NCBI GenBank assembly: GCA_035559995.1 | Contig: DATMAM010000040.1 | Location: 197,452 to 261,451 of the forward strand | Direction of reading: 5' to 3' | DNA length: 64,000 bases | Source of the DNA: Candidatus Acidiferrales bacterium | Lineage (GTDB): Bacteria > Desulfobacterota > Binatia > UBA9968 | In this document: positions 1-64,000 of the stretch, piece by piece | How positions within the stretch are numbered: position 1 is the first letter of the stretch | How the letters are laid out: each line of letters opens with the position of its first letter | Position numbers and translations under genes: made by a program | Notes under the pieces: generated by a model | Seen by the model: only the letters and a program-made list of their open reading frames with translations | What the model was told of the DNA's origin: nothing | Database searches by the model: none

Positions 1-724
1 AGAATCGTTGCGCCAATTTCAAGCCGATCCCCGCCAGTTGCTCGAGCACGTGTTCGCGACGACGGGACGGGCGGTCGGCTTCGCCAGGCTGGTGTTCGGC
101 GCGACCGCCTATACGGCGTTGGCGCTGGCGCTCGTGCTCCTCTATTTCTTTTTCTTCTGCTGGCACTTCAACAGCGGCATCGAAAGACTCAAGGCCTATG
201 TTCCGGCGAGTCAAAGGGAGCGGACCTTTGCGATCGTTGCGCGGATGGACCGCGCCGTCGGGCAGTTCTTTCGCGGCAGAGTGGTCATCGCGTTGCTGAT
301 GGGCGTTTTGCTGTCGATCGGCTGGCTTATCACCGGCGTCCCTTACTGGTTTTTTCTGGGCATGGCGACCGGCTTTCTCAACATCATCCCCTATCTCTCT
401 TTTGTGAGCTGGCCGATCGCCATTTTGCTCAAGTACGTCGATGCGCTTGCCCGCGGGCAAGAGATCGCCCTCGCGGCAATCTTTGTCTGGCCGAGCGCGG
501 TCTACCTCGCCGTCCAGTTTATCGACAACTGGCTGCTGACGCCGTGGATCCAAAGCGGCCAAACCAACTTGAACGCCGCGACTGTGCTGCTCGTCGTGAT
601 CATCGGCGGCGCAATCGGCGGCGTGCTTGGAATGCTGTTCGCGATCCCGCTCGCGGCATGCCTCAAGATACTGCTCGAGGAATTGGTCCTCACCCCGCTT
701 CGGCGCTGGGCCGCGACGCATTGA
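1..724 (+). CDS. AI-2E family transporter (PerM/YhhT-like), C-terminal part, 5' partial
   Basis: ORF 8..724 open from window edge; multi-TM protein with conserved AI-2E C-terminal motif (NIIPYLSFV...PIAILLK; glycine-rich C-term helix). Confidence 0.7.
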   Translation, partial: ESLRQFQADPRQLLEHVFATTGRAVGFARLVFGATAYTALALALVLLYFFFFCWHFNSGIERLKAYVPASQRERTFAIVARMDRAVGQFFRGRVVIALLMGVLLSIGWLITGVPYWFFLGMATGFLNIIPYLSFVSWPIAILLKYVDALARGQEIALAAIFVWPSAVYLAVQFIDNWLLTPWIQSGQTNLNAATVLLVVIIGGAIGGVLGMLFAIPLAACLKILLEELVLTPLRRWAATH

Positions 725-1012
725 AGCCGCCGCCCTGCTTGCCGGCCCCGGCGCCGCGCCGCGGTGGGAAAGCCGGCTGGCGCGCCGCGAAATCTCGCGC
801 AGCGGTCCGAGAAAAGGCGCGTGCGCTGATTACAAGCGACCGCTGCGCGGTTAAAGAGCGCGTTTTACCGCTTCGCGGGTCAAGCCGGAAATAAGCGCCG
901 GGCGCACCCTGCTCGCTTCTCAATGGCCGCAATTCGTTCGGGCTCGTCGCGCGCTATCGTGGCCGTCTCCGCCAAGGCGGCCGAAGCGTTAGCCCGCCTC
1001 GGCCCGGCTGAC

Positions 1013-1164
1013 TCATATCCGGCCCATCAGAGCCATGACGATAGCGATGATCAGGATCAGACCGAGAAGTCCGCTCGGGTAGTATCCCCATCCTGAGCTG
1101 TAGGGCCACGTGGGAAGCGCGCCGATGAGGAGCAGGATCAAGATGATCAGGAGAATGGTCGACA
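1013..1164 (-). CDS. DUF3309-family small membrane protein (~50 aa)
   Basis: Unlisted small ORF (GTG start): VSTILLIILILLLIGALPTWPYSSGWGYYPSGLLGLILIIAIVMALMGRI matches DUF3309 signature LPxWPYS..GWGY.PSG; purine-rich AAGGGGG upstream. Confidence 0.55.
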
Positions 1165-1375
1165 CAAGGATTCACCCCCTTTCTGCAGTCCGCTTAACAG
1201 AGGGCAAAAGCCGTACCCGGCCGCGCGTCGGCGGCCAGCGCCGTTCACCAGAAAAAGCGTCCCAGAAGCGGTAACAACGCACGCTTTGTTCTCGGAAAAG
1301 GGACGCCGGGCGACCGCGTGCCCGGCCAGGCTACCCGGTTCGAGCGGCGTCCTTTTTGCTCATTGAGCCCGATCG

Positions 1376-2062
1376 ATGAAAGAGAAACCGAGGCGCAAAG
1401 CGTTGATCTCCGTTGCCGCAGTGCTCGTTGTCCTGGGACTGCTCGCGGCGGTATGGCGCTGGACGTCGTTGTCGGAATGGCTTGACTTTCGCGTGCTCGC
1501 GCGCTCGCTGAACGCGCTCCGCGCGAATCCTCTGGGGCCGTACCTCGTGATCTTCGCGTTCCTGATCGGTAGCCAGGTCATGTTTCCGATCACGGTTTTG
1601 ATCCTCGCGACGGCCTACGCGTTTGGCCCCTGGCTGGGATTTGTCTACGCGATGGTGGGAAGCCTTCTGGGAGGCGTCGTCACCTATGCGCTCGGCTATT
1701 TCATGGGCCACGAGACGTTCAGGCATCTCGCCGGGCGCCACTACGAGTCGCTCGCCCAGGCGTTCAAGGAGAACGGCTTGATGGCCGTGATCACGACTCA
1801 CTTGTTGCCGGTGGGCCCTTTCACCATCGTCAATCTCGGCGCGGGCGCCGTGCGCGTGCGGCTGCGCGATTTCGTCGTCGGCTCCGCGCTCGGCATGCTT
1901 CCGGGAATGGCGCTGATCACAATCTTTGCCCACCAGCTACAGAGGACGTTGCGCCAGCCTGGATGGCAAACGGCAATCGCGCTGGCAACTTTCACCGCCG
2001 CGCTGATCGCCTGGGCTCTGTGGACGAGACGCCAGGCGAGAAGAAAATCCCCGCCTTCGTAA
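1376..2062 (+). CDS. TVP38/TMEM64 (DedA-related) family membrane protein
   Basis: 228 aa multi-TM ORF with conserved core (GxxxMFPITVLILATAYAFGP...GxxxGGVVTYALGYFMG). Confidence 0.7.
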   Translation: MKEKPRRKALISVAAVLVVLGLLAAVWRWTSLSEWLDFRVLARSLNALRANPLGPYLVIFAFLIGSQVMFPITVLILATAYAFGPWLGFVYAMVGSLLGGVVTYALGYFMGHETFRHLAGRHYESLAQAFKENGLMAVITTHLLPVGPFTIVNLGAGAVRVRLRDFVVGSALGMLPGMALITIFAHQLQRTLRQPGWQTAIALATFTAALIAWALWTRRQARRKSPPS

Positions 2063-2066
2063 AAGG

Positions 2067-2585
2067 CTAGCCCGGCGCCTTTCCGTTCAAGTAGACCACC
2101 ACCGTGTTGGTAAACAGGGTGGCGTTGGGCAGAAGAATCTTTTTGTCTTCGGCATACAGCGTCGTGTAGCGGAGATCCACGCCGCGAACGACGCCCTGCA
2201 GGCCGCCCACCTCGATGCGATCGCCGTGCCGAAACGGCCGGTAAGACAAAATCAAAATCCCGGCCAGGACGTTCGACAGCGCATCGCGCAGCGCGAAACC
2301 CATCGCAAAACCGGTGAGTCCAAGGCCCGCGACCAGTCCGGACACATCGATACCGACGGTCCCTAAAGCCGTAATGAGACCGATCACGACGAGAACGACT
2401 TTCGCCGTCCGCGCCAGTAGCGCAATGACCTCGGGAGAGCCCGCGGCGCGGCTGCCCAAGCGGTTGATAACCCGTTCCGCGAAAAGTCCGGCGCCCCACA
2501 GAACGAAAAAGACCAGGATGCTCGCGCCGACACGCGGCAGCGCCAAGAGAACGGCTTCGATGACTTTCTCAAAGGTCGTATCCAT
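2067..2585 (-). CDS. mechanosensitive ion channel, MscS family (small variant)
   Basis: TM helices followed by MscS beta-domain motifs (DVSGLVAGLGLTGFAMGFALRDALSNVLAGILIL, PFRHGDRIEVGG); start chosen at internal ATG (MDTTF) preceded by GAGGGGA RBS. Confidence 0.75.
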   Translation of the reverse strand: MDTTFEKVIEAVLLALPRVGASILVFFVLWGAGLFAERVINRLGSRAAGSPEVIALLARTAKVVLVVIGLITALGTVGIDVSGLVAGLGLTGFAMGFALRDALSNVLAGILILSYRPFRHGDRIEVGGLQGVVRGVDLRYTTLYAEDKKILLPNATLFTNTVVVYLNGKAPG

Positions 2586-2768
2586 AGGTCCCCTCAGCTC
2601 CATTTTTTTGTTCCAGATTATCACAAACGCCACCTGGCTCTCGCCAGCGCAGTGTCATTTGTGCGACAGTCTCTAACCGTGGGGACCGTATGGACATGCG
2701 GCGAGTGTGTGCTAATGTTCTGGCCTAACGCTTGCTTTCTATTCACGGCCGACCAAAGGAGGATTCTT

Positions 2769-3824
2769 ATGCGCGCGAACGGTAGGCCAAGCTTTTCCTT
2801 GTCGACGAAGCTTCTTTTGGCCGGCGCGGCCGCCGCCGGGATTGCCTACGCTGTGCGCGAGCGCCGCCGGATGGATTTTCAAGGCAAGACGGTGGTGATC
2901 TCGGGAGGATCGCGCGGCCTCGGGCTGGAGCTGGCGCGCGCGTTCGTGCGCGAGGGAGCCAACGTGGTTCTTCTTGCGCGCAATCAAGACCAACTCGCGG
3001 GCGCGGCGCGCGAGTTCGAGCGCACGCGGGCGCGCGTGAGCGCGCTAGCGTGCGACGTCTGCAAAGAAGACGAGGTGCGCAGCAGCGTCGCCTCCATCAT
3101 CGGCGAGTTTGGCGCGATCGATGTCCTGATCAACAACGCGGGCATGATCCAGGTAGGTCCCGCCGAGCACATGAACGCCGAGGATTTTGCGGCTGCGATG
3201 GACGTTCACTTTTGGGGACCGCTTTACCTCATGCGCGCGGTCATTCCGCACATGAAGCGCCGCGGCCACGGGCGCATCGTCAACGTCGCCTCGATCGGCG
3301 GCAAGGTCGCGGTGCCGCATTTGCTCCCTTACGTTGCGAGCAAATTCGCCCTCGTCGGCCTCTCGGAAGGGATGCGCACCGAGCTGGCAAAGGACGGCAT
3401 CTACGTCACGACGGTCTGTCCGGGGCTCATGCGCACGGGCTCGCACGTCAACGCGTTCTTCAAGGGGCAGCACGAGAAGGAATTCGCGCTTTTCAGCCTG
3501 ATCGCCGCCTCCCCTCTGTTCTCCACCGACTCCGCGTCGGCCGCGCGCCGCATCGTCGACGCCTGCCGTTACGGCGCAAGCGAAATCGTGATCACGCCGC
3601 AGGCGCGCTTGCTGCGCCTGGTCGCGGGCCTGTTTCCCAACCTGGTGGCCGAAGCGATGAGCGTCCTCGGGCGCGCCCTGCCCGGCCCGGCGGATGGCGC
3701 AGGGGATCGCCTGAAGCGCGGCTGGCAGAGCTACTCGAAAGTTGCGCCTTCGTTCCTTACGCGCCCGGCCGACCGCGCTTCCGGGCGCAATCGCGAGGCG
3801 CGCCAGCCGGCTTCGGCGCCGTGA
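2769..3824 (+). CDS. SDR family oxidoreductase (short-chain dehydrogenase/reductase)
   Basis: TGGSRGLG Rossmann motif, NNAG, catalytic YxxxK (YVASKFAL); start set at ATG 2769 with AGGAGG RBS; N-terminal TM segment. Confidence 0.85.
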   Translation: MRANGRPSFSLSTKLLLAGAAAAGIAYAVRERRRMDFQGKTVVISGGSRGLGLELARAFVREGANVVLLARNQDQLAGAAREFERTRARVSALACDVCKEDEVRSSVASIIGEFGAIDVLINNAGMIQVGPAEHMNAEDFAAAMDVHFWGPLYLMRAVIPHMKRRGHGRIVNVASIGGKVAVPHLLPYVASKFALVGLSEGMRTELAKDGIYVTTVCPGLMRTGSHVNAFFKGQHEKEFALFSLIAASPLFSTDSASAARRIVDACRYGASEIVITPQARLLRLVAGLFPNLVAEAMSVLGRALPGPADGAGDRLKRGWQSYSKVAPSFLTRPADRASGRNREARQPASAP

Positions 3825-3944
3825 AGAAGTTGGCGCGAGATGCGATCGCGAAGCCTGTCCTGAAAATCGTCGCAGGGCTCGCGCGCAACGACGGTTGCGC
3901 GGTCGTTGCGCGCAAAGCGAAAAATCTTTTGCGCCCGCGAACGA

Positions 3945-4307
3945 CTATTTTTCATCGATGCCCGGCTTTGCTCCGACGGGCACGGCCTCCACGACGATGC
4001 CGCCGGGATCACGGTACTTGACGGCTTTGCCGGGTTCGCTCACGACGGCTCCGCCGTACTTGCCGATCTCCGCGGTACACCGGTCCACGTTTTCGACCTC
4101 GATCCCGAAGTGATCGATCGCCGGCCCGGCGTCTTCGGCGCCGCGCGCTTGATTGAGCGCGATGTGAACCCTGCCGTCGGTAAGGTAGCGCGCCGTCGTT
4201 CTCAATCCCGGCACGCGCACCTCCTTGAAGCCGAAGATTTTTGTGTAGAATTCGGTCGCCTTGTCGAGATCGTCCACCCTCATCGCCAAATGAACAATGC
4301 GCCCCAT
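3945..4307 (-). CDS. VOC-family protein (glyoxalase/bleomycin-resistance/dioxygenase fold)
   Basis: 120 aa; MGRIVHLAMRVDDLDKATEFYTKIFGF... typical VOC betaalphabetabetabeta module; GGAGG RBS. Confidence 0.7.
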   Translation of the reverse strand: MGRIVHLAMRVDDLDKATEFYTKIFGFKEVRVPGLRTTARYLTDGRVHIALNQARGAEDAGPAIDHFGIEVENVDRCTAEIGKYGGAVVSEPGKAVKYRDPGGIVVEAVPVGAKPGIDEK

Positions 4308-4343
4308 GTTGCTTTCCTCCGTGGCTAGCTTTTTTCTCCGCCG

Positions 4344-5531
4344 TTACAGTCCGAGGCCGTACACCTGATTGACGTTGTCGCGGCAGAGTTTTCGTTTGAT
4401 CCGATCCCCCGCCCCCTGAAACAGCCGATCGACGATCCGGTGCGAGTAAGGCCACGTGCAGGCGGCGTGCGGGTAATCGCTCGCCCACATAAAGTTGTCC
4501 TCGCCGTAAATCGGCGTCGTCAGCACGGCGGCGCGGTCGTCCATGAACGTAAACCAGAGATTGCGCCGAAAATATTCGCTGGGCGGCAATTTGAGCCGCA
4601 TGCTATCGTCTAGAGTGGTGCCATGGGCGGTCTTTTTCGGTCCGTACTGATAATCGACCTGTTGCACGATGACCCCCAGCCATCCTGCTTCAAACTCCGT
4701 GCAGATAACCTTCAATTTAGGGTGGCGGTCGAACAGGCCGGAGAAGATCATGTGCCCGATCACGGTCTTGATTACCGTCTGCCGGGAATGTTGGAAGAAG
4801 CCCGGCCATTCGTCGGCGCTGTTCAGCTTTGCGAACCAGCGCCGCGACTCGCCTCCTTGGAGCTGCCCCGAGTGGATCACGACCAGCATGTCAAGATCTT
4901 CGGCCGCGGCCCAGATCGGCTCATACATCGGGTCGTAATAGGCGCCGTCCTTGATGCCGGGCGGTATTTGCACTCCCTTGAAGCCTAGCTGCGCGTATTC
5001 CTGCATATCGAGAACCGCCTTTTCTATGTCCAGGATAGAAAGCAGCGGAATGCCGATCAGCCGCTTGGGGTCGTAGGTGCAAAAATCGTGAAGCCAGAAA
5101 TTGTAAGAGCGAAAGCAGCTGCGCTGGAAGGCCGCGTCTTTGAGCACGTAAAAGATCCGCGCCCAACTGGAAAAAAGAACCTCCGCCTCGACGCCGTCGC
5201 GCTCCTGCTCCTTGATTCGCGCCGCGGGGTCCCACGATCCGGGATGATCCTCGTAGCGGAACGTTTCGCGAAAGCGCGCTATCGTTTCGTCATCGACCTG
5301 GTCGACGTCCATGCCGGATACCCCTTCCGGCTTCGCCACCAAGAAGCCAACGGAGGGATTGCAGCAGGGCGACGGCTTGAGGCCGTCGGCCACGAGCCAG
5401 AGCCCCTTCCGATCCGGGAGATTGTCTACGACCCGCGGCGCTCGCTCGCCGTATTCTTTCTGCACCCTCTCCCAAGCCGCCGGAGGGTCGTTCAAGTGGC
5501 CGTCGGCCGAAATCAGTTTAAAATCCGCCAT
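4344..5531 (-). CDS. amidohydrolase-2 family protein (ACMSD-like metal-dependent hydrolase/decarboxylase)
   Basis: 395 aa; N-terminal MADFKLISADGHL and overall TIM-barrel amidohydrolase_2-like pattern; AAGGGGAGG RBS. Confidence 0.6.
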   Translation of the reverse strand: MADFKLISADGHLNDPPAAWERVQKEYGERAPRVVDNLPDRKGLWLVADGLKPSPCCNPSVGFLVAKPEGVSGMDVDQVDDETIARFRETFRYEDHPGSWDPAARIKEQERDGVEAEVLFSSWARIFYVLKDAAFQRSCFRSYNFWLHDFCTYDPKRLIGIPLLSILDIEKAVLDMQEYAQLGFKGVQIPPGIKDGAYYDPMYEPIWAAAEDLDMLVVIHSGQLQGGESRRWFAKLNSADEWPGFFQHSRQTVIKTVIGHMIFSGLFDRHPKLKVICTEFEAGWLGVIVQQVDYQYGPKKTAHGTTLDDSMRLKLPPSEYFRRNLWFTFMDDRAAVLTTPIYGEDNFMWASDYPHAACTWPYSHRIVDRLFQGAGDRIKRKLCRDNVNQVYGLGL

Positions 5532-5566
5532 CGGTCCTCCCCTTCGTCGAATTTGTTCCCTCGGCC

Positions 5567-6703
5567 TCAGCGCCTCTCCGCCACCGGGAAGCCGTACGCT
5601 TCAACGATTCTCTTGACCCACCGATCGAGGTTTTTCTGCAAATCCCAACTCAGGAACGAAAGCGTTCTTCCGCGGATCAGCTTGTGCTGCATGGAATCGG
5701 CGACATAGACCGAGCCGTCCGCCGGCCCGTACTTGTCGAGAATTTCCTGACCCTGAGGCGAAACCTGAAATTCCAACCACAGCAGTGCCGCGTGCGCGTG
5801 CGGGGCGGTGCCGAGAACCCCGTCGGCGCTGCCGAACCGGACCGGCACGGGATCGAGGAGCTGAAACTCGAGGCTTTGGCTCGGGTCTTTAGCCTTTGCC
5901 TCGATCACGCTCGAGAGATTCAAGCCCATGAAGATCGCGTACTCTCCCAGCGCCATATTCGACAGCGTTCGGCTTCCCCTCACCCAGATCGGCTTCTGCT
6001 CGCTTATCTTGCGCGCGAACTCAACCGTCTTCTCCAATCCCCACGCGGGCACGAGGTTGGCGACCGAAAGCGGCCGCACATCCACGACGACTTTTCTTCC
6101 CTGGAATTCGGGTTTAAGAAATCCCTCCCACGTGGTCGGCACTTTGTCCGGCGAAATGAGCTTTTTGTTGTAGGCGGCAACGGCGACCTGCGTGCCTTTC
6201 GAGACGATCGTGCGGTGGTTGGGATCGATAATCTGGGTCGGGATATTGAGGATCCCGTGCTCGGCCATTCCAAGAATGTCAAACTTTCTGAGATAGGGCG
6301 GGTATTCGTTGTAAACCTGGTTGGAGATGTGAACCGTGTCCCACCGCTTTACCCGCCCTGATTTCATCTCGAGAATAAACCGTTGGTACTCGTCAGTCCC
6401 CTGGATCGTCTCCGCGTAGACTTCCTTGATGAAAGGATATTTTCTCCGGAAGCCGTCGATCATCGCCTTTTTCGCGTCCGCCTCCAAAAAGGTGAGCGCC
6501 TCGAGCCTTCCTTCCTCCTTTGCCTTCGCCAGGATCTCCTCCTTGGCGGCGATGAACACGTAACCTTTGGCCTCAGCCTCGGCTTTCGCCTTCAAAACCG
6601 CCGGACGGACCGAAGCCGCAAAGCCAAGGGAAGTCGTCAGGCCCAGCACGACCACGATCGCCGCCACAGTCATGTCGGCAGAGATGAGCTTGAATTCAGG
6701 CAT
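5567..6703 (-). CDS. periplasmic solute-binding protein (ABC-type SBP family 1-like), orphan (no permease/ATPase adjacent)
   Basis: 378 aa; signal peptide (MTVAAIVVVLGLTTSLGFAAS) preceded by unusual 10-aa extension; SBP-like two-lobe sequence; AAGGAG RBS. Confidence 0.55.
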   Translation of the reverse strand: MPEFKLISADMTVAAIVVVLGLTTSLGFAASVRPAVLKAKAEAEAKGYVFIAAKEEILAKAKEEGRLEALTFLEADAKKAMIDGFRRKYPFIKEVYAETIQGTDEYQRFILEMKSGRVKRWDTVHISNQVYNEYPPYLRKFDILGMAEHGILNIPTQIIDPNHRTIVSKGTQVAVAAYNKKLISPDKVPTTWEGFLKPEFQGRKVVVDVRPLSVANLVPAWGLEKTVEFARKISEQKPIWVRGSRTLSNMALGEYAIFMGLNLSSVIEAKAKDPSQSLEFQLLDPVPVRFGSADGVLGTAPHAHAALLWLEFQVSPQGQEILDKYGPADGSVYVADSMQHKLIRGRTLSFLSWDLQKNLDRWVKRIVEAYGFPVAERR

Positions 6704-6740
6704 CGATTTCTCCTTGAAATCGTCGCGCGCCCGCGAAGCT

Positions 6741-7136
6741 TTATGCCGATCTCTCCGCGCCCTTTTCGTACCTTCCCAGCGGCACGATCTCGGCGATCGC
6801 CCCTCCCGGCGCGCGGAACTTGACGGGCGGCTTTGTCGGATCGCTCAGGATCTCGCAGCCGAACTCCCTCACCTTCGCGACGTACTCGGCCATGTCCTCC
6901 ACCTCGATCGCGAAGTGATGAATGCAGGGTCCCTGGCCCGCGGCCTGCGCCATCGCGGCATCCTCGCTGTCGTATTTGAGAAACGTCAAGTCGATCGCGC
7001 CGTCGCTCACCATCCGCCGCGAGCGATCTTCCGAGCGCGACTTCCCGACGGGGGCCAGACCGAAGATCTTCTCGTAAAAATCGGCTGCCCTGTCGAGGTC
7101 TTCGACCTTGATTGCGATATGGGCGATGCGTGCCAT
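6741..7136 (-). CDS. VOC-family protein, paralog of 3945..4307
   Basis: 131 aa; MARIAHIAIKVEDLDRAADFYEKIFGL... same VOC pattern; AAGGAG RBS. Confidence 0.7.
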   Translation of the reverse strand: MARIAHIAIKVEDLDRAADFYEKIFGLAPVGKSRSEDRSRRMVSDGAIDLTFLKYDSEDAAMAQAAGQGPCIHHFAIEVEDMAEYVAKVREFGCEILSDPTKPPVKFRAPGGAIAEIVPLGRYEKGAERSA

Positions 7137-7240
7137 TGCTTTTTCTCCTTCCCTGGGGTGTGGGATCGTTTAGCCGGCATCCTACTACACTTTGCGCAAG
7201 ACATATACCGCCCGGGGCGTGTCAAGAATTTTCAAAGGGA

Positions 7241-8932
7241 TCACAGCGCGCCGTCTCCCTCGCGAGAAACACGCGCCTTCGCCGCGACCTCCGTTCGCCT
7301 CGTCACCGGCCGAAGCACGGCGGCGATCGCGTCATCCAACTCCGCGATCGCGAGAATTCGGCAGCCGAAGTAAAAAACCAGCGCCGCCGCGGCCATGCCG
7401 CCCGCCACCTGAACGAGATAGCGCGCCGTCCCTTCGACCGCGACTCGAGATCCCAACTCCGCGCTCACGAGCCAGACGGCCGCGGCCATCGCGCCCGAGA
7501 CCAGGCATACCCTCAAGAAGCCGGACGCGAGCTTTCTTCCTTCGAGCCCGCCAAGGCGCCGGCGCATCAAGAGCGTCAGCAGCACCCAATTGACGAGCGC
7601 GACGGTCGAGGTCGAAAGCGCCAGGCCGACGTGCCCGAGGGGACCCACCAGCAGGCTGTTCATGAGGTAGTTGACCACGATGGAGCCGAGGCTGATCGCC
7701 ATCGGCGTGCGCGCGTCGTCGAGCGCGTAAAACGCCGGCGCGAGCACTTTGACGGCCGCGTACCCGGCCAGGCCGATCGAGTACGCCGCCAGAGCGTTTG
7801 CGGTCTGGGCCGTGTCGGCGGCAGTGAATCTCCCGTGCTCGAGAATGAGCCCGACGATCGGCCCGCCGAGGACCGACAGCCCCGCGGCGGACGGAATGCA
7901 CAGGAGAAACACCAGGCTCAGCGCGTGCGCCAGCGTCTGGCGAAACTCGGCCATGTTTTTCCGCGCGACGCTGCCCGACAGAGCCGGCAGGCTGACCGTG
8001 GCGATGGCGACGCCGAACACGCCGATCGGCAGCTGCATGAAACGAAAGGCGTAAAACAGCCACGACATCGGGCCGTTCGCGACCGTGCCCGTCGCGGGAT
8101 CGGGAATCGCCGAGGCAAAGTTACTGTTGATGAACACGTTCACCTGCACGGCCGCCGTGCCGATGATCGCCGGACCCATCAGCCGCAAAATCTGGCGCAC
8201 CCCCGGATCGCGAAAACTGATCATCGGCCGGTAGCCAAAGCCCGTGCGGCGCAAACTCGGCCACTGAACGGCAAATTGCAGAAACCCGCCGATCAACGTT
8301 CCGTAAGCCATCCCTTCGATCGGACTGACGCCGGCCCACGGCCCCAGGACGAATCCGAGAAGCACGCCCCCCGCAATCGAGCCGACGTTGAAAAAAGACG
8401 GCGCCAGCGCGGGAATGCCGAAACGGTGCTGCGCGTTCAGTATCCCCATCGCCTGGGCCGCGAGCGCGACCAAAAGCAAAAACGGCATCATGATGCGCGT
8501 GAGCGCGATCGTCAGCTCCGCTTTCCCCGGAACCTCGAAAAACCCCGGGGCGAGCAGCCGGACCACGGCGGGAGCCGCAAGCCACCCCGCGACGCAGATC
8601 GATCCGACCACCAAGATCATCGCCGTGGCGACACGGTTGGAAAGGCGCGCGGCTTCCTCGCGCCCCTTTGTCGCCAGCACCTGAGCGAACGTCGGCACGA
8701 ACGCCGCCGAGAGCGCCCCCTCGGCGAAAAGATCGCGCAGCAGGTTGGGAATGCGAAACGCGGTGACAAAGGCATCGTTGTGAAACCCGGCGCCGAAGAG
8801 CGCCGCAAAGACCTGATCGCGCACAAGCCCGAGCACCCGGCTGGCCATCACGCCGATGCTGACGACGCCCGCGCGCTCGGCCAGCGCTTTGGGCTTGCGG
8901 CGCGGCGAGCTTTGTTCTCCTGACGATGTCAT
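7241..8932 (-). CDS. murJ: murein biosynthesis integral membrane protein MurJ (lipid II flippase)
   Basis: N-terminus SIGVMASRVLGLVRDQVFAALFGAGFHNDAFVTAFRIPNLLRDLFAEGALSAAFVPTF is the canonical MurJ/MviN signature; 14 TM protein; start set at internal ATG (MTSSGEQ). Confidence 0.85.
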   Translation of the reverse strand: MTSSGEQSSPRRKPKALAERAGVVSIGVMASRVLGLVRDQVFAALFGAGFHNDAFVTAFRIPNLLRDLFAEGALSAAFVPTFAQVLATKGREEAARLSNRVATAMILVVGSICVAGWLAAPAVVRLLAPGFFEVPGKAELTIALTRIMMPFLLLVALAAQAMGILNAQHRFGIPALAPSFFNVGSIAGGVLLGFVLGPWAGVSPIEGMAYGTLIGGFLQFAVQWPSLRRTGFGYRPMISFRDPGVRQILRLMGPAIIGTAAVQVNVFINSNFASAIPDPATGTVANGPMSWLFYAFRFMQLPIGVFGVAIATVSLPALSGSVARKNMAEFRQTLAHALSLVFLLCIPSAAGLSVLGGPIVGLILEHGRFTAADTAQTANALAAYSIGLAGYAAVKVLAPAFYALDDARTPMAISLGSIVVNYLMNSLLVGPLGHVGLALSTSTVALVNWVLLTLLMRRRLGGLEGRKLASGFLRVCLVSGAMAAAVWLVSAELGSRVAVEGTARYLVQVAGGMAAAALVFYFGCRILAIAELDDAIAAVLRPVTRRTEVAAKARVSREGDGAL

Positions 8933-9255
8933 CGTTGACGCGCGCGAGCCGATGCAACAGGTCGCGCGGCCGGCTGGAGATTTCTCCCCGGCCATTCATA
9001 GCACGGCGCGCGGGCGGCTTTCATCTCGTTCGCAGGCCGCCCGGCCGTCTGCGCCACAGGAAACAATATCGACGCGATCGTGGAGGCTAAAAGAGGCGGA
9101 TCAAGGCCCGGAATTCGCCCGCGCGCGATCCGATCGAGGAGAGCACCCCGGCGCCGTGCGCAGGCTTGTTGACGGAAATTTCACGCTCGGCCCGCAGCGG
9201 GCCCGCTCCGCAGCTCACAAGCGCCGCAAGCGCCGGTCGGATTCGTGCGACCGCC

Positions 9256-9468
9256 CTACGATTTCGCGATCAAGATGTGCGGCGCCAAAACGGCGCCCGC
9301 GGCGCGCTCGGTCTTCGAGCCGACCGAGTTACCGCAGCCTTGGCAGAGATAGTCGTACAGCTCGCCGTCGGGAAGCACCAGCAGCAGCCGCTCGCGCACC
9401 GGCATCGCGCGCTTGCACGTGTTGCAGTAAAGCAGGCTGGCGTTGAACTGATCGAAGCTTTTCGCCAT
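9256..9468 (-). CDS. small zinc-ribbon protein (CxxC...CxxC), function unknown
   Basis: 70 aa ORF immediately downstream of EF-G paralog; Cys pairs CNTC...CQGC. Confidence 0.4.
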   Translation of the reverse strand: MAKSFDQFNASLLYCNTCKRAMPVRERLLLVLPDGELYDYLCQGCGNSVGSKTERAAGAVLAPHILIAKS

Positions 9469-9485
9469 CGGTTGGGCGCTCGCCG

Positions 9486-11570
9486 CTACTTCTCATCCGC
9501 CGCTTCCGGCTTTTTTGCTTCCTTGATGATCTTTTCCGCCAGATGCGCCGGCACCTCCTCGTAGTGCGAGAACTCCATCGTAAACTCACCGCGGCCGCTT
9601 GTCATCGAGCGCAAATCGGGGGCGTACTTGAGAATCTCGGCCATCGGCACCAGCGCCTTGATGATCTGATTGTGCCCTTTGCTGTCGACGCCGGAAACCT
9701 TTCCCCGCCGGCTGTTGAGGTCGCCGATCACGTCGCCCACGCACTCCTCGGGAACCGTCACTTCCATCGACATGATCGGCTCGAGGATCACCGGTTTCGC
9801 TTTTTCGATCGCGTTCTTGAAACCCATCGAGCCGGCGATCTTGAACGCCATATCCGACGAATCGACCTCGTGATAAGAGCCGTCGTAAAGCGTCACGCGC
9901 ACGTCGACGATGGGATGCCCCGAGAGATAACCCGCCGCCATCGCCTCGCGCACGCCTTTTTCCACCGCGGGAATGTAATTTTTGGGAATGGCGCCGCCGA
10001 CGATCTTGTCCACGAACTCGAACCCCTTGCCGCGCGGCAGCGGCTCGATCTTCAGCCACGTATCGCCGTACTGGCCTCTGCCGCCCGACTGCCGCTTGTA
10101 TTTGCCCTGAGCGCTGGCCGCGGCTTTGATCGTCTCCTTGTACGGCACCTTGGGCGCCTTGAGGTCGACTTCACAGCCGTACTTGCGCTTGAGCCGATCG
10201 ACGATGACCTCGATGTGGAGCTGACCCATCCCGGACAGAATAAATTCCCGCGTCTGCGGGTCGCGGTGGGTTTCCACCGTCGGATCCTCTTCCGCGGTGC
10301 GCTGGAGCGCTTGCGCAACCTTGTCCTCGTCGGCCCTCGTCTTGGGCTCCAAAGCGAACGAGATCAGCGGCGAAAATTGCGCCAGTCCCTCGAATTGAAT
10401 CGGCGCTCTCTCGTCGCACAACGTGTCGCCCGAAGAGACATCCTTGAGCTTCGCCGCGGCGACGATCTCGCCCGCCGCGGCCTCTTTCACCAGCTCCTGC
10501 TTTTTGCCTTCCAGGCGAAACATCTGGCCGATTTTTTCCCGCGCCTGTTTGTTGGGGTTGTAGACCGTCTGATCGGTCGCGATCTTGCCGGAAAAAACCC
10601 GCAAGACCGAGAGCTTTCCGGCAAAGGGATCGATCAGCGTCTTGAAGACGTACGCGGCGAGCGGGCCGTTGGCATCCGGCGCGCGACTTTCCGTCTCCCC
10701 CGTCACGGGATTTTTCCCCTCGACCTCGCCCTCTTCCAGCGGCGACGGGAGGTAGTCGACAATCGCGTCCAGGAGCGGCGCCACGCCGATCAGCCGCGTC
10801 GGCGCGCCGAACAGAATCGGAAACAGGCGCGCCTCGAGAACCGCCTTCTTGATCGCCGCTTTGAGCTCCCCCGTCGAAAGCTCCTCGCCGGCGAGATACT
10901 TTTCGAGCAACTCGTCGTCGGTCTCCGCGACGCTCTCGATCAGCTCGACGCGCATCTGTTGCGCCGCGCCCTTCAGATCCTCGGGCACATCGACGGTGGA
11001 AAACTTTCCCGCCTCGTCCTCGTACAGCTGCGCCTTCATCGTCACGAGATCGACCACGCCCTTGAAGTTTTCCTCGCTCCCGACCGGCATCTGCAAATAG
11101 ACGCCGCGCGCCTCGAGCCCGCGGAGAATGCTGTCGACGCCTTCTTTGAAATTTTCCTTCTCGCGGTCCATCTTGGTCACAAACAGAAGCCGGCTCAGCT
11201 TTCGCCGATGGGCGCGCTCCCAGAGCCGCTCCGACTCGACCCTCAGACCGACGGAAGGGTTGATGACGAACACGGCGCCTCCGAAAGCGCGCATGCAGTT
11301 GATCGTGTCGGCGAGAAACGGCGCGTAGCCGGGAGTGTCGAGGAGCGTCAAGACGGATTTTTTCCACGGCAGGGTGTGAAAAGCCGTCGAGATCGAGATC
11401 CGCCGCTTGATCTCTTCCGGCTCGAAGTCGAAGGTGGTCGTGCCGTCGTCGACGCGGCCGAGCCGCTGCGTGACCCCTGCGGCAAAGAGCATGGCTTCCC
11501 CGAGAGAAGTCTTGCCGGAGCCTCCCTGGCCGAGTATTCCAACGTTGCGCGCCCTATCGACGTCCACCAT
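9486..11570 (-). CDS. elongation factor G family protein (divergent EF-G paralog with altered GTPase motifs)
   Basis: 694 aa, collinear with EF-G over all five domains (RGITI->RRISI, DTPG, NKxD->TKMD, SGGRGQYG, HPIVDV); AGGGGG RBS; G1 is GQGGSGKTS and switch-II His is Tyr (DTPGY). Confidence 0.85.
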   Translation of the reverse strand: MVDVDRARNVGILGQGGSGKTSLGEAMLFAAGVTQRLGRVDDGTTTFDFEPEEIKRRISISTAFHTLPWKKSVLTLLDTPGYAPFLADTINCMRAFGGAVFVINPSVGLRVESERLWERAHRRKLSRLLFVTKMDREKENFKEGVDSILRGLEARGVYLQMPVGSEENFKGVVDLVTMKAQLYEDEAGKFSTVDVPEDLKGAAQQMRVELIESVAETDDELLEKYLAGEELSTGELKAAIKKAVLEARLFPILFGAPTRLIGVAPLLDAIVDYLPSPLEEGEVEGKNPVTGETESRAPDANGPLAAYVFKTLIDPFAGKLSVLRVFSGKIATDQTVYNPNKQAREKIGQMFRLEGKKQELVKEAAAGEIVAAAKLKDVSSGDTLCDERAPIQFEGLAQFSPLISFALEPKTRADEDKVAQALQRTAEEDPTVETHRDPQTREFILSGMGQLHIEVIVDRLKRKYGCEVDLKAPKVPYKETIKAAASAQGKYKRQSGGRGQYGDTWLKIEPLPRGKGFEFVDKIVGGAIPKNYIPAVEKGVREAMAAGYLSGHPIVDVRVTLYDGSYHEVDSSDMAFKIAGSMGFKNAIEKAKPVILEPIMSMEVTVPEECVGDVIGDLNSRRGKVSGVDSKGHNQIIKALVPMAEILKYAPDLRSMTSGRGEFTMEFSHYEEVPAHLAEKIIKEAKKPEAADEK

Positions 11571-11584
11571 GGTGCGTTTGCCCC

Positions 11585-12382
11585 CTATCCTTCGCGTGCC
11601 TTTCTCTTGAGCTCCGAAGCCGTGTTTCTCTCGTGAATAATCCTGAGCCCCTCCAACGTCAAGAACTCATCGACCTCTTCGATCGTCGAGGACGCCTGCG
11701 CGATCAGCGGCGCCAGCCCTCCGGTCGCGATGACGCGCGGCCGCGCGCGCCTTTCTTTCTGGATCTCGCGCACGATGCCGTCGACCAGTCCGACATAGCC
11801 GTAAAAAATTCCCGCCTGCATCGACTGCACGGTGCTTTTACCCACCACCTCCTTCGGCTTGACGATTTCCACCCGCGGCAGCTTGGAGGCGCGCTGAAAA
11901 AGCGCCTCGAGCGAAATCATGAGGCCGGGCGCGATGCACCCGCCGAGGTATTCGCCTTTTTCGGAAACAAAGTCGAACGTCGTCGCGGTGCCGAAATCGA
12001 CGACGATGCACGACTGGTGATACTTTTCGTAGGCCGCCACGCCGTTGCAGATCCGATCCGTGCCGACGTCTTTGGGGCTGTCGTAGAGCACGGGCATGCC
12101 CGTCTTGACGCCGGGGCCGATGGTGAGCGGCGTCACGCCGAAAAATTTTTCTCCCAGCTCTTGCATGACGCTCACCATCGGCGGCACGACCGACGAAACG
12201 ACGATCGCGTCCACCTCGCTGCGGCGAATCGCGCTCACCTCCGCAAGCTGGGTGAGCAGAACGCCGTACTCATCGGCGGTGCGCTCGGGCTGCGTGAGCA
12301 GGCGCCAGTGGGTCTTGAGCCTTTTGCCCTCGAAAAGGCCGAGCACGATGTTGGTGTTGCCGACGTCGATCGCTAGGAGCAT
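11585..12382 (-). CDS. coaX: type III pantothenate kinase
   Basis: [17 protein letters not shown]... ASKHA-fold CoaX signature; adjacent to birA as is common. Confidence 0.85.
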
Positions 12383-13191
12383 CGGTCCGCACTCGCGGGG
12401 AAAACGTCGCCGGCGAGCACTCGTCGGAGCGTACCGCTTCGCTCGCGCACGAGCAAAGCGCCGTCGGCGTCGATACCGGCGGCGACGCCGCGCAGGACCT
12501 CGTCCGTCATCCGCACCTCGACGCGCCGGTCTTTGAGCGCGAAGTAGCGCTCCCAGCGCGCCGCCATCTCACCGAAGCCTCTTTGAGTAAGTTCCTTGTA
12601 GCAACGGTCAAGCCCCTGAATCAATAGCGCCGCGAGCTTGTTCCGATCCCAGGGGACGCCGCTCAGCTCGCGCAGCGAGGTGGCGCGCGCGCGCAGCGGC
12701 TCCGGCAAAGCGCCGGGCGTCAGGTTCACGTTGATGCCGATTCCCAGGATCGCGAATTTGATCCTGTCCGCGGCGCACGCGGACTCGGTCAAAATTCCGG
12801 CGAGCTTCTTCCCGCGGACCACAATATCGTTCGGCCATTTGATTTCGGGCGCGTCGCCGAGAAGCGGATGCAACGTCTCCGCCAGAGCGACCGCGGCCAT
12901 GAGCGTGATCTGCGGCGCGCGGCCGGCCGGAAACGGGGGCCTCAAGAGAACCGAGAAATAGAGGTTCGCGTGGGGCGGCGAGAACCACGTTCTTCCCAGC
13001 CGGCCCCTTCCCTGGGTCTGCTCTTCGGCCAGAACGACGACCCCTTCGGGGCCTTCTTCTTCCGCCAGCCGCCGCGCGTAGAGGTTCGTCGAATCGACCC
13101 GCTCCAGGCAGCGAATGACCCTTCCGAGAGTGCCGGCCGCAACGCCCGCGCGAATCGCCGCTTCCGAGAGGATGTCCAGGTCCGCAGGCAC
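12373..13191 (-). CDS. birA: biotin--[acetyl-CoA-carboxylase] ligase
   Basis: [13 protein letters not shown] motif of BPL family; overlaps coaX start. Confidence 0.8.
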
Positions 13192-13205
13192 GGGTTACGC
13201 GCCGA

Positions 13206-14063
13206 TCAACGGTTGTTTTCGCCCGCGGTGATCTTCATGTTGAAGTCCTGAGCGGGCGCGGAATGGGTGAGCGCGCCGACGGAAATAAAATCGACGCCGG
13301 TGGCGGCGACGGCGCGCACGGACTCCAGGGTGATTCCTCCCGACGCCTCGATCACCGCGCGCTTGGCGACCACCTTGACCGCCTGCGCCATCTCTTCGAT
13401 CTTCATGTTGTCGAGCATGATCCAGCCGACCTTGGCCGCGAGCGCCTCGCGCACTTGATCGAGCGACGCGCACTCGATTTCGATCGGCGCCATGAACGGC
13501 GCGTGTCGTCTGACGGTTTCCACCGCCTTGGCGATCGAACCGGCCGCGGTGATGTGGTTGTCCTTGATGAGCGCGGCGTCATACAGGCCGAGCCGATGAT
13601 TCGAGCCCCCGCCCATCCGCACCGCGTATTTTTCCAACACGCGAAAGCCGGGCGTCGTCTTGCGCGTGTCGAGAATCTTGCACGAAAAGCCGCGCACCGC
13701 GTCCACGTACTGGCGCGTCAGGGTCGCCGTGCCCGAGAGCCGCTGCAGGAAGTTGAGCGCGGTCCGTTCTCCCATGAGGAGGGCGCGCGCCGGGCCGACC
13801 GCTTCCGCGACCACCGTTCCTTCGCGCACCCGGTCGCCGTCCCGCGCGCGGCACGACACCCGGACGCGAGCATCCAGTGCCGCAAAGATGCGCTCGAGGA
13901 GAAAAAGGCCCGCGACCACGCCCTCGCGTTTGGCGCGGAAAACGCCCGTCCCCTGCAGGTCCGCCGGCACCGTGCTCAAGGTCGTGAGATCCCCGGCTCC
14001 GATGTCCTCGTCGAGAGCCATCCGGATCAGCTGATCGATTTGCGGCGTGATGACGACGTCCAT
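13206..14063 (-). CDS. nadC: nicotinate-nucleotide diphosphorylase (carboxylating) / quinolinate phosphoribosyltransferase
   Basis: 285 aa; ERTALNFLQRLSGTAT, KILDTRKTTPG, IMLDNM motifs. Confidence 0.9.
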   Translation of the reverse strand: MDVVITPQIDQLIRMALDEDIGAGDLTTLSTVPADLQGTGVFRAKREGVVAGLFLLERIFAALDARVRVSCRARDGDRVREGTVVAEAVGPARALLMGERTALNFLQRLSGTATLTRQYVDAVRGFSCKILDTRKTTPGFRVLEKYAVRMGGGSNHRLGLYDAALIKDNHITAAGSIAKAVETVRRHAPFMAPIEIECASLDQVREALAAKVGWIMLDNMKIEEMAQAVKVVAKRAVIEASGGITLESVRAVAATGVDFISVGALTHSAPAQDFNMKITAGENNR

Positions 14064-14072
14064 GGAAACTCC

Positions 14073-16850
14073 TTACACCGGCGCCTGGAGTTCCCGGATC
14101 TTCTCCAGGCTGCGATGGAGCGCGGTGAGCTTCTCTTCCAGCTCCTGCGATTTTTCCTGCTCCTTGGCGACCACTTGCGGTTTGGCCTTCGCGAGAAATT
14201 CCCGATTGGAAAGCTTCCGGCGAACGCGCTCCAGCTCTGCGGCTATTTTATCGACTTCCCTGGCGAGCCGCGCCGCCTCACCGTCGAGATCGACCGTCCC
14301 CGCAAGCGGCAGATAGATCTCCGTCGAGCCGACCACCGCGGTGAGCGCGCTTTTGGGCGGCTCGCCCCCGTACTCGACCGCGCTCAGGCGCGCGAGCGCG
14401 CCGAGATAGGGCTCTTGCTCCCGCAGCAAGCCGAGCTCTTCGTCGCTTCCCGACAGAACGACCTTCACCTCCGCGGCGGGCGGCAAGCCGATCTCGCTCC
14501 TGAGATTTCGGATCGCGCGCACCACCTCGCTCATGAAGCCGATCTTCGCTTCCGCCTCCTCGTCGATCCAGCCGGGGTCTTCCTCGGGATAGGGCTGGAC
14601 CATGACGCTCGCTTTTGCCGACGGCGCGTCTTTGATCTCCGCGCCTTCTCCCCGCAGCGCCTGCCAGATCTCTTCGGTGACGAAGGGCGCGATCGGGTGA
14701 AGAAGGAGAACGATCTCCCGCAACACCGCGCGCAGAACCCGCGCCGTTTTCGCCGCGCTGTCCCCGAGAGCGCCGCTCAACGAAAGCTTGCTCATCTCGA
14801 TGTACCAGTCACAGTACTCGTGCCACGTGAACTGGTAAAGCTCGTGCGCCATGTCGTTGAACCGGTAGCTGTCGAGCGCGCCGCGCGTCGCCCGGACCGC
14901 GCGCGCCAGCCGCGAAAGGATCCAGCGGTCGGCAAGATTGAGCTTCTCGGCGCGCAGCGAAGACAACGAATCGTCTCCGAGCCGCTCGACGTTCCCAGAA
15001 TTCATCAACACGAAGCGCGTCGCGTTCCACAGCTTGTTGATGAAGCTCTGGTAGCCCGCGATCCTGTCCTCGGCGAGCTTGATGTCGCGGCCGAGCGCCG
15101 CCATCGCCGCGAGCGTGAAGCGAAAGGCGTCGGTCCCGTAGCGCGCCATGACCGCGAGCGGATCGATGACGTTGCCCTTCGACTTCGACATCTTTTGCCC
15201 TTCCTGGTCGCGCACGAGCGCGTGGATGTAAACCGTCCGAAACGGCACGTCGCCCATGAACTTGAGGCCCATCATGATCATGCGCGCGACCCAGAAAAAG
15301 AGGATGTCGAAGCCGGTCACCAGAACCGAAGTGGGATAGAACGTCGCGAGATCGGCGCTCTTCTCGGGCCAGCCCAGAGTCGAGAAGGGCCAGAGCGCGG
15401 ACGAAAACCAGGTGTCGAGCACGTCGGGATCCTGGACGAACTCAGCGCCGCCGCACTCGGGACAGCGCGCGGGCGGCTCGTGCCGCACCACGGGTTTGGC
15501 TTTCGCGGGAATAAAGGCGCCGTGGGCGTCCCCCGCGAGGCACGCCGCGTTGCAGCCCCTGCAGTACCAGGCCGGGATCTGATGCCCCCACCAGATCTGG
15601 CGCGAGACGCACCAGTCTTTGATGTCGCCCATCCAGGCGAAGTAGGAATTCGCCCAACCTTCGGGAACGATCCGGATCCTTCCGTCGCGCACCGCTTCGA
15701 TCGCCGGCCCCGCCAGCGGCTTGACGCGCACGAACCACTGCGGCGTCAGGTAGGGCTCGACCACGGTCTGACAGCGGTAGCAACGCCCGAGAGCGTGGCG
15801 ATGCGGCGTGACCTTCTCCAGCAGCCCCGCCGCGGCGAGCTCTTGCACCACCAGCTCGCGCGCCGCGAAGCGATCTTTCGCCGCGTAGCGCCGAAGCCAG
15901 TCCGACTCCCCGCCTTCGCCCTTGAAGCCCTCCGGCGCGATGCGCGCCTCGTCGTCGAAGATGCTGATTTTTTTCAGGCCGTGCTTCTCGCCGATGTCGA
16001 AATCGTTGAAGTCGTGCCCCGGAGTGATCTTGAGCGCGCCCGTGCCGAACGCACGGTCCACGAAAGGATCGGCGATGATCGGAATCCTGCGCCCGACGAT
16101 CGGCAGCCGGACCTCTTTCCCGACGAGCCGCTGGTAGCGCTCGTCCTGCGGATGGACCGCGACGGCCGTGTCGCCGAGCATCGTCTCGGGCCGGGTCGTC
16201 GCGACGACCACGCCGGCTTGCGGATCGTCCCACAGCGGATATCTCAGGTGCCAGAGATGCCCGTCCACCTCCTCGTGAACGACCTCGATATCCGCGAGCG
16301 CCGTCTTGCACCGCGGGCACCAGTTGATCAGGCGCTGCGCCCGATACAAAAGGCCGTCGTTCCAGAGCGTGACGAACGCTTCGCGCACCGCGCGCGAAAG
16401 CTTCTCGTCCATCGTGAAGCGCTCGCGACTCCAATCGCAGGAAACGCCGAGCGCGCGCAGCTGGTGCAGGATCGCGCTTCCCGCCTCGGCGCGCCACGCC
16501 CAGACCTGTTCGATGAATCGCTCGCGCCCGAGCTGGGCGCGCGTGAGCCCGCGCTGCGCCAGTTGCCGCTCGACGACATTCTGGGTGGCGATGCCGGCGT
16601 GATCGGTCCCGGGAACCCACAGCACGTTGTAGCCGTCCATGCGCTTGTAGCGGCAGAGGATGTCCTGCAGGGTGTTGTTGAGCGCGTGGCCCATGTGCAG
16701 GGAGCCGGTCACGTTCGGCGGCGGGATCACCATGGAAAACGGCTCCGCCTCGGGCCTGAACGGCTGGAAGTAGCCCGCCTCGCTCCACACGCGATACCAC
16801 TTCTGCTCGACGTCGGCATGGGCGTAGACTTTCGCTAGCTCGGCCTTCAC
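14073..16850 (-). CDS. valS: valine--tRNA ligase
   Basis: 925 aa; PPPNVTGSLHMGHALN (HIGH), KMSKSKGN, C-terminal coiled coil. Confidence 0.95.
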   Translation of the reverse strand: MKAELAKVYAHADVEQKWYRVWSEAGYFQPFRPEAEPFSMVIPPPNVTGSLHMGHALNNTLQDILCRYKRMDGYNVLWVPGTDHAGIATQNVVERQLAQRGLTRAQLGRERFIEQVWAWRAEAGSAILHQLRALGVSCDWSRERFTMDEKLSRAVREAFVTLWNDGLLYRAQRLINWCPRCKTALADIEVVHEEVDGHLWHLRYPLWDDPQAGVVVATTRPETMLGDTAVAVHPQDERYQRLVGKEVRLPIVGRRIPIIADPFVDRAFGTGALKITPGHDFNDFDIGEKHGLKKISIFDDEARIAPEGFKGEGGESDWLRRYAAKDRFAARELVVQELAAAGLLEKVTPHRHALGRCYRCQTVVEPYLTPQWFVRVKPLAGPAIEAVRDGRIRIVPEGWANSYFAWMGDIKDWCVSRQIWWGHQIPAWYCRGCNAACLAGDAHGAFIPAKAKPVVRHEPPARCPECGGAEFVQDPDVLDTWFSSALWPFSTLGWPEKSADLATFYPTSVLVTGFDILFFWVARMIMMGLKFMGDVPFRTVYIHALVRDQEGQKMSKSKGNVIDPLAVMARYGTDAFRFTLAAMAALGRDIKLAEDRIAGYQSFINKLWNATRFVLMNSGNVERLGDDSLSSLRAEKLNLADRWILSRLARAVRATRGALDSYRFNDMAHELYQFTWHEYCDWYIEMSKLSLSGALGDSAAKTARVLRAVLREIVLLLHPIAPFVTEEIWQALRGEGAEIKDAPSAKASVMVQPYPEEDPGWIDEEAEAKIGFMSEVVRAIRNLRSEIGLPPAAEVKVVLSGSDEELGLLREQEPYLGALARLSAVEYGGEPPKSALTAVVGSTEIYLPLAGTVDLDGEAARLAREVDKIAAELERVRRKLSNREFLAKAKPQVVAKEQEKSQELEEKLTALHRSLEKIRELQAPV

Positions 16851-17365
16851 GGTCGCTCCTTGTGCGGCGCGTTCTCGGCGCTCGTCGACTCCTCGGCGAC
16901 GACATCGACCAGCTCGATCGGATCGGCGGCGTGCGCCGGCGCGCCGCGTTGCTCCCCGGCTGAGGCCCCGCCCTCCGCCGCCGCGGCCTCTTCCCCTTCG
17001 GCTTCGCGGTGCGCCCGCCCTGCGGCCGTCAGGAGGCTACCGATCGCATCCTTGAGCGCTTTGGGTTCGAGCGGCAGCCTGACGACCTTGAGCTTTTCCC
17101 TCTCCGGCGGCTCAAGCGCGCCTTCGCTCGCGAGCCACACGACCGGCGTCGCCACGCTCCGGAGCGCCTCGACGAGGTCGGCGCCGAGCAGGTTTTTTTC
17201 CGCGAGAGCGGCGGCGTCAAGCACCAAAAGATCGCAATCCCTCAGCTCCGTCAACGCACGCGCCGCGATCGCCTCGCGCAGCTCGAGCACGTGCTCTTGC
17301 GTCAGGCTCAAAGAGATCGCTTGCTGCAGGATTCTGTACGGTTCGACGACCAGAACGTTAGCCAT
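16847..17365 (-). CDS. receiver (REC)-like / pseudo-receiver domain protein
   Basis: Start set at ATG 17365 (MANVLVVEPYRILQQ...DLLVLD...); listed ORF extends to 17536 only by reading antisense through tRNA-Leu (GGIEPP artefact); stop overlaps valS start. Confidence 0.4.
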   Translation of the reverse strand: MANVLVVEPYRILQQAISLSLTQEHVLELREAIAARALTELRDCDLLVLDAAALAEKNLLGADLVEALRSVATPVVWLASEGALEPPEREKLKVVRLPLEPKALKDAIGSLLTAAGRAHREAEGEEAAAAEGGASAGEQRGAPAHAADPIELVDVVAEESTSAENAPHKERP

Positions 17366-17387
17366 CGCTTCTTTTGAAGGGTTTCCC

Positions 17388-17420
17388 TTGACAAGCTCGA
17401 AACCGCGCGCAACACTATCA
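17388..17420 (+). promoter_or_regulatory. candidate sigma70-type promoter for tRNA-Leu (TTGACA -35, weak -10)
   Basis: TTGACA at 17388-17393, AACACT/CACTAT about 17-19 nt downstream, ~30 nt before tRNA 5' end. Confidence 0.3.
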
Positions 17421-17447
17421 GCGGTGCGCAGGTTTCCGGTTAGCGGT

Positions 17448-17535
17448 GCGAAAGTGGCGGAACTTGGTAGACGCGCAGGATTCAGGATCCTGTGGGATAA
17501 AACCCGTGGGGGTTCGATTCCCCCCTTTCGCACCA
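17448..17535 (+). tRNA. tRNA-Leu (anticodon CAG), type II with long variable arm
   Basis: GCGAAAG acceptor pairs CTTTCGC, then A and encoded CCA; anticodon stem CAGGA/TCCTG with loop TTCAGGA; T-arm GGGGG-TTCGATT-CCCCC; near-identical architecture to E. coli tRNA-Leu(CAG). Confidence 0.85.
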
Positions 17536-17660
17536 TCCATCGAAGAAACTTACCACACTCGTCCGATTTTCTCTAATCACCGGATTCATTTCCTAAGGAT
17601 CGGTTGAGCGGCGAGAGGATTCAGGGAGGGGCGCCGCGCGGCGTCCCGACGGCCGTAGAG

Positions 17661-18014
17661 ATGCGCGCAACGAACGTTTCTCGTTTCGCCTGCCTGGTCG
17701 CGGCGCTCCTGCTAAGCGGTTGCGGCGAGCGGGACAAGGCGGCCGATACTCCGGAGGCACGCGGCCGGCGCGCTTACATGACCTACTGCGTGGTCTGCCA
17801 CAACGCCGACCCGACCAAAGACGGCACCACCGGGCCGGCTCTTGCCGGGTCTTCGCGCGAGCTTCTCGAGGCGAGGGTCCTCAGCCAAAACTATCCGCCC
17901 GGCTACAAGCCCAAGAGAACGACGCACACCATGCCGGCCTACCCGCAGGTCAAGAGCCGGATCGCCGACCTTGCGGCATTTCTAAACGCCGACGCCCAGC
18001 GCGCTAAAAGATGA
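17661..18014 (+). CDS. c-type cytochrome lipoprotein (single CxxCH heme site)
   Basis: Lipoprotein signal MRATNVSRFACLVAALLLSGC, heme motif CVVCH; start at ATG 17661 preferred over upstream TTG. Confidence 0.65.
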   Translation: MRATNVSRFACLVAALLLSGCGERDKAADTPEARGRRAYMTYCVVCHNADPTKDGTTGPALAGSSRELLEARVLSQNYPPGYKPKRTTHTMPAYPQVKSRIADLAAFLNADAQRAKR

Positions 18015-18705
18015 TGCCGTAAAGGAGCCAGAAGTAGAGCGCGAGGATGAACCCCGCCCACAGCGTTCCTTGCACCGTGTCGAGGGGTTTTTTGGTTGCC
18101 CCTTGAGTCCCGACAAGCGCGTTGATTTCCACCAGCGCAAGGGCGCCCCAGCCGAACACGATCCACGCGGCCAGCGCGCCGGCGGTCGGCTCGGCCGGAA
18201 CGATGGAAGGATAGTGGCTCGCCGCGCCCATAAAAAAGAGCATCGGAATGGAGAAGACGACGTTGGTCCGAGAGGTGAGCGCCGCCCGTCTTGCCGCGGT
18301 TGCGGCCTCGGGCAGGGCTTGCCCGCCCTGAGCGACCTGGGTGGTCGACTGGATGACGATTTTCTGATTGGGCCAAATGACCAGCCAGACGTTGAGAAAC
18401 ATGACCGTTCCGAGCAGACCGCCCAGCGTGATCGCCAAGCCGTAAGGCCCGTAAAAGAAAGCCGAACCCTGCTCGCCCCACTTGATCACATAGATGAGAA
18501 TCCCGGCCAAAAACGTGACCATCGCGCCCCAGCGAAACCACCACAGGGCGCGCGGCACGAGCTTTTGAATGGCGCCGCTTCTAACCGCGGGCTCGGTCTC
18601 GGCAAAGAATGGCGTTTGCACGAAATTGAAATAGTACAGAAGCCCAATCCACGTAATGCCGGCGAGAAAATGAATCCATCTCAGCAAAAAAAGTGTCACT
18701 TCCAT
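18004..18705 (-). CDS. integral membrane protein of the HemJ/CopD/PuuD-membrane-domain superfamily
   Basis: 233 aa, ~6 TM; N-terminus RWIHFLAGITWIGLLYYFNF resembles HemJ-like W..H....W.G motif. Confidence 0.45.
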   Translation of the reverse strand: MEVTLFLLRWIHFLAGITWIGLLYYFNFVQTPFFAETEPAVRSGAIQKLVPRALWWFRWGAMVTFLAGILIYVIKWGEQGSAFFYGPYGLAITLGGLLGTVMFLNVWLVIWPNQKIVIQSTTQVAQGGQALPEAATAARRAALTSRTNVVFSIPMLFFMGAASHYPSIVPAEPTAGALAAWIVFGWGALALVEINALVGTQGATKKPLDTVQGTLWAGFILALYFWLLYGIIF

Positions 18706-19127
18706 GATGCTCCCCTCCGTCTAGACGAACCGACCCCTGCGCGCGCGCACAGATAGGCTGACTTTTTTTATAAGTGTGGTCTTATACGAACGAAGCGAAA
18801 TGTTTGTCAAGGGGAAATCCGCGCAAACGGGGCCTCGCGCCGCTCGCCGCGGCCGCGCTCGGCCCGCGGGCCGGCGCGCGCCCGCGGCCGCGAATCGGAG
18901 CGTTTCATCTTGACCCGTCTCACGATCTGTGCCATTTTGCGGTGCTAACTTCGGCATCAGGCGGCACTCTTCTGCTACAGACCAACAAAAAAAAAGCTAA
19001 ACTGCCGGCGTTCATCTCGCGGCTTCGATCGCCTTCGGCTCTTTGCGTCGATCCCTTCCGCTGCGTCGCTTCAGAACTCGACCTCGTCGAGCAGAACCTG
19101 GCGCGCTCGATTCGCTCCGAAGAGCAG

Positions 19128-19996
<869 letters not shown>

Positions 19997-20000
<4 letters not shown>

Positions 20001-20737
20001 ATCAGCGCGAGCTTTTTGTTCAAAAAACCTTCGACCGCATCGCCCAGCGCTACGATCTCCTGAACCGCGTCATCAGCTTTCACCTCGACACTGCGTGGAG
20101 AAACAGGGCGCTCGCGGAGCTTGGGGTCGCCGGCTCCGCGGCCCGTATCCTCGACCTCGGAACCGGCACGGGGGACCTCGCGCTCGCCGCCGCGAAAACG
20201 GGAGCAAAGATCGTCGGTTTGGACCTGTCGAAGGAAATGGTCCGGCGCGCGCGGGCCAAGACGGCGCGCGCCGGCCTGGAAGAGAAAATTTCCTACGTAA
20301 TCGCCAATGCCCTTGTTCCGCCGTTCAAGAGCGAGAGTTTCGACGGCATTATCACCGCGTTTGTTTTGCGCAACGTGAGCGATCTAGAGCTGTTTTTCGC
20401 CAGCGCGCACGCCTTGTTGAAACCCGAAGCGCGCTTTGTCTCCCTCGAGATGTTCCCGCCCAGGACCTATCTGTTTTCGTTTTTCTACTCGCTTTATTTC
20501 TACCGCCTTGTCCCCTGGATCGGCGCCGGCCTGGCGCGCAACCACGAGGCCTACCGCTATCTCGCGGACTCGGTCAGGGGGTTCTGCTCGCCGGCGGCCG
20601 TAAGCGAGGCGCTCGAGCGCGCCGGGTTCGTCGGCGTGCGCCTGCAGAGATACCTTTGCGGCGCGGTGTGCTTGCACAGCGCCGTAAAGCCGGCAACCCG
20701 ATCGGAAGTCGCCAGAGATGCGGCCCTTCGCGCATAG
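19997..20737 (+). CDS. class I SAM-dependent methyltransferase, UbiE/MenG (demethylmenaquinone/ubiquinone C-methyltransferase)
   Basis: KTFDRIAQRYDLLNRVISFHLDTAWR and LDLGTGTGD motifs; overlaps prenyl synthase stop by 4 nt. Confidence 0.8.
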
Positions 20738-21542
20738 CTTTCTCGTGCTCCTGCAGCAAGTCGCCGTGGGCGGGCTTTTTGCGCTTGCCGCCGCCCCGTT
20801 TCACGAGCTGGAGAGAGGCTTTTTTAAATCGACCGCCGCGGTTCTTTTCCTTTTCGGACTTTTGAGCGTGTGGGGCCAGATCGAAATCTACGGCGCGGCG
20901 CTTTGGAAAGCGCCGGACGGGCTGCTCGAGCTCGCCGTGCAGGCGGCGTTTCTCGTTTGCTTTGGTTTGTACCTGTTTTCGCTCTGGGGCGAGCGCGTCT
21001 ATTTTCGCGCCCGCGTCTTCTCCCTTGCGCTTTTTGCCGGCCTGGGCAGCCTGGTTCTCAACTCGCTCAACTTCCACCGGGCCCCGCTCTGGTCCATCGA
21101 AAGCTTGCTTTACCCGCTGAGCTTTTTTGTGTCGGCCCTGCTTTTGGGCGCTGTCACGGTCGGCATGCTTATCGGCCACTGGTACCTTATCGATGCCGGC
21201 CAGAGCCTTGCGCCGCTGATCCGCATGTTTCGCTTTTTCGTCGCTTCGCTGGTGCTCCAGACGGCTTTTCTCCTTGTATTCCCGCCGCTGCTTTATTTTT
21301 TGGGGAGCCCGGCAAGCCTTGAGAGCATGACCCGGCTCCTGAGCGAGCATCCGATTTTGCTTGCCGCGCGCCTTACGGTGGCGCAGGGCGCGCCCCTGGT
21401 TATCTCCTACATGATATGGCGCACCCTCAAGATACCCCACACGATGGCGGCCACGGGGCTGTTTTACGTCGCGATGCTCGGGGTCTTTGTGGGTGAGATT
21501 CTGGGGAGACAGATTCTGGCGCTAACCGCCCTCCCCTTTTAG
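20718..21542 (+). CDS. hypothetical polytopic membrane protein
   Basis: 274 aa, ~8 hydrophobic helices, overlaps ubiE-like gene end; no recognisable motif. Confidence 0.45.
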   Translation: MRPFAHSFLVLLQQVAVGGLFALAAAPFHELERGFFKSTAAVLFLFGLLSVWGQIEIYGAALWKAPDGLLELAVQAAFLVCFGLYLFSLWGERVYFRARVFSLALFAGLGSLVLNSLNFHRAPLWSIESLLYPLSFFVSALLLGAVTVGMLIGHWYLIDAGQSLAPLIRMFRFFVASLVLQTAFLLVFPPLLYFLGSPASLESMTRLLSEHPILLAARLTVAQGAPLVISYMIWRTLKIPHTMAATGLFYVAMLGVFVGEILGRQILALTALPF

Positions 21543-21829
21543 TCGTAGGTCTTGATTTTGGTCACGCGCAAGCCGCTCGCAGTCCAGCCCAGATCGTAGC
21601 CGACCTCCTGGCCCTCGCGCAGCTCCGTCGGTTTTTTCGTGACGCCCGAGAGGATAACGAACTGATAGGAAAACGGCACCTCCCGGCCGCTTTCCGTTCG
21701 TACCAGACCCATGTTGTTGCTGTGGAAAAGTTTGCTGATGGTGCCGCGATGAAACAGGTCGGGTTTGTCGCCCGCCGGCTCGTCAGGACCCCTCATGGCC
21801 TGCACCGTAGCGCATGTAAGAACGCTCAC
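21539..21829 (-). CDS. hypothetical protein with cold-shock-domain-like (OB-fold) pattern
   Basis: GTISKLFH..GLVRTESGREVPFSYQFV...EGQEVGYDL loosely parallels CspA KWFN..GFGFI...VFVH...EGQ.V.F; start uncertain (GTG). Confidence 0.3.
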   Translation of the reverse strand: MSVLTCATVQAMRGPDEPAGDKPDLFHRGTISKLFHSNNMGLVRTESGREVPFSYQFVILSGVTKKPTELREGQEVGYDLGWTASGLRVTKIKTYD

Positions 21830-21863
21830 AAACCAAGCCGCAGCGGATTAATTCAGGGAACCG

Positions 21864-22385
21864 CTAACCGCTGCCGCCGAACAGGGGCTGCTTTTGGCGC
21901 GCGATTTTCGCTTGCAGCTCCATAAGCCCGTCGAGCACGGCCTCTGGACGAGGAGGGCACCCCGGCACGTAAACGTCAACCGGGATCACGCGATCGATCC
22001 CCTGCACGGTCGCGTAGTTATCGTAAAAGCCGCCGCTCGCGGCGCATGCGCCGAAAGCCATCACCCACTTGGGCTCGCCCATCTGCTCGTAAACCCTTTT
22101 GAGAACCGGCGCCAGCTTGTGGTTTACCGTCCCGATGACCATCAGGAGGTCGGCCTGCCGCGGGCTAAACCTCGGCAGCAAAGCGCCGAAACGGTCGATG
22201 TCATAGGGCGACATCGACAGCGCCATGTATTCCATGGCGCAGCACGCGGTAGCAAAGGGATAGGGAAAGATGGAGTATTTGCGGGCCCAGCCGATGGCTT
22301 TATCTACCCGAGTCAGGACCACCGATTCGGCGAGAAGTCTTTCCTCGCCAAATTCCTTCTCCTTTCGCGTTAATCCGCTCCGCAC
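21864..22385 (-). CDS. NADH-quinone oxidoreductase subunit B family protein (NuoB/20 kDa, orphan)
   Basis: All four N2 cluster Cys present (ATACCAMEYMA, GACAASGG, GCPP); no other nuo genes nearby. Confidence 0.75.
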   Translation of the reverse strand: MRSGLTRKEKEFGEERLLAESVVLTRVDKAIGWARKYSIFPYPFATACCAMEYMALSMSPYDIDRFGALLPRFSPRQADLLMVIGTVNHKLAPVLKRVYEQMGEPKWVMAFGACAASGGFYDNYATVQGIDRVIPVDVYVPGCPPRPEAVLDGLMELQAKIARQKQPLFGGSG

Positions 22386-22421
22386 GAAATTAAGCTATAA
22401 AGCTTAGCTCGCGAAATCAAG

Positions 22422-22625
22422 CTAAAGCTTAACGACGTTTATCGCCTGCGGCCCTTTTTCGCCCTGCGAAATATCGAACTGGACGGCTTGCCCTTCTTTT
22501 AGGCTTTTAAAGCCGTCCCCCTGAATAGCGGAATAATGCACGAAGATGTCCGCGCCACCCTCTTCCTGTTCAATGAAACCGTAGCCCTTTGTGTTGTTGA
22601 ACCATTTGACCCTGCCTATAGGCAT
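22422..22625 (-). CDS. cspA: cold-shock protein CspA family
   Basis: 67 aa; [14 protein letters not shown] and [12 protein letters not shown] motifs; long 5' UTR typical of csp genes. Confidence 0.9.
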
Positions 22626-22909
22626 TTCTCGTCTCCTCCTGAGCCGGTATGTGATGGAAAACAGGCCGCTTTTATTTTGCGGCGCAGATTAAATAAAGGA
22701 ACGGTTTTTTGTCAAGAAGATTCTGCGCGTCTATTGGAAGCGCCAAACCGGGCAGGCGGCGGCCTCACCTCCAGCTACATCCTAAAGGTTTACCAACGGA
22801 AACGTGATTTTACATTGACTTCAGGAGACTTTTTTAATATAAAAAGACGTCCCATTCGCTGCGCCTGGCCAGTAAAGCAACCGCCGCGAGCCTAAAAGGA
22901 TCAGTTTCG

Positions 22910-23932
22910 ATGGCAACCTATACGTCTTTGACAAAAAAGGAATGTTCGCGCATTGCCGAAGAATTCGGCCTAGGCGATCTGATCGACTTTAGGGGCATAC
23001 GCGACGGCTCGGTGAATACGCACTATCTCCTGGAGACAAAGAAGGGAAAATTCTTTCTTAAAATCGATGAGATAAAAAGTGAAATTGAGGTTAAGCAGGA
23101 GATCGAGCTGCTGCTTTATCTAAGGCGCCAAGGCTTCCCGTGCCTGCAGCTGCTCAAGGACAAAAACAACCGCTATTACAATGAGTTACACGGAAAATTT
23201 TACTCGTTGAGCAAGTATATCGACGGGGTTGAGCTGCCGCTTGAAGCGCTCTCTCACCCGCACCTGGAGCAGCTCGGCCACGCCCTCGCCAAGCTTCACC
23301 TCATCGGCAGGGGATTCAAGAAAGGGGTTGAGAACCGTTTCGGGTTTACCCGGATTGCCTCTCTGTATCGAGACATCAGGAGGCAAATCCCGGCGCACCT
23401 AAAGAACATCGTCAGGGTGCTGGACGACGAGGTTTCGTATCTGGAAAACTACCTCGACAGCAACCTCCCGAAAGGGATCATCCATGGCGACCTGTTTCCC
23501 GATAACTTTAAGTTCAAAGGGAACAGGCTTGTAGGCATTATGGATTTTGAGGCCGCGTGCCGCGGCAAGTTCATCTATGACCTGGCCACCGCCGTCAACG
23601 CGCTCTGTTTTGTGGACGGACGCTACCGAATCGAGCGCTTCGAGCCGTTGATTGCCGGCTACGAGTCGCTCAGGCCGCTGTCCCTGCCCGAATGGGATTC
23701 TTTCCCCAACGAGCTGCGCTTCTCGGCGCTGCGCTTTACGCTGACGCGGATAAAGGACTTTTATCTGCGCAAGGTCGATGAGACGAGAAGGAACTACAAA
23801 GACTTTAAGGAATTCTTCGATCGCCTGCTGATACTGCGGCGCGAAAAAGAAGGCGGCATGGAAGAGCTACTGCTCGCGATGGCGACCGGCTACGACTACC
23901 GCAAGTACCAGAAGTCCAAACCGTCCAAATAG
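22910..23932 (+). CDS. aminoglycoside-phosphotransferase-fold kinase (homoserine kinase type II / CotS-like)
   Basis: 340 aa; catalytic IIHGDLFPDNF and DFE motifs; lower GC than neighbours. Confidence 0.65.
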   Translation: MATYTSLTKKECSRIAEEFGLGDLIDFRGIRDGSVNTHYLLETKKGKFFLKIDEIKSEIEVKQEIELLLYLRRQGFPCLQLLKDKNNRYYNELHGKFYSLSKYIDGVELPLEALSHPHLEQLGHALAKLHLIGRGFKKGVENRFGFTRIASLYRDIRRQIPAHLKNIVRVLDDEVSYLENYLDSNLPKGIIHGDLFPDNFKFKGNRLVGIMDFEAACRGKFIYDLATAVNALCFVDGRYRIERFEPLIAGYESLRPLSLPEWDSFPNELRFSALRFTLTRIKDFYLRKVDETRRNYKDFKEFFDRLLILRREKEGGMEELLLAMATGYDYRKYQKSKPSK

Positions 23933-23945
23933 GCCGCCTCCGGGT

Positions 23946-24347
23946 TCAGCCCCCTTCCCCCACCGGACCGCTTTCGAGCCGCCGGAGCTTCGTTAAACCT
24001 TCGCGGCGGATCACTCTTAAAAGCCCGCCCGCGCCGACGACCAAGCCCGCGAAAAACAGCAACTGCCCGCCCACCAGCACGACGTGGAAGAACTCCAGTT
24101 TTACCCGCGCCGCGTTGTATTTTTCGCGGTCTTCCGTGATGCGGCGCAGCACTTCTTCATTTTTTTGCTGGTCGAGCTGCCGAAAAATGCTGTATTTCGT
24201 CTCGAGCCCGGTCTGCGCGGCGCGTTGCACGAGACCTTCGAAGCGCGCGCTTTCCAGCGCGCCGACAGTCCAGTTCCCGATCCCGAGAAACAACAAAAAA
24301 AGCCCGGTGATGAAAACGCGGTCGGAGTAGAGGTCACGCAGCTTCAT
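23946..24347 (-). CDS. hypothetical membrane protein (2 TM)
   Basis: 133 aa ORF with N- and C-terminal hydrophobic helices. Confidence 0.35.
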   Translation of the reverse strand: MKLRDLYSDRVFITGLFLLFLGIGNWTVGALESARFEGLVQRAAQTGLETKYSIFRQLDQQKNEEVLRRITEDREKYNAARVKLEFFHVVLVGGQLLFFAGLVVGAGGLLRVIRREGLTKLRRLESGPVGEGG

Positions 24348-24461
24348 GGCTTGTGGACCGAATTAGCAGACGCAAAGAAAAAGATCAAACATGTTTTTTT
24401 GCGCTGTCGCAGGCGCAGGACGCTGCTTGAACCGCCATTCGCGGTAGCATAGGATACGCCT

Positions 24462-25190
24462 ATGAAATGCTACGTCATCGGCGATATTCACGGCTGCGCC
24501 GACGAGCTGAAATGGATGGTTGAAAGCCTTCCCCTCGCGCCGAACGACCGCATCGTTTTCCTCGGGGACTATATCGATCGCGGCCCCGATTCCAAGGCGG
24601 TGGTGGCTTATCTTCTCAGTCTAAAGGAACAAGCCTCGCAGGAGGTGATTTTCCTCAAGGGCAATCACGAGGATATGTTTCTTTCGTACCTTGGGTTTCG
24701 CGGAAATTACGGCGACATGTTTCTCTACAACGGCGGCGAAGCGACGCTGGCCAGTTACGGTCTATCGTCGAGAAGAGACTCGCCGGAAAAGATCATGGCG
24801 GTCTTTCCCGACGATCATCTCGAGTTTTTTCGCCGGCTCAGGCCGTATCACGTGACCGGCGATTTTCTTTGCGTCCACGCGGGCATTAACCCGCTCAAGC
24901 CCCTCGCCGAGCAAACCGAGGAGGAGCTGTTCTGGATCCGCGACGCGTTTATTCTGCGGCCGCATCCGCTGCCTTACACCGTGCTTTTCGGCCACACGCC
25001 GCACCGCGAAGTGCTTTGCGATCTACCCTACAAAATCGGTCTCGACACCGGGCTTGTCTACGGCAACAAGCTGAGCTGCCTGGAGATTTCCCAGCGCGTG
25101 GTGTTTCAGATCGCGCGAGGCGGCCGAAAAGTCTCCAGCGCCCCGCTCCGGGGCTCGTGGGAGCGCGTCCCGCCGGCCACCACGGCTTGA
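24462..25190 (+). CDS. PPP-family metallophosphoesterase (Ser/Thr protein phosphatase / ApaH-like)
   Basis: GDIHGC, GDYIDRGP, GNHE motifs at N-terminus. Confidence 0.8.
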   Translation: MKCYVIGDIHGCADELKWMVESLPLAPNDRIVFLGDYIDRGPDSKAVVAYLLSLKEQASQEVIFLKGNHEDMFLSYLGFRGNYGDMFLYNGGEATLASYGLSSRRDSPEKIMAVFPDDHLEFFRRLRPYHVTGDFLCVHAGINPLKPLAEQTEEELFWIRDAFILRPHPLPYTVLFGHTPHREVLCDLPYKIGLDTGLVYGNKLSCLEISQRVVFQIARGGRKVSSAPLRGSWERVPPATTA

Positions 25191-25228
25191 CTTCCGCCGC
25201 GGCGGCCGTTAATCAGCGATAGCCACAT

Positions 25229-25302
25229 GGCGGTGTAGCTCAGTTGGTCAGAGCACGCGGCTCATATCCGCGGAGTCGACAGTTCGAGTCTGTCCACCGC
25301 CA
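25229..25302 (+). tRNA. tRNA-Met (anticodon CAT; elongator or Ile2-lysidine type)
   Basis: GGCGGTG...CACCGCC acceptor, anticodon loop CTCATAT, T-loop TTCGAGT; no encoded CCA; not initiator (1:72 paired, no GGG/CCC anticodon stem). Confidence 0.85.
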
Positions 25303-26444
25303 TCAATTTTTTCCTTTGATTCTCGCTCACTTACGCTGATCCCCCGCGCGAGATCCGCCAACGCTATCATGTCGTTTTTCGTCAGCCGCTGGGAGGATTC
25401 GGCGTCCGATTGGTATCCAAAATTGGCATCCACGCCTCCGAGATTCTGGACCGCCGAGCGCATTCGTTCCCACACGACGCGGGTGTACTTAGTCGTTGTC
25501 GCGAGGCTCTTGTGCCTGAGCAGGTGCATCATGGCGACCGGATCCCTGACCGACCTGGCCACCTCGTTGCAGAAATAGTCCCGGAGATCCTTCGGCACGA
25601 GCTTGATTCCGGTGAGTTTCTGGATCCGCTTGAACATCCAGCTTCGCCGGTACTGCTTCTTCCCTGTCTTGGGGTTCGGGAAAAGATACTCACTTTCCGG
25701 GAATCGCTTCATCTGCTCAGCGATGATCGGCCTTAGCACGGGCGCGATCGGCAAGAGATTGTAACTATCTTCCGTTTTCGTGCCACGTACGACGAGCCAA
25801 TTCCCCTTGGGGTCGATATCGATCTTGAGCACGCGGTTGGTTTCGTCCTTTCGAAGGCCGGTAAACCGCAGGAAGTCAAAGTACGCGCGATCATTGCCGT
25901 CCAGCGAAGCAGACGCCCGCTCGACGTCGTCCGGATCAAGCGGTGGCTTCACGACCTTTCGGTTCTTGATGAGAGAGAGATCCGCCCGCTCTACGGGATT
26001 CTCGCTCACCAGCCCTTCGCCCTTCGCCCAGTTGAACATCGACCTCAAATCGGTGACATAGTGCCAGATCGTCTGGTTGGTGACCTTGCGATCCTTGCGC
26101 TCCTTCTGCTTACGAATGAACCGCTCAACGTCTTTGTGCGTGATCGAATCAGCCAGGCTCTGCGCGCCGAAGAACGGGATCATGAAACGTTGAAAATTCC
26201 ACCTAAGAGCGTCCACCCTCCATTCCGATCTTCCTCGGAGCGCGCTCTCCACCAGGTACTGCGCGACCACCCGCTCGAATGCGTTCGGCGGAATCTTGGG
26301 CTTTGAGTCGAGCTCGTCGCAGAACTTCCTGTACGCCTTCTCAGCCTCGTCCCGTGTCTCCCAGGCGAAGCGCGCGTAGCGCTTCCCGGCTCGGTAAACC
26401 CGAAATCCCCACTTGCCCCGATTGCATCGATATTCGACTCCCAC
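25248..26444 (-). CDS. int: tyrosine-type site-specific integrase
   Basis: N-terminal AP2-like arm-binding domain (GKWGFRVYRAGKRYARFAWETRDEAEKAY), catalytic R..HLLRH..Y (HLLRHKSLATTTKYTRV); 3' end runs into tRNA-Met (att overlap). Confidence 0.9.
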   Translation of the reverse strand: MGVEYRCNRGKWGFRVYRAGKRYARFAWETRDEAEKAYRKFCDELDSKPKIPPNAFERVVAQYLVESALRGRSEWRVDALRWNFQRFMIPFFGAQSLADSITHKDVERFIRKQKERKDRKVTNQTIWHYVTDLRSMFNWAKGEGLVSENPVERADLSLIKNRKVVKPPLDPDDVERASASLDGNDRAYFDFLRFTGLRKDETNRVLKIDIDPKGNWLVVRGTKTEDSYNLLPIAPVLRPIIAEQMKRFPESEYLFPNPKTGKKQYRRSWMFKRIQKLTGIKLVPKDLRDYFCNEVARSVRDPVAMMHLLRHKSLATTTKYTRVVWERMRSAVQNLGGVDANFGYQSDAESSQRLTKNDMIALADLARGISVSERESKEKIDGGGQTRTVDSADMSRVL

Positions 26445-26634
26445 GGCCTGCCTCCTTTGTGCGGTTGTCGGCGTACTCTATCCGCGACGCTATGAAGGAG
26501 TCAACGTCTTCTTGGCGGTAACGGTATTTTCCTTTGCCGCGGCCGAGCCGAACCGCCGGGATCCGGAGCCTGAGAACGGTCCGGCGGCTGAGCTTTAACT
26601 GGCGAGCGACATCATCGACGGTGAGAAGCTGCAC
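26341..26634 (-). CDS. xis: excisionase / AlpA-type HTH DNA-binding protein
   Basis: LLTVDDVARQLKLSRRTVLRLRIPAVRLGRG HTH_17-like; directly upstream of int; boundaries approximate (overlaps int N-terminus in another frame). Confidence 0.5.
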   Translation of the reverse strand: MQLLTVDDVARQLKLSRRTVLRLRIPAVRLGRGKGKYRYRQEDVDSFIASRIEYADNRTKEAGRGSRISMQSGQVGISGLPSREALRALRLGDTGRG

Positions 26635-26995
26635 GCACCACCTCGATCTTGATCCCATAGCAGGCTTCGACGAGTTTCCGCTTCAGCATAAACACGGGCG
26701 TCCTCACGCCTTTGGTATCCTCCACCCTGACGCGCCCGCCGGCGTCGATGTAACCGAAGTCGGCGTAGTAGCGGCAGATTTTATGCCCGCCGATCTCGAT
26801 ATCATAGAAGGGCTTTAGCACCAGGTCCTTGATCGCCCCGGCCTTCGCGAGGACCTTGAGCTGCTTGTAACGGTCCGCCTCGAGCACGGAGTCGAACGTG
26901 TGACCGTCGAGCTGTATCTGTCGCGCGCCGAACTTGTGCGGCCGATCCGTGATCACCACGCGGCCGCCTTTGATTTTTCCGTAGAGTCTGGTCAT
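26612..26995 (-). CDS. phage protein, DUF1064-like
   Basis: 127 aa; G..VVITDRPHKFGARQIQLDGHTFDS..EADRY..L..AGAIKDL resembles DUF1064 phage family. Confidence 0.45.
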   Translation of the reverse strand: MTRLYGKIKGGRVVITDRPHKFGARQIQLDGHTFDSVLEADRYKQLKVLAKAGAIKDLVLKPFYDIEIGGHKICRYYADFGYIDAGGRVRVEDTKGVRTPVFMLKRKLVEACYGIKIEVVRAASHRR

Positions 26996-27477
26996 TCACT
27001 CAACCCCGGCAAGAGCGCCGGGACCTTCCCGGTGGCGTAGGCCTGCTCGATCGCTGGCATCGCGTGCTCTGCAAATGTCTTTCCGTCTGGCATCACGAAA
27101 TGAGCCATGAACTCGTGCTCGAAGGTCGTTATCCCAGACTCCACCGCCTCGAGCTTGGCCTTGATTACGAGAGCTAAAGCTCGCCAGCGCCGGCGTACCT
27201 CTTGCTCGTAAGCCTCTTTTGCAGCGGAGGGCGAGCGGGGAATCCATGACGTGAAGCTCCTTCCACGCTTGAAGTGCGTGAATCGTTTCTCGTCGGCCTT
27301 CGGCAATGGCAGAATGAATTTGCAGTAGCGGTTCTTAATTCGAAACCCGATCGCTGCCGCTTGGTCCTTCCATCCGGAGTAGAATTGATCCGCTCCGTAT
27401 TTCCGCAGAAGTTTTTCGATCTCGGCGCGTGAACGCTCCACCGGCACGCTGGTTTCTTTCGCATACACACCGCTCAT
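26992..27477 (-). CDS. hypothetical phage protein
   Basis: Start at ATG 27477 (MSGVYAKE) with GAGG RBS; coupled to downstream gene. Confidence 0.4.
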   Translation of the reverse strand: MSGVYAKETSVPVERSRAEIEKLLRKYGADQFYSGWKDQAAAIGFRIKNRYCKFILPLPKADEKRFTHFKRGRSFTSWIPRSPSAAKEAYEQEVRRRWRALALVIKAKLEAVESGITTFEHEFMAHFVMPDGKTFAEHAMPAIEQAYATGKVPALLPGLSE

Positions 27478-27670
27478 TTGAGACCTCGAAACATTTGCTT
27501 GATCCGGTCGATCATCGTTCCCATCTCGCGGATCGCCTTGGGCATGCACTCAGAGCACATTTCCTGGCCGTTCACCTTGCCGAAATCTCCAACGGGCTTT
27601 AGCTGGAGGCATCTGGTGCAGTGCTTGCTGATCTGGAGAATCCGGGGAACACTCGGCGGCTATCCCATCA

Positions 27671-27889
27671 TCACATCCAAACGGGCAGCAGCCGTTCGAC
27701 GGCATCTGCCGAGGGCTTGTAACCCCGGGCCGCGCCGCGCCGCAGCACGTCAGCGCAGCGCTCCACGTTGACTTCGGGCCCGCCCGTGATCAGTCCGTAC
27801 TTGCGCGCGTCGATCAACATAAGAACGCTCGCCATATCGAGTGCCTCCTGCCACTCCTCGCGCGTCTGTGGATCCTTGTGTTCACTCAT
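27671..27889 (-). CDS. hypothetical small phage protein
   Basis: 72 aa, overlaps next gene by 4 nt. Confidence 0.35.
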   Translation of the reverse strand: MSEHKDPQTREEWQEALDMASVLMLIDARKYGLITGGPEVNVERCADVLRRGAARGYKPSADAVERLLPVWM

Positions 27890-28101
27890 TCCACGATTCC
27901 TTTCTGCCTCGCCAAGTCTTCGGAAATCTTGAGCACCCCGCGGTCGCCCTTTTTCTTAACCTCGCTCGTGACGTCGATCACTGACTTGGGAATCCACATC
28001 ACGAGCCCGACGTGCTTCACGCAGAGCGAGTCGCGGGTCTCAGTCATCGCTTCTGCGCCGAGCTTCACCACGGAATCGAAGGCGCGAAACCCATCCTTCA
28101 T
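27886..28101 (-). CDS. hypothetical small phage protein
   Basis: 71 aa, ATGA-coupled to neighbours. Confidence 0.35.
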   Translation of the reverse strand: MKDGFRAFDSVVKLGAEAMTETRDSLCVKHVGLVMWIPKSVIDVTSEVKKKGDRGVLKISEDLARQKGIVE

Positions 28102-28313
28102 GCGTGGCCAATCCTCCCCACACCCAAGACGCTGACCTTGTGGCCGGCCTGGGAGAGAAGCTGGGCGACGTCTGCAGGATCGCAGTTCGTGATCAGATCT
28201 ATGTGGATCTCCACCGGCTCATTTTCGTTATGCCTGCCCACCAATACGACGTAAGCGGCGCCTGGGATGATCTTTCGGATCTCGGCCGCGATCCGCTCAA
28301 GAGGGTCGGACAT
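28098..28313 (-). CDS. hypothetical small phage protein
   Basis: Start at ATG 28313 (MSDPLERIAAE) with GGAGG RBS; N-terminal extension of listed ORF is low-complexity. Confidence 0.35.
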   Translation of the reverse strand: MSDPLERIAAEIRKIIPGAAYVVLVGRHNENEPVEIHIDLITNCDPADVAQLLSQAGHKVSVLGVGRIGHA

Positions 28314-28606
28314 CCGGCCGTTCCTCCTTTGGGTCCACAAGCGGGAGCTCGAGCTGGCGGCCAACCGCTTCGCCGAAGTGTTTCAGGGCGTCGTTCCATA
28401 GCCCGTGCCGCTCAACGATGTTAGCGAACTCTTCGATGTCGTGTCCCTGCAGGATCCATCGCCTGCCTTTATCGCTGTGCTCGACAGAGCAGTGGCAGAG
28501 CTCGTGATCGAGCAGCGCGCGCCTTTTAGCCGTCGCGGCCTTTTCCCAGAAAGCGTTTGAGACGATTATTATGAAATCCGCTCGCGAGTAGTACCTGAGA
28601 AGCCCA
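28297..28606 (-). pseudogene. SprT-like zinc-metallopeptidase domain remnant (HELCH motif), no in-frame canonical start
   Basis: Unlisted frame: ...RRALLDHELCHCSVEH..GHDIEEF... matches SprT-like HExxH...GH..F; upstream in-frame TAG and only an out-of-frame ATG at ~28640. Confidence 0.35.
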
Positions 28607-28843
28607 GACGCCTTTGCCAGGCATCGAGGTACTTCTGCGTGTCAATAATTTTTCCCATAAATTCCCATCCGTGTTAAAACTGCGCGATGCGCTGCGAGAG
28701 CTGCGAACTGGGGGCAGAACTTTCCGTCACCATCGAAGTTAAGCCGATGAAACGATCGATCAACATTTGCCGGCTCTGCGCCTTGAAGCTCTTTGAGGGT
28801 TACGACACCATGGCGGGTTTTATCCGGGCCTACTTCGCGCATT

Positions 28844-29011
28844 CTAACGACCCCCAATCGCCTTCAAGCATTTCGGGCAAAGGCCGTTCGGCTTAAACAC
28901 GCAAATCGCCTGCGTCTCTTTCTTCGGCCGCTTGTGAATCTTCCCGCACCTCCACACGCCGCCGCAGACTTTGCATTCATGAGCGTCGGGTTCGTCGATC
29001 ATTGCCGTCAT
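28844..29011 (-). CDS. small zinc-ribbon phage protein (55 aa)
   Basis: Unlisted ORF MTAMIDEPDAHECKVCGG...CPKCLKAIGGR with GAAGGAG RBS; start overlaps stop of upstream gene (ATGA). Confidence 0.45.
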   Translation of the reverse strand: MTAMIDEPDAHECKVCGGVWRCGKIHKRPKKETQAICVFKPNGLCPKCLKAIGGR

Positions 29012-29544
29012 ACGCGCTGCTCCTTCTGGATCAGCCGTGCGGCCTGCTCGCGTAATTTCGCCCGCCTCTCTTCGAGATCCTTTGGCTTTTCGAGCTGTTC
29101 GATTCTCGCCCGTTGGATCTCGATCACTGTTTTGAGCTGGCGGTTTTCCTCCTCGAGTAATTTTTGGTTTTGGTCGGGCTCTTGGGTTGCTGGCTCCGGC
29201 GGGCCAATCGCGTTTCGTTCCTGCGCGGCCACCCGACCGCGGCGCCGCTCGAGCTCCTGGATGATGTCTTCCGTCCTAAGCTCGCGCCTTCCGTTCGCCT
29301 TTACGATCCCGTGGAGATCCTCCGTAGCCCACTGAGCGAGGAGTCCTATGGGAGGCAAAAAGCCTGGGCGCTCCCAGCGTAAAAGAGCTCGGTCGATCCC
29401 AGCCTGGAAGCACGAGTCTGGAATAACCTTTAGCTTCCGCCAGTAGACCATCAGCGTCGGATCTGTCCCATCGCCTTTGGCCATCTCGACGCGGAAGGCC
29501 GCGGCTAGCTCCATCATTCCCCTGCGAAATGTGGCCTGCTTCAT
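29008..29544 (-). CDS. hypothetical phage protein with C-terminal coiled coil
   Basis: 178 aa ORF downstream of replication gene. Confidence 0.4.
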   Translation of the reverse strand: MKQATFRRGMMELAAAFRVEMAKGDGTDPTLMVYWRKLKVIPDSCFQAGIDRALLRWERPGFLPPIGLLAQWATEDLHGIVKANGRRELRTEDIIQELERRRGRVAAQERNAIGPPEPATQEPDQNQKLLEEENRQLKTVIEIQRARIEQLEKPKDLEERRAKLREQAARLIQKEQRV

Positions 29545-29548
29545 ACCG

Positions 29549-30352
29549 TTACTCCAGCTTGGCTGTCGCTATCCTGAGCAGCGACCGCTTGACCTTATCG
29601 TCGGCTCCACGAGCGCGCTGCGCGGTCATGGAATTCCAATGCCGGCGAAGCCCCTCCATCGACAGCGTGTTGCCTGCCCAAAAGTCGTGGCCCATGGCCC
29701 AGTCGATCATCTCGGCGATAAGCTCGTAGCTGTGGCCATCGCGGCGGTGCATCAGCTCACAGACATGCGCCCATTTTGTTAGCTGCGCGGCCGTTGGCGG
29801 CGACCAGTCCGGCAGCCTCGCCTGAATCCGATCCACGAGCTTCTGCGTCAACTCGATCGCGCGCGGATCGGAGTCTTTTGTTGGTTGGTGACTGTTGGTT
29901 GGTGACTGTTGGTTGGTTGGTTGGTAGGCAGAATTTCGCCGCCGTTTGGCGGACAATTTCCGCCGTCGAGCGGACGCTCTATCTATGCGTTTTTTAATCA
30001 GATCTCCGCAGAAGTCTTGCCAGTCGTGTATCCACAGTCCCTGTTGATTGTCATTTTCCGCCAACCACGTTCCATCCACGTTCCTGCCACGAGCAGTTTT
30101 TTCGGTGTCCAGAAACCGCGCTTCAATGAGCGCGTTGATTAGCTGCTCCGGATCCGCGCCCCAACCGATGGCGCGCGCGATCTGGAGCTTTGAGAAGTTG
30201 GAGAGGTCTCCGTCTTGGGCGTAATCAATCGCCCACCACCACAGCATGTGAAGATAGCCGATCGCTTCGGGTCGGCTCATTTTGGTCAGTTCCATTAGCT
30301 TGTAGAGCTTTGGATGCTCTTTGAGCGATTGGTGCGATTCGATCCAGGCCAT
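29549..30352 (-). CDS. phage replisome-organizer / replication-initiator-like protein
   Basis: N-terminal WIESHQSLKEHPKLYKLMEL...AIGYLHMLWWWAIDYA...IARAIGW resembles phage replisome organizer N-terminal domain; contains iterons; start ATG 30352 or TTG 30367. Confidence 0.5.
   Translation of the reverse strand: MAWIESHQSLKEHPKLYKLMELTKMSRPEAIGYLHMLWWWAIDYAQDGDLSNFSKLQIARAIGWGADPEQLINALIEARFLDTEKTARGRNVDGTWLAENDNQQGLWIHDWQDFCGDLIKKRIDRASARRRKLSAKRRRNSAYQPTNQQSPTNSHQPTKDSDPRAIELTQKLVDRIQARLPDWSPPTAAQLTKWAHVCELMHRRDGHSYELIAEMIDWAMGHDFWAGNTLSMEGLRRHWNSMTAQRARGADDKVKRSLLRIATAKLE
29881..29924. repeat. iteron-like tandem direct repeats inside replication gene (TTGGTTGGTGACTG x2 + TTGGTTGGTTGGTTGG)
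   Basis: Perfect 14-bp duplication followed by (TTGG)4; encodes QPTNQQSPTNSHQPT linker. Confidence 0.6.
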
Positions 30353-30361
30353 AGCTTTCAG

Positions 30362-30395
30362 GTTCAAAAAGGGGGGGCCGCCAGTGGCCCCCCCT
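30362..30395 (-). terminator. rho-independent terminator-like hairpin (GGGGGGGCC-loop-GGCCCCCCC + TTTTTG) between ATPase and replisome-organizer genes
   Basis: Perfect 9-bp GC stem, 6-nt loop, T-run on minus strand. Confidence 0.55.
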
Positions 30396-30420
30396 GCTCC
30401 AGGGGATAAGGAGACGAATC

Positions 30421-31941
30421 CTAGAGACTTAACTGAGCGGCCTTCCCCTTGCCGTTCTTGCCTTTTCCCTTTGCCGGCTCGGGCTGTTTTTCCACAAGCT
30501 CGGACGAGCGCTTCTCGAAGGCGTCCTCGATGCGCTTCCGGTGTTGCGGCTTCATGGTCTTGAGCAGATCGCCCAGCGTCGATCGCACGGCGTGTAGCTC
30601 ATCGATCGTCTGCGCTTTGGTTACATCCTCTTCGATGAGCTTGAGCATGGTCTGCTCTGACTTAACCTGCTCAGGTTTGTCCTGGTCGGCAGGCATCCAA
30701 TCCTTCGGGATGTCATCATCCTCGATTTCCCTCGCCTTCTCCATAGCGGCCTGGTCCACCCGCTGCTTCTCCTCGAGCACGAAGGCGTTGATCTGCTCGT
30801 ACTGGCCGTCCTTGTGCATCTTCTCCAGGAGATCGAAATTTTTCGCGACGTACTTGGCCAGGTGCTCGACCACGTCTTTCCCGTCGCGGAGGTCGTCTGG
30901 ATGCAGCTCCGCAAGCGCGGACTTGGATCGGGTGTTGAACTGGGCATTGAAGATGATCGAGCGGAGCTGCTTCTCCAGCCCGCCGGATCCCGGCATCCAC
31001 TGGTTGTAGATCCCGTCGATCTCCTCGATCAAAATCTCCACTTGCCGGCGCCGGGCCCAGTAGGCTTCCGCGTTTCCGGTCTGAAAGAGCGGGCCCATCG
31101 GGGTATCGGTGGGACGTTTTTGGTCTTGGGATCCGCTGGCGAGGAATTTATAAACAGGCTTAAAGGTATCCCAGACGCGGTTCTCGCCCGCCTCCCAGGT
31201 GTCCATCGGATCGAATCGGAATTGCTTTCCGTCCAGGACTCGAGAGCGGTCCTTCATCACGGTCGCCATGCGGAAGACATTCACGCCATCCCTCTTCACT
31301 TCCTGCTCCCGCTCCATTAGCACCAACAAGTCAGGCTCGAAGGCCGTTTCGTTGTCGCCCCGCATCTTGACGCCGGTTGGGTTGAATTCCTTCTTCCCCT
31401 GTTCGTTCACCTCCATCGTGTACTCCCAGGCAGCGCGGCCGGTGAACAGAATGTGGCAGTTCCGCGCGTTGACGAACGGCGTCGAAAACTTCTCCTTCCA
31501 CAGGGGCTTCAGAATCATCGCGTCGCCGGGGTATTTGATCGGCCGGTTCTCCTTGATCGAAAACTGCCGCAGCATCTCTTCGTACAAATGCGTCACCGTG
31601 TCGATCATGAGGATCGCGCGGTGCTTCTCGGCAAGATCGAGGATCTTCCCGAAATCCACCAGGCTCCGGGACGCGGTGATGAACAGGTTCTGGCCTTCGA
31701 TCAGGCCATGCTCGCGGTAGAACGGCACGACGAACTTCGCCGATTGCTCGGTGTCTTGGAGGAGCACGGTTTTTGTTTTGCCCTCCTCCTCCCAGATCCC
31801 AAGCGCCATCAAGTACATCGTGAGGGACTTGCCGGCCCCGGCGAAGCCCTCAAAGCTCATCTTGAACGGTGTCCAGACGTCGGCGGTGTTCACAAACAGA
31901 CCGCTGGCGGCGAATGGATTTTGATTTTGATTAGATTCCAT
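30421..31941 (-). CDS. phage RecA-fold P-loop ATPase (AAA_24/Sak4-like N-terminal domain) with long C-terminal extension
   Basis: Walker A GFAGAGKS, Walker B-like hhhhD (ILMIDT); AAAGGAGA RBS; 506 aa. Confidence 0.5.
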   Translation of the reverse strand: MESNQNQNPFAASGLFVNTADVWTPFKMSFEGFAGAGKSLTMYLMALGIWEEEGKTKTVLLQDTEQSAKFVVPFYREHGLIEGQNLFITASRSLVDFGKILDLAEKHRAILMIDTVTHLYEEMLRQFSIKENRPIKYPGDAMILKPLWKEKFSTPFVNARNCHILFTGRAAWEYTMEVNEQGKKEFNPTGVKMRGDNETAFEPDLLVLMEREQEVKRDGVNVFRMATVMKDRSRVLDGKQFRFDPMDTWEAGENRVWDTFKPVYKFLASGSQDQKRPTDTPMGPLFQTGNAEAYWARRRQVEILIEEIDGIYNQWMPGSGGLEKQLRSIIFNAQFNTRSKSALAELHPDDLRDGKDVVEHLAKYVAKNFDLLEKMHKDGQYEQINAFVLEEKQRVDQAAMEKAREIEDDDIPKDWMPADQDKPEQVKSEQTMLKLIEEDVTKAQTIDELHAVRSTLGDLLKTMKPQHRKRIEDAFEKRSSELVEKQPEPAKGKGKNGKGKAAQLSL

Positions 31942-32038
31942 AACGTCTCCTTTTGCGTTTTTGATCCTTCGTTTTTGTCAGTAGGCCCACTCATCTGAGT
32001 GAGCGGGCGGTCCGCGCGGTTGCATGCCTTCACCTCCT

Positions 32039-32404
32039 TTATTCCTTGGCCGGTTTTTCCGCCTCGTAGACTCCGGCACGGACATCAAGATCCATGTCGC
32101 GGCAGTAGCCCTCGATCACGCCTTGAGCCTTACTTACGCGCTCGCGCGTCTTCTCGTCGGTGTGGCCGACTCCCATGATGTCGCCGCAGAAATGCTCGAG
32201 CCTCACAATGCTGTCGCGGGCCGGAGTTTCACCCTCGATCAGCGCCGTGGCTAGCACCGACACATACATGATCGGCAAGGTTTTGGACTGCGTGTAGAGC
32301 GTTGTGAGGCGCACGATCTTTCGGTGAATACGCTCCTTGTCTTGTGCGATCTCGCGCAGGAATTCCTGCGGATCGTTGAATCTAACAACTCTAGCGTGAG
32401 CCAC
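32039..32404 (-). CDS. hypothetical phage protein
   Basis: 121 aa ORF in early-left operon. Confidence 0.35.
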   Translation of the reverse strand: MAHARVVRFNDPQEFLREIAQDKERIHRKIVRLTTLYTQSKTLPIMYVSVLATALIEGETPARDSIVRLEHFCGDIMGVGHTDEKTRERVSKAQGVIEGYCRDMDLDVRAGVYEAEKPAKE

Positions 32405-32606
32405 CTGTCACCTCCTTTTTGAAATGTTTATAGTCCGGCTGCGCGGGCTCGATCCCAAAACTGACCAACAAGCCATCATCGGCGATCGCGTCGACATCCA
32501 GGGCGTCCACTAGATAACGCTCGCTTGCGGTGTCGCCCTGCTCGCGGCAATAGGCGAGCGCATCGAAGTAGTCGCGCCAGGAAACAAATAAGGCGTCTTT
32601 CATCAC
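32391..32606 (-). CDS. hypothetical small phage protein
   Basis: 71 aa, start overlaps upstream gene stop. Confidence 0.3.
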   Translation of the reverse strand: MMKDALFVSWRDYFDALAYCREQGDTASERYLVDALDVDAIADDGLLVSFGIEPAQPDYKHFKKEVTGGSR

Positions 32607-32965
32607 GAGCCGGTTTTGTTCGGTTGTCCTTGGTCCTCAGCGAGCTGGAGTATTTTTCTGATGGAGTTCATCTGCTCGTCGTTGATGAACACCCCGCCCA
32701 GCTCGCGCGCCAGCCAGTTGATCGTTTCGAGGGCCAAGTGCCCCTGGCCCTCCGTCACCATGATGTGAAGTAAATCCGCGGTCCGGTCGATCGGGTTTTC
32801 GCGGCCGGAAGGTTCAAACGGCAGATCCTCGTCGCGGCCGCTCCGCTCGCCCCACTTGTAGATGGTCGGCGGGGATAGGCGCATTCGGCCGGCAATCGCC
32901 TTGACGCCAATGGCTCTGATCAAGTCGGCGATGATCTCACTCGAGGGTCGGCGGATACGAGGCAT
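32603..32965 (-). CDS. phage HTH-type transcriptional regulator
   Basis: 120 aa; LSPPTIYKWGER HTH-like segment near N-terminus. Confidence 0.4.
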   Translation of the reverse strand: MPRIRRPSSEIIADLIRAIGVKAIAGRMRLSPPTIYKWGERSGRDEDLPFEPSGRENPIDRTADLLHIMVTEGQGHLALETINWLARELGGVFINDEQMNSIRKILQLAEDQGQPNKTGS

Positions 32966-33009
32966 ATTTTATACTGGGGTCTGTATAACGCCCGATTTTT
33001 TTATCCTGG

Positions 33010-33225
33010 TCAGGCCGATTGGCGACTGGCAGAATCGGATTTCCCGCGTAGCTCGTTGAGGGTCACGCCCAGAGCCCGGGCTAATCGTTTCTCCAGCCGC
33101 TCGCTCGTGAGCCGTCGATTCACGAGCAGCGAAATGGTCACCTTCGGCTTTTTCCACCTCCTCACCAGGTCGCCCTGGGTGATGTTTCGCTCCTTCATTT
33201 TTTGCTTGATTTCTTCGGCGGTCAT
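33010..33225 (-). CDS. XRE-family HTH repressor-like protein (Cro/CI-type, 71 aa)
   Basis: ERNITQGDLVRRW...ISLLVN Cro/C1-type HTH. Confidence 0.55.
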   Translation of the reverse strand: MTAEEIKQKMKERNITQGDLVRRWKKPKVTISLLVNRRLTSERLEKRLARALGVTLNELRGKSDSASRQSA

Positions 33226-33240
33226 GGTTACCCCCTGTTC

Positions 33241-33286
33241 ACTGAACGGTTCAGTAAACGTAAATAGTGCATTCTAATACTAGAAT
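33241..33286. promoter_or_regulatory. genetic-switch operator region: palindromes ACTGAAC-G-GTTCAGT and ATTCTA-ATAC-TAGAAT between divergent HTH genes
   Basis: Perfect 7-1-7 and 6-4-6 inverted repeats in the 90-bp divergent intergenic region; TAGAAT/TAATAC -10-like hexamers. Confidence 0.5.
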
Positions 33287-33315
33287 ATACAAAGCCTGTC
33301 AAGCCTTTTTTTGCC

Positions 33316-33603
33316 GTGAAGAAGAAACCGGGACGAAAACCCAAGCCCACGCACGACCCGATTGCTCAAAGATTTCGCGAGCTTGCGGCGGGAAGATCAC
33401 GCAGGGTCATGGCGGGCCTGATCGGGTGCACCGAGCAGGAATGGGGAGCTTATGAGAACGGGCAGAAGCGCCCAGGATGGCATCGGATCGAGATTATCTG
33501 CACCCTCCTCGATATCTCGCCAAGCTGGCTCATGTTTGGGATCGGCCCCCCAAGGCTGAGCGCGCTCGCCGGAATCCCGAATGGCATTAAAAAAATATAC
33601 TGA
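33316..33603 (+). CDS. XRE-family HTH protein (Cro-like)
   Basis: RRVMAGLIGCTEQEWGAYENGQKRP HTH_3-like. Confidence 0.5.
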   Translation: MKKKPGRKPKPTHDPIAQRFRELAAGRSRRVMAGLIGCTEQEWGAYENGQKRPGWHRIEIICTLLDISPSWLMFGIGPPRLSALAGIPNGIKKIY

Positions 33604-33958
33604 TAGGAAAGTAGGAGAGAGGATCCGCGATGTGCGCGCTGGCCTGGGACTCACGCAGGAGGAGTTCGGGAGGCGCTTTGGCTATTCGCAGGACGCGGTA
33701 GCCAAGTGGGAAGGGGGTCAGGTGCCCCATGCGCTCGTGCTCCGTGAGATCGCCGCGACCGCGGCTAGGCCAACCACCGTAGATTGGCTGGTGGCGGCGC
33801 GGGCAAAGGATTCCGAGGCATTGACGCCCGACGAGCGTTTCCTCTTGAAATGCTTTCGCGACCTCGATAAAAGACGGCCGGAACTGGCAAGGGACCTTCT
33901 CAGCCTCTTCTCGGATCTGGCGGAGGAAAGAAAATCGAGACGCTACCAGAAAAGATAA
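33581..33958 (+). CDS. XRE-family HTH transcriptional regulator
   Basis: IRDVRAGLGLTQEEFGRRFGYSQDAVAKWEGGQ canonical HTH_3. Confidence 0.6.
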   Translation: MALKKYTDRKVGERIRDVRAGLGLTQEEFGRRFGYSQDAVAKWEGGQVPHALVLREIAATAARPTTVDWLVAARAKDSEALTPDERFLLKCFRDLDKRRPELARDLLSLFSDLAEERKSRRYQKR

Positions 33959-34032
33959 AGCCGCTCGCGGTCCGGGACCTAAACAGTTACCATGCGCTGT
34001 TTCTACCCGCGAACTGGAACCGCGCGCTCGAA

Positions 34033-34458
34033 TTGATCTACCGTACCCGCTCTTATGAGGCGGGGCTTGACGGTGCCCGGCATCTCACGTCGCTGACTGA
34101 GGATCTCAGGGCGGAGCTTGGCCGGCACTATGTAAGACGCCGGATCCGCCTCGGGCTTCTCACGCTCACCTGCCTGGACCGGCTCGACCGCCTCGCCGAG
34201 TATCTTGATGAGTGGGACAGGCTCAGGCAGTTGGATCTCGGAATCCGCTTCAAGAAACGGCCCCGGGTAGGCGGTTTCATCTTGAACGACGATCCGCTCA
34301 CCGTTCACTTCTTGTACTTGCAGCGCCACCGGAAGAACGTGATCGAAAAGAAGATCGCGCGATGGGTGATGACAGGCCGGATCTCAGCCAAACACGCCTC
34401 ACGGGACGAGCTCGGCCACGAGGAATTGGAGCGACGCTGCCGGGAAGTTGTGGGATGA
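34033..34458 (+). CDS. hypothetical phage protein
   Basis: 141 aa ORF, last rightward gene before convergent leftward operon. Confidence 0.3.
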   Translation: MIYRTRSYEAGLDGARHLTSLTEDLRAELGRHYVRRRIRLGLLTLTCLDRLDRLAEYLDEWDRLRQLDLGIRFKKRPRVGGFILNDDPLTVHFLYLQRHRKNVIEKKIARWVMTGRISAKHASRDELGHEELERRCREVVG

Positions 34459-34504
34459 TTTTTTTGAGGGGAAAGAAAAAGGCTGCTGATTGGAGTCAGG
34501 CGGG

Positions 34505-34768
34505 CTACTGGCTCTTGGCGAACAGTCCCTCTTTCAACTGCCGCGCCTTCTGCCGCGCCTTCTTCGAGTCGTAGTAGTATTCAGCGGTTTCCACCGTGCA
34601 ATCGTTCCCTCCGCGCTCGAGGTCGTAGACACACGCCTTGAGATCGTCCAAGCCGGGAAAAACGTGTCTCGTCACAAACGCATGATCTTTCCCGATCGCT
34701 TCGGGATCATCGACCAGGTGGAATCGCTTCTTGGCTTTCTCAAAAGCGACCCATACTTCCATGCTCAT
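34505..34768 (-). CDS. hypothetical phage protein
   Basis: 87 aa. Confidence 0.3.
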   Translation of the reverse strand: MSMEVWVAFEKAKKRFHLVDDPEAIGKDHAFVTRHVFPGLDDLKACVYDLERGGNDCTVETAEYYYDSKKARQKARQLKEGLFAKSQ

Positions 34769-34783
34769 ATTGTACTCCTTCGT

Positions 34784-35257
34784 TTAAGTTTCGCTACTGT
34801 AGTCCGGGTCTAAGTTCGTCACGAATCGGACCTTCTTGCCCTGCGCCTTTTCCTGCTCTGCGCGAAAATCGAGATCGTAAAACACGTACTCAAGCCGGCG
34901 TTGATTGAAGCGATGAATGACAAAATGCTGTTTCCCGGCCTTATCTTTCTCGCTCGCGATCTCGAAGACCACTTCCTCCGGCGAGCTGGGCGTCAATTCG
35001 CGCTTGAGTGAGGCGGGCCGGCAGGTGCACATGCACACGCCCGCATCCCCGAGCCTTCCGGTGCATAGATCGTGTTTTTCTTCCCAGCAAAGAAAGCAGA
35101 TGCAATTTTCCAGCCGCAGGCGCTCACTTCGGAGTTTCTGATAGGCTTCGTAAGCGGAGTCCGCCCACACCTTGAGCCACCTCGGGGGGTTTGGTTGGGC
35201 GTCTTCCGTTACCGGCTGCGCGAGTTTGTCTCGCATATCGACGATCCACCAGGTCAT
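34784..35257 (-). CDS. hypothetical Cys-cluster (zinc-binding) phage protein
   Basis: CICFLCWEEKHDLCTGRLGDAGVCMCTC cysteine cluster. Confidence 0.4.
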   Translation of the reverse strand: MTWWIVDMRDKLAQPVTEDAQPNPPRWLKVWADSAYEAYQKLRSERLRLENCICFLCWEEKHDLCTGRLGDAGVCMCTCRPASLKRELTPSSPEEVVFEIASEKDKAGKQHFVIHRFNQRRLEYVFYDLDFRAEQEKAQGKKVRFVTNLDPDYSSET

Positions 35258-35595
35258 GACTCACCTCCTTCGGAGCTCTCGCGCGCATTGGTGTGGCGCG
35301 CACGCTCGGCCACGGTCTCCAGAATGGTAGCGAGAGCAGCCATATTTCTGTTCGCTTCGATCTGCTGGAGAACTTGCCGGCAGAGATCCTCCAGCGCCTC
35401 GGTTCCTTCGAAATGGAACCCGCCCCGGATGGCGAGGCCGCGTTTCCCGACTCCTTCAATCCAGGTGTGCATCGGACCAGTCCACACGGCGATCGCGGTA
35501 ATTTCGAAGGTGCCATTCCGTCCTTGAAGGTATCCGCGCACGGGAATTTTGACGTCAATATCCAACAGCCCCTGTTTTTTCGTGAAATCCTTCAT
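35254..35595 (-). CDS. hypothetical phage protein
   Basis: 113 aa, overlaps neighbours. Confidence 0.35.
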   Translation of the reverse strand: MKDFTKKQGLLDIDVKIPVRGYLQGRNGTFEITAIAVWTGPMHTWIEGVGKRGLAIRGGFHFEGTEALEDLCRQVLQQIEANRNMAALATILETVAERARHTNARESSEGGES

Positions 35596-35628
35596 GTGTT
35601 TCTTCTCCTTCGTTTTGGTTGATCGGCC

Positions 35629-35877
35629 TTACGCGATTTGCTTCACTTTGGCCTTACCGTCAATCGACGCGATCTCCTCGATCGCGCTGTTCAGGATATC
35701 CATCACGCGCTGCAGCACGTTTGCCGCCGCGTTGGCGCCGTCGATAACTTGCAAGAGTCCAGGATCCGCCTGTTGCTCCAGACAGCGCGTACGGATCTTC
35801 CCGAGCTCCTGGAGAGAGTCGTCGACCCGGCCGGCCAGCTCAGACAGCTCCTCTTTGATCATTTCGCAGTCCAGCAT
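35629..35877 (-). CDS. hypothetical acidic helical phage protein
   Basis: 82 aa. Confidence 0.3.
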   Translation of the reverse strand: MLDCEMIKEELSELAGRVDDSLQELGKIRTRCLEQQADPGLLQVIDGANAAANVLQRVMDILNSAIEEIASIDGKAKVKQIA

Positions 35878-35971
35878 CGGTTATCACCTCCCTTCCGTTT
35901 GGATTTTGAACGCACGAATGCGACCGCGCGAATTGCTCGCGCGCGTCTTAGAATTTTTTGGGGGGTAGTCT

Positions 35972-36358
35972 TTAGAAGCGCCTGAAGAGAGCAGTGATAC
36001 GCTTCAGCGCGCTATCGAGGCTCACGTTTCGGATGGTCAGAGTACGCGATCGTTGATAATCCATCGCGCCCTTTTTTCCCGGCCGCCGCCAGTGCTGCAG
36101 GATGACGGACACTGTCTCCTGCGGCCGCTCGTACACGCCGGCATCGCTCAGCTCGTTGCGGAATTCTGCGGCGATCTGCTGGTACACTGAGTCGAGATCG
36201 AACCCGCGGATGGTCAGGGTCTTAGAGCCGGCGTATACGAGAGTCTCCTTGCGGCGCTTCCGGTACTGAAATTGAATAGAGACGCTCTGGACGGGGCCTT
36301 CGTTCACATGGCCGTCATATAGGAAACCTATGGCATTGTCAAAGCCCAAAATGCTCAC
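35972..36358 (-). CDS. hypothetical phage protein with internal tandem duplication
   Basis: TLTIRGFDLDSVYQQIAAEF / TLTIRNVSLDSALKRITALF repeated halves. Confidence 0.35.
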   Translation of the reverse strand: MSILGFDNAIGFLYDGHVNEGPVQSVSIQFQYRKRRKETLVYAGSKTLTIRGFDLDSVYQQIAAEFRNELSDAGVYERPQETVSVILQHWRRPGKKGAMDYQRSRTLTIRNVSLDSALKRITALFRRF

Positions 36359-36452
36359 CTCCTTCAGTTGTCGATTCGAAAAGCGGAGCCGATCCGGTTA
36401 TCGATGAAGGCGCCGTGAAACTCCCGGAGAACTCGGCGCAAAAAGCCCATAA

Positions 36453-36611
36453 TCACGTTGGCGTCCTGAACGTCCGCACCGGATACTGCCACGAGGCGGG
36501 CCCGCTGCAGAAGTCGCAGACCTTCTTCAGAGCGGCGTCACACGACTCGCAGAGAATGCCGGCGTAGGTGGCAAAGCGCGCGCCGGCCGCGCCGCATTTC
36601 TGGCAGTTCAT
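36453..36611 (-). CDS. small zinc-ribbon phage protein
   Basis: MNCQKCGAAG...CESC...CDFC; AAAGGAGA RBS; start overlaps upstream stop. Confidence 0.4.
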   Translation of the reverse strand: MNCQKCGAAGARFATYAGILCESCDAALKKVCDFCSGPASWQYPVRTFRTPT

Positions 36612-36925
36612 TGACCGTCTCCTTTCTTCTTGATAGGCGTTCCGTCGTTGTAGATCGTTTCTTTCACCGGCTGTTTTCGGCCTCGGTGTTCGTACATTCC
36701 GATCAGATGACATTCAGGGCACTCGACCATAACCCGCGTGCCGACCTGGACCTTCCGGCGACGCTGCACGGCAACAGCGCCGTACAGCGTCGCCAGCGAC
36801 ATTTCTTCCGTGATTGGTTCGGTCTGCACGCGCAGTAGAGAAATCTCATGCCCGCGCGGACATCGAACATGCCAGTTGGCGTTCATACTCCCTCCTTCTG
36901 TTTTTGTTCGATCACCAGTTGGCAC
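36608..36925 (-). CDS. zinc-ribbon phage protein
   Basis: HVRCPRGHE...VECPECH motif pairs. Confidence 0.4.
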   Translation of the reverse strand: MPTGDRTKTEGGSMNANWHVRCPRGHEISLLRVQTEPITEEMSLATLYGAVAVQRRRKVQVGTRVMVECPECHLIGMYEHRGRKQPVKETIYNDGTPIKKKGDGQ

Positions 36926-37305
36926 CTTGGGCAGATAACGGGCGTGTCGGCCGGCACGTCCTCCCCGAGCTCAGCGATCGCCTTCCAGAAAAGCCCCGTC
37001 ACGCTGCGCTGCCACCCTGGCGCACACTCGCAGCGCTGGGGTTTGAGCAGCACCTCCGGGAGCGCAAGCCCTTCCGGGTCGGTCACTTCGGTCCACCAGT
37101 CGTGACCGTTGCGGCAGACAAGGTTGACACGCCCCTGCTCGTCCGTCTTGGTCCACTGCTCGTCCCACCACATATCGGTGCCGCCCATGTACTCGTAGCC
37201 GCCGCACTCATCGGCCTGCTGGATTAGAGCGCAGCCAGGCACTGTTTCTACCGTTCCGCGCGGCTCCTCGCAACACTCGGGGCATTTGTCGATTGCGAAT
37301 TTCAT
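36883..37305 (-). CDS. Cys-rich phage protein (multiple CxxC)
   Basis: CPECC, C..C, CEC, CPRC motifs across 140 aa. Confidence 0.4.
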   Translation of the reverse strand: MKFAIDKCPECCEEPRGTVETVPGCALIQQADECGGYEYMGGTDMWWDEQWTKTDEQGRVNLVCRNGHDWWTEVTDPEGLALPEVLLKPQRCECAPGWQRSVTGLFWKAIAELGEDVPADTPVICPRCQLVIEQKQKEGV

Positions 37306-37919
37306 TTAACACCTCCTTGCGTTTTGATGGCCATGAGCGCAGAGATCGCGGCCCTTGCTTCCATGAGACTCGAGGCGCTCATGGTGATCTTGATGCTGGT
37401 TGCGCTGGTGACGATCGCCTGAACGCCACCGTAGTTTCCGAGTTGGGGCTGTGCGTCGCGCCGCAGGTAATCCGGCCGACAATTCTCGCCCAGGAGCTCA
37501 CAGATTTCCTTGACGGCCTGCTCTTTCTCGGCGGCCCAGTTTTCCTCCGCGTTCACGCGCTTGACCGCCTCGGCGTAGAGTGTGCGGTATCCGGGGAGGA
37601 GACGTCGGCGTATTTCGGCAGCCTGCGAGCGAGGATCCCGGTTCGGATCGGTAGTAATGGAGTCCACGTTGGCCTTCTTGATCTCCTCCCACTGCGAATA
37701 ATAGAAAACACGGCCGTCGCTGTAGCGAGGATAGAGGCCGTGAATCACTAGCCGCCCTTTCGTGTGCGCGAAGGACAATTCCATCCCGCCCTTTTCCTTG
37801 ATGTAGAAATGGCCGGCCCAGTGCGTGTTCTCCTGAAACGTCCATGTCTCGTTGACATCAACGTAGATCGTGAGCTCGCGCGCGATTTCGCGGCAGAGTT
37901 GGGTCAGATCGCAATTCAT
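37302..37919 (-). CDS. hypothetical phage protein
   Basis: 205 aa, GGAGG RBS overlapping upstream small gene. Confidence 0.45.
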   Translation of the reverse strand: MNCDLTQLCREIARELTIYVDVNETWTFQENTHWAGHFYIKEKGGMELSFAHTKGRLVIHGLYPRYSDGRVFYYSQWEEIKKANVDSITTDPNRDPRSQAAEIRRRLLPGYRTLYAEAVKRVNAEENWAAEKEQAVKEICELLGENCRPDYLRRDAQPQLGNYGGVQAIVTSATSIKITMSASSLMEARAAISALMAIKTQGGVK

Positions 37920-38102
37920 GGCTCACCTCCAATCCCGCGCGCTTCGGCGTAGCTCTCGCTCGCGCACGCGGCCGGTGCTTGCCATGCCGATCAGGCTAAG
38001 CACAATGGCGAACACCCAGACCGCGCCGGCTATCCAGATCGCCCACTCGACCAGGTCGCCGACGCGGACCAAACAGTCGTAGAAATTATTCAGCTCTCTC
38101 AT
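37920..38102 (-). CDS. small single-TM phage protein (59 aa)
   Basis: Unlisted ORF MRELNNFYDCLVRVGDLVEWAIWIAGAVWVFAIVLSLIGM...; stop overlaps RBS/start of 37302..37919. Confidence 0.35.
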
Positions 38103-38104
38103 GG

Positions 38105-38299
38105 TCAGCTCCCCTTTCCGTCGACGACGTTGACACTCACCTCGATCTTCGCCGGCGCCTTGCCGCCAAACGCCGCCTTTTTCACGTACAGCGTGCCGAT
38201 GACTTCCTCACCCTCGGGGGCGACTTCCTTGAACCGATAGGTCCGCTTCGTGTCCCGCTCGAATTCCATCTTGAGATTGATTTTGCCGTTGGTTTTCAT
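38105..38299 (-). CDS. hypothetical small phage protein
   Basis: 64 aa. Confidence 0.3.
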   Translation of the reverse strand: MKTNGKINLKMEFERDTKRTYRFKEVAPEGEEVIGTLYVKKAAFGGKAPAKIEVSVNVVDGKGS

Positions 38300-38399
38300 G
38301 TTTTCGTTCCTCCGTTTTTTGTGGCTCTAAAAACACGAAGGGCGCCGGTAGCCTCGAGCCACCGACGCCCTTCCATTAGCCGGTCATTCGACCGACCGC

Positions 38400-38903
38400 C
38401 TATTGCATGCCTTCCGCGTCCGCGGCGATCGGCTGATTGATGGCCACCACACCGGCTTTGCGGTCACAGGGTTCCACTTTCTCGATCGGCCGCTTCAAGT
38501 ATGCGCCGGTCTGCATCATCACCATGGCCACCAGGTTGTCCCCTTCCAGGCTGTCGAATTTTTCTTTCACCCGCGCCTCGGCCAACAGCTTGCACGCCTC
38601 CACCTTGTCCTTCGCGACCACCAGGTGAACATGCTTGCCGTACTCGCCGCTCAGTCCATCAACGTGAGCGCTCGGAATGCGGAAGAGGAAATTCTCTCCA
38701 GCCTTCCCGTTCGCGGGCTTCGCCGCCTTCGCAGCAGCTTGTTTGGATTTGCCTTCGATCGCATCGAGCACTGGGTTGATCAGAGCCAACCCTTGCTTGG
38801 TCGTAGGCTTCTTGCCGCCGAGCAGTATCTGCTTGTTCTTGGCCACCTTTGCGGCAAAAACTTTCACCTTCTTGGTATTGATCACTTCTTTTTTTGCGCT
38901 CAT
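38400..38903 (-). CDS. Lys/Ala-rich (histone-H1-like) putative DNA-binding phage protein
   Basis: N-terminal KK/AK-rich low-complexity region, globular C-terminal half; AAAGGAGA RBS at ATG 38903. Confidence 0.45.
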   Translation of the reverse strand: MSAKKEVINTKKVKVFAAKVAKNKQILLGGKKPTTKQGLALINPVLDAIEGKSKQAAAKAAKPANGKAGENFLFRIPSAHVDGLSGEYGKHVHLVVAKDKVEACKLLAEARVKEKFDSLEGDNLVAMVMMQTGAYLKRPIEKVEPCDRKAGVVAINQPIAADAEGMQ

Positions 38904-38981
38904 GGTTTTGTCTCCTTTGTTTCCCTTCGTTTTTGTCAGACGCCTGGTTCCTTGCCGCTCTGCCTCCAACCTTCATCGCCA

Positions 38982-39182
38982 TCAGTCTTGACGCTTGATC
39001 ACCTCCCTTCTGTCAAGGTCATTGACTGGACCCACCCCGACCTGGGCGACGGTCTTGCAAATCCAGCAGATATAGAAGGCCGGCCAGCGCGCTACGTGCG
39101 CCATCAACAAGCTCGTGGAGGATCCGCACGCCGGGCATTTACTTGCGTGCGCGACTGATATCTCAAAGCGCGATCTCCTCAT
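38982..39182 (-). CDS. small zinc-ribbon phage protein
   Basis: CPACG...CWIC. Confidence 0.35.
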   Translation of the reverse strand: MRRSRFEISVAHASKCPACGSSTSLLMAHVARWPAFYICWICKTVAQVGVGPVNDLDRREVIKRQD

Positions 39183-39805
39183 CTGCCTCCTCCTTGTTTC
39201 TGCTCGCCCGCTTCGGGGTGGCGCGCGCTTGTCATGCGCCGCACATAATCTTCCTGCGTGCGGCTCTCGATTGCCTTCTTGCAGTACCCGCTCCTGATTG
39301 CCTTGATGGCCTTCCCGCCGTGGATATCCAGGGCAACGGTCATGAGAGAGCCGACGGCGGTGCCGGTCCGGCCATGGCCGCCGATGCAGAAAAAGACCAC
39401 GTTCTTGTACCCGTTCTGTTTCAAGAGCTGAAAGAAATCCGCCCAGAACTGCCGGCCCGCGTTGATCACTCCCATGTCCGGCCAGTCGATGATGATCTCC
39501 TCCACGCGGTCCTGCTCGAAATGCCTCTGCAGGGAAGCCCAGCGGCGACCGGCCTTGAGGATCTTGTTCCGGCTGTAAACGCTGTATCCGGTGAGATTCA
39601 CCAAGAGATCGGCCTTCACGCGCGCGAGCTCTTCATAGCTGACCTTCGACTTCGAGGCGCCGTAAATTTGCACGCCTTCCAGGCTGCAGATGAGAGTCGG
39701 CGCGTGCCGGCACTGAACCCACCCGCCATCGTGCTTGCCGTTCTTTTCCTTCTTCTTAAACTCTCCGAGTTCTCCGAAATAATCTTCGATTGCCATGACA
39801 CTCAC
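39179..39805 (-). CDS. protein-tyrosine/dual-specificity phosphatase-fold protein (CX5R P-loop)
   Basis: P-loop VVFFCIGGHGRTGT (HCx5R-type) and upstream IDWPDMG (WPD-loop-like general acid). Confidence 0.6.
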   Translation of the reverse strand: MSVMAIEDYFGELGEFKKKEKNGKHDGGWVQCRHAPTLICSLEGVQIYGASKSKVSYEELARVKADLLVNLTGYSVYSRNKILKAGRRWASLQRHFEQDRVEEIIIDWPDMGVINAGRQFWADFFQLLKQNGYKNVVFFCIGGHGRTGTAVGSLMTVALDIHGGKAIKAIRSGYCKKAIESRTQEDYVRRMTSARHPEAGEQKQGGGR

Positions 39806-39987
39806 TGCTTTCGCTTTTTAATTTCTTCGTGCATCCACTGAAGCACGACATTCTTTGGGAACTGGCTCGATTGCGGCGTATCCTTGAAGAAGAGCCGCCA
39901 CGTTTCGATCTCGCCGAGTTTTTTCACGCGGCGAATGTGCCAGTCATTCCGGTCGCCCTCGACAACTTCTGTCAGGTCCAACTTCAT
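39802..39987 (-). CDS. hypothetical small phage protein
   Basis: 61 aa, coupled. Confidence 0.3.
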   Translation of the reverse strand: MKLDLTEVVEGDRNDWHIRRVKKLGEIETWRLFFKDTPQSSQFPKNVVLQWMHEEIKKRKQ

Positions 39988-40002
39988 CGTCGCTCCTCTT
40001 TC

Positions 40003-42093
40003 TCATGTGAGATAGTTTTTAAGCGGCACCACTTTGTGCTCGCCCAGATACACGCCGTCTTTCTGGACTTCCAAGGCAGCATAGACATCGCCGCTGCCTG
40101 AGAAACTGGGAATCGGCTTCGCTTTCGCGATCGCTTCCTGTAGTTCCTTCGTGACGGGGACGTTCATGGTCTGATAGTGAACCCCGCCTTCCGTCTTGAT
40201 CTGCACGTGGAGCATGTTGCTCTTGATCGTTGCGGCCGCGGCGGTCACCTTTTCCTTGCCGAGCGTTGTGGTGTCCAGGTCGGGAATGATCCACGTGTCT
40301 CCCTTCACGCCCTTGCCTGGCTTGCCGAGCTCGCTCTGCAGATGCTTGAACACTTCCGTTCTGGCTTCGTCGGTCACCTCCTTTTTCATGATTTCCAAGT
40401 ACAGCTTGGCGACACCCCATAGCCCCGCGCAGCGCCGTTGGCTGCCGTCGGGGAAGGTCACGAACCAAGGCTTGCCGGAAGGCATGTAAACAATCTTGAA
40501 CGGCCCGTACTCGCGCGGAGTGTCTTTGCTTGGGAGTTGGTCGGTCGACGCGCGCCCACGCTTCGTTTTGGCGCTCTCACTCGCCTTTTCGACTTCGGCC
40601 ATGAGCCCGTTGAACTCCGCCGGCGCCGTGCTGATCTGATAGACGTGGTGCATGATCGCGATCAGCGGCGAGGCGGGAGATTGCGCGGCGATATCGAACC
40701 AACCGGCGTAGATGAATTTGTTAAACCACCACCCGTTGTTGTGCGCGCAGTTGATCATCACGTTCAAAGCCTCGTTCACGTTCTTTAGGGCTTCCGGAGT
40801 TTTCTCGCGCACGAACCTCACGGTCGCGTTCCACAAATCGGCGGTGGCATCAGAGCACTTGCCCCAGGCCTTCCCGCCGTACCCCGGCCGCCACCCCTTC
40901 TCGTAAAATTTCTTGCGGATCTCGTTGAACTTCTGCACGCTCTCCCTGAGATTCGCCCATGCCTTGTCGTACACCTGATGCCGTGCGAGACCGTGTTTCT
41001 GCTTGTGACGGGCCTCACCGAAGCACGCCGCAAAGCCGAGTTTCAAGGCGAGCATCACGGCGACACCATAGAGGCGGCTTTCCTGCTTGCCGAAGTACGC
41101 TGAGTTGTGGAGAGCGCCGAGCACCAGCATCGCGGCCTCGCGGTAGCCAATCTGGTAGGTCACGCCGTAGGCGATTCCTTTGAGCACTTCCTCCACATCC
41201 TTTTGCGGGATTTCGACGGGAATCTTTTTCAGAGTCTCGCCGACCTTGACCTTGGAGCACATCGCCGGCGTCGTGACATAGGGAATGCCGTTATCCACGC
41301 AGTGCACGCCCCAGTGGGATGAGAGCGCGCCGCCAGGATGGACGACGACCGTGCCGGCCTTGAACTTTGCGCAGATCTCTTTCCACTCGAGCAGATCGCC
41401 GCGCGGCTTTTCGATCTTCGTCACCGTGACCGTCTTAGGAACGAAATCCGGACCCAACCCACTCACCTTCGGGCCGGAGCGAAGCTGGACGAGATAGATC
41501 GCGTCGCGCTTTTCGTTCTGGACGAATTCAAGATACGGCGCGTCGCCTTCCTTCACGCCCGCTTCGGTGAGAATCGCACGCTCGACCTTCTCGTCGTGAG
41601 CAAGAGGCGATTTGTCCGTGGTGCGGATGCTCGCAGCGGCCTTGCCACCCGTCGCGCCGTCATTGCCTTGGCCGACGGTGAGGACACCCGTTGTCCAGAT
41701 CGCGTTATGGCTGGACTTGATGTAGGGCATGAGCAGCATCTCCGCTTTGGGATCCGCCTTGCGCGCTTCCTTCCAGACCTTGAGCGCTTCCGCCTTGTTG
41801 TTGACCGGCCTGGAGTCCACAAACCCGTGCGCCGGCTTGACCGGGCACGGTCGCGCCATCGTGTTCGGTCCGATGGTCAGATAGGGATCCTCAAAATCGC
41901 TTTCCTCGCTCACCAGGCGGAACTGGAGAGTCCGGACCGCGTCCTCCAGGAATTTGAAATTTGCCTTATACTTCTGCAGGGCAACCAAGCCCTTTGCCTT
42001 TTGCGTTCGGGGTTCCACTGTCACGTCTCCTTTCTTCTGTTCGATTCCCAGTTCTTCGAAGGCATCCTGTACGTTCAGCACCATGAATTGCAT
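40003..42093 (-). CDS. large phage protein with PEP-utilising-enzyme-like phosphohistidine (mobile) domain motif
   Basis: VVVHPGGALSSHWGVHCVDNGIPYVTT parallels PEP-utiliser signature GG.TSH..I.ARE.GIPAVVG with identical SH-x8-GIP spacing; ~270 aa N-terminal and ~370 aa C-terminal regions, size like PEP synthase/rifampin-phosphotransferase-type enzymes. Confidence 0.45.
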   Translation of the reverse strand: MQFMVLNVQDAFEELGIEQKKGDVTVEPRTQKAKGLVALQKYKANFKFLEDAVRTLQFRLVSEESDFEDPYLTIGPNTMARPCPVKPAHGFVDSRPVNNKAEALKVWKEARKADPKAEMLLMPYIKSSHNAIWTTGVLTVGQGNDGATGGKAAASIRTTDKSPLAHDEKVERAILTEAGVKEGDAPYLEFVQNEKRDAIYLVQLRSGPKVSGLGPDFVPKTVTVTKIEKPRGDLLEWKEICAKFKAGTVVVHPGGALSSHWGVHCVDNGIPYVTTPAMCSKVKVGETLKKIPVEIPQKDVEEVLKGIAYGVTYQIGYREAAMLVLGALHNSAYFGKQESRLYGVAVMLALKLGFAACFGEARHKQKHGLARHQVYDKAWANLRESVQKFNEIRKKFYEKGWRPGYGGKAWGKCSDATADLWNATVRFVREKTPEALKNVNEALNVMINCAHNNGWWFNKFIYAGWFDIAAQSPASPLIAIMHHVYQISTAPAEFNGLMAEVEKASESAKTKRGRASTDQLPSKDTPREYGPFKIVYMPSGKPWFVTFPDGSQRRCAGLWGVAKLYLEIMKKEVTDEARTEVFKHLQSELGKPGKGVKGDTWIIPDLDTTTLGKEKVTAAAATIKSNMLHVQIKTEGGVHYQTMNVPVTKELQEAIAKAKPIPSFSGSGDVYAALEVQKDGVYLGEHKVVPLKNYLT

Positions 42094-42123
42094 CGCTCAC
42101 CTCCGGTGCAGACGTCTGCAAAC

Positions 42124-42318
42124 CTAACAATCAAGCCGCCATCGCTTGCCGGCCGCGCGCTCGAGGAGCTCGCGCCGTTTGCTACGGTCCAGAGATCGGA
42201 GCCGGCGCGCAACGCGATCGCGGTAGTAGGTGGTGGTGTTGCCGTGCCGATTATTGATGCCAGCGACCCACGTTTTCGCATTGAGGACGCGGAAGGCGTC
42301 GCGGATTTTAGTTTTCAT
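42124..42318 (-). CDS. hypothetical small basic phage protein
   Basis: 64 aa. Confidence 0.3.
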   Translation of the reverse strand: MKTKIRDAFRVLNAKTWVAGINNRHGNTTTYYRDRVARRLRSLDRSKRRELLERAAGKRWRLDC

Positions 42319-42340
42319 TTTTGTGTCTCCTTTTGGTTGG

Positions 42341-42661
42341 TCACGCTGCCTTGCGCAGCTTCTCGATGTGCTTGCACTCTTCGTGGCGAAAGACGTAGGA
42401 CGGGCAACTGCAGACCCAAACCTTGCCGCGAACGCTGACCCGGTAAGTTTTGTCGGGATCGCTGAAGGACCGCACGGTGAACTGCCGGTCCCATTTCGTT
42501 TTTGGCTTGGCCTGCGGGACCGGCGCCTTGCTGCCGGAGCAAACCTTGCACGAGGGGACGTGAAGGTTCTTAAACCACTCGATCGTTTCCGGGCTCAGTT
42601 TTTCCTGTGCCTGCTGTGTCTTTAGCTTCTCAGCGGTTTTGCATCCTGATTTGAACTTCAT
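42341..42661 (-). CDS. SWIM zinc-finger protein
   Basis: C-terminal CxCx(n)CxH (VWVCSCPSYVFRHEECKHI); start at ATG 42661 with GAAGGAGA RBS. Confidence 0.5.
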   Translation of the reverse strand: MKFKSGCKTAEKLKTQQAQEKLSPETIEWFKNLHVPSCKVCSGSKAPVPQAKPKTKWDRQFTVRSFSDPDKTYRVSVRGKVWVCSCPSYVFRHEECKHIEKLRKAA

Positions 42662-43278
42662 TTGTTTCCGTCTCCTTCGTTTGTTCTGGAGCTGCGCGCG
42701 CGCTCGCCCGTTTCGGCCTGACGCGCACGCGCTCGCCCATTCCTTTTGCTTCGTGCCGTAGATGATCATTCAATCGTTTGCCGTTATCGCAGGTGATTGC
42801 CGACCTAGTGATTGTTCACCACCCAGCCACCTCCTCGGTGGACCTGCCCGCGACTGCGCGAGCCGGATCTGCGTCTTTGTTTTTGCCGGCGCATGGTCCG
42901 TAGGCTTATCAGGCAGTACAGACCAGCGGCGCCGACGTTTTCATTTCGCAGGGTGACTTGGTTCCATTTCCCTGCGCCCCGTTGGTAAGCGGAAAAGGTT
43001 TTGAAGGGAAAACTAAGGTGCGGATTCTAAAATAAGGTGCGTGCTTTACGTGCGGGGTTTACTTGGCGTGGGTTAGATTCAAGTGTTCGAGGATGCGTCC
43101 GTCAAAAAACCTTGCTCTTTTTTTTCCTTTTTCCTAATGCCTTCCGTGGCTTATCAGGCAAATGGAAGGCGACCTAGTGTTGACGGTCAATCTATTCAGG
43201 CCTACTGGCCAAGAATGCTAGAAGAGGAAAAAGGCCTTGAATCTGTCAGGAATTGCCTATGTCAAAGAACCAATAAGA

Positions 43279-43308
43279 ATCCTATGGGATTCCTATGGAA
43301 TTGTCAAG
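43279..43308 (-). promoter_or_regulatory. consensus sigma70 promoter (TTGACA-18-TAGGAT) driving leftward early/middle operon
   Basis: Minus-strand TTGACAattccataggaatcccaTAGGAT; ~600-nt leader precedes first gene (SWIM protein). Confidence 0.5.
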
Positions 43309-43395
43309 GGGCAAAGACGTTTTTTTGGACCGAAAAAGCCTGAAAAGATAAGGATTTTTTGGGATTTTAGGCGAGGGCCTTGGAGCAAGTCGGTT

Positions 43396-44049
43396 TTACA
43401 GTAGGCTTTCGTCTTTGGCTGGAGCGTTGGCGGCGCCGGGCGTTTCCTGGGCGTGTTTTTTCTTGGCGCGTTTGCTGTCGACAGATCCGGCCTTGGCGCG
43501 CTCGACGTGTTGGTAGGTGAGGCGCAGTTCGTCCGCGCGGGCCTTGTAAATGTCCTTGAACTGATCGGTCTTGTTTTCGATGTGGGAGGAGACCTTGTTG
43601 AAATGGTCCCAACCCCGGCCTTGCTGTTTTCCTTTGAGCGTGTGCTTGTCCAGGGCGTAGTCCGGCACCTCGAGCTTCAGATTCTTCTGGATCCGCTCCT
43701 GGTGGACGACGGTCAAGAAATTATCGGCGAGGCGGCTCTTCTCGGACCGGCACATGGCGAGGATGGCATTCGATAAACAGAGCAGCTCGCTGGCTTGGCC
43801 CGGCCGCGCGACCATTTCGAAGTACATCTCCTTCAGGCTGTGAACTAGCACGATGAGCTGGGGATTGGCCGGGCCGATGTCTTCGCAGGCAATCACTTGG
43901 AGGCGGTGCCACAGGTATTGCGGATAGACTTCTTCGAGCTCCAGGGCCCAGAACATCGCTTCCTCTTCCATGCCCCGGCGGATCGATTTCTGCAGGGCTG
44001 ACATGGCTTCACTCAGATGATAGCCGTTTCGTTTGGTCCGTAGGTCCAT
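43396..44049 (-). CDS. hypothetical 217-aa helical protein, moron-like (own promoter)
   Basis: Good RBS AAGGAA; preceded by consensus promoter in AT-rich spacer; no recognisable domain. Confidence 0.5.
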   Translation of the reverse strand: MDLRTKRNGYHLSEAMSALQKSIRRGMEEEAMFWALELEEVYPQYLWHRLQVIACEDIGPANPQLIVLVHSLKEMYFEMVARPGQASELLCLSNAILAMCRSEKSRLADNFLTVVHQERIQKNLKLEVPDYALDKHTLKGKQQGRGWDHFNKVSSHIENKTDQFKDIYKARADELRLTYQHVERAKAGSVDSKRAKKKHAQETPGAANAPAKDESLL

Positions 44050-44087
44050 AAAAAGAAGTTCCTTTCCGGTGCGGAAATTTTAAGGTT

Positions 44088-44116
44088 ATCCTATAACTTT
44101 TTTATATAACGGTCAA
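44088..44116 (-). promoter_or_regulatory. consensus sigma70 promoter TTGACC-17-TAGGAT upstream of 217-aa gene
   Basis: Minus-strand TTGACCgttatataaaaaagttaTAGGAT in 95-bp AT-rich spacer. Confidence 0.55.
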
Positions 44117-44145
44117 GGAAAAAAGCTGGCAGGCGACGGGCTGAC

Positions 44146-45105
44146 TTAGGTGGCGTGGCCTTTGCCTTGCTGGCGTAGCAGGTCCTGGGCGTATGAGGCG
44201 ATCCCTGCGTTGGGATGGATCTTCGGCACCCAGCCGAGCAGGTACTTGGCGAGCGTGTGGTCGGCGAAGCAGTGGCGGATATCTCCGGGGCGCTTCTCGC
44301 CCGTATAGCGCGGGGTGATCTTCCCGTCGACCAGGTGCATCGAGAGCATGTTGGCGACAGCCTGCACGGGTAAGGGGATCCCGGTCCCGATGTTGATTGC
44401 GGCTTTGGGCCGGAAGAAGAGGGCGGCCTCGATGGCGGCCGCGACGTCTGAGACGTGGATGAAATCGCGGATCTGAAGACCGTCCTCGTAGATGACCGGC
44501 TGCTCGCCGGCCAGGAGCCTCGAGGCAAAGATCGCAACGACTCCCGTTTCGGCATTGGTGAGAGACTGTCCAGGTCCGTAGGTGTTGAACAGGCGAAGCG
44601 CCGTGACCGGGATGCCGTAGATCTCCCCGTTGATCCGGCAGAGCTGCTCGGTGTCGTACTTGGTCATGCCGTAAACCGAGGCCGGCCGGCACGCGTGCTC
44701 TTCCCTGACGCCGCGCGTTTCAAACCCTTCCCCGTAGACCGACATACTCGAAGCAACAATGATGTGCTGCACGCCGCCGGCGGCAACGATCGCCTGCATC
44801 AAAACGGCCGTTGCATAGCTGTTGGCCAGGACGAAGCGCGCGGGATCCTTTGCACTTTCCGAGACGCTCACACCGGCGGCCAGGTGGATGACGACGTCGC
44901 AGCCGCGGCAACACTCGAGTGTGGCTTCGTAGTTTTCAATCCGGTTAAGGAACACCAACCTAGCCCCGTCGACCATGGTATCCGGAGCTGGACCGTGCAC
45001 AACGGGCTCGAAGCAGTCCTGCACGACCACCTCGTGCTTTTTACCAAGCAGCCGCACAACGTGGCGCCCGATGAATCCGGCGCCTCCCGTAACGAGAATT
45101 CTCAT
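44146..45105 (-). CDS. NAD-dependent epimerase/dehydratase family protein (sugar-nucleotide epimerase-like)
   Basis: MRILVTGGAGFIG Rossmann start, SSMSVYG and catalytic YxxxK-type region; start ATG 45105 with GGGGGA RBS, overlaps upstream stop (ATGA). Confidence 0.8.
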   Translation of the reverse strand: MRILVTGGAGFIGRHVVRLLGKKHEVVVQDCFEPVVHGPAPDTMVDGARLVFLNRIENYEATLECCRGCDVVIHLAAGVSVSESAKDPARFVLANSYATAVLMQAIVAAGGVQHIIVASSMSVYGEGFETRGVREEHACRPASVYGMTKYDTEQLCRINGEIYGIPVTALRLFNTYGPGQSLTNAETGVVAIFASRLLAGEQPVIYEDGLQIRDFIHVSDVAAAIEAALFFRPKAAINIGTGIPLPVQAVANMLSMHLVDGKITPRYTGEKRPGDIRHCFADHTLAKYLLGWVPKIHPNAGIASYAQDLLRQQGKGHAT

Positions 45106-45851
45106 AGATCCCCCAATTCCAGTTTTTGCCGGCGGGCGACGTCCTTCACAACCATGCGCGTCACGCCTCCGGAGACCTGCTCCTGGAGGTAAGCTCCCCA
45201 CTTCCGCTTCAGGTAGTGGCGGTCCGCGCTCCAGCTCCCAGCCGAGATCGCGTGGCGGTTCCCGCCGGCGTTGGTCATGATCTGGTGCTCGAACATGAAG
45301 CGCGTATCCTGCCAGACGATACGGTCCTTGAGAAGTGCCTGCAGGGTGAGGTCGGCATCGGTGTTGTGGCTTAGCGCGGTGTCGGGGAGGAGCCGCCTGC
45401 CGACGAATCCCAAGCAGGGACCGTTTGCCTTGAGGAACCCGAAAGGGTCATAAGGAAAGAAATTGAGAATGTTCGGCGTGATCGCAAAGGAGAAGAGGCT
45501 CACGCCGATCCCCTCCGCGATCGAGGCAGCGTTGAAGATAATCCGGTAAACGGCGACCGGATCCGTGATCACACGCGCCTTGCGCCCGACCAGGCAGATC
45601 ACCCTCGAGACATCATCGTCGAAGATGACAACGCACTTCTCTTTCCGGTGCTCGAGGATCCAGCGCCGGACGCGCGAGACGCCGGCGACATCGTCCGGGT
45701 GGGTGGTAAGCGCGGCGCGAAACTCGCGGTAATCTTCCGCTTCGCTTTCGGCAACGCAGACCTCGGCCGATGGGACCAGGCGAAACGCGCGCCGGCACGA
45801 CTCCACGCGCTTTCGGCTGGGAATGACGATCCGGAGATCCTTCTCCGTCAC
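45102..45851 (-). CDS. putative GT-A-fold glycosyltransferase, paralog 1
   Basis: RIVIPSRKRVESC...VIFDDDV (DxD-like)...; 40-50% identical to adjacent paralog; GTG start overlapping paralog-2 stop (GTGA). Confidence 0.4.
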   Translation of the reverse strand: MTEKDLRIVIPSRKRVESCRRAFRLVPSAEVCVAESEAEDYREFRAALTTHPDDVAGVSRVRRWILEHRKEKCVVIFDDDVSRVICLVGRKARVITDPVAVYRIIFNAASIAEGIGVSLFSFAITPNILNFFPYDPFGFLKANGPCLGFVGRRLLPDTALSHNTDADLTLQALLKDRIVWQDTRFMFEHQIMTNAGGNRHAISAGSWSADRHYLKRKWGAYLQEQVSGGVTRMVVKDVARRQKLELGDL

Positions 45852-46591
45852 AACTCCAGATCCTGCTGGCGGGAAACACGTACTTTGAGGGACACCACCC
45901 GTTTCTGGTACCCGATCCCGATGTACTGTCCCCACTTCTGCTTTAGGTGCTTGAACTCGCGCTGGGTGTTCTCGACGCTTCTCGAGACCGTGTTGCCGCC
46001 GGCTTTGGTGATGAAGTTATGCTCGGCGGCGAAGCGAGAGTCCTGCCACACGATCCGCTCCTTGAGGAGCGCCTGCAAAGAGAGATCCACATCATCGAAT
46101 TGGGTCACCTCGGGATCATAGCGGATTTTTCGATCGAGAATCCCAAGAAGCGCCCCCTCGAGTCGGGTGAGTTGAAACGGCTTGTGCGGGCGGAACTTCC
46201 GCACATCGTCCTGGAAGGGATTGAAGGAGAAGCAACTGATGCCGAGCTCCTCGCAGATGTTCGCTGAGTTGAGGAGGATCCGCTCGATCGCGTGCGGATC
46301 CACGATCCGGCGGGGTCGGAAGCCGACCACGCAGTACAGGCTCCTCACGTCATCGTTGCACTGCACAATCACGCGCTCGTTGAAGTGATCGAGAATCCAC
46401 TGGCGAAGCCGCCCAAGACCGAAAATATCGTTGGGATGGGGAACGATCTTCGCCCCGATGTCCTTGTAATCCCCGAGCTCTTCTTCCGCGACGCACACCA
46501 CGGGATTTTTGAACAGCTTGACCGTCTGCGCGCAGCTCTCCACGCGCCGGCGGCTCGGTATCACGACGAGCATGTCTTTGGCCTCGATCAC
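45848..46591 (-). CDS. putative GT-A-fold glycosyltransferase, paralog 2
   Basis: MLVVIPSRRRVESC...VIVQCNDDV...; start overlaps ParB-like gene stop. Confidence 0.4.
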   Translation of the reverse strand: MIEAKDMLVVIPSRRRVESCAQTVKLFKNPVVCVAEEELGDYKDIGAKIVPHPNDIFGLGRLRQWILDHFNERVIVQCNDDVRSLYCVVGFRPRRIVDPHAIERILLNSANICEELGISCFSFNPFQDDVRKFRPHKPFQLTRLEGALLGILDRKIRYDPEVTQFDDVDLSLQALLKERIVWQDSRFAAEHNFITKAGGNTVSRSVENTQREFKHLKQKWGQYIGIGYQKRVVSLKVRVSRQQDLEL

Positions 46592-47325
46592 GCAGCGGCA
46601 CCTTTCTTGGCCGGCGTTTTTGCGGCCTGAGCGCGGGCCTCGAGCTCCTTTACCCGCTGCATGTACTTGGACCCGTTGATGACCCGCCCGACACCGATGG
46701 TTTTCTTTCCCACGTATCCCGGGACCTTCACTTTCTGCAGACCGAAATGATCCATCGCGGAAAGAAAGTCCCGGCTGTCCTTAAAAAAGACAACGATGTA
46801 ATCGTAATGCTCGTATGGGAGGAGGTCCATTTCTGGCGGGCCGGGGAGCTCGTCCTCGGGCTCCTCGAATCCGGATAGATGCGAACCATTTTCATCCATT
46901 CCGCCGCGCATCTGAAGATCAGCCTCTTGGCGAAGCGGGGCCATATTCAAGCTGTCGTAGAGGTCGGGCATCTGGCTTTCGAGTTCCTTGAGCAGGTTGC
47001 CCAGGAGCTGCTCGTCCCAGTCGCCCCCGACATTGGGGTTATTCAGCGTGATATTGAGCGCCTTCTCCTTCTCGATCGGAAGGTCCACAACCGAACATGG
47101 CACGGTTTTTTCGCCGCGCGCCTTCAGGATCTTGAAACGCTGGTGGCCGGAAACAAGGTTGCCGGTCCGCTTGTTCCACACGAGCGGCTCCACCAGGTCA
47201 AACTCGGCCAGGGATTGCTCGATGGTTTCGTACTCGTGCTCCCCGGGCTGGAGCTCGCGCCTGGGGTTGTACGGGGCCGGGTTGATCTTGCTCACCGGGA
47301 TATCCTGAAGGTTGATCTTTGCCAT
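46588..47325 (-). CDS. ParB/Srx-fold (ParB-like nuclease domain) protein
   Basis: INPAPYNPRREL...LVSGHQRFKI ParB N-terminal domain signature; acidic C-terminal region. Confidence 0.65.
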   Translation of the reverse strand: MAKINLQDIPVSKINPAPYNPRRELQPGEHEYETIEQSLAEFDLVEPLVWNKRTGNLVSGHQRFKILKARGEKTVPCSVVDLPIEKEKALNITLNNPNVGGDWDEQLLGNLLKELESQMPDLYDSLNMAPLRQEADLQMRGGMDENGSHLSGFEEPEDELPGPPEMDLLPYEHYDYIVVFFKDSRDFLSAMDHFGLQKVKVPGYVGKKTIGVGRVINGSKYMQRVKELEARAQAAKTPAKKGAAA

Positions 47326-47478
47326 GTACCCCCCTACGATTCAGAGTCGTTCAATTCCGCCATAACGGCGTCCACGCCTGGCCCCAGGACAACGATCGCG
47401 GCCTGGTTTGATACGCAGCAACCCCCATGGGGAGATCGTGCCTTAAAAAGCCGCTAATGCGTTTTCTCAGTTTTGGAA

Positions 47479-47823
47479 TCACCGCGCGTGTCGCCCGATC
47501 GCGACGGCAATCTCTGCGGCAAATTGGCCGCAGTTCTGGGTGACGAGCTGCTCGCTTTCCGCGCGGATCCGGTTGACCAGGATCGCTCGATAGGCAGCGG
47601 CGATCAGTCCGCCGGAACGATCCTCGAGGAGCGCGGTCAGCTTTTGCCACCGCTCGGAAAGAATCCTGGCGCAGGCTTGATCCCCTGGCGTTCCCTCTTG
47701 ATCCGCCAACTTCCGAAAGGCGACCAAGTCATCCCCGAGCCTCTGCCCAACAAAGGAGCAGCCGGTGATCCAGACCAAGAATGCGATAATCAAACCAATG
47801 ATGATCCAGTCCCGCATAGTCAC
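47479..47823 (-). CDS. phage lipoprotein, o-spanin-like/lysis-associated
   Basis: Signal peptide with lipobox ITGC; overlaps upstream gene by 4 nt as in spanin pairs. Confidence 0.4.
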   Translation of the reverse strand: MTMRDWIIIGLIIAFLVWITGCSFVGQRLGDDLVAFRKLADQEGTPGDQACARILSERWQKLTALLEDRSGGLIAAAYRAILVNRIRAESEQLVTQNCGQFAAEIAVAIGRHAR

Positions 47824-48041
47824 CTCTGGACAAACTCATCGAACCGATCTTTGAGCTTGTTGTGCTCGGCCCAAAGCCGCTCGATATCCTTGCGAAGATA
47901 CGCTACCTCACCCCCGTTGCCGGCCAATTTCTGCCGGTCGCGGTGAAAGTATTCATTCACGATCTTGAGCACGACGGCGAGGACGCTCGAGATCAGAGCG
48001 ATCACGACCGAAACGTCCTGCCATGTGAGATTCTCAATCAC
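47820..48041 (-). CDS. single-TM coiled-coil lysis protein (i-spanin or holin-like)
   Basis: N-terminal TM VSVVIALISSVLAVVLKIV then charged coiled coil. Confidence 0.4.
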   Translation of the reverse strand: MIENLTWQDVSVVIALISSVLAVVLKIVNEYFHRDRQKLAGNGGEVAYLRKDIERLWAEHNKLKDRFDEFVQR

Positions 48042-48256
48042 TTGGTAAATGCACGCTTGACTTCGTGCATCGCGATGTTCACTTCGGAGCGCGGGACAGC
48101 GCCTTCCTTGAAGATCGCGTACACGTGGGGCCCGGGCTCCTTTGTCGCGACCATGTGCTCGCGCATGTCCTGGAGGTTCTGAAGATGCACGCTGAGCTCG
48201 TTGGTGTCTCGGAAGACCAAAAAGATTCCTTCCTCTCGCGATACGATCTGCATCAC
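48038..48256 (-). CDS. hypothetical phage protein
   Basis: 72 aa. Confidence 0.3.
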   Translation of the reverse strand: MMQIVSREEGIFLVFRDTNELSVHLQNLQDMREHMVATKEPGPHVYAIFKEGAVPRSEVNIAMHEVKRAFTK

Positions 48257-48258
48257 TC

Positions 48259-48735
48259 CTACTGGTAGTATTTCACCAGCACGGGCCGGTTGTGCAGCTC
48301 ATCGACTTTCTCTTTCACCAAGACGCGCTCGCCACAGAAAAAGCGGATCTCGGTGGTCTCCCGGCCGGGCGCCGCGAAGAGCATCATTCCGAGATTCACT
48401 TCGATCGTGTCGCCGTTCTTGTCGGTCAGATAAACACAGCTCGAGGGCACCTGGGCGATCAGCCGCCGCTCACGCTTGTTTTCCTCGGGGCACTGCTCGT
48501 AGTCGGCGCAGAATTCTTCGTGGGATTTAACCCAGGCGTTTATCTCAGCGCCGTGGTCATTCAACCGCCGCACGATCCAATGGCCGTCGGGGAGCTCGAG
48601 GTTTCCCTTTGACGTTCGTGCATAAAACTTCGTGACACCATCGCTCTCAAGGCCGTACACGCCGGCCGGATAGGGAGGCCCGAGCAGCCGCTCAGCCTCA
48701 ACCTTGAACCCGGAATGTTTATGGAAAAATTTCAT
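48259..48735 (-). CDS. hypothetical phage protein
   Basis: 158 aa. Confidence 0.35.
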   Translation of the reverse strand: MKFFHKHSGFKVEAERLLGPPYPAGVYGLESDGVTKFYARTSKGNLELPDGHWIVRRLNDHGAEINAWVKSHEEFCADYEQCPEENKRERRLIAQVPSSCVYLTDKNGDTIEVNLGMMLFAAPGRETTEIRFFCGERVLVKEKVDELHNRPVLVKYYQ

Positions 48736-48779
48736 GCAGGACTTTTACCACAGTTCAGCGCCGTTCGATTCGGGAATTT

Positions 48780-49256
48780 TTAGTTGTCGGCCGCAGCGTA
48801 CTTCAAATTCTGAGCGATCCGGCGCGCCCAGCCGCGCGCATTGTGACCCCAGTTAGAAAGCCGCGTCATGAAATCCAGCCGCTCGGCGAGAAAACGGAGC
48901 AGCGCATCGTTCGGGTCCATCCGATCGTAAGCCACTTGGCTAACCGGACCCCAGTAGCCGTCATCAGCAACTCCGACCGCTCGCTGGAGCATCCGGATCG
49001 CGTTTCCGATCCCGTGGTGAACAGCGGCGTCAAACAGTTGGTAGACAAGCGCATCGTCGAGCTTTGAGGCAACGGGAGCCCAAAAATCGCGCTGGTAGAT
49101 GACCTTTGCCCCGTCGCGCGTGAGATTCTTAATGTCGACGTCAGGATAGGAGCGCTTCGAAATCCCCCAGTTCGTCTCCCCGCCGGGGTCCTCGGGGTCG
49201 TTTGTGTAGCCCCCCTCGTGCCCGAGCGTGCGGTCAAAAGCCGTATCGAAGTCCAT
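48780..49256 (-). CDS. endolysin, glycoside hydrolase family 108 lysozyme-like
   Basis: HEGGYTNDPEDPGGETNWGI GH108 catalytic motif. Confidence 0.8.
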   Translation of the reverse strand: MDFDTAFDRTLGHEGGYTNDPEDPGGETNWGISKRSYPDVDIKNLTRDGAKVIYQRDFWAPVASKLDDALVYQLFDAAVHHGIGNAIRMLQRAVGVADDGYWGPVSQVAYDRMDPNDALLRFLAERLDFMTRLSNWGHNARGWARRIAQNLKYAAADN

Positions 49257-49627
49257 CAGCGTTTTCTCCGATCGAAATCAGGGCGGATCGCCGAAATCGT
49301 CTTGGCGGTGCGATCATCCGAATAATTTTCCTCGAACCGCGCAAGCCCGCACTCACCGGCGCGCAGATAAGCCTCGATCGAGAGAGCCAAAACCTGCCAC
49401 CTGTACTCGAGCATGGCCTGCCAGCCGGAGTAGTGGCGGAACTCCTCGCGTTTGAGGATCGGCATCAAGCATTTGACCAGGCGGTGATCGACCCGGAATC
49501 CGACAGTAATCTTCTCCCCGTTCGACCGCATCACGACGTCATCGCAGCCGTAATCTTTTAAGATTTGCCGGATCTGCTCCTTCGACTTCTTTATCGTCCA
49601 AGGGTTCTCAAATTCTCGCCTGCCCAT
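49256..49627 (-). CDS. hypothetical phage protein
   Basis: 123 aa. Confidence 0.35.
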   Translation of the reverse strand: MGRREFENPWTIKKSKEQIRQILKDYGCDDVVMRSNGEKITVGFRVDHRLVKCLMPILKREEFRHYSGWQAMLEYRWQVLALSIEAYLRAGECGLARFEENYSDDRTAKTISAIRPDFDRRKR

Positions 49628-49628
49628 A

Positions 49629-50000
49629 TCACGATAGGCCGATCACGTTGGTTCCATCACAGTAGACGAGCTTCACCTGGCCGGGCGTGAGCGTCACTCC
49701 GGTGCCGGCGGCAGTCTTCACCGTGATATTAAATCCGCCACCGCTCCCGTGCTCCACGAGGTAGAGCTTCTTGTTGGTTGGGACGATCAAGTTTCTATTG
49801 GCGGTGAGCGTTCCGGAAGTTTTGATGTGCATGTTCTCGAGCGCCTGCGCCGATGTGAGCGTCACGTCAGCCGTACTGATCGGGATGTTCTCGCTATCGC
49901 AGAGCGCTTTGTCGAGCTTGTCGATCGCCTCATTCGCGGTCACGTGTGGATTGTTCTGATTACCGACGAGATGCGTGATGCTCAAATTGGGTGACGGCAT
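49629..50000 (-). CDS. phage tail-fiber-associated small protein
   Basis: 123 aa, Thr/Gly/Asn-rich beta-type composition typical of fiber tips. Confidence 0.35.
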   Translation of the reverse strand: MPSPNLSITHLVGNQNNPHVTANEAIDKLDKALCDSENIPISTADVTLTSAQALENMHIKTSGTLTANRNLIVPTNKKLYLVEHGSGGGFNITVKTAAGTGVTLTPGQVKLVYCDGTNVIGLS

Positions 50001-50038
50001 TTTTCCTCCGGCATAACTAAGCCATAATTATGTCATAG

Positions 50039-51667
50039 TTAGACCACCGCCTGGCCGACGAAGCCACGTCCGACAGCAGCGCTGATCTGATACCAGCGAA
50101 CGCCGACTGGATCGCCGGGCGTGAAGCCATCCGTTGTTTGATCGGCAGCGCTGTAGGTTGCGCTGCTCGTGGTGGGATTCGGCGAGAGCTGGCGCTTCAG
50201 AGTGGCGAAATCGGTGGTCCAAATCTCCACATGGTAGAGCTCGCTGGTTTCCCCGAGCGGCGGGTTTGTAACCAGGTTCCACGTGCCGCGGATCCGGCTC
50301 CGTCGCTCGCACGTGAGCGTCAGATTATTCGATCCGTCCCGCGTCCCTCGTATCAGCGTCACCGGGTACGGCTTCTGCGACACCCCGGTGTTCGTGACTT
50401 TAAGAACAGGACTCGGGCCAGCAAGGCCGCCGATCGACTCCGCGACGTAGTGCCGGACCGTGTTCAATGGCGCGATCACGCGCTGAATCGCGCCGAGCTC
50501 GAGCTTGATGACAGCCTCGCCGGCCACGTGCGTTCCTGTCGCCCAGTCCGTGCCCTGGCAGCCGCGGATGATGTTTTTTACCGTGTACCGATTCGGGTTT
50601 GAGCCGATCTGGGTGACGCTCTGAATGATGACCACTTCCTTTCCCCACAGAAACGCATTGAGCTCGTTCAGGGCATCGAGTTCGGTCACGCTCGAGAGAG
50701 AGCCATCACCGATCATCCGGAGATTCACCGAGCTGGTACGGTCCCACAAACTTCCCTCATGATTCGGGAGCGCGCTCTCAGCGATCCCGACCACAGCCGG
50801 CGTGTCTAGCATCGTAAGCTCTGCCCACTCCTGGCCGTCATCCGACACGAACACAACAGCGCCCTTCCACGCGGCGGGATCGCCGGTCATCGGCACGCCG
50901 CAGATGTAGAGCGCCGGCTGCATCTGATCGTCGATGTCTCGGAACAGGGGCGAATCGAGCACGAAAAGGCCCGTGATGCCGATCGCGGGAATGGTGTCCG
51001 TCGGGAAGCCCTGGCCGGCGACGCCCGGATTGACGGCAGCATAGAGCCTGGGATTCTCGCGCACAGCGCGAGCTCGTAGGATTCCGGGATCGCCCCAATC
51101 GGCTTGATCGATTCTCATGACGTGGCGTGTGACTCGGATGAACCGCCCTTGCACGGTGGGATCCAACGCCCCCAGGCCGAAGCTCGCAAAAGCTGGGGTG
51201 ATGATCCAGCCGTGGTACGTCGTGGGATCCACAGCACCGAGCGCGAACTCGGCAGCATTGGGCGTGACGGAGGTACTGGAGAGAAAGACAACCGGATCGC
51301 CGGTGTCGAACGACATGCTGGCGATAAGAGCGATCGCAACGGCCGGATCCACAGCACCGAGAGCGAACGATGCGGCATCGGGCGTGATGGAGACGGACGG
51401 GGAAAACTCTTGATACAGGACCTGAAGCGGAACGTGAGTAATGCGCGCTTCCCGGAACGGATCGTACAAGACCTGCGGAGGGACCTGCGTGATCCGCGCT
51501 TCCCGGAACGGATCGTACAAGACCTGCGGAGGGACCTGCGTGATCCGCGCGCTCGGGGTAGCAGGTTCATAGAGTACCTGATCCGGAGTTTGCGTAACGC
51601 GAGCGCTGGGGGCAGCAGGCTCGTAAGCAACTTGCTCCGGGTTTTGGGTGATTCTCGCATCGCCCAC
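50039..51667 (-). CDS. tail fiber-like protein with N-terminal 17-aa tandem repeats
   Basis: ARITQVPPQVLYDPFRE x2 exact plus 3 degenerate copies; long beta-rich C-terminal domain. Confidence 0.5.
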   Translation of the reverse strand: MGDARITQNPEQVAYEPAAPSARVTQTPDQVLYEPATPSARITQVPPQVLYDPFREARITQVPPQVLYDPFREARITHVPLQVLYQEFSPSVSITPDAASFALGAVDPAVAIALIASMSFDTGDPVVFLSSTSVTPNAAEFALGAVDPTTYHGWIITPAFASFGLGALDPTVQGRFIRVTRHVMRIDQADWGDPGILRARAVRENPRLYAAVNPGVAGQGFPTDTIPAIGITGLFVLDSPLFRDIDDQMQPALYICGVPMTGDPAAWKGAVVFVSDDGQEWAELTMLDTPAVVGIAESALPNHEGSLWDRTSSVNLRMIGDGSLSSVTELDALNELNAFLWGKEVVIIQSVTQIGSNPNRYTVKNIIRGCQGTDWATGTHVAGEAVIKLELGAIQRVIAPLNTVRHYVAESIGGLAGPSPVLKVTNTGVSQKPYPVTLIRGTRDGSNNLTLTCERRSRIRGTWNLVTNPPLGETSELYHVEIWTTDFATLKRQLSPNPTTSSATYSAADQTTDGFTPGDPVGVRWYQISAAVGRGFVGQAVV

Positions 51668-52677
51668 TAGGCTGTTACCTCATACCCCGTTTGCAGCGCA
51701 TTGACGTCGGCCTCCGTCCACCCGCCGGCAGTGACCGGATTCGTGTTGTAAAGCTGGAGCGGTGAATAGGTGTGACTCTCCGTGAGCACGTAGGCATCGC
51801 CCTGGACGTCCGTGGTGCCGTGACGGAGAGACGTCGCAACACTGCGGGCCCCGGCATCGGTCTTCTTTCCGCGAAAACGCAGCCCAACCGCTTTTGGAAT
51901 TGCCCCCGTGGGGAGGTTCTGCATGGTGAATAGATCCTTGTGGCCGACCGTCGCCGATGAGTTGTAGTCGGTGTCATCATTTGGCGAGGCCTCATCGACG
52001 TTCTGAAAATTCGATCCTGCGCTCGGCGTGAATTGCGTGCTGTTGCCCGCGCCATCTGGAAAGAAGCAGCCGACCCGAAGGTCGCCGCCGAAATCATCAG
52101 CGATATAAACATCGTCCAAGTCCACCGTCTCGGCACCGTTGCCGCCACCGCTCGGAAACCCCAGCACGATTCTATCGACAGTCGTCGTGGAGCCGTTTTT
52201 GGTATCGACGTTCGTGAGATTCAACACCTCAACGTCATTGATCTTGACGACCACCGATCCGGTTGTGTCATGGATCACCACCTTGGCCTGAATGTGGTAG
52301 TAGGTGTTAATGAGCATCGTGACGCCGCTCGTTGTCCCGAGCAGAACGTTATCGCCTCGGAAGACCTCGATATCCCCTGAAGACTTAAGATGCAGATAGA
52401 CATGGTTCGTGCCGCTATTCTGGAACAAACAGAAGTTCGGCAAATTGCCTGACAGTGTTGTAAATTTGAAGGCGAAACCGACGCAGACAGTGCCGACTGC
52501 AGTTATGGTTTTCACGACGTTCGGACCATTGTCGGTACACCGGATCGAATTGCTGCCGCCACGACCGCTGCCTGATGAAACAGAAAACGGGGCAGTGACG
52601 GACGTCCAAATTCCCTGCGCCATGTGCGACGATCCGTAATAGTCGCCGCACGAATCGAACCAGTAAAAAGTCGGCAT
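51667..52677 (-). CDS. tail fiber / receptor-binding protein
   Basis: Gly/Thr/Asn-rich, start at MPTFYWFD overlapping upstream stop. Confidence 0.45.
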   Translation of the reverse strand: MPTFYWFDSCGDYYGSSHMAQGIWTSVTAPFSVSSGSGRGGSNSIRCTDNGPNVVKTITAVGTVCVGFAFKFTTLSGNLPNFCLFQNSGTNHVYLHLKSSGDIEVFRGDNVLLGTTSGVTMLINTYYHIQAKVVIHDTTGSVVVKINDVEVLNLTNVDTKNGSTTTVDRIVLGFPSGGGNGAETVDLDDVYIADDFGGDLRVGCFFPDGAGNSTQFTPSAGSNFQNVDEASPNDDTDYNSSATVGHKDLFTMQNLPTGAIPKAVGLRFRGKKTDAGARSVATSLRHGTTDVQGDAYVLTESHTYSPLQLYNTNPVTAGGWTEADVNALQTGYEVTA

Positions 52678-53069
52678 TAGATCAGCCTCCAGTTTCCCTT
52701 GCGGACAATATGGATCCCGATCGCCCGGCCGTTTGCCCGCCTGAGAAGCGCGGTGAATACGAGACGCGCGCACTCAAGCACGTGATAGCGCTCGAGCGCG
52801 CGGCCGCCGACCCGGCCGGCCGGGAGCTTGGCGATGTCGAATGTATCTGCCGGCAGATTGTGGAGCTTGATCTTGGTAATCTCGTTGAGGATCTCCGGAT
52901 CCGCCGTTTGCTCCTCGCCGGAGTGAAGCGCCCTCAGATAGTCGAGAGCAGCCGGGTACATCGCGTCGGGGTCGACGTCATACCAGTCCATCCCAGGGTA
53001 CTCGGGCCGCTCGTATTTCGCGTAACCGCCAACCACCATGTGGTGAATGATTTCGTGGATCATCATGGG
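52677..53069 (-). CDS. small HExxH zinc-metallopeptidase-like protein in tail region
   Basis: MMIHEIIHHMVVGGYAKYE: HEIIH motif at N-terminus; start overlaps upstream stop. Confidence 0.4.
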   Translation of the reverse strand, partial: PMMIHEIIHHMVVGGYAKYERPEYPGMDWYDVDPDAMYPAALDYLRALHSGEEQTADPEILNEITKIKLHNLPADTFDIAKLPAGRVGGRALERYHVLECARLVFTALLRRANGRAIGIHIVRKGNWRLI

Positions 53070-53527
53070 ACTTCGTTCCCCCTGATCTCGCAGTTCAAGA
53101 GCGAAATTGATTGGCCGTCGCTCACGATCCGATCCGACACCAGATTCCAATAGGTGATGATCTCGCGGTTATTCAGCGTCGCGTTTCGATCCGTAAGCAC
53201 AGCCCAGCGAGCGCCGGATCCGGACGCCGGTAGCGTTCCACCGCTCGCGGTGAACACGATGTCCTTAAGCTGGGTGAGCGCGCGGTCGTTCACGTCGTCT
53301 TCGGTGAGCACGTCGAAGTCGACCGTGTCGCGGTTGATATCCTGTCCGCCGGCGCTGTAGCCATTGCCCGTCGCAATCTCGGTGAGATCCGTCTTTAGGT
53401 TAGTGTCCGGGGTGGGCGTCTGCGCGCTCGTCGCAAGAAACAGCGCGAAGCCGCCGCCGGGGATAGAGGCGTTTCGGAAATAGGTCCCGAGTATGTTGTA
53501 TTTGCCGCGGTTTGTGACTCCTGGCAT
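53063..53527 (-). CDS. hypothetical tail-associated protein
   Basis: 154 aa. Confidence 0.35.
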   Translation of the reverse strand: MPGVTNRGKYNILGTYFRNASIPGGGFALFLATSAQTPTPDTNLKTDLTEIATGNGYSAGGQDINRDTVDFDVLTEDDVNDRALTQLKDIVFTASGGTLPASGSGARWAVLTDRNATLNNREIITYWNLVSDRIVSDGQSISLLNCEIRGNEVP

Positions 53528-53537
53528 GGTTCCTCCA

Positions 53538-55856
53538 TTACACGATTTCCTCTACCTCGACTTCGATCACGTCAGTCGGATCCAGGTGAAAGTACATGAT
53601 GGAAAGCGCGAGCTCGCGCGTATCCAGATGCGTGTGGTACTCGTGCATGAGCACCTCGGCGATCTTCGCAGCGTGATCCTTCGTTGTTGCGATCGGAAGC
53701 TCGGCCGTGATCTCGCCCTTCGACGCGGTGAGCTCGCGGTTGAAACTCTCGGTATCCTGCTCGTAGTCCTTCTCGAGGTTCCAATAGCTCACGTGCGTTT
53801 TTTTCGGCGCCTCGGTCGCCTGGCCCTTGGTCTTCGCCAGAGGCTCGGGCATCTCAGCGCCGAGCTCGTGGGCAGCGAGATACTTTTGCGGGATCTTGAG
53901 CATTGGCGCCTTGCCCCGTTTGGGGAAGCGGATTTTCCCGTCGCCGCAGTAAGCATCGTAGAAGTACCCTGTGAGGAGCGGCTGGCTCCACGCGGCGGCG
54001 CTAGACTGGCGGCCCACAGCAAAGCCGGGAACGAGATCGTTCAGCTCGCTCACGTCGATGTCCTTGTTGCCGAGCTGGACATCACGATCGGCGATCAGGC
54101 CGGCATGGCGGCATAGATCCGCCTGAATCTTCCACAGGGGAACGCTATCGGTCGTTGCGCGGTCGAGATAGATGTGGTCGAACCCGAAGCCGGTGAGCCC
54201 TTTCTGCCAATCGGCGACCAATGAGTGACTGTCGGGCATGTAAACGGACGCCAGATACCCGAAACCAGGACCTTGCGCGTTGGGAATCGAAGTCCAGAGA
54301 TACGTTCGCTCGACCTGCAACGTGACGATGTTCACTTCGGCGAAATAGCTCTGCCCGAAGGCGGCGCCCACGGGGATCCACTGCTTCCCATTGACGGTAT
54401 CGAGACCCCGAGGCCAGATTGCGCCGTTGATCGTTAACTGCCCCACGATCGATTGGCTGTCTACCGACCATTTATGAATCGTATCGCCTGCAATGATCAG
54501 CACGCTGTTGCTGGCCTCGTCATAGAAAGCGTGAGGAACGATGAACGAAGGAGTAAACAGGCCGCTCAGATCATAGGCCGTCACCTGGCCAGAGGGTGTC
54601 ATTTTCACGAGCTGCGCGAGCGTTGTCATCGCCCAGGCGTTTCCATCCGAGTCGATCGATTCGACATCTTTCACCTCTCCATAGCCAAGCCCAACCGTGT
54701 TGATCTCAGCTAAAAGAGCCAGCGTGGCAGAATAAACGCGCACGATGTCATCACCGCAGTGAAGCGTAGCGGTATGGGCCGACCAGATATTTCCCTGACC
54801 GCTCACGCGGTCGACCTTTAGTTGCCGGCAACCTACGCCGCCAGTGGAACCAGAAAAACTTCCCCCGATCGGATCGGTAGTATTCTCGGCGATAATCTGG
54901 AGTGTTTGTGGATCGAGCAGGGCGACAAAAAGACCGTGCTGCGCCACGACGAGGCCATCGGTTGTGATATCCCATGCGCGGAGATGGTCGGGGCCGTTAT
55001 ACGTCTGCAGGATGAATTTGTTCTCGAGCAGATCGAATTTTCCGACCCGGTTGATCCCGCCATCTTGGATTAGCAACGCATAGGCTGTGTACCGTTCGCG
55101 ATCGACCAGGAGCACGTGCGCGTAACCGCTCAGCCCGCCGACACCGTTCTCGACGCGCTCCAGGAAATGGGTGCCAGTTGTCACGCGCGCCATGAGTCCG
55201 TGGAGCTCTGGGATCCGGTTGCCGAAATCCTCGAGCGGTAAATCTACGAGCACGGTCGAAGAGACACCGCGGCCAGCCGGCACCTCGCCAACGCCGAACT
55301 CCGCTTCCCAGATCGAATCCGGGAGCTGCGTCTCTGAGCCGGTCCGGTGGCGCACCTCCATTTTCTTGTACTTCTTGATTTGCTTAGCGCCCGGCCGGCG
55401 GTCGTAGATCAACTTCACGTCGCCCCAGATCGCGAGCAGGTCTGCTTCCGCCTCGCACCATGCGACCTCTACGGTCGCGAAGTAGGAATAAGAGACGATC
55501 GTTTGGCTCGTCCCGCCGCCGCCTTTGCCGAACAGACCGCCACCGCCAACCGACTGTTTTTTCTTGACTTCTTTGATGCCTTTCTTCGGCATCGCAATGA
55601 GGTTCCCAGCCTGGCGCCATTTGCCCCACCCGATCGGAATCATGGCGTTGTAGGTGCTCGCCATCACTTGGAGATCATTCAGCCGCGGCCCCCTAATCGT
55701 CGGACCATCGGGGCGAAACAGCATGTTTCCGAGCAGGCTCCCGAACTGCCAGCCGATGGACATCGCCGTAAAGATCCCAGTCGTGCTCGCGCCGAAAAAC
55801 GCCGCAGCGCCGCCAGCAGCGGCGGCACCAGCGGCGGCAAGCCCGATCGCAGCCAC
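53538..55856 (-). CDS. phage tail host-specificity protein (lambda gpJ / GTA g15-like)
   Basis: 772 aa, Ala/Gly-rich N-terminus, position after NlpC/P60 gene as in lambda/GTA tail tips. Confidence 0.55.
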   Translation of the reverse strand: MAAIGLAAAGAAAAGGAAAFFGASTTGIFTAMSIGWQFGSLLGNMLFRPDGPTIRGPRLNDLQVMASTYNAMIPIGWGKWRQAGNLIAMPKKGIKEVKKKQSVGGGGLFGKGGGGTSQTIVSYSYFATVEVAWCEAEADLLAIWGDVKLIYDRRPGAKQIKKYKKMEVRHRTGSETQLPDSIWEAEFGVGEVPAGRGVSSTVLVDLPLEDFGNRIPELHGLMARVTTGTHFLERVENGVGGLSGYAHVLLVDRERYTAYALLIQDGGINRVGKFDLLENKFILQTYNGPDHLRAWDITTDGLVVAQHGLFVALLDPQTLQIIAENTTDPIGGSFSGSTGGVGCRQLKVDRVSGQGNIWSAHTATLHCGDDIVRVYSATLALLAEINTVGLGYGEVKDVESIDSDGNAWAMTTLAQLVKMTPSGQVTAYDLSGLFTPSFIVPHAFYDEASNSVLIIAGDTIHKWSVDSQSIVGQLTINGAIWPRGLDTVNGKQWIPVGAAFGQSYFAEVNIVTLQVERTYLWTSIPNAQGPGFGYLASVYMPDSHSLVADWQKGLTGFGFDHIYLDRATTDSVPLWKIQADLCRHAGLIADRDVQLGNKDIDVSELNDLVPGFAVGRQSSAAAWSQPLLTGYFYDAYCGDGKIRFPKRGKAPMLKIPQKYLAAHELGAEMPEPLAKTKGQATEAPKKTHVSYWNLEKDYEQDTESFNRELTASKGEITAELPIATTKDHAAKIAEVLMHEYHTHLDTRELALSIMYFHLDPTDVIEVEVEEIV

Positions 55857-56290
55857 TACCAGACCCCCTTGAAGCGATAGATGCGGTCGATGCGGTCGAT
55901 CCAGTATTGATCGAACACGTTCTCGCAGACTTTACCGACGCGGCGGTAGCAGTGAATGATCGAGAGCGGATTTCCTCCGTCGGCGACGATCCCCAGGTGC
56001 ATTTGCTCCTCGACGAGGCCCGTATCCATCCAGAACACCGGGACGTCGGCGAGCCTAAGATCGTCCTTACTCTTCACGCGGATGCACGCTTCATCGAGCA
56101 TTTTGTAAAGGAGCCGCCAGTTTGGCGTGTAGCCGTAGGTCACATAGTCGCGGTCGGTCAGACGGAAATGGTGCGCGACGTTCACGGGAAGACCGAGGCA
56201 ATCCACGCCGTGCCGCGATCGCCCTTGATGAACCCAAGGGACCTCGAGCCAGGTCCGCGCCTCCGCTATGATTTCTTCAGGTCTGGGCAT
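55856..56290 (-). CDS. NlpC/P60-family tail-associated peptidase (lambda gpK-like)
   Basis: Catalytic Cys in HGVDCLGL and downstream His (HLGIV); listed ORF N-terminal extension is Arg-rich out-of-context read. Confidence 0.55.
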   Translation of the reverse strand: MPRPEEIIAEARTWLEVPWVHQGRSRHGVDCLGLPVNVAHHFRLTDRDYVTYGYTPNWRLLYKMLDEACIRVKSKDDLRLADVPVFWMDTGLVEEQMHLGIVADGGNPLSIIHCYRRVGKVCENVFDQYWIDRIDRIYRFKGVW

Positions 56291-56426
56291 TGGGCGGTGC
56301 CAACGATCACTTGTGGATGAATCGGCCGTTTGAACAGGCTTTCGCAGTCGTGACAATAAAAGAGGGCTTCTCCTTTCTCCTCTCCGAGCGGCTCGAGTTC
56401 TCTCTGCGTCGTCGCGCAAACGAGCT

Positions 56427-56807
56427 TCATCGACACGCCTCGCCCCTGATGACGCCATCCTGGCTCGAAAACGTCCACACGCCACTTCCTTCAGCGCAGC
56501 CAGCAAGAGCCTGGGCCGTGATCGTGAATGACGCCTGCGATCCTTCAACGTGCAGATCCACGTTGTCGCTCCTTCGGTAGCCGCCGAGCGCCAGCTCTTC
56601 GACGGATTGCGCGTAGCGGCTGCGCTGAGAAAAGACATCCTCTTGAGCCGTCGCAGCATACTTGAGATCGGCCCGGACGACGGCGTCGATCGCGCGCTTT
56701 CGATAAGAGACGTATTGAGGGATCGCGATGGCGGTGATGATCCCCATGATTGCGATTACGACCAAGAGCTCGACTAGCGTAAATCCTCTATGCACATCGC
56801 ACCTCAC
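56427..56807 (-). CDS. type IV pilin-like protein (prepilin with class III signal peptide) inside tail module
   Basis: ...HRG/FTLVELLVVIAIMGIITAIAIPQY prepilin peptidase site with Glu+5; C-terminal Cys pair (AGCAEG...GEAC). Confidence 0.65.
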   Translation of the reverse strand: MRCDVHRGFTLVELLVVIAIMGIITAIAIPQYVSYRKRAIDAVVRADLKYAATAQEDVFSQRSRYAQSVEELALGGYRRSDNVDLHVEGSQASFTITAQALAGCAEGSGVWTFSSQDGVIRGEACR

Positions 56808-58363
56808 GCTTTGGCATCCGGCGTTTGCAGCCGGCGGAAGACACCAGGAACAAACCGCTCGCCGCGGAAATTGTAGATGTTCCGAAATGTATCCCTGCAG
56901 GTTTCCGGCGTGCGGTCACACCCGACGATGATTTCGAACTGATCCCCAGGCTCGATGTTGTAGGGCGTGTCATCCATGAGCTCGATCTCGCGCACCGTGC
57001 GCGTGGCGAGCGTGCCGCCTGCCGTCGCGCTCGGAATCCCTTCTACCACTCTCACCTGCGTGCGCTGGGTGGTTGGATTGTAGTTAAGCGAGCTCACGGT
57101 ATAGGTCCCGTTATTGTTGGCGGATCCCTCCACGACGACCGTCGACCCGATAAGGAGAAGCTGGTTTCCGCCGACTTCGAACTGCTGATTGATCTGGCTC
57201 ACCGCGACGATCGGCCACTTGGCGAAGCTGTCGCTCTTGATCTCGCTCTCCATCCAAATGTTATCGCTCTCTGATCCCCAGAGGATCCGACCGAAGCGAT
57301 ACCAGCCGTCCGGCTCCGTCGAGAAAAGGGGATTGTTCACCCTGAATTTGAACTTGGGCTCGAGCACGGAATAGACAGCGCCGCGCTTGATGTACGCTTC
57401 GATCGCCTTCCAGGTGACGCCCCCATCGACCGTCGTGGCGCCAATCGTCGTATTCCACACGGGCTCCGTTGCACCGGATGTTCCCGCGACGGCGCATTCG
57501 AAGTAGCGGCCGTTGGCAGCGGTGGGTTTCACAATCGAGCCGACGCCAGCATCCCGGAGCGCCCGCGCGGTGTAGGGCGTGTTGGCTTGCCAGACGGGCG
57601 GATCCAGGCGGACCTTGCAGAAGTTCACGTCGTCAGTATCCTCCTCGTCCTGGCCGTCGTACCCGAGAATGGGGGCGCGGCAATGCTTGGAGTAGACGTG
57701 CCCGACGGTCTGCTGCATGTAGTGCTCAAAGCTCTTGAACTCGGCCTCGTAGGTCAGCCGGCCGGTCGCGACCTGGCCGATGTTGCCGCGGCCGCCGGGC
57801 ATCCAGATTTTCCCCATCGAGAGGTCCATGTAGTTCACGAAAAAAAATTCCATCTCGCAGTTCGAGTACAGGCCGCGCTCGATGTCGAAGTCGCTGATGA
57901 ACTGGGAATCCAGGATGCCGATGAAATTGAAATTGCTCACGGCAAAATTGGACGCATTCCTGAGCTCGGTCGGCACATACGCGCGCGTGGGGTTGTACTT
58001 CACGTTCTCGAAGGTGAGGCCCTTGAAATACGTGGTGAACCCGATCACCCGCCGCGCCACACCGCCGCGCTCGTAGGTCGCAAAGCCAGTTGAATTGACG
58101 GGAATCGAAAACGTCGTCGGCGTCAGCACGGTGATGGGATACTCGGCGCCGTTCACCTGGGTCATGCCGCGCACGCGCACGATCTTGACAACGTCGCCAG
58201 TCGAAAGCAGGTGCTCGAACTTGGTGGTCACGACAGCGGGATTTGCCTTTGAGATGTTTGCAATCTGAGGCTGATGCTTCTGCTCGATGATCTTCAAGCA
58301 CTTGGTCACCGTAACCCAGGGCTCCTTGAGATGGTTGAGGAGAGCCGCCGAAGCACCCTTCAT
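56804..58363 (-). CDS. phage tail hub protein (BR0599/DUF2163-like, GTA g13-like)
   Basis: C-terminal FEIIVGCDRTPETCRDTFRNIYNFRGE motif typical of BR0599 family. Confidence 0.55.
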   Translation of the reverse strand: MKGASAALLNHLKEPWVTVTKCLKIIEQKHQPQIANISKANPAVVTTKFEHLLSTGDVVKIVRVRGMTQVNGAEYPITVLTPTTFSIPVNSTGFATYERGGVARRVIGFTTYFKGLTFENVKYNPTRAYVPTELRNASNFAVSNFNFIGILDSQFISDFDIERGLYSNCEMEFFFVNYMDLSMGKIWMPGGRGNIGQVATGRLTYEAEFKSFEHYMQQTVGHVYSKHCRAPILGYDGQDEEDTDDVNFCKVRLDPPVWQANTPYTARALRDAGVGSIVKPTAANGRYFECAVAGTSGATEPVWNTTIGATTVDGGVTWKAIEAYIKRGAVYSVLEPKFKFRVNNPLFSTEPDGWYRFGRILWGSESDNIWMESEIKSDSFAKWPIVAVSQINQQFEVGGNQLLLIGSTVVVEGSANNNGTYTVSSLNYNPTTQRTQVRVVEGIPSATAGGTLATRTVREIELMDDTPYNIEPGDQFEIIVGCDRTPETCRDTFRNIYNFRGERFVPGVFRRLQTPDAKA

Positions 58364-58471
58364 CGCGCGACCTCGACAATCACGAGAGCGACGACTCCAA
58401 CAAATACAAGCACAATCAGCGGCGAGGCCAGGAGAAGGATCAGCGGGTAATGCCACCAGTCCTCCGGCAAA

Positions 58472-59353
58472 TTAAAGAATTTCTTCAACTCTGACCTCCT
58501 TGAGCGTGAGCTCCTGCTCGCCGGCCTCCCACGCGATCCACGAGGTCGGGAGCGCCTTCACCGTGCAGCGGACCGGGACGTCGAACTCAAAGCCGCCCTT
58601 CACGTTTCCTTCGCCGGCCTGCGGGTTTGTGTTGATGACGCCTCCCGAGGTGTACGCGCTGAAGGCAAGCGTCGTGATATTCACGGTGAACACTGTCGAT
58701 GACTGGACGCTCACCACGTTGCCTCTGAGCCCGTTGATCTGAGTCATTCCGGAAACGCCGCTAAAGTGGACGCTGTCGCCGACAGCAAGCGTGTGCCCGG
58801 TCGACGTCGTCACCTGCGCCTGGGCGGCCTGAGTGATGTTGGTGATCGAGCGCTGGACGTTGGCAGCGAGTGTGTAGAGGCCGGTGTTGTTGTTGATCGT
58901 GAATCGGCTCGAGGGAATCTCTGAATTCTGCACGCCGAGCTTCGCTGTGCCAGCGACGATTTTGTAGATGGTTCGCTCGGTGGTGATACCGGCGCCAATG
59001 TCGTAAGTCTTCTTCGCCTGGTAGGTGAGCGTTACGCCGTCGGCGATCCCGAGCACCTGGTCGAACGCGGTCACGTCAGCGCTCCGGTTTCCGCTCCGGT
59101 AATCGTTCCAGTCCTTGAACCGAAACCAGTGGAACATCCCTTTGATGACATGGAAGTAATCGCGCACGAGCTCGAGATCAGCTTCCTCGCGGATCCCATA
59201 ACCGACGTCGTACTCGTGCAGCGGCTCCGGCTGGTCGAGAATCGCCTGTGAGTGGCCCCCATAGAGCTCGGTCACCCCCACCTCGTACATTGCATAACCG
59301 ATGGATCGAAAATTGATGTTCGAGGGGAATCTTGGTGACTCGATCATCGCCAT
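58472..59353 (-). CDS. distal tail protein (DUF2460/GTA g12-like)
   Basis: 293 aa directly downstream of tape measure. Confidence 0.5.
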   Translation of the reverse strand: MAMIESPRFPSNINFRSIGYAMYEVGVTELYGGHSQAILDQPEPLHEYDVGYGIREEADLELVRDYFHVIKGMFHWFRFKDWNDYRSGNRSADVTAFDQVLGIADGVTLTYQAKKTYDIGAGITTERTIYKIVAGTAKLGVQNSEIPSSRFTINNNTGLYTLAANVQRSITNITQAAQAQVTTSTGHTLAVGDSVHFSGVSGMTQINGLRGNVVSVQSSTVFTVNITTLAFSAYTSGGVINTNPQAGEGNVKGGFEFDVPVRCTVKALPTSWIAWEAGEQELTLKEVRVEEIL

Positions 59354-59355
59354 CG

Positions 59356-62300
59356 TCAGTTCATCCCCAGACGGCTCGCCATCGTGCGGCCGGCCTTATA
59401 AAGATCGCCCGTGATCTGGCTTCGGTTTCGCCGGATGCTTTGCGCGTCGTTAGCGTGAATGTGGAGATGCTCGATTTTGAAGTCACGCACGCCGGAGTTG
59501 TTCGGCTGGATTCCCGTGGCGCCGCTCGACACTGGGATAATCTGCTCACCCTTCTCCAGAATCGCAGGCACCTCGTTCGCCATGAGGCCAACGCCGGCGC
59601 TTCCCGCGTGATAACGCTCCGCATGCTCGAAGACAGCGGGATCGATCAGGCGCTTGACCGGGAGCTCGCCGGCCTTCCCGCCCATGTGGCCGACGCCGAG
59701 CAGCGCGCCGAACTCCATGTCGAGGAAATCCATGGCGCTCGTTCCCGCTCCAGCGACATCGGTGAAAGCGTCGACCGGACCGCCGCCAAACAGACCGCCT
59801 ACCATGCCGAAAAGACCTCCGATTCCACCGGCGCCACCACCGCCACCGCCGAAGCTCGTGTTTGCAAGAGACAATAGCCAGCTCGAGAAAGAAGACGTGG
59901 ACTTCGACGCATCCTGGAGTCCGAGATCGAACTCCTTCACCGTACCCTGCAGCGCCTCCAGGCCAACGGTGCTCTGCGAGAGCATGGCACCGAATTCCTG
60001 ATCGAGAGCATCGAAGGTATCGAGAGTCTTCATGAGCACTTCGTCGGGCGTACCCCCGCGCGGGGCGAAGATGTCGCCCGGACCTGTGATCAGAGCGCCG
60101 AGCCCGCGCACGCTGTCGCTCAGGATTTCGGCGAGCTCAGCGCCGCAGCATTCAGTCTTTGGCATGGGAGCGAACATGCCCGAAAGGGCGCCTGCCCGCG
60201 TTGCACCGCCGGTCAGCCCTGCAACCTGAGCGCCCATCTCGCGATCGAGCTGCTCCCACACCTCGAAGGTCTTCTCCATCTCCGGCGTCGGTGAACCGCC
60301 TTTCGGCCCGAGCACATCGGTTTTTTGGCCAACGCCGAACAGCGCCGAGAAAAATCCGCCGATGCCGGTGCCTTCCGCGAGCGCCGAATTGATCGCCATC
60401 TCGATCTGGGCGTCGAGCCACTTCGAAACGATCCGGTCGATGACATCGAAAATCTTCTTTCCGAAGTCCTCCCAGCTCCGGATCTCGCCGCGGCGGAAAT
60501 CGTCCCAGATTGACTTAATTCCAGATGCCGCGTCCCGGAAGACATCTTCGATCCGGGCGGCTTCCTCGAGCTCGCGGAGCTCGGCAGCGAGATCCTCGAT
60601 CTTCTGCTGGCCTTCCGGAAAGCGATCGAACCCTTGGGCGATCAGATCCTGGATGGCCGTGCGGACAGAATCGATCTTCGCCCTGATGGAATCGAAACTC
60701 CCGCCGAACACCTTGGCCTGAGCGTCGATCTGTCGGAGTTCCTCCTCGAGCCGCACGAAAGGTTCGTTGAGTTTTTTTGAAGCCACGGCATCTACCATCT
60801 CGCGGCGCTTTGCCGCTTCGGCCTCGATGGCGGCGATCACCTGGTCGCGCGCTTCCCCCGTAGCAGCAGCCCGCGCCTGTTCCGCCTCGACCGCAGCAGC
60901 TCGCCAGTCTTCAATGACCTTCAGGCGCTCCTCGCGCTCGCGCCGGATCTCCTCAAGGATCCTGCCCGACTGCGACATGAGCTCGAGCTCAAGCTGCCTC
61001 GTTAAATCCGTGGCCGCCTTGCCCGTGTCCGTGCGAATTTTCTGCAGATCGAGCTGGCTTGCGAGGCTGACTGCCTCGGCCTGGGCCCGCTTGAGCTCCT
61101 CGGTGAAGCGCATCACGTGCGCCGTGAGCTTCCCGAGGTCCTTCTCGTTCAGCGCGTCGACATCGACGCCGAGCGATCGGAGGAGAGCGTCCGCCTGCTT
61201 CACTACGGGAACAAATTCGGACGGTATGGGGAGCTTCTTTGCGGCAATCTCGTTCTTCGCAGCCAAAATAGCCATGGCCTGAGAGGCCTCGAGAGCAGCC
61301 TCCTCGCCACGCTTGAGCTCGATTACCTGGAGCTGGAGATCACCGATATGGTCCTGTGCGGACTTCCGCAGGCCCTCGATGATCTGCCGCGCCTCCTCGA
61401 GCTTCTTTGGATCGGCAAGAGGAGTCCACGCCTTCTTTGCCGTCTCGCCGGTTTTGGCCACCTCCTGGCCGGCTTTGGTGAGCTCGTCCATTCGGTCCTT
61501 GGCTTCCGCCAGGTCGAACGCGATGGCTTGAATGTCCTTGCGGTTCCCGAGAGGCGTAGCGACAGGAATGTTTTGCAGATCGAGAAACCTTTTGCGGATC
61601 TCGGGCCCGGTCATCTTCTCAAGCTCAGCGCGCGCGATGCCGGTCCGCGACGCGAGCTGAGCCATCATGAGCCCTGCCTGACCGGAAATTTTTCCGAGCT
61701 CCTCGACTCGAGAGAGAGGAATCAGGCCGAGCAGTTTTCCGATGTCAGCAGCCCACTCACCGACCTTCGCCTTCGGCAGGAGATTGATGATTTCGGTCAG
61801 CCCCCGCGCGATCATCGCGAGGCCTTCGACGGCGACCTTGATGTACGGACCCCATGCGGCGGCAGCGGCAATTAACGTGTTCTTCGTCTCGGTCAAAGAA
61901 TCACCCATCTCGTCGAGCGATCGGGCGGCGTCGGCCCTGATCACGCGGCCGGCGGCTTCCGCTTCCATGCGGAGTTTCGCCATTCCCTTTTCGGCGACCT
62001 GTTCCAGCGTGGCGTTGAGCTCAGTCCCGGATCCGCGGAAGAGCGCCATCTGGATCTGCGTCTTGGCGGCCGCGTCATCGACATCGCCGAGCCTTTGCGC
62101 GATCAGCTCAAAGACCTGGTCGGTCTTGAGTCCCTTTAGCTGCTCAGCGTTCAGACCGATTTTGGCAAGCGCCGACGCGGCGCGCTGGCCCTCTTCGTCG
62201 GCGACGTTGGCGAGGTTTCGCTGGAGCTGAAGCAGGCCGGTGGAGAGCGTCTCGAACGACGCCTCGTTCGTCTCGGCGACGTTCTTTAGGACGGAGAGGT

Positions 62301-62514
62301 TCTCGACGGAGATTTGCGTTTTCCGGGAGACAGAAAGGAGTTGCTCGCCGGTGTCGGCGACCTCCTTCGCAAACCGCACGAGGGAGATCCCGGCGAACAC
62401 GCCGGCGGCGGCCTTGGCGACACCGCTCAGGACGGACTGAGTTTTGGTGGCCGCGCGCTCAACGCCCGTTGTGTCGCCGAGAAAGCGAAAGAGCACGTCA
62501 CCGACGTTGGCCAC
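59356..62514 (-). CDS. tail tape measure protein
   Basis: 1052 aa, long coiled-coil, Gly-rich segments (GGGGGAGGIGGLFGMVGGLFGG). Confidence 0.8.
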   Translation of the reverse strand: MANVGDVLFRFLGDTTGVERAATKTQSVLSGVAKAAAGVFAGISLVRFAKEVADTGEQLLSVSRKTQISVENLSVLKNVAETNEASFETLSTGLLQLQRNLANVADEEGQRAASALAKIGLNAEQLKGLKTDQVFELIAQRLGDVDDAAAKTQIQMALFRGSGTELNATLEQVAEKGMAKLRMEAEAAGRVIRADAARSLDEMGDSLTETKNTLIAAAAAWGPYIKVAVEGLAMIARGLTEIINLLPKAKVGEWAADIGKLLGLIPLSRVEELGKISGQAGLMMAQLASRTGIARAELEKMTGPEIRKRFLDLQNIPVATPLGNRKDIQAIAFDLAEAKDRMDELTKAGQEVAKTGETAKKAWTPLADPKKLEEARQIIEGLRKSAQDHIGDLQLQVIELKRGEEAALEASQAMAILAAKNEIAAKKLPIPSEFVPVVKQADALLRSLGVDVDALNEKDLGKLTAHVMRFTEELKRAQAEAVSLASQLDLQKIRTDTGKAATDLTRQLELELMSQSGRILEEIRREREERLKVIEDWRAAAVEAEQARAAATGEARDQVIAAIEAEAAKRREMVDAVASKKLNEPFVRLEEELRQIDAQAKVFGGSFDSIRAKIDSVRTAIQDLIAQGFDRFPEGQQKIEDLAAELRELEEAARIEDVFRDAASGIKSIWDDFRRGEIRSWEDFGKKIFDVIDRIVSKWLDAQIEMAINSALAEGTGIGGFFSALFGVGQKTDVLGPKGGSPTPEMEKTFEVWEQLDREMGAQVAGLTGGATRAGALSGMFAPMPKTECCGAELAEILSDSVRGLGALITGPGDIFAPRGGTPDEVLMKTLDTFDALDQEFGAMLSQSTVGLEALQGTVKEFDLGLQDASKSTSSFSSWLLSLANTSFGGGGGGAGGIGGLFGMVGGLFGGGPVDAFTDVAGAGTSAMDFLDMEFGALLGVGHMGGKAGELPVKRLIDPAVFEHAERYHAGSAGVGLMANEVPAILEKGEQIIPVSSGATGIQPNNSGVRDFKIEHLHIHANDAQSIRRNRSQITGDLYKAGRTMASRLGMN

Positions 62515-62791
62515 GTTTCCTCCTCACGACCTTGGCGCCGGCAGCTATGAACCCCTGGATTCGGGCGAGGTCGGCCTCAACGCTTCCCTGGAATTGATCG
62601 CGGTAGCGCGGGATGAAGTCTGCTTCGCTCTGGGCGGGATTCTTGCCGCGGTTTAGGTTGAACAGCTTAGCGCCGAGGATGGCTATCCGGTAATCCTCGT
62701 GCCTGGGCCCGAAGGGCTCCTCGCGCCAGTAGTCTTCCCAATCTGACAGCTCGCTCGAGGAGCAGCGTGAGAGCAGCTCATTGACCGTCAT
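62498..62791 (-). CDS. tail assembly chaperone, frameshift-extension ORF (gpT-like)
   Basis: Frame open upstream through A9 run in preceding gene; overlaps tape-measure start. Confidence 0.5.
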   Translation of the reverse strand: MTVNELLSRCSSSELSDWEDYWREEPFGPRHEDYRIAILGAKLFNLNRGKNPAQSEADFIPRYRDQFQGSVEADLARIQGFIAAGAKVVRRKRGQRR

Positions 62792-63221
62792 TCCCAGTTC
62801 CCGCGCCAGGCGGTGATAGAACTTGCGCTGCGGCGTTAGCTGACGGCGGCCCGTCAGATTTTTTTTTATCGCGGGGCCGCATCCCGGAAAGGTCCATCGC
62901 GACGTCCCAGATCCGGTCGAGCGCGGCGGCGCTTACGTTCCTCAGCGCCTCGAAGTCCGCCTCTTCGAAAAGCTGGTTTCCGTGCTCATCGATGCAGCAC
63001 ATGAACGCAATCCGCGCGCGCGCCTCGAGGATCGACGGATCGTTCCGCTGCTTTGACTCGACGATTAGCGTCTCGTACAGATCGCGCTCGTGCCCGGTGA
63101 GCTCGCGCACAATCACTTTGCCGCCAAGCTCGGGGATCTCCACAATCTCCTGCTTGAGCGCTTTGCCGGCTTTCAGAAAAGCATCGCGGCTGAGAAAGCC
63201 GCCGCTTCCGTTGACGCTCAT
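62778..63221 (-). CDS. tail assembly chaperone (gpG-like)
   Basis: 147 aa between major tail and tape measure genes; contains slippery A9. Confidence 0.55.
   Translation of the reverse strand: MSVNGSGGFLSRDAFLKAGKALKQEIVEIPELGGKVIVRELTGHERDLYETLIVESKQRNDPSILEARARIAFMCCIDEHGNQLFEEADFEALRNVSAAALDRIWDVAMDLSGMRPRDKKKSDGPPSANAAAQVLSPPGAGTGNDGQ
62859..62867 (-). other. A9 homopolymer slippery site (programmed frameshift / transcriptional slippage) in chaperone gene
   Basis: GAT AAA AAA AAA TCT in 0 frame; +1 frame continues into 62498..62791 ORF. Confidence 0.5.
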
Positions 63222-63228
63222 AAATCTC

Positions 63229-63648
63229 CTAGTAGACGATCGTTAGCTGACCGCTCGGCTTGATCGTGGTGTTGAACCCGAGCACGTTCGCGACCGGCTG
63301 CTGCCAGCCGATACCAAGGACAAAGCCATCGTAGATGAGCTCGGTCGCGCCGGCGTCGGTGAGCACGTGCTTGAAGCCGCGCTTGGCCTTCGCCTGTTTG
63401 TCGGCGACGAGCGACTGGTGCAGGGGCTCGGAGGGATCATAGACCAGAGGGAACGTGACTTGGCCGGACCTCTGGATGGTTGGGATCCCTTCCTCGTAGT
63501 CACCAGGCGAGCTGTGGTGGGTCGTGTCTACCCAGTCGGTAAGATCGTTCGGCCCATCGATGTCGCGCACTCCGGGGATCGTCTGGAACAGGAGCGTGAC
63601 GGGATTTTTCCGCTGGAGCTGGGTGCCTTTCGCCCAAATGGCTTGCAT
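63229..63648 (-). CDS. major tail (tube) protein
   Basis: 139 aa, position upstream of chaperone pair; TP901-1/GTA g9-like size. Confidence 0.5.
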   Translation of the reverse strand: MQAIWAKGTQLQRKNPVTLLFQTIPGVRDIDGPNDLTDWVDTTHHSSPGDYEEGIPTIQRSGQVTFPLVYDPSEPLHQSLVADKQAKAKRGFKHVLTDAGATELIYDGFVLGIGWQQPVANVLGFNTTIKPSGQLTIVY

Positions 63649-63697
63649 GGTTCACCTCCTCAAATTGCCGAATTACGGAATTCCGAAATCACGGGAA

Positions 63698-64000
63698 TCA
63701 GACCATCGACGGGAGCTTGAGCACGGCAACCTTAACGTCCGCGTGGCCAACGTCGATGTAGATCATCCCGTCGCTCTGCTGAAATCCGGCCAACGGTGGA
63801 GCGAAGACGGCAAACTCGTTGGCTCCGAGCGAATAGTTTCCCAGATCGCCAGTGCGGTTGAACGCATCGACGACGCTCACGATCTTCGCGTTCTGCGCCG
63901 CGGCGTTGATGTTGTTGAAGATCACGACCTCGCGCCCAGTCGCCTTGAACGCCATCCCGTTCACCGCATCGCCAACGGTGAAACTAAAATCGTGCGCGTT
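63698..64000 (-). CDS. phage structural protein, partial (continues beyond window)
   Basis: ORF 63698..63964 with frame open to window edge. Confidence 0.3.
   Translation of the reverse strand, partial: NAHDFSFTVGDAVNGMAFKATGREVVIFNNINAAAQNAKIVSVVDAFNRTGDLGNYSLGANEFAVFAPPLAGFQQSDGMIYIDVGHADVKVAVLKLPSMV

Follow-up and report, generated by a model that had tools for sequence, protein, structure and literature searches.

Gene content of the locus

The window, a 64,000-nt stretch of DNA from a Candidatus Acidiferrales bacterium, carries the genes described here on its minus strand. Four open reading frames had been picked out in a sequence-only reading, and all four are confirmed at their coordinates: a small ORF with a SWIM-type zinc-finger motif (42341..42661), a 696-aa ORF (40003..42093), a 208-aa ORF (39179..39805; 205 aa at NCBI), and a Lys-rich ORF of 167 aa (38400..38903). 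A 64-codon ORF (42124..42318) lies between the SWIM gene and the 696-aa gene and has no family match in Pfam or PHROG. Because a 61-codon ORF (39802..39987) follows the 696-aa gene, the 208-aa gene is two genes downstream of it. This intervening ORF matches PHROG 14237 (E = 1.8e-5) and, below threshold, Pfam Toxin_YhaV; it has no tblastn match in loci L001-L049 and is not found at the equivalent position in other loci. The remaining small gene is a 66-codon zinc-ribbon-like ORF (38982..39182), with a sub-threshold match to Pfam Zn_ribbon_3 and one to PHROG 2945 (E = 2e-4).

The SWIM gene is the first of the block and the Lys-rich gene the last. Upstream, an AT-rich gap of ~630 bp contains a promoter-like site (TTGACA-17-TAGGAT, 43279..43307), a consensus match only and a candidate start for the transcription unit, which is overlapped by short direct and inverted repeats. 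Directly 3' of the Lys-rich ORF is a strong terminator-like hairpin (38337..38373) with a 17-bp stem, including eleven G-C pairs, followed by a T-run. These elements bracket the block and fit a single transcription unit, and the counts of promoter-like and terminator-like sites in the region show no excess over shuffled controls.

The two outer genes had been read as a SWIM finger and a histone-like protein. The first ORF does contain the CxCx9CxH motif (as CSCx9CKH), but Pfam SWIM (PF04434) scores below its cut-off (E = 0.011; 15.7 versus 19.6 bits) and the gene is not conserved with its neighbours. The Lys-rich ORF has no relative in Pfam, PHROG, or PDB, including the HU, H-NS, and histone families, so the term ‘histone-like’ is not supported. 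Its only homolog is in the close relative L001, which is also the only locus where homologs of the SWIM and Lys-rich genes lie beside the two central genes.

A probable divergent dikinase with a previously unrecognised third domain

The 696-aa protein has no sequence match in Pfam, NCBIfam, PHROG, or PDB, and its assignment comes from structure and profile comparisons. The AlphaFold2 model (pLDDT 89.4, pTM 0.80) is ordered as an ATP-grasp domain, a phospho-histidine swivel domain, a helical domain, and a variable C-terminus. When the whole chain was searched with Foldseek, the top match was PEP synthase (2ols, E = 2e-5), and rifampin phosphotransferase (RPH; 5hv3, 5hv1, 5hv2) was also matched.

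Residues ~28-214 (41452..42012) adopt the ATP-grasp fold, with invariant residues R81, P82, C83, P84, H89, G90, F91, S94, E118, G141, G146, A147, T148, G150, E189, Q203, R205, and G207. The swivel, or mobile, domain follows at residues ~215-295 (41209..41451) and contains the motif GGALSSHWGVHCVDNGIPYV at residues 254-273 (41275..41334). Within this motif is the predicted phospho-carrier, His260 (41314..41316), the aligned counterpart of the catalytic His in PEP synthase, RPH, and Enzyme I. Both H260 and H264 are invariant across sixty-two diverse homologs. Using hhalign, the swivel matched four to five solved mobile domains from PDB (P = 1.4e-5 and 1.5e-4) with a score of 25.9, while the maximum among 200 shuffles was 19.5 (z about 6.7). 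By its sequence, then, the protein appears to have the mobile phospho-histidine domain and conserved catalytic His by which His-swivel dikinases are recognised.

The motif had been said to match the phospho-His domains of known dikinases in its spacing. This is true of the distance from His to GIP, which is the same as in PEPS, RPH, and Enzyme I, but the distance from GG to His is one residue longer than in the canonical T/S-x-x-GG-x-x-x-H (PMC12167813). In the same way, calling the protein PEP-utiliser-like is borne out by the fold, the hhalign result, and the invariant H260, but not by plain Pfam searches. PPDK_N (PF01326) had no match in the 696-aa protein at E <= 1 and was absent among the families found for the sixty-two members at E <= 10, and hhalign against sixty-seven phage PPDK-type proteins gave P = 0.14. 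PEP-utilisers (PF00391) stayed sub-threshold, with a best E of 0.024 in 2/62 members. The C-terminal PEP/pyruvate-binding TIM barrel (PF02896) had no match in the protein or its sixty-two members.

The third domain, at residues ~296-495 (40609..41208), is all-helical in the model and has no fold match in PDB. It is homologous to standalone phage proteins: hhalign against DLP5 gp142 (phrog_20946) gave a probability of 97% (P = 1e-10), and an HMM built from seventy-two of the standalone proteins matches the 696-aa ORF (E = 3.3e-5). Twelve residues are conserved in both sets (E360, R362, H363, F396, G406, G407, W410, H451, N452, G454, N458, and K459), and the motifs E-x-R-H, GG-x-x-W, and H-N-x-G-x-x-x-N-K are all present in the window protein. 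We refer to this previously unrecognised third domain of the dikinase, which is without a known relative fold, as AHNNG, and predict that it holds the phospho-acceptor site. It has 684 cluster representatives among 1.84 billion proteins.

The last part of the protein (residues ~505-696; 40006..40581) is beta-rich by predicted secondary structure and has no family match. It is missing or replaced in many homologs, and close homologs of 584-588 aa span only 83 per cent of the 696-aa query.

The partner is a PTP-fold protein

The 208-aa protein had been called a genuine Cys-based phosphatase fold because of a WPD-like loop and a CX5R motif, and here the structural and profile evidence agree. Foldseek with its AlphaFold2 model (pLDDT 83.8) returned 661 PDB matches at E <= 1e-3, the best fifty of which are all of the PTP/DSP fold, and the family profile matched PDB PTPs at E = 2.6e-16 and 7.8e-15. 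Pfam PTP-SAK (PF22784) gives the window protein only 19.7 bits against a gathering threshold of 27, while homologous partners score 43.6, 39.5, 30.5, and 30.0 bits, over the threshold, and many homologs carry precomputed PF22784 matches.

The WPD loop (W108-D110, within IIDWPDMGVI; 39476..39484) aligns to those of RPTP-alpha and SsoPTP. The P-loop (C140-T149; 39359..39388) contains FFCIGGHGRTGTA, running from Cys140 to Arg146, and its C140-IGGHG-R146-T147 is invariant in thirty-five homologs and was seen in all 45 of the 45 partner genes inspected. Across thirty-five diverse homologs D110, C140, R146, T147, E180, and Q184 are invariant, with Gln184/Glu180 falling where the Q-loop positions water. 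The protein is a genuine PTP-fold enzyme, and from these residues a putative Cys phosphatase. Thus neither of the two outcomes that would have spoken against the sequence-only reading (a 696-aa protein without a match to phosphohistidine domains, or a CX5R protein with a non-phosphatase fold) was found when both were checked.

Distribution in phage genomes

The two families do co-occur in phages. The dikinase and PTP genes are adjacent in 48/48 informative IMG/VR viral loci, on the same strand, and 33/45 pairs lie within +/-60 nt of each other. This strongly supports a single system formed by the two genes. No further gene family is common to more than eight of forty-nine loci. Conservation stops at these two genes, which leaves the SWIM and Lys-rich genes outside the module.

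Genes found near the fused form include helicase-like AAA_25, AAA_24, and PD-(D/E)XK nuclease genes, and in small phage genomes the pair heads an early-type operon beside the terminase genes. In the window and L001, and only there, the module adjoins two TET-associated DNA glycosyltransferases (TAGT), ParB_N, and a sugar epimerase. Within 8 kb of the fused loci PolA was found in only 1/53, and these loci have no hypB match and one PTP. Domains fused in homologs are zinc ribbons and a left-handed beta-helix, with no host-targeting domain found, and no PADLOC defence-related model matched the module.

AHNNG also occurs as a separate protein in the cultured phages Stenotrophomonas DLP5, Vibrio VH2_2019, and Rhodobacter RcZahn. 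Here its gene sits between two PTP genes, 3' of a canonical truncated PPDK and 5' of DNA polymerase I (the reference being the DLP5 gp137-gp143 type; phrog_18609, phrog_20946, phrog_17568). Gene order in this split cassette is rigid across eighty viral contigs. In 74/74 untruncated loci the AHNNG protein is 3.3 kb downstream of the engine with the two PTPs flanking, and 75/80 loci abut DNA polymerase I, the others being truncated. Genuine domains of both types, PPDK_N (1e-43 to 1e-50) and PEP-utiliser (1e-19 to 1e-25), are present in the engine of the split cassette, and DLP5 gp137 passes NCBIfam NF004531 ‘pyruvate, phosphate dikinase’ (464 bits versus a cut-off of 456). As standalone AHNNG is served by a canonical PPDK-type engine, the region fused 5' of AHNNG in the window holds the engine's place. 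Engine, AHNNG, and PTP together recur in well over a hundred phage genomes, cultured ones included.

Proposed mechanism

Taking enzymology and pairing jointly, we consider the 696-aa protein to be probably a divergent ATP-driven swivelling-histidine phosphotransferase, and the locus a likely three-part, ATP-driven phosphotransfer system in two genes; the activity itself is a prediction. Its basis is the folds, the conserved catalytic residues, the obligate pairing, and the split version with its canonical PPDK-type engine, each of which was observed.

In the first step, judging from the fold and conserved residues, the N-terminal ATP-grasp domain would bind ATP and His260 on the swivel domain would attack the beta-phosphate. 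AMP would then be released and the gamma-phosphate lost, leaving His260~P. This would be the dikinase chemistry of PEP synthase, PPDK, and RPH. In the second step the swivel domain may deliver the phosphate to the AHNNG domain, where a substrate would be phosphorylated at an acceptor site formed by the invariant residues of E360-x-R362-H363, G406-G407-x-x-W410, and H451-N452-x-G454-x-x-x-N458-K459. In the third, the presumably co-transcribed PTP-fold enzyme would hydrolyse a phosphomonoester in the same pathway, with Cys140 as the presumed nucleophile, Arg146 binding the phosphate, Asp110 acting as the general acid, and Gln184 positioning water. The phosphate removed could be that of the product, after its use as an activated intermediate, or one nearby on the same molecule.

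A point against this enzymology is that a kinase and a phosphatase acting on one substrate make a futile cycle unless the steps are separated.

Possible targets and alternative readings

Our tentative choice of target, plausible though short of an even chance, is phage DNA or deoxynucleotides, with the system carrying out a phosphate-activated step in a pathway that modifies DNA or remodels nucleotides. The split cassette beside DNA polymerase I and the helicase-like and nuclease neighbours of the fused form point this way, as do the DNA glycosyltransferases, ParB_N, and sugar epimerase in the window and L001. The DNA of phage DLP3 resists 15/15 restriction enzymes through an unidentified modification (PMC7326821). 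DLP3 is a close relative of DLP5 and carries the cassette, and in the DLP5 annotation there is no hydroxymethylase, thymidylate synthase, or dNMP kinase to explain such resistance. The resistance, which belongs to a different phage, could equally be attributed to the sugar/GT/ParB block of DLP3. All domains and the PTP are basic (pI about 9), a weak point in favour of a DNA or nucleotide target. Against it, no DNA-binding domain was detected in the module proteins, and the fused form is without PolA or hypB linkage. Among the models of the Pfam release searched, none for thymidine-hypermodification kinases or aGPT-Pplase enzymes matched the window protein, the sixty-two members, or DLP5 gp142, and, within the portion of the prophage that the window covers, no TET/JBP or hydroxymethylase partner was found for the two TET-associated glycosyltransferases.

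A more specific form of the DNA reading, which we regard as rather unlikely, is that engine, AHNNG, and PTP make up a widespread phage pathway, not previously recognised, for the chemical alteration of DNA or its precursors through an intermediate activated by phosphate. In it, an oxygen of a base or sugar would receive phosphate from the His~P dikinase, AHNNG would direct the chemistry, and the PTP would strip the residual phosphate. If true, this would explain the DLP3-type modification behind resistance to 15/15 restriction enzymes, and the pathway could make the acceptor for the two TET-associated glycosyltransferases in this prophage.

A rival reading, which we think somewhat unlikely, is that the module serves host takeover or anti-defence and acts on a small molecule or a protein of the host. 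The dikinase would phosphorylate a hydroxyl, perhaps a phenolic or tyrosine OH (cf. the dikinases for phenol and hydroxyacetophenone), or, like RPH, a signalling or antibiotic-like molecule, and the PTP would dephosphorylate host phosphoproteins or reset the mark. The early-type operon head by the terminase, where the pair sits in small phage genomes, is a common anti-defence site; the module stands alone, no further neighbour being conserved; and the PTP has classical features (a WPD-GVP loop and the E/Q motif) that suit aryl phosphates. In addition, those relatives of the engine that have been characterised act on proteins or small molecules, including RPH (PMC4844700), HpeHI/PpsAB (PMC12167813), and VadK (PMC13400623). 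However, the absence of PADLOC matches, the rigid link of the split version to DNA polymerase I, the DNA glycosyltransferases and ParB in the window, and fusions limited to zinc ribbons and a left-handed beta-helix all count against it.

The PTP-fold protein might instead be a phospho-carrier rather than a hydrolase, passing phosphate from His260~P to Cys140 and on to a final acceptor, on the model of the PTS, where Enzyme I, HPr, and EIIA pass phosphate to the Cys of EIIB. That relay begins with a PEP-utiliser swivel domain and ends on the Cys of a P-loop protein, EIIB-cellobiose, which resembles low-molecular-weight PTPs; the strict and tight coupling of the two genes would also suit a relay. 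We consider it very unlikely, given that the WPD Asp and invariant Gln184/Glu180, with which true PTPs carry out hydrolysis, are retained in the PTP, that the strongly conserved AHNNG fused right after the swivel already takes the acceptor-site position, and that split systems have two PTP paralogs. The sub-threshold Pfam mobile-domain and PPDK_N models would fit an ATP-grasp ligase forming amide or peptide bonds, with a coincidental GG...H...GIP motif, but this is highly improbable when the invariant His260 and its motif outscore each of the 200 shuffles in their alignment to the catalytic His, PEP synthase is the top whole-chain match, and in split systems a canonical PPDK_N and PEP-utiliser engine serves AHNNG and PTP.

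Finally, engine homologs in cultured phages are annotated ‘pyruvate phosphate dikinase’ and discussed as auxiliary metabolic genes in published genome papers (PMC9229204), and DLP5 gp137 is over the NF004531 cut-off, but a PPDK or PEP synthase enhancing glycolysis or gluconeogenesis in the host is barely credible and effectively refuted by domain content: the cultured-phage proteins show only PPDK_N and PEP-utilisers, the absence of the PF02896 pyruvate/PEP domain from them and from the window protein contradicts a glycolytic role, the third domain is the unrelated AHNNG, the PTP is always present, and NF004531 is a truncated form whose type example, M. tuberculosis Rv1127c (VadK), has proved to be a regulatory kinase that autophosphorylates on His rather than a PPDK (PMC13400623).

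Comparison with known systems

The plant starch cycle couples a glucan-water dikinase with DSP-family glucan phosphatases (SEX4, LSF2, laforin). It is, to our knowledge, the only well-known case in which a His-swivel dikinase and a Cys-based phosphatase of the PTP/DSP fold act as a pair on one polymer. Its likeness to the window system is one of logic only. The plant cycle is eukaryotic, its genes are unlinked, and it involves carbohydrate-binding modules, of which Pfam found no significant example in the window proteins (CBM_6, E = 0.16).

Among PTPs, the top sequence and structure matches of the 208-aa protein are archaeal or atypical enzymes (SsoPTP, Tk-PTP, VHZ/DUSP23) and PTP-SAK, with which it shares the P-loop CxGGxGRTGT, the Asp loop, and the E/Q motif. 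Unlike the archaeal and atypical PTPs, it carries a conserved C-x-H motif in an extension at its N-terminus, is phage-specific, and always adjoins the dikinase.

PEPS and PPDK have their first two domains in the same order as the window protein (ATP-grasp, then swivel), with the catalytic His aligned to His260, and PEPS 2ols is its best whole-chain structural match. In contrast to them, the window protein is without the PEP/pyruvate TIM barrel, and its GG-to-His loop is longer by the one residue. The Thr that precedes the catalytic His in PEPS/PPDK, a regulatory phosphorylation site (PMC12167813), is Ser in the window protein. RPH and other small-molecule dikinases (PMC4844700) place the substrate domain between ATP-grasp and swivel, while in the window protein it comes last. 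The two substrate domains have no detectable similarity, with no Pfam-level sequence match, and unlike RPH the window protein is phage-borne and obligately paired with a PTP phosphatase.

VadK (Rv1127c, NF004531; PMC13400623) also consists of ATP-grasp and swivel without the pyruvate domain and works with separate partners. HpeHI, CreHI, and PpsAB (PMC12167813) are a precedent for one machine being fused or split with phosphotransfer via the swivel His, though the split point differs: their ATP-grasp domain is separate, whereas in the phages it is the acceptor domain. They belong to catabolic operons and act on phenolics, with no phosphatase partner described (PMC12167813).

Closest in content are the phage PPDK genes of DLP5, VH2_2019, RcZahn, and Virtus, which like the window engine have ATP-grasp and swivel without the pyruvate domain. 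The DLP5-type cassette shares the AHNNG domain and PTP subfamily with the window, whose engine is too divergent to be detected by HMMs of DLP5-type or VadK-type engines. Engine and AHNNG are one polypeptide in the window and separate proteins in the DLP5 type, and the single PTP of the window, without hypB or an adjacent PolA, contrasts with the two PTP paralogs, hypB, and adjacent DNA polymerase I of the cassette. The sequence-only reading knew of no described phage system of this composition. Canonical versions of the dikinase do carry a ‘PPDK’ annotation in cultured phages, which means that the parts themselves had been seen before. The locus represents a new and widespread phage form of a known enzyme type.

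Prophage setting and gene order

The prophage spans from about 25.2 kb to past 64 kb of the window, with its right end outside. A tyrosine integrase gene (25248..26444, minus strand) overlaps a tRNA-Met gene (25228..25304, plus strand), and this region (25228..26444) is likely the attachment site and left prophage end. A replication-initiator-like gene (29549..30367), a GH108 endolysin gene (48780..49256), and tail and baseplate genes (50-62 kb) are also present. Two adjacent tail/baseplate proteins (56804..58456 and 58472..59353, both minus strand) each match the ubiquitin-E1 FCCH domain (PF16190; E = 3e-16 and 3e-12) and also carry phage baseplate-hub and DUF2460 domains.

The module genes of interest are all on the minus strand, and the ORFs described in an earlier, sequence-only reading are present where it had placed them. 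They form the series SWIM, orf64, dikinase, orf61, PTP (the Cys-based phosphatase), a Zn-ribbon ORF, and a Lys-rich ORF. A promoter-like consensus match upstream of SWIM (43307..43279, minus strand) and a terminator-like hairpin with a 17-bp stem after the Lys-rich ORF (38373..38337, minus strand) bracket the series and fit a single transcription unit, though matches of this kind are not commoner here than in shuffled sequence. In the AT-rich 630-bp gap upstream of the SWIM gene, three copies of a repeat of about 19 nt resembling ATAAGAATCCTATGGGATT lie at 43273..43366. Two of them overlap in a palindrome with 10-bp arms over the promoter-like site, and these elements may be an operator.

The 61-codon ORF between dikinase and PTP (39802..39987, minus strand) matches PHROG 14237 (E = 1.8e-5); a YhaV-toxin match (E = 0.003) is below the cut-off and was not counted as evidence. 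This ORF was not found at the same position in any other locus examined. At 43396..44049 (minus strand) is a 217-aa protein consisting of an MgsA/RarA C-terminal-like domain alone (PF12002, E = 1e-10), lacking the AAA+ ATPase domain. It matches PHROG 33349, labeled 'ATPase' (E = 3e-22), and is 75% identical to the version in L001, a viral contig closely related to the window. Long antisense ORFs opposite the dikinase (e.g. 41338..42438, plus strand, 366 aa) are without homologs, overlap a conserved minus-strand gene, and are artefacts of the roughly 59% G+C content.

The 696-aa protein

The 696-aa protein (40003..42093, minus strand) has no significant family in Pfam, PHROGs, NCBIfam, or PADLOC, and no relative in the PDB by phmmer or by family profile. 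Matches to triosephosphate isomerase (E ~0.06) are due to chance, and a CBM_6 match (E = 0.16) is too weak to count as evidence. The protein belongs to a large, wholly unannotated family in which the invariant residues include H260 and H264.

Residues 254-273 hold the motif GGALSSHWGVHCVDNGIPYV, which the sequence-only reading had assigned to the mobile phospho-His (swivel) domain of PEP-utilizing enzymes. Pfam gave this assignment little backing, with PF00391 appearing faintly in 2 of 62 family members (best E = 0.024); profile-profile comparison did bear it out. Because the PF00391 signal was so faint, we harvested mobile-domain sequences from the PDB and compared them by hhalign, with shuffle controls, to the family sub-alignment of residues 215-300. 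The harvest started from bait sequences, and the comparison used only the PDB sequences retrieved with them (2ols, 9dae, 8a8e, 5fbs, and 3eza). The match was significant with four PDB sequences (P = 1.4e-5) and with five (P = 1.5e-4), scoring 25.9 versus 10.2 +/- 2.3 (maximum 19.5) over 200 column shuffles. In the alignment, His260 coincides with the catalytic His, as does the G-I-P after it with the G-I-P of the mobile domains; the rest of the protein had no hhalign match to the PDB mobile domains.

The AlphaFold2 model, for which 62 homologs were used, is confident (pLDDT 89.4, pTM 0.80) and comprises an alpha/beta region (residues ~28-214), a small beta/alpha unit (~215-295), an all-helical region (~296-495), and a beta-rich C-terminus. 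From the model, residues 28-214 are a predicted ATP-grasp domain. Residues 215-295 are probably the swivel domain, as judged from the profile-profile statistics and a whole-chain Foldseek search.

The partner phosphatase

The 208-aa protein (39179..39805, minus strand) carries IIDWPDMGVI at residues 105-114 and FFCIGGHGRTGTA at residues 138-150. All of its own Pfam scores are sub-threshold (for PTP-SAK, 19.7 bits where 27 are required), while homologous partners pass the PTP-SAK threshold with up to 43.6 bits. A profile of 35 PTP homologs matches receptor PTP-alpha (E = 2.6e-16) and SsoPTP (7.8e-15) in the PDB, in alignments that span the WPD loop, P-loop, and Q motif. Residues D110, C140, G142, G143, G145, R146, T147, G148, C175, E180, and Q184 are invariant among the homologs. 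The best 50 of 661 PDB matches to the AF2 model (pLDDT 83.8) all have the PTP/DSP fold; they include Tk-PTP, SsoPTP, ShufPTP, DUSP5, and VHZ, with RNA 5'-phosphatases at ranks 21-42. Profile, invariant residues, and model all agree with the phosphatase fold first proposed for this ORF, and a rhodanese fold is excluded.

Pairing across viral loci

A degenerate-pattern scan of IMG/VR yielded 49 loci encoding a relative of the 696-aa protein. A PTP homolog adjoins the dikinase in 48 of them, and the remaining locus (L030) stops at a contig edge; the pairing noted in the window is upheld across these loci. The two genes are always on the same strand, with the dikinase followed by the PTP except in three near-identical contigs. 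Spacing is within +/-60 nt in 33/45 pairs, with many 4-nt overlaps, some overlaps being overestimated because locus ORFs were called from the most upstream start codon. Every partner PTP contains C-x-G-[GS]-[HK]-G-R-[TS].

In all-against-all clustering of 1,130 neighbor ORFs, no other family was common to more than eight of the 49 loci. Some neighbors recur without being obligate: to one side, terminase subunits, and to the other, AAA_25, AAA_24, and PD-(D/E)XK replication/recombination genes. The SWIM, Lys-rich, MgsA_C-like, epimerase, TET-associated glycosyltransferase (TAGT), and ParB genes recur only in L001, so the SWIM and Lys-rich genes, earlier regarded as flanks of the module, are not general companions. 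The 'histone-like' reading of the Lys-rich ORF was also dropped, as this ORF has no detectable relative. Cellular genomes almost never carry the family (3 MAG matches among 185,579 species representatives), and so few loci do not allow a host range to be read.

A split cassette in cultured phages

Using the window PTP as a tblastn query, we recovered eight cultured-phage records. The match is part of a conserved cassette in three of these phages, Stenotrophomonas phage DLP5, Vibrio phage VH2_2019, and Rhodobacter phage RcZahn. Its order is 'pyruvate phosphate dikinase' (PPDK), small ORFs, PTP1, a hypothetical protein (hypA), PTP2, another hypothetical protein (hypB), more small ORFs, and DNA polymerase I (PolA). 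The module is present in cultivable phages of Stenotrophomonas, Vibrio, Rhodobacter, and Rhizobium. The 'PPDK' proteins of the cassette (645-734 aa) contain PPDK_N (1e-43 to 1e-50) and PEP-utilizer (1e-19 to 1e-25) domains, and a PEP/pyruvate domain was not found in them. DLP5 gp137 passes NCBIfam NF004531, a truncated-PPDK family with a member, M. tuberculosis Rv1127c, that is the His-autophosphorylating regulatory kinase VadK (PMC13400623). Of the two cassette phosphatases, PTP2 (DLP5 gp143) is orthologous to the window PTP over its full length (P = 2.8e-27); PTP1, a paralog, is shorter (P = 1.5e-19).

Scanning IMG/VR with hypA gave 80 split-cassette loci with nearly invariant offsets from hypA: the PPDK-type engine (ATP-grasp plus swivel) at -3.3 kb (74/80), PTP1 at -0.55 kb (80/80), PTP2 at +1.1 kb (80/80), hypB at +2.2 kb (69/80), and PolA at +3.4 kb (75/80). 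Engine or PolA is absent only where a contig end cuts the locus. The hypB protein (e.g. DLP5 gp144, L051:5521-6354; also in L058-L137) is about 250-300 aa long, lies between PTP2 and DNA polymerase I, and faintly resembles the C-terminal portion of RsmE, a SPOUT methyltransferase (NCBIfam E = 0.004).

PTP2 of DLP5 (L051:4629-5417) is named 'thymidylate synthase thyX' in GenBank, and its Pfam matches are to PTP/DSP only. The members of PHROG 17568 matched here are PTP-fold phosphatases, and the 'thymidylate synthase' label of this curated family is wrong, evidently propagated from the GenBank annotation of gp143. We therefore rejected it as a functional clue.

A helical domain common to both forms

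Homology links the standalone protein hypA (DLP5 gp142; phrog_20946) to the third, helical domain of the window protein (hhalign probability 97%, P = 1e-10). Both share the motifs GE-x-RH / TRE-x-RH, G[YF]GG-x-x-W, and AHNNG-x-x-FNK, and we call this the AHNNG domain. An HMM built from 72 standalone hypA proteins picks up the window ORF (E = 3.3e-5) as well as the large protein in 19 fused loci. E360, R362, H363, F396, G406, G407, W410, H451, N452, G454, N458, and K459 are at least 85% conserved in both fused and standalone sets. Among 1.84 billion proteins, the domain is found in 684 cluster representatives at E <= 1e-3. Most of the top 150 matches have the fused architecture, the domain beginning some 250-650 residues from the N-terminus of a protein about 500-1,100 aa long.

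HMMs of the phage PPDK-type proteins miss the fused family, comparison of the ATP-grasp region by hhalign gives no significant match, and neither hypB (gp144) nor the last ~190 aa of the 'PPDK' proteins from cultured phages resemble any part of the window protein. Since the fused form has no hypB and shows no linkage to PolA, the conserved core consists of engine, AHNNG, and PTP. A canonical engine serves AHNNG and PTP in the split systems, and the predicted ATP-grasp fold and swivel-type His occupy its place in the window protein; a divergent fused dikinase is thus the most economical reading.

Possible targets

We tentatively suggest that the module acts on DNA or nucleotides. The split cassette rigidly adjoins PolA, and the fused form has replication and recombination neighbors. 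Directly upstream of the module, a block resembling those for DNA hypermodification (44146..47325, minus strand) encodes a ParB_N protein (46588..47325), a paralogous pair of TAGTs (45848..46591 and 45102..45935; PF20691, E = 3e-8 and 1e-7), and an NAD-dependent sugar epimerase/dehydratase (44146..45201), all on the minus strand. A TET/JBP dioxygenase, C5-methyltransferase, or thymidylate-synthase-like hydroxymethylase, which would make the usual acceptor, was not found among the scanned prophage ORFs in the window. A comparable block in DLP5 comprises epimerase, WcaG, WecE, methyltransferase, GT4, and ParBc genes, and the DLP5 annotation includes no hydroxymethylase or dNMP kinase. DNA of its sister phage DLP3 resists 15/15 restriction enzymes tried, via an unidentified modification (PMC7326821).

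Action on a host protein or a small molecule is somewhat less probable. In its favor, the module is self-contained and has an early position in small phages, the 208-aa partner has classical-PTP features, and the substrates of the engine's characterized relatives are small molecules or proteins. That no DNA-binding domain was detected counts against DNA or nucleotides as the target. As substrate clues, the extra domains of longer homologs offer zinc ribbons and a left-handed beta-helix only. The target can be tested directly, because cultured phages carry the cassette beside their DNA polymerase and one relative has an unidentified DNA modification. Its identity could reveal new DNA-modification or host-takeover chemistry.

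Proposed mechanism

Following the mechanism of rifampin phosphotransferase and PEP synthase (PMC4844700), ATP would bind the grasp domain of the fused dikinase. His260 would take the beta,gamma-pyrophosphate with release of AMP, and the gamma-phosphate would be hydrolysed. Phosphorylated His260 would then swing to the AHNNG domain, where the acceptor would be phosphorylated. The PTP, with its complete hydrolytic apparatus, would subsequently remove a phosphomonoester; a relay like that of the PTS, passing phosphate from His to Cys, seems improbable. That the large protein is a ligase rather than a dikinase we regard as more improbable still. In published phage papers the gene is interpreted as an auxiliary metabolic gene of glycolysis (PMC9229204), but its domain content contradicts this, and we consider the 'PPDK' label in that sense a misreading with hardly any chance of being right.

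Comparison with known systems

In the full-text literature we found no functional study of the dikinase-PTP pair and no link between a dikinase and phage DNA modification; a mention of a 'swivel' in a survey of viral NAD+ concerns a DNA ligase. To our knowledge, there are only a few His-swivel dikinases, and each has a distinctive role, in PEP synthesis, starch phosphorylation, rifampin inactivation, or phenol activation. The kinds of enzyme in the module are already known. What is new is a putative, highly divergent phage dikinase branch with what sequence profiles and models suggest is a novel acceptor domain, the obligate coupling of this branch to a PTP-fold phosphatase, and the recognition that the fused metagenomic family and the cultured-phage 'PPDK' cassette belong together. 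The GG-to-His loop of the 696-aa protein differs from the T/S-x-x-GG-x-x-x-H signature in being one residue longer (PMC12167813). HpeHI, CreHI, and PpsAB illustrate that such dikinase machines occur both split and fused (PMC12167813).

Follow-up and report, generated by a model that had tools for sequence, protein, structure and literature searches.

Location of the gap and its promoter

The window, by which we mean the whole stretch of 64,000 nt that was analysed, carries a prophage of a temperate Acidobacteriota phage, in which a non-coding gap separates an MgsA_C-like gene from an operon that runs from a SWIM-like gene to a PEP-synthase-like gene of 696 aa and onward. ParB_N-like and RarA-C-like genes lie upstream of the gap, the late genes nearby are those for tail and endolysin (lysis) functions, the terminase is beyond the window, a cI-like HTH gene is located at positions 33581–33958, and an HTH_23-like protein is encoded at 32603–32965. 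A preliminary description of this DNA had let the first gene of the operon start at 42769, which gave a gap of 625 bp from 42770. Because the gene call in the related contig L001 and the homologue in contig L025 indicate an ATG at 42661 (minus strand, 106 aa), we adopted this start instead, and the gap therefore spans positions 42662–43395 (734 nt), with a leader of ~610 nt. The G+C content was 0.51 in the gap and 0.49 in the range first described, compared with 0.587 in the prophage part of the window, in agreement with the earlier statement that the region is AT-richer. The features discussed below are listed in Table 1.

Table 1. Features of the gap and related promoters (positions in the window)
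Feature	Position	Strand	Basis or remark
Sigma-70-type promoter TTGACA-17-TAGGAT	43279–43307	–	10/12 hexamer positions as in the consensus
Three phased 11-nt direct repeats, CCATAGGAATC / CCATAGGATTC / TTATTGGTTCT	43266–43298	–	Extending from the spacer through the –10 into the start of the predicted transcript
Second promoter of the same type, TTGACC-17-TAGGAT	44088–44116	–	Before the MgsA_C-like gene
Third promoter-like site, TTGACA followed by phased CCATAG / CTATAT / CCATGT repeats	36300–36342	–	
Degenerate A/T-rich motif, single copy upstream of the promoter	43338–43360	–	Alignments with relatives
Non-coding leader, ~610 nt	42662–43272	–	Homology, no conserved ORF, covariation, covariance-model match at 42858–43003
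Helix Ha, UUGAC (43265–43261) / GUCAA (43184–43180)	43180–43265	–	GUCAA is the 3΄ half of the palindrome
10-bp helix CCUUUUUCCU (43234–43225) / AGGAAAAAGG (43135–43126)	43126–43234	–	Encloses the 5΄ domain; 100% complementary inverted repeat, MFE
Hairpin CCUUCC/GGAAGG, 18-nt loop with UGCCUGAUAAGCC copy 1	43140–43169	–	MFE folds; window-specific
Hairpin D, CGCAGGG/CCCUGCG, 16-nt loop AAAUGGAACCAAGUCA, then GAAAUGAAA	42947–42976	–	Most conserved element
Inserted hairpin H8, GUCGGCGC..GCGCCGGC, inner GGUCUGUA/UACGGACC	42885–42936	–	Loop with UGCCUGAUAAGCC copy 2
Hairpin H9, CCACC/GGUGG	42827–42841	–	Compensatory changes in relatives
Hairpin H10, GGUGA/UCACU	42807–42820	–	Compensatory changes in relatives
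Hairpin H11, UAGGU/ACCUG, loop CGGCAAUC	42790–42807	–	Compensatory changes in relatives
Candidate pseudoknot, H11 loop GGCAAUC (42801–42795) with GAUUG(AA) (42775–42769)	42769–42801	–	
G+C-rich hairpin just 5΄ of the ribosome-binding site	42688–42738	–	Repeat and MFE; no U-tract follows
SD AAGGAG (42677–42672) and ATG (42661–42659) of the 106-aa CxC..CxH (SWIM-like) gene	42659–42677	–	

The minus-strand promoter was the sole promoter-like site in 42300–43800, and its spacer is 17 nt long rather than the 18 first given. Sites of the form TTGnnn-17-TAnnnT were found at the homologous position in 9/9 related sequences, so that the site, which the preliminary description had called a consensus promoter, is real in a comparative sense: both hexamers, a spacer within the range of 16–18 bp and a conserved position are found together, as in a sigma-70-type promoter. 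The start site is predicted near 43271 on the minus strand. Between 43270 and 42661, neither a second promoter nor an intrinsic minus-strand terminator was found, and with one promoter and no intervening terminator, transcripts would be expected to read through into the first gene.

The tandem copies reported earlier at this promoter are present as three 11-nt units on the minus strand (43298–43266). These CCATAG-type repeats are conserved in relatives as TATAGGAATAA / TATAGAATTAG / TATAGAT, and are altered in concert in L009. The pattern YATAK-N6-YATAK occurred twice in the window compared with 0.04 expected, the prophage has at least three promoters of this type, and L025 and L006 carry promoters with CYATAK repeats homologous to that before the MgsA_C-like gene. 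Operators of P2-type immunity systems are direct repeats that flank the –10 of an early promoter. The present repeats resemble them in being short, in being phased at approximately one to two helical turns and in lying over the –10 of a phage promoter; however, they comprise three 11-bp units, each itself –10-like, at no fewer than three co-directional promoters. Such repeats constitute a phage-specific promoter architecture, which could be used in mapping how transcription is programmed in these phages.

Upstream of the promoter, the A/T-rich motif that is present once in the window occurs in two to three copies at a spacing of ~43 nt in relatives. Using WATCAANNNNTTR with an upstream A-tract as the criterion for an IHF site, we found the exact consensus at the homologous upstream position in L008, L022 and L023 (three in L023) and one-mismatch versions in other relatives; the single copy in the window (43360–43338), as read from its sequence, does not match WATCAANNNNTTR.

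Conservation and structure of the leader

The gap is syntenic in ~10 related phage contigs from soil metagenomes, each of which has a large gap (620–980 nt) after the MgsA_C-like gene; the sources of these contigs include run SRR7882662 (L001) and the JGI projects 3300078356 and 3300078497. Its position is constant, namely between this gene and an operon with a PEP-synthase-like protein of 585–700 aa, and the first downstream gene varies. With the window as nhmmer query, the gaps of L022, L005 and L002 were detected at E = 2e-11, 4e-9 and 4e-5, respectively, and a profile of the gaps recovered that of L025 at 4e-78. We counted as members of a leader-RNA family the window, L001, L002, L003, L005, L006/L007, L022/L008, L025 and L077, together with the divergent L023; these follow the MgsA_C-like gene, stand behind the conserved promoter and precede the 585–700-aa gene. 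The comparison rests on few independent sequences (~8–9), with a 5΄ domain that differs between two subgroups.

The family is confined to one narrow clade, a small group of soil Acidobacteriota phages. More distant phages with the same 600–700-aa gene had neither such a gap nor a match to the covariance model described below, and the idea that the RNA is tied to this protein family in general was rejected on this ground. No match to the gap was obtained by blastn against phage records, no further members were found among viral contigs with an MgsA_C-like protein or among genome contigs searched with the alignment of the 696-aa protein, and two DNA patterns for hairpin D yielded 0 matches in viral and genome collections. 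A relaxed hairpin-D pattern and a 16-mer of block B returned only a known contig (L037, identical to L025), the other 40 matches being unrelated, and a metagenome scan added only two partial members.

In a MAFFT alignment of five relatives, 31 of the 88 predicted pairs had changed on both sides, compared with 14.0 ± 2.5 in shuffled alignments (0/500 reached the observed value) and 1–11 in slid controls. When the window was included in an alignment of seven sequences, four hairpins displayed compensatory changes. For the 3΄ domain, the stems in a four-sequence MAFFT alignment were out of register (loop lengths differ), and a hand-registered table and a model-fitted alignment were used. In the former, helices D, H9, H10 and H11 of the window differed from those of relatives by compensatory changes; in the latter, 16 of 32 pairs were compensatory, compared with 4.8 ± 1.8. 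A single consensus fold that includes the 5΄ half of the window was not obtained.

We also constructed a covariance model (R1) from L006, L025 and L022 alone, leaving out the window. It produced a single match in the 64-kb window, at 42858–43003 on the minus strand (25.6 bits, E = 2e-7, where E-values are approximate owing to a short calibration). Together with the covariation, this match bears out the earlier proposal of a long structured leader behind the promoter.

The structure tests do not separate the strands: the reverse complement gave 87 pairs, of which 28 were compensatory, and an energy of –70.4 compared with –68.8 kcal/mol. RNAfold z-scores of –2.4 and –2.9 for the two strands were likewise uninformative on this point, and an excess of G-U over A-C (33 to 11) is biased by the strand used for structure prediction. 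The RNA strand was A-rich and U-poor in all members. A missed protein-coding gene was rejected, given that relatives share no in-frame ORF in the leader; stops interrupt every frame, and the translated similarity switches frame. The idea of a Rho-utilisation site was dropped, as the C-rich, G-poor stretch (28 C and 8 G in 78 nt) is present only in the window.

Comparison with known families was negative. At the gathering threshold, Rfam 15 matched only two tRNAs in the window, a permissive scan of the gap gave only hits far below threshold (the best being SCARNA15, with 29 bits against a gathering score of 65), and the six related loci gave 0 matches at E ≤ 0.5. Both an RNA structure search and an Rfam scan had been proposed in the preliminary description; the covariance search recovered the window from its relatives, and no Rfam family was matched. 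The leader is thus best read as a new structured RNA family that matches no RNA family described in Rfam 15.

The conserved structured core spans approximately 43265–42769. At its 5΄ end, Ha forms by the same pairing in L022 and has equivalents in L002 (CUUGACG/CGUCAAG), L006 (CCGUUGG/CCAACGG) and both L025 and L003 (CCGUAGG/CCUACGG); it corresponds to helix 1 of the relatives' alignment, in which 5 of 7 pairs were compensatory. The purine tract of the 10-bp helix is analogous to AGGAAAAG/CUUUUCCU in relatives (helix 4). The stem of hairpin D covaries, with CGGAG/CUCCG and CGGCU/AGCCG among relatives and GAGAGAG/CUCUCUC in L023. The site of H8 is occupied by unrelated hairpins in L005 and L002 and is empty in L022, L006 and L025. 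Counterparts of H9 were found in L006 (CCACA/UGUGG), L025 (CCAUC/GAUGG) and L077 (CCACG/CGUGG), that of H10 in L006 and L025 (GAUCG/CGAUC, three compensatory positions) and that of H11 in L022, L006 and L025 (UGGCC/GGCCA, three compensatory positions). RNAalifold proposed a long-range alternative to H11 (GGCCGGA/UCUGGCC), which is invariant in one subgroup and cannot form in the window or in L022. We preferred the local H11, which displays compensatory changes. The candidate pseudoknot has only 5 bp in the window but 7 bp in L006, a compensatory version in L025 (GGCGAUC/GAUCGCU) and a version with two G-U pairs in L022 (GAUUGUU), and equals helix 5 of the model-fitted alignment. Hairpins comparable to the G+C-rich one near the SD were present in L025 and L005.

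Two further ideas about hairpin D found little support. A pairing of its loop with the 5΄ end of the RNA reaches 8 bp in the window and displays an apparent U-A/A-U swap with respect to L022 and L005; it was no better than that of other windows of the same RNAs, and we kept it only as a lead. A short peptide encoded inside the hairpin was rejected from the sequences, as the ATG is absent in three members.

Repeated motifs within the gap

Every motif listed in the preliminary description was found in the sequence. The 13-mer GGCTTATCAGGCA occurs exactly at 42903–42915 and 43148–43160 and nowhere else in the window; if one indel is allowed, the copies lengthen to 18/19 nt, and approximately 0.004 such exact pairs would be expected in 734 nt. 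The 10-mer CGACCTAGTG is located at 42801–42810 and 43170–43179, and these two exact copies are among six matches with at most one mismatch, compared with 1.9 expected; a 10-mer pair is by itself weak evidence. The palindrome TTGACGGTCAA lies at 43180–43190 and is not enriched in the window, and its form TTGAC-N-GTCAA is kept in L022 and L008. The hairpin CCTTCC-18-GGAAGG is found at 43140–43169.

These motifs had been regarded as possible operators of a phage regulator. That reading may hold for the 11-nt units, which alone behave like a conserved DNA-level element and lie inside the promoter. Most of the motifs downstream, in contrast, are probably RNA helices or loops rather than operators, and relatives have no counterparts of the 13-mer or 10-mer repeats. 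Both copies of the 13-mer are located in predicted hairpin loops, the GUCAA half of the palindrome is predicted to pair with the 5΄ end of the RNA, copy 2 of CGACCTAGTG covers the 3΄ strand of H10 and the 5΄ strand of H11, and one copy of CACTAGGTCG extends over two stems. In the predicted fold, the 13-mer copies would thus represent a duplicated hairpin loop, and the remaining motifs would be stem strands. The operator reading is in this way corrected for most of the repeats.

Possible functions of the leader

Comparison establishes a conserved promoter, phased repeats and a non-coding region of 450–600 nt with covarying helices as features of these sequences; from them, we infer the transcribed strand and the function of the leader. 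One explanation is confined to DNA, with repressor or activator sites and IHF sites forming a regulatory hub and the downstream conservation reflecting protein sites such as roadblock operators. The cI-like gene, the clustering of IHF-consensus matches upstream of the promoter in relatives, the conserved palindrome in the window and L022/L008, and the phased repeats, which recur at three promoters and change in concert in L009, would all suit such a hub. Operators are expected to differ between heteroimmune relatives, and the lack of conservation of the other motifs is thus not decisive. However, DNA-binding sites do not explain why paired positions change together over tens to hundreds of nucleotides, and the 13-mer and 10-mer occur only inside the leader, twice each, with no counterparts in relatives; we regard this explanation as unlikely. 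The chance is smaller again that the gap, with hairpins formed in DNA, serves for packaging or for the start of replication, be it as an origin or as a single-strand initiation site; a replication- or packaging-related site had also been suggested in the preliminary description. The relatively A/T-rich composition, direct repeats, IHF-like sites and hairpins, the equally good covariation on both strands, and the ParB_N-like and RarA-C-like genes upstream would agree with it, but an O-like/DnaD-like initiator gene 13 kb away (29549–30367) holds its own iteron-like tandem 14-mers at 29879–29920. Repeats inside an initiator gene are the classical place of lambdoid origins, and the arrangement of at least three iterons next to or inside such a gene with an A/T-rich unwinding region was not found at the gap. 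Moreover, the adjacent late genes are those for tail and endolysin and not terminase, and the repeats go with a conserved promoter, which other genes have as well. It is also highly improbable, and slightly more so, that the 13-mers are targets of a P4 CI-like or P1 C4-like immunity RNA, or operators like the stoperators of mycobacteriophages, despite two identical copies in one orientation in the promoter-proximal leader of a temperate prophage. No complement of the 13-mer was found on the same strand (the best, at 28592–28604, has two mismatches and is at chance level). Stoperators of the L5 type are asymmetric 13-bp sites present in many copies genome-wide in one orientation, whereas here only two copies exist, both inside the leader, and relatives have no equivalent repeats.

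A less remote alternative, to which we give a minor but real share of probability, is that the conserved core is cut from the leader as a stable large non-coding RNA that acts in trans or assembles with itself, the downstream mRNA being a by-product; protein binding, a decoy or a scaffold, as suspected for ROOL and GOLLD, are conceivable tasks. The core of 450–530 nt, with many helices, long-range pairs and the candidate pseudoknot, exceeds what known cis-acting leaders need, is conserved whichever gene comes next, and, in L005, L022, L025 and the window, ends 65–140 nt short of the first gene. The G+C-rich hairpin present in L005, L025 and the window could be a sign of processing at this place or could lend stability to the mRNA once released, and the duplicated 13-nt loop in the window would suit a ligand-binding module. 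Large structured RNAs of unknown role are rare, and several of those known, ROOL and GOLLD among them, sit in prophages. ROOL and GOLLD are often prophage-borne and have recently turned out to form RNA-only assemblies (PMC12286853). Like these (RF03087, RF01998; PMC5737381, PMC12286853), the present RNA is a multi-helix, A-rich non-coding RNA of the 0.5–0.8-kb class in a prophage or phage; however, no covariance-model match was obtained at E ≤ 0.5–10, the host phylum differs, and it is a promoter-driven operon leader that does not adjoin tRNAs. Against a stand-alone RNA are the lack of a terminator or second promoter between the core and the genes, the absence of Rfam matches to ROOL, GOLLD or others in the window and six relatives, and the restriction of the family to one narrow clade with distant phages carrying the 600–700-aa gene but not the RNA; processing is pure conjecture. 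The core may, tentatively, represent a large phage RNA (~0.5 kb) of an undescribed class, ornate and pseudoknotted, whose own function goes further than regulation in cis. If so, it might serve as a scaffold that binds proteins or a ligand, or assemble with itself as ROOL and GOLLD do; temperate phages of uncultivated soil Acidobacteriota would encode it, and a phage promoter class of its own would drive its expression. Almost no experimental genetics exists for the phylum and the phage group in which the candidate was found, and its clear promoter, defined borders and model-grade covariation make it searchable in soil metagenomes and metatranscriptomes and amenable to probing in vitro.

We lean, by somewhat more than an even chance, towards the gap being the control region and 5΄ leader of a temperate-phage transcription unit, with the leader acting in cis on its own operon. 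RNA polymerase would start near 43271 and transcribe the minus strand, and the folded leader would act on the SWIM-like gene, the 696-aa PEP-synthase-like gene and onward, protecting the long untranslated stretch from premature termination or decay. The G+C-rich hairpin adjoining the SD may determine how the first gene is processed and translated, and the 11-bp repeats would be the DNA site at which a phage or host factor switches this class of promoter. No terminator/antiterminator pair was found in the leader, and no element in it indicates a specific cis mechanism.

To our knowledge, no phage element for antitermination or attenuation approaches the leader in size. Like the lambda pL-N leader (nutL boxA/boxB and an RNase III hairpin) and the rrn boxA leader, it is a promoter-proximal untranslated leader, here of a long phage operon, and as in the former, a hairpin stands just before the SD of the first gene. 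The first transcribed bases of the window's subgroup, GGUUCUUUGACAUA, resemble boxA, whose consensus we take to be GCUCUUUAACAA (UGUUCUUUGAAAA in Bacillus). By this consensus, a boxA-like 5΄ end was present only in the window, L022, L008 and L005 and is missing from the other subgroup. Across the window, the motif shows no enrichment, and the leader was not seen to contain a short pentaloop hairpin resembling boxB. The lambda leader measures ~220 nt, compared with ~610 nt and at least 10 helices plus a candidate pseudoknot here. The put RNA of HK022 is a cis-acting antiterminator of ~70 nt with two stem-loops, found just downstream of the early promoters. The present element is seven times larger and has no detectable similarity to it, and no terminators were seen that the element would have to override; like put, it is a structured RNA directly after a phage promoter that could act on its own transcription complex without a protein.

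Relatives of the gap

The gap at 42662–43395 consists of a conserved promoter region and, by comparative analysis, a predicted leader RNA of a new structured family confined to soil phages of a narrow clade. The observation made in the preliminary description is real and for the most part explained. An Acidobacteriota metagenome-assembled genome is the source of the window, and the protein encoded at 43396–44049 is identical to one on a 'Candidatus Acidoferrales bacterium' contig. Prophage sequence extends from a tRNA-Met gene onward, with nearly all transcription on the minus strand. The first gene after the gap starts with the ATG at 42661, located 10 nt past the SD sequence AAGGAG, in agreement with an independent gene call on the related contig L001 and with the L025 homologue (MKFNSQCK); therefore, the non-coding stretch spans 734 nt. 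Its GC content is 0.51, compared with 0.587 in the prophage. All six frames are broken by stop codons, translated similarity among relatives switches frame, and the identity of the first gene past the gap varies.

Features of the prophage around the gap (strand as read in the window)
Feature	Position	Strand
Tail chaperone, tape measure, tail protein and endolysin genes	63–48 kb	
ParB_N-like, two TET-associated glycosyltransferase-like, NDP-sugar epimerase and MgsA_C/RarA-C-like genes	47.3–43.4 kb	
Promoter-like site ahead of the MgsA_C-like gene	44116–44088	minus
A/T-rich motif, single degenerate copy	43360–43338	
Gap promoter, TTGACA-17-TAGGAT	43307–43279	minus
UGCCUGAUAAGCC hairpins	43140–43169; within 42885–42936	
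Covariance-model match	42858–43003	minus
G+C-rich hairpin adjoining the SD sequence	42738–42688	
Small CxC..CxH (SWIM-like) gene, 696-aa protein gene, PTP-like gene, in transcription order	downstream of gap; 696-aa gene 40003–42093	minus (696-aa gene)
Further promoter-like site	36342–36300	minus
cI-like HTH gene	33581–33958	plus
Gene with weak HTH_23 match	32603–32965	minus
O-like/DnaD-like replication initiator, integrase beyond	29549–30367	minus
Tandem TGTTGGTTGGTGAC repeats	29879–29920	plus
Integrase	25248–26444	minus
tRNA-Met	25228–25304	plus

Relatives were defined as contigs encoding close homologues of the gap-flanking proteins, and all members came from IMG/VR or from metagenomes of soil or sediment. 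In every relative, a gap of 620–980 nt comes after an MgsA_C-like gene and precedes a gene for a 585–700-aa protein, with zero to four small variable genes between the gap and that gene. With the window as an nhmmer query, DNA homology of the gaps was detected in L022 (2e-11), L005 (4e-9) and L002 (4e-5), and a profile of gaps found L025 (4e-78). The distinct full-length members were the window (= L001), L022, L005, L002, L006 (= L007), L025 and L077; L008 (of the L022 type), L003 and L009 are partial members, and L023 is divergent. Because pattern scans of viral and genome collections added no further members, the family is rare in reachable data. The Rfam scan proposed in the preliminary description (Rfam 15, permissive thresholds included) matched no known family in the window or six relatives, and full-text literature searches found no description of such an element. 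The family makes a good candidate for RNA discovery pipelines; its members are few, and it so far offers no functional handle.

In the more distant L023 (2330–3177), both the promoter and the IHF-consensus repeats upstream of it are retained, and the leader is longer (~830 nt). Its hairpin-D stem is wholly replaced (GUGAGAGAG/CUCUCUCAC), internal tandem repeats are called as an 85-aa ORF, and the MgsA_C-like gene is relocated downstream.

Promoter and phased repeats

All motifs in the preliminary description sit where it placed them, including the minus-strand promoter, whose spacer is 17 nt rather than 18. This promoter is the only promoter-like site within 1.5 kb and occurs at the homologous position in nine of nine sequences. 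It is enclosed by three 11-nt direct repeats, the first in the spacer, the second forming the –10 element and the third over the start site (TATAGGAATAA / TATAGAATTAG / TATAGAT in most relatives; CCATAGGAATC / CCATAGGATTC / TTATTGGTTCT in the window). All three are altered in concert to GCATAT.. in the partial member L009. The same arrangement lies ahead of the MgsA_C-like gene in the window, L025 and L006, and occurs again at 36342–36300; both window sites share with the gap promoter the layout TTGAC-N17-TAKNNT and phased CYATAK repeats, and the window has two occurrences of YATAK-N6-YATAK where 0.04 are expected. Taken together, the three sites point to a putative phage-specific promoter class; for the promoter repeats, P2-type direct-repeat operators are the nearest analogy.

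Upstream of the promoter, an A/T-rich motif, AAAAnCCCTTAnnnATCnnCTAnTTAnA, is present in the relatives as two or three copies about 43 nt apart, several being exact matches to the IHF consensus WATCAANNNNTTR; of ten exact consensus matches over all 35 loci, five fall within these few dozen bases.

The earlier suggestion of repeated operators is backed by the comparison for the promoter-embedded repeats only; the 13-mer, 10-mer and palindrome motifs of the leader are not repeated in relatives. The 13-mer GGCTTATCAGGCA has two exact copies, both in the gap and none elsewhere in the window (~0.004 such pairs expected by chance in 734 nt, by our own arithmetic), while neither the 10-mer pair nor the palindrome is significant alone. 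Both UGCCUGAUAAGCC copies lie in hairpin loops, and the shared sequence continues into the start of the 3΄ strand of the stem; at these sites, relatives have unrelated hairpins or none, and the pair looks like one module inserted twice, apparently in this phage only. The second CACTAGGTCG copy forms the 3΄ strand of helix H10 and the 5΄ strand of H11. The palindrome half GUCAA pairs with UUGAC at the extreme 5΄ end of the predicted RNA (window and L022), and the equivalent helix covaries in the other subgroup (CUUGACG/CGUCAAG, CCGUUGG/CCAACGG, CCGUAGG/CCUACGG and CCGUCGG/CCGGCGG).

Predicted base-paired structure

The leader alignment contains conserved blocks interspersed with variable insertions. 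RNAalifold applied to a MAFFT alignment of five relatives yielded 88 pairs in 15 helices, with 93.8% of cells paired. Two-sided changes occurred in 31 of the 88 pairs, compared with 14.0 ± 2.5 when 3΄ partners were shuffled (0/500 shuffles reached 31) and 1–11 in slid-partner controls; a four-sequence version gave 19 versus 8.8 ± 2.1. Some helices are long-range, including a 5-bp helix over ~150 nt in which all five pairs covary. A seven-sequence alignment including the window retained four hairpins with 12/22 compensatory pairs, and the 3΄ half of the predicted RNA in the window contains a fully paired collinear helix series differing from the relatives by compensatory changes.

Helices of the 3΄ half in the window and its relatives
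Helix	Window	Relatives
D	CGCAGGG/CCCUGCG	CGGAG/CUCCG; CGGCU/AGCCG; L023 GAGAGAG/CUCUCUC
H9	CCACC/GGUGG	CCACA/UGUGG; CCAUC/GAUGG; L077 CCACG/CGUGG
H10	GGUGA/UCACU	GAUCG/CGAUC
H11	UAGGU/ACCUG	UGGCC/GGCCA

The H11 loop GGCAAUC is complementary to a downstream GAUUGCC, with a compensatory version in L025 (GGCGAUC/GAUCGCU) and two G-U pairs in L022 (GAUUGUU), making an H-type pseudoknot a candidate here. A covariance model trained only on L006, L025 and L022, with the window left out, had a single match in the whole window (E = 2e-7), and it also found L005 (4e-13), L002 (1e-10) and L077 (8e-66). In the model-fitted alignment, which leans towards the model, 16/32 pairs were compensatory versus 4.8 ± 1.8. 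The covariation upholds the long, structured leader predicted in the preliminary description. The 5΄ domain is unlike between the two subgroups, and no single fold was obtained that covers the 5΄ half of the predicted RNA in the window.

Over 8 bp, the hairpin-D loop (GGAACCAA, 42958–42965) is complementary to the start of the predicted transcript (UUGGUUCU, 43266–43273, minus strand), and L022 and L005 can pair in this register too, with a U-A to A-U swap; statistically, this match is no better than those of other windows of these RNAs.

Strand, function and prophage setting

Structure does not tell the strands apart: single-sequence z-scores were alike on both, and the five-sequence alignment folded equally well when reverse-complemented (87 pairs, 28 compensatory, –70.4 versus –68.8 kcal/mol). 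G-U exceeded A-C cells by 33 to 11, a count that depends on the strand chosen for prediction and is biased accordingly. What favours the minus strand is solely the conserved promoter, the genes running in the same direction and a composition that is rich in A and poor in U in all members.

From the predicted start to the first gene, there is neither a second promoter nor an intrinsic terminator, so any RNA made would be the operon's 5΄ leader. A cis-acting leader is the most economical reading; its fold would guard a 600-nt untranslated stretch against termination or degradation and, with the G+C-rich hairpin adjoining the SD sequence (similar ones occur in L025 and L005), would set how the message of the first gene is processed and translated. 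By position, it most resembles the lambda N leader and HK022 put. A possible boxA of the lambda or rrn type at the 5΄ end offers a lead, but it is missing from the other subgroup. A stand-alone large RNA is kept alive by a size and complexity far exceeding known phage leader elements; by size and prophage habitat, ROOL and GOLLD are the nearest analogies (PMC5737381, PMC12286853).

The preliminary description had also considered a replication- or packaging-related site. The initiator gene has its own iteron-like repeats 13 kb away, which makes an origin unlikely here, and a packaging site is unlikely because the adjoining late genes encode tail and lysis functions. Immunity-RNA and stoperator models failed in a search for copies and complements of the 13-mer.

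The iteron-like array inside the initiator gene, which comprises two exact copies plus a third that is partial, is a likely phage origin. The 696-aa protein has no Pfam, PHROG or PDB sequence match and >170 homologues in phage-like contigs; its AlphaFold model (pLDDT 79.6) resembles PEP synthase, rifampin phosphotransferase, pyruvate phosphate dikinase and ATP-grasp enzymes, and a GGxxSH motif (HPGGTMSSHYAVHC) is compatible with a swivel phosphohistidine domain. A possible role is that of a phage phosphotransferase tied to the DNA-modification genes. The cluster at 44146–47325 (minus strand; ParB_N-like gene, two TET-associated-glycosyltransferase-like genes, NDP-sugar epimerase/dehydratase), followed by the MgsA_C-only protein, suggests a glycosyl-type DNA hypermodification module; no TET/JBP oxygenase was identified in the window. 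The integrase ORF ends within the opposite-strand tRNA-Met gene, which marks one end of the prophage and places the attachment site in tRNA-Met; the window does not reach the other end. Finally, the cI-like gene (HTH_31/HTH_3), the sole clear plus-strand gene of the prophage, faces the gene with the weak HTH_23 match, and the pair is a probable lysogeny switch that would supply candidate regulators acting on the promoter repeats.

Follow-up and report, generated by a model that had tools for sequence, protein, structure and literature searches.

What do four translationally coupled genes, for a ParB-like protein, two glycosyltransferases and a sugar-nucleotide epimerase-like enzyme, contribute to the phage that carries them? 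They lie on the minus strand of the 64,000-nucleotide window (the whole stretch of DNA analysed here), from 47325 to 44146, in the order ParB-like gene, glycosyltransferase paralog 1, paralog 2 and epimerase, and belong to a temperate prophage integrated at tRNA-Met, whose integrase (25248..26444) adjoins that tRNA. The first-pass annotation had described them as chained by GTGA and ATGA overlaps beside lysis genes, and both descriptions hold. Read directly, the junctions are ...GCG TGA over GTG ATC (GTGA) between the ParB-like gene and paralog 1, ...TTG TGA over GTG ACG (GTGA) between the paralogs, and ...CTA TGA over ATG AGA (ATGA) between paralog 2 and the epimerase; the cassette sits just downstream of the lysis genes, with small membrane-protein ORFs (47479..48256) and a GH108 endolysin (48780..49256) immediately upstream. 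The run of three overlaps, the only such run in the prophage, is not statistically striking, because 13 of the 51 same-strand junctions there are 4-nt overlaps; a stronger argument than the run itself is that the overlap of the ParB-like gene with the following glycosyltransferase gene is kept in unrelated phages (L001, L004, L005).

Both glycosyltransferases belong to the TAGT family (PF20691). They had been described as two paralogous, DxD-containing GT-A proteins of about 248 aa, and paralog 1 (45848..46591, minus strand, 'CNDDV' type) and paralog 2 (45102..45851, minus strand, 'FDDDV' type) have 247 and 249 aa, the start of the latter being the GTG at 45851, set by alignment with paralog 1 (the mechanical ORF list reaches 45935). 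They are 42% identical over 247 residues (E 2.5e-69), with NDD and DDD, respectively, at the DxD position. When compared with TET/JBP-associated glycosyltransferase families, as the first-pass annotation had suggested, paralogs 1 and 2 score 32.1 and 34.6 bits against PF20691, above its gathering cut-off of 27.5, and match phrog_842 (1.3e-12 and 8.7e-13), annotated as 'beta-glucosyl-HMC-alpha-glucosyltransferase'. R14, R16, D80, D81 and D167 are conserved in 22 sequences, the conserved TAGT stretch P12-S13-R14-x-R16 reading S-R-R-R in paralog 1, and the R...DDD motif set described for DNA-modifying phage GT-A enzymes (bioRxiv 10.1101/2023.12.21.572611) is present. Paralog 1, the one of the two that was modelled, is predicted by AlphaFold2 to adopt a GT-A fold (pLDDT 84.6, pTM 0.85); Foldseek matches the model to the GT-A enzymes MpgS, GpgS, TarP and TarS in the PDB and, in BFVD, to TAGT-domain proteins (E ~1e-12, TM 0.7-0.8), among them the beta-glucosyl-HMC-alpha-GT of Klebsiella phage PKO111 (6e-10). 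Paralog 2 has a separate orthologue group (P0023, P0024, P0026-28; L004 11120-11875; L009 11397-12134), which shows that the duplication is old.

The last enzyme of the chain (44146..45105, minus strand, 319 aa) starts at the ATG at 45105, the longest ORF reaching 45201. It had been assigned to the NAD-epimerase family, with which its full-length match to PF01370 (6.3e-45), its match to phrog_540 (1.5e-59) and its GGAGFIG (GxxGxxG, 7-13) and YGMTK (YxxxK, 145-149) motifs agree. Its best solved relatives among the extended-SDR nucleotide-sugar 4-epimerase-like enzymes are the UDP-hexose 4-epimerase 4zrm (2e-41), 6wjb and MoeE5. Since it scores below every NCBIfam equivalog cut-off (133 bits against 262.3 for the UDP-glucose 4-epimerase GalE, TIGR01179), we call it an epimerase-like SDR and assign no substrate.

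The first gene (46588..47325, minus strand) encodes a ParB-like accessory protein of 245 aa, whose earlier assignment to the ParB/Srx fold is borne out by Pfam ParB_N (28 bits, cut-off 26.3; 2.2e-6, residues 5-84) and phrog_620 (1.2e-31). After the ParB/Srx nucleotide-binding domain (~1-120) come a linker that is acidic (~121-165, pI 4.05) and a C-terminal domain that is basic (~166-245, pI 9.7) and bears the conserved PYEHYDY...GRV motif; a Pfam HMM scan detected no HTH DNA-binding domain (HTH_ParB). In the alignment to Spo0J 6sdk, considered for the GERR box only, the box reads GHQR, the last Arg being kept and the Glu and first Arg replaced. Matches of the nucleotide-binding domain to ParB-methyltransferase fusions (2.6e-27 for the N-terminal region of PADLOC MTase_II, 3e-30 for phrog_498 'DNA methyltransferase') are far stronger than its match to generic ParB_N, and a methyltransferase body is present in 33 of the 75 viral relatives. 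This sequence kinship suggests for the ParB-like protein the DNA-directed accessory role that the domain has in those fusions.

These genes belong to a widely conserved module, a point absent from the first-pass annotation. It was found at about 25 independent loci, among them those of 56 cultured lytic Microbacterium phages, and consists of a ParB-like gene with the PYEHYDY C-terminal domain directly upstream of a TAGT gene, usually an MgsA_C-only gene nearby, and a variable sugar-nucleotide enzyme. Wherever a locus found through the ParB C-terminal domain has downstream sequence, TAGT is the next gene; full-length ParB-like homologues precede it in L001, L004, L005, L009, L040, L047, L078, L079 and L087-L100, and as gp85 in KaiHaiDragon. 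The MgsA_C-only gene here (43396..44049, minus strand, 217 aa), also missing from the first description, is a conserved fifth member: homologues accompany ParB-TAGT in L001/2, L004, L009, L040, L078, L083/84 and, as gp89, in KaiHaiDragon, and one is also close to it in 10 of 16 genome loci. Its product matches PF12002 (MgsA_C; 1.3e-10, residues 31-148) and phrog_33349 (2.6e-22) and shares homology with the helical C-terminal portion of RarA/MgsA AAA+ proteins, matching the C-terminal regions of 3ctd, 2r9g and 3pvs (residues 251-359 of the last), while neither Pfam nor comparison with these structural relatives found an AAA+ ATPase domain or P-loop family in its 217 aa. Within the 96 bp that separate the epimerase gene from this one, a consensus scan gives a minus-strand promoter-like site, TTGACC-17-TAGGAT (44088..44116); the count of such sites equals the shuffle expectation, and the site is weak evidence, a lead and no finding. 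The genes that recur beside the module in the genome loci encode terminase, AAA ATPases and the beta clamp of DNA polymerase III.

Among the substrates left open by the first-pass annotation (DNA, virion proteins or host glycans) we infer DNA as the target, and consider it somewhat probable that the cassette is the core of a phage TAGT-type module for the post-replicative glycosylation of phage DNA with a short glycan. The characterised TAGT members that can be cited are DNA glycosyltransferases, the T2/T6 beta-glucosyl-HMC-alpha-GTs (PMC13216743, PMC13390438), and the pairing of a glycosyltransferase with an epimerase next to it has been documented for DNA hypermodification (bioRxiv 10.1101/2023.12.21.572611). 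The basic pI of both transferases (8.9 and 9.3) fits a DNA target and lends it weak support. The SDR enzyme would epimerise a host UDP-sugar to provide the donor, and the two TAGT paralogs could then act in succession, presumably one placing a sugar on a base-linked acceptor and the other extending it by a further sugar, in the manner of T2/T6. We propose that the ParB-like accessory recruits the transferase to double-stranded DNA or keeps it there; it is translationally coupled to TAGT and has a nucleotide-binding domain of the methyltransferase-fusion type. The MgsA_C-only protein could be a second accessory, possibly tying the module to the replisome.

The glycosyltransferase domain of GREB1 is TAGT-related. 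GREB1 is reported to O-GlcNAcylate a protein (PMC7968844), and family membership would then not in itself be proof of a DNA target. The transferases might likewise glycosylate virion proteins or a host or phage DNA-associated protein, with ParB and MgsA_C as targets or scaffolds, an alternative that we judge unlikely. Actinobacteriophage glycosyltransferases have been proposed to modify capsids, although the capsid-candidate genes of cluster O lie inside the structural operon and are unlinked to ParB (PMC4351075), whereas the transferase of our module is invariably coupled to a ParB domain of the type associated with DNA methyltransferases and is often near replication genes. The tailoring enzymes carried by L001 (a methyltransferase, acetyltransferases and a kinase) are typical of glycan decoration and would suit a protein target, as would the failure to find a hydroxylated-base pathway among the early-region ORFs of the window, in KaiHaiDragon or in the genome loci; against it, the best structural matches of the modelled transferase are TAGT proteins, including a DNA-sugar transferase of the T-even type.

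Host glycans, in contrast, have lost ground. That the cassette alters host surface glycans (lysogenic seroconversion), or serves as a prophage defence that glycosylates incoming foreign DNA, would agree with its presence in a temperate element with an integrase beside tRNA-Met and with the match to TarP, a prophage GT-A enzyme acting on teichoic acid, and the idea of prophage glycosyltransferases acting on invading DNA has been raised (bioRxiv 10.1101/2023.12.21.572611). Yet the TarP matches are weak (TM ~0.46, against 0.7-0.8 for TAGT proteins), no flippase- or GtrA/GtrB-type family is among the Pfam matches of the cassette and early region, PADLOC matches only the ParB domain of methyltransferase fusions, and the same module is found in strictly lytic Microbacterium phages that have no integrase or repressor (PMC7302621). 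We regard either role as very improbable.

DNA glycosylation also requires an acceptor. In the window up to 64000, no TET/JBP, thymidylate-synthase-like or C5-methyltransferase family came up when 32 early-region ORFs were scanned with HMMs, in agreement with the earlier remark that no hydroxymethylase is visible; a PHROG match to 'thymidylate synthase' was rejected, the gene being a Cys-phosphatase. The +/-10 kb around the relatives likewise yielded none of these families, save a C5-methyltransferase in L004, and none of them recurs beside the module in at least 3 of 15 genome loci. The complete 53-kb KaiHaiDragon genome has no annotated or detectable dioxygenase, ThyS or methyltransferase. 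To our knowledge, characterised TAGT-type pathways all begin with a hydroxylated pyrimidine; with no hydroxylated base there is no acceptor for known TAGT chemistry. The absence of these families from the scanned ORFs counts against a DNA target, as does the verdict of the authors of the phage glycosyltransferase survey, who consider that contigs with a glycosyltransferase and neither 5mYOX nor ThyS are less likely to be DNA-modifying.

One way out would be that DNA is glycosylated without a 5-hydroxymethyl-pyrimidine of the TET/JBP or thymidylate-synthase type, by a self-sufficient ParB-TAGT-MgsA_C triad that attaches sugar directly to a canonical base or another DNA position, or whose acceptor comes from an enzyme of an unrecognised kind. 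Such a triad is decidedly unlikely in our view, and it is just as doubtful that ParB would be, in a self-contained system of this sort, the DNA-loading partner of a glycosyltransferase and not of a dioxygenase. It would account for the recurrence of the module in very different phages and hosts with the sugar-nucleotide enzyme as the sole variable addition, for the fact that the unrelated phages have nothing in common with this prophage beyond ParB, TAGT x2, the epimerase and MgsA_C, and for the gene content of KaiHaiDragon. Against this, divergent dioxygenases escape PF12851, and thousands of contigs are left without annotation (PMC13229309). The Pfam listing in alignment mode comprises the 25 most frequent families, and the missing enzyme could lie in the head and terminase region of the prophage, past 64000. 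Moreover, we know of no glycosyltransferase that glycosylates an unmodified DNA base.

Sugar-decorated DNA allows phages to escape restriction enzymes and CRISPR nucleases, and the enzymes that make it serve in the mapping of modified bases. The module described here is compact and mobile: a ParB partner, an MgsA_C-only protein, one TAGT or two, and a sugar-nucleotide enzyme that can be swapped. It is spread over many phage lineages that show no recognisable route to a hydroxylated-pyrimidine acceptor. If its target is DNA, there is either an acceptor-forming enzyme still to be discovered or a chemistry of attachment that is new, and ParB-like proteins would partner DNA-modifying enzymes in general, glycosyltransferases now joining methyltransferases and dioxygenases. 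Because the module is carried by 56 cultured Microbacterium phages, the question is directly testable.

The TAGT family, to which the trypanosomatid base-J glucosyltransferase JGT is related as well, has the T2/T6 beta-glucosyl-HMC-alpha-glucosyltransferase as its type, and the paralogs resemble it in family score and, for paralog 1, in having TAGT phage proteins as best structural matches; two successive transferases would fit a mono- then disaccharide scheme similar to that of the gentiobiosyl-hmC of T2/T6. In T-even phages, however, a dCMP hydroxymethylase produces hmC ahead of replication, and the enzyme paired with TAGT is a GT-B alpha- or beta-GT, whereas in our cassette no hydroxymethylase or GT-B enzyme was found, both transferases are of the TAGT type, and the partners are ParB-like and MgsA_C-like. 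The metavirome 'subclass II' clusters (Pyle et al., bioRxiv 10.1101/2023.12.21.572611; Cell Rep 2024) share the adjacency of GT-A and epimerase, with epimerase-dependent activity, frequent ParB-like neighbours and mono- and disaccharides on a DNA base; what defines them is a neighbouring C5-methyltransferase with a 5mYOX (TET-like) dioxygenase, together making 5hmC, both undetected here and beside the relatives examined. Cluster EC Microbacterium phages (Quhwahvirus, e.g., KaiHaiDragon, NC_048020), lytic and with no integrase or repressor (PMC7302621) whereas our prophage is temperate, carry the module as right-arm genes 84-88. KaiHaiDragon has a ParB-like protein with nucleotide-binding and C-terminal domains, a TAGT-like transferase (31% identity), a sugar-nucleotide enzyme and an MgsA_C-like 'AAA-ATPase', but differs in a 76-aa ORF between ParB and the transferase, a single TAGT in the block and a UDP-glucose dehydrogenase-like enzyme in place of the epimerase. 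Small ParB proteins that activate phage thymine dioxygenases on double-stranded DNA (O'Toole et al., PNAS 2026, PMC13229309) are like ours in architecture (nucleotide-binding domain, linker and C-terminal domain, no HTH; 204-240 aa against 245 aa) and are encoded in DNA-hypermodification neighbourhoods as partners of a DNA-modifying enzyme. That enzyme is a 5mYOX dioxygenase, usually accompanied by kinases, amidotransferases and amino-acid:DNA transferases, whereas the translationally coupled partner here is a glycosyltransferase, and no Tet_JBP family that could supply a cognate 5mYOX was found in the 32 early-region ORFs of the window or in the flanks of relatives. The closest kin of the nucleotide-binding domain, at 50-60% identity over ~115 residues, are the phage ParB_N-DNA methyltransferase fusions (phrog_498; PADLOC PDLC03229), in which the domain is fused in cis to a methyltransferase; in our prophage it forms part of a free-standing protein that has a C-terminal domain of its own and is coupled in trans to a glycosyltransferase.

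The four-gene cassette at 44146-47325 (minus strand) is a member of a conserved ParB-TAGT-MgsA_C module, and its most likely function, judging from sequence families and a predicted fold, would be post-replicative glycosylation of phage DNA. Positions 1 to ~25,000 of the window hold host-type ORFs as read by eye, for example a valyl-tRNA synthetase and an EF-G-like protein. A tRNA-Met gene (25228-25304, plus strand) overlapping the 3' end of a tyrosine integrase ORF (25248-26444, minus strand) marks the left boundary of a prophage whose right boundary lies past the window end. From the integrase onward, as far as the window extends, transcription runs almost wholly on the minus strand through gene blocks that are, from right to left, tail (~49.6-64 kb), lysis, cassette and early/replication. 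A megablast of positions 40000-50000 against 50,697 phage records gave no match, and scanning viral contigs with the final complete tail gene of the window found none either. Beyond position 64000, exact matches to window proteins led only to a 14-kb Logan contig, which extends the sequence by about 2.5 kb.

The cassette encodes a ParB-like protein (46588-47325, 245 aa), two glycosyltransferases of the TAGT family, TAGT1 (45848-46591, 247 aa) and TAGT2 (45102-45851, 249 aa counted from the GTG at 45851), and an epimerase (44146-45105, 319 aa counted from the ATG at 45105), all on the minus strand. The first-pass annotation had described four genes chained by stop/start overlaps next to lysis genes, and both parts were borne out: the junctions, read directly, are GTGA, GTGA and ATGA in order, and a GH108 endolysin (48780-49256) and small membrane proteins (47479-48256) lie alongside. 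Since four-base overlaps occur at 13 of the 51 same-strand junctions of the prophage, three in succession are not unlikely; a better sign of functional coupling than this run is that the ParB gene and the first TAGT gene overlap in unrelated phages too (contigs L001, L004 and L005).

TAGT1 and TAGT2 share 42% identity and score 32.1 and 34.6 bits, respectively, against PF20691, 'TET-associated glycosyltransferase' (gathering score 27.5), a family that includes the T2/T6 beta-glucosyl-HMC-alpha-glucosyltransferase, by which a second glucose is added to glucosyl-hmC (PMC13216743, PMC13390438). The AlphaFold2 model of TAGT1 (pLDDT 84.6, pTM 0.85) predicts a GT-A fold. Its matches among solved structures were the GT-A enzymes MpgS, GpgS, AvpGT, WrtF, TarP and TarS, and among viral models TAGT-domain proteins (E about 1e-12, TM 0.7-0.8), with a Klebsiella phage beta-glucosyl-HMC-alpha-glucosyltransferase in their number; generic GT2 proteins reached only TM about 0.5, well under these. 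An Arg motif and an acidic NDD/DDD motif are conserved in the TAGT alignment. The duplication is old, since the paralogs fall in separate orthologue groups, both represented in further phages. The fourth gene encodes an extended SDR with GxxGxxG and YxxxK, nearest to UDP-hexose 4-epimerases yet under every equivalog cut-off. The earlier interpretation, in which two paralogous DxD-containing putative GT-A enzymes act in sugar transfer together with a sugar-nucleotide epimerase/dehydratase, is supported and narrowed to the TAGT family.

The N-terminal domain of the first gene product is of the ParB/Srx type, as had been called (28 bits against Pfam ParB_N, cut-off 26.3), and scores far higher against phage ParB-DNA-methyltransferase fusions (phrog_498, 3e-30; PADLOC MTase_II, 2.6e-27), the ParB domain of these fusions being the only defence-system match returned by PADLOC. 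Of 75 viral proteins related to this domain, 33 are ~400-aa proteins with a [DNS]PP[YFWH] methyltransferase motif and nine share the C-terminal domain of the window protein. That domain is basic (pI 9.7), follows an acidic linker (pI 4.05) and contains a sharply conserved PYEHYDY...GRV motif. No HTH domain was detected in the protein, and the GERR nucleotide box of B. subtilis Spo0J aligns with GHQR.

The fifth member of the module, at 43396-44049, is a 217-aa protein without an ATPase domain, its match to RarA/MgsA being confined to their C-terminal helical part (hereafter MgsA_C-only). By tblastn, the long contigs found with TAGT1 (L001/2, L004 and L005/6) have five genes in common with the prophage, namely a ParB gene directly upstream of TAGT, two TAGT genes in all, an SDR epimerase and an MgsA_C-like gene, and nothing beyond these. 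The ParB protein, and then its C-terminal domain alone as a query that does not depend on TAGT, retrieved five viral contigs (L009, L040, L047, L078 and L079), two more metagenome loci (L083/84) and 16 loci in metagenome-assembled genomes of Chloroflexi, Planctomycetes, Omnitrophota and other phyla. TAGT directly follows the ParB C-terminal domain in all of these loci that have downstream sequence, and most of them, among which are 10 of the 16 genome loci, have an MgsA_C-like gene no more than a few kb away. TAGT1 also matched in 56 cultured, lytic Microbacterium phages. The block in the cultured Microbacterium phage KaiHaiDragon comprises ParB-like gp85, a 76-aa ORF, TAGT-like gp87, UDP-glucose dehydrogenase-like gp88 and an MgsA_C-like 'AAA-ATPase', gp89; the genomic paper on these carrier phages gives the module genes without function (PMC7302621).

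The module varies in its composition. The accompanying sugar enzyme may be an epimerase, a UDP-glucose dehydrogenase, a small cupin, a methyltransferase, acetyltransferases or a nucleotidyltransferase. In L004 (10741-11118) and L005 (10651-11016) a small ORF of 121-125 aa, with no counterpart in the window, lies between both TAGT genes; the L004 copy has weak cupin/JmjC matches (E about 1e-3) and the L005 copy none, and the product may act as a sugar-nucleotide isomerase or epimerase, a minimal dioxygenase being less likely. In L083 (5350-8132) and L084 (1398-4180) the PYEHYDY domain is encoded on its own, by a 68-aa gene flanked by a 182-aa ORF and TAGT; next to it, in divergent orientation, are an MgsA_C-like gene and one for a classical ParB (ParB_N plus HTH_ParB, 349 aa), with an ADP-ribosyltransferase toxin-family gene and a terminase close by. 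The recurrent families among 148 ORFs flanking the module at 15 loci of the genome set (L087-L102) were TAGT (10), MgsA_C (6) and, with three each, terminase, AAA ATPases, DNA polymerase III beta clamp and DUF7192; the beta-clamp and the AAA ATPase genes were each present at 3 of the 15 loci. In L001 (870-2411) a 134-aa ORF and then a gene for a 513-aa AAA protein come after the MgsA_C-like gene. This gene order and the nearby beta-clamp and AAA genes suggest that the MgsA_C-only protein may be part of phage replication or clamp-loading functions.

Known TAGT chemistry requires a hydroxyl group, carried either by a modified pyrimidine or by a sugar that the pyrimidine already bears. The first-pass annotation saw no hydroxymethylase in the window, and indeed no TET/JBP, C5-methyltransferase or thymidylate-synthase family was found among 32 early-region ORFs of the prophage, the head and terminase part of the prophage lying outside the window. 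Within 10 kb on either side of TAGT1 relatives, the only acceptor-forming family was one C5-methyltransferase, 4 kb away in L004, and no dioxygenase or thymidylate-synthase family had three members among the 25 most frequent families listed for the 148 flanking ORFs. Nothing in the complete KaiHaiDragon genome is annotated as TET/JBP, C5-methyltransferase or thymidylate synthase, and for eight of its larger proteins, labelled hypothetical or 'DNA binding', Pfam showed no acceptor-forming family. PF12851 can miss divergent dioxygenases (PMC13229309).

Two neighbouring genes were considered for this role and rejected. The protein at 39179-39805 (minus strand) has as its sole PHROG match phrog_17568, annotated 'thymidylate synthase', a name that looks wrong here: a CIGGHGRTG (CX5R) motif and tyrosine phosphatases as best PDB relatives speak against a thymidylate synthase or hydroxymethylase, and the product is a Cys-based, PTP-like phosphatase. 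The gene before it (40003-42093, minus strand) encodes a 696-aa protein that matched nothing in Pfam, PHROG or PDB by sequence and belongs to an unannotated family of >170 members, mostly from phages and metagenomes and 570-1150 aa long (relatives at L009 15746-18092 and L086 8001-11239). In its AlphaFold2 model (pLDDT 87.6) an ATP-grasp fold at the N-terminus precedes a large helical domain, in which the family has invariant His, Cys and Arg. Because the pair also occurs in phages without TAGT, it was regarded as a separate module and not counted in the cassette. A seven-residue identity (GYGGKAW) between the 696-aa protein (window 40884 region) and KaiHaiDragon gp82 (L080 6150), a 181-aa hypothetical protein three genes upstream of ParB, was absent from the other loci compared and is probably due to chance. 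Between this pair and the MgsA_C-like gene, a 142-aa basic protein (42341-42769, minus strand) with no family match and a homologue in L009 has at its C-terminal end a CxC...CxH pattern (CSCPSYVFRHEECKH), by eye similar to a SWIM-type zinc finger. The following 626 bp (42770-43395) contain only low-scoring plus-strand ORFs of 64 and 86 aa and gave no match in an Rfam scan; on the minus strand, a promoter-like site (43307-43279) shares part of its span with a hairpin of 10 pairs and the T residues that trail it (43296-43273).

The substrate had been left between DNA, virion proteins and host glycans. Host-glycan seroconversion, or a role in prophage defence, is unlikely, because strictly lytic phages carry the module and no flippase- or Gtr-type family was among the Pfam matches of the cassette and early region. 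The lack of an acceptor-forming enzyme in our searches counts against the conventional route, and leaves room for glycosylation of proteins or for a new DNA chemistry; the TAGT family, the fold and the ParB linkage all favour DNA. If DNA is the target, the epimerase would supply the sugar donor, the two TAGTs would add successive sugars, and ParB would serve as a partner directed to DNA; a further accessory role, perhaps with a link to the replisome, would fall to the MgsA_C-only protein.

Phage GT-A enzymes carrying R...DDD motifs, often depending on an adjacent epimerase, have been reported to put mono- and disaccharides on 5hmC, which a methyltransferase and a TET-like enzyme encoded nearby produce; ParB-like genes are mentioned among their neighbours, and ~65% of the glycosyltransferase contigs are without any 5mYOX (TET-like dioxygenase) or ThyS (bioRxiv 10.1101/2023.12.21.572611). 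In the literature searched, we found no description of the ParB-TAGT-MgsA_C triad. According to a 2026 study, small ParB proteins of 204-240 aa, consisting of a nucleotide-binding domain, a linker and a C-terminal domain without HTH, are required activators, on dsDNA, for one subclass of phage thymine dioxygenases (PMC13229309). In architecture the window ParB agrees with these, but the protein to which it is coupled is a glycosyltransferase.
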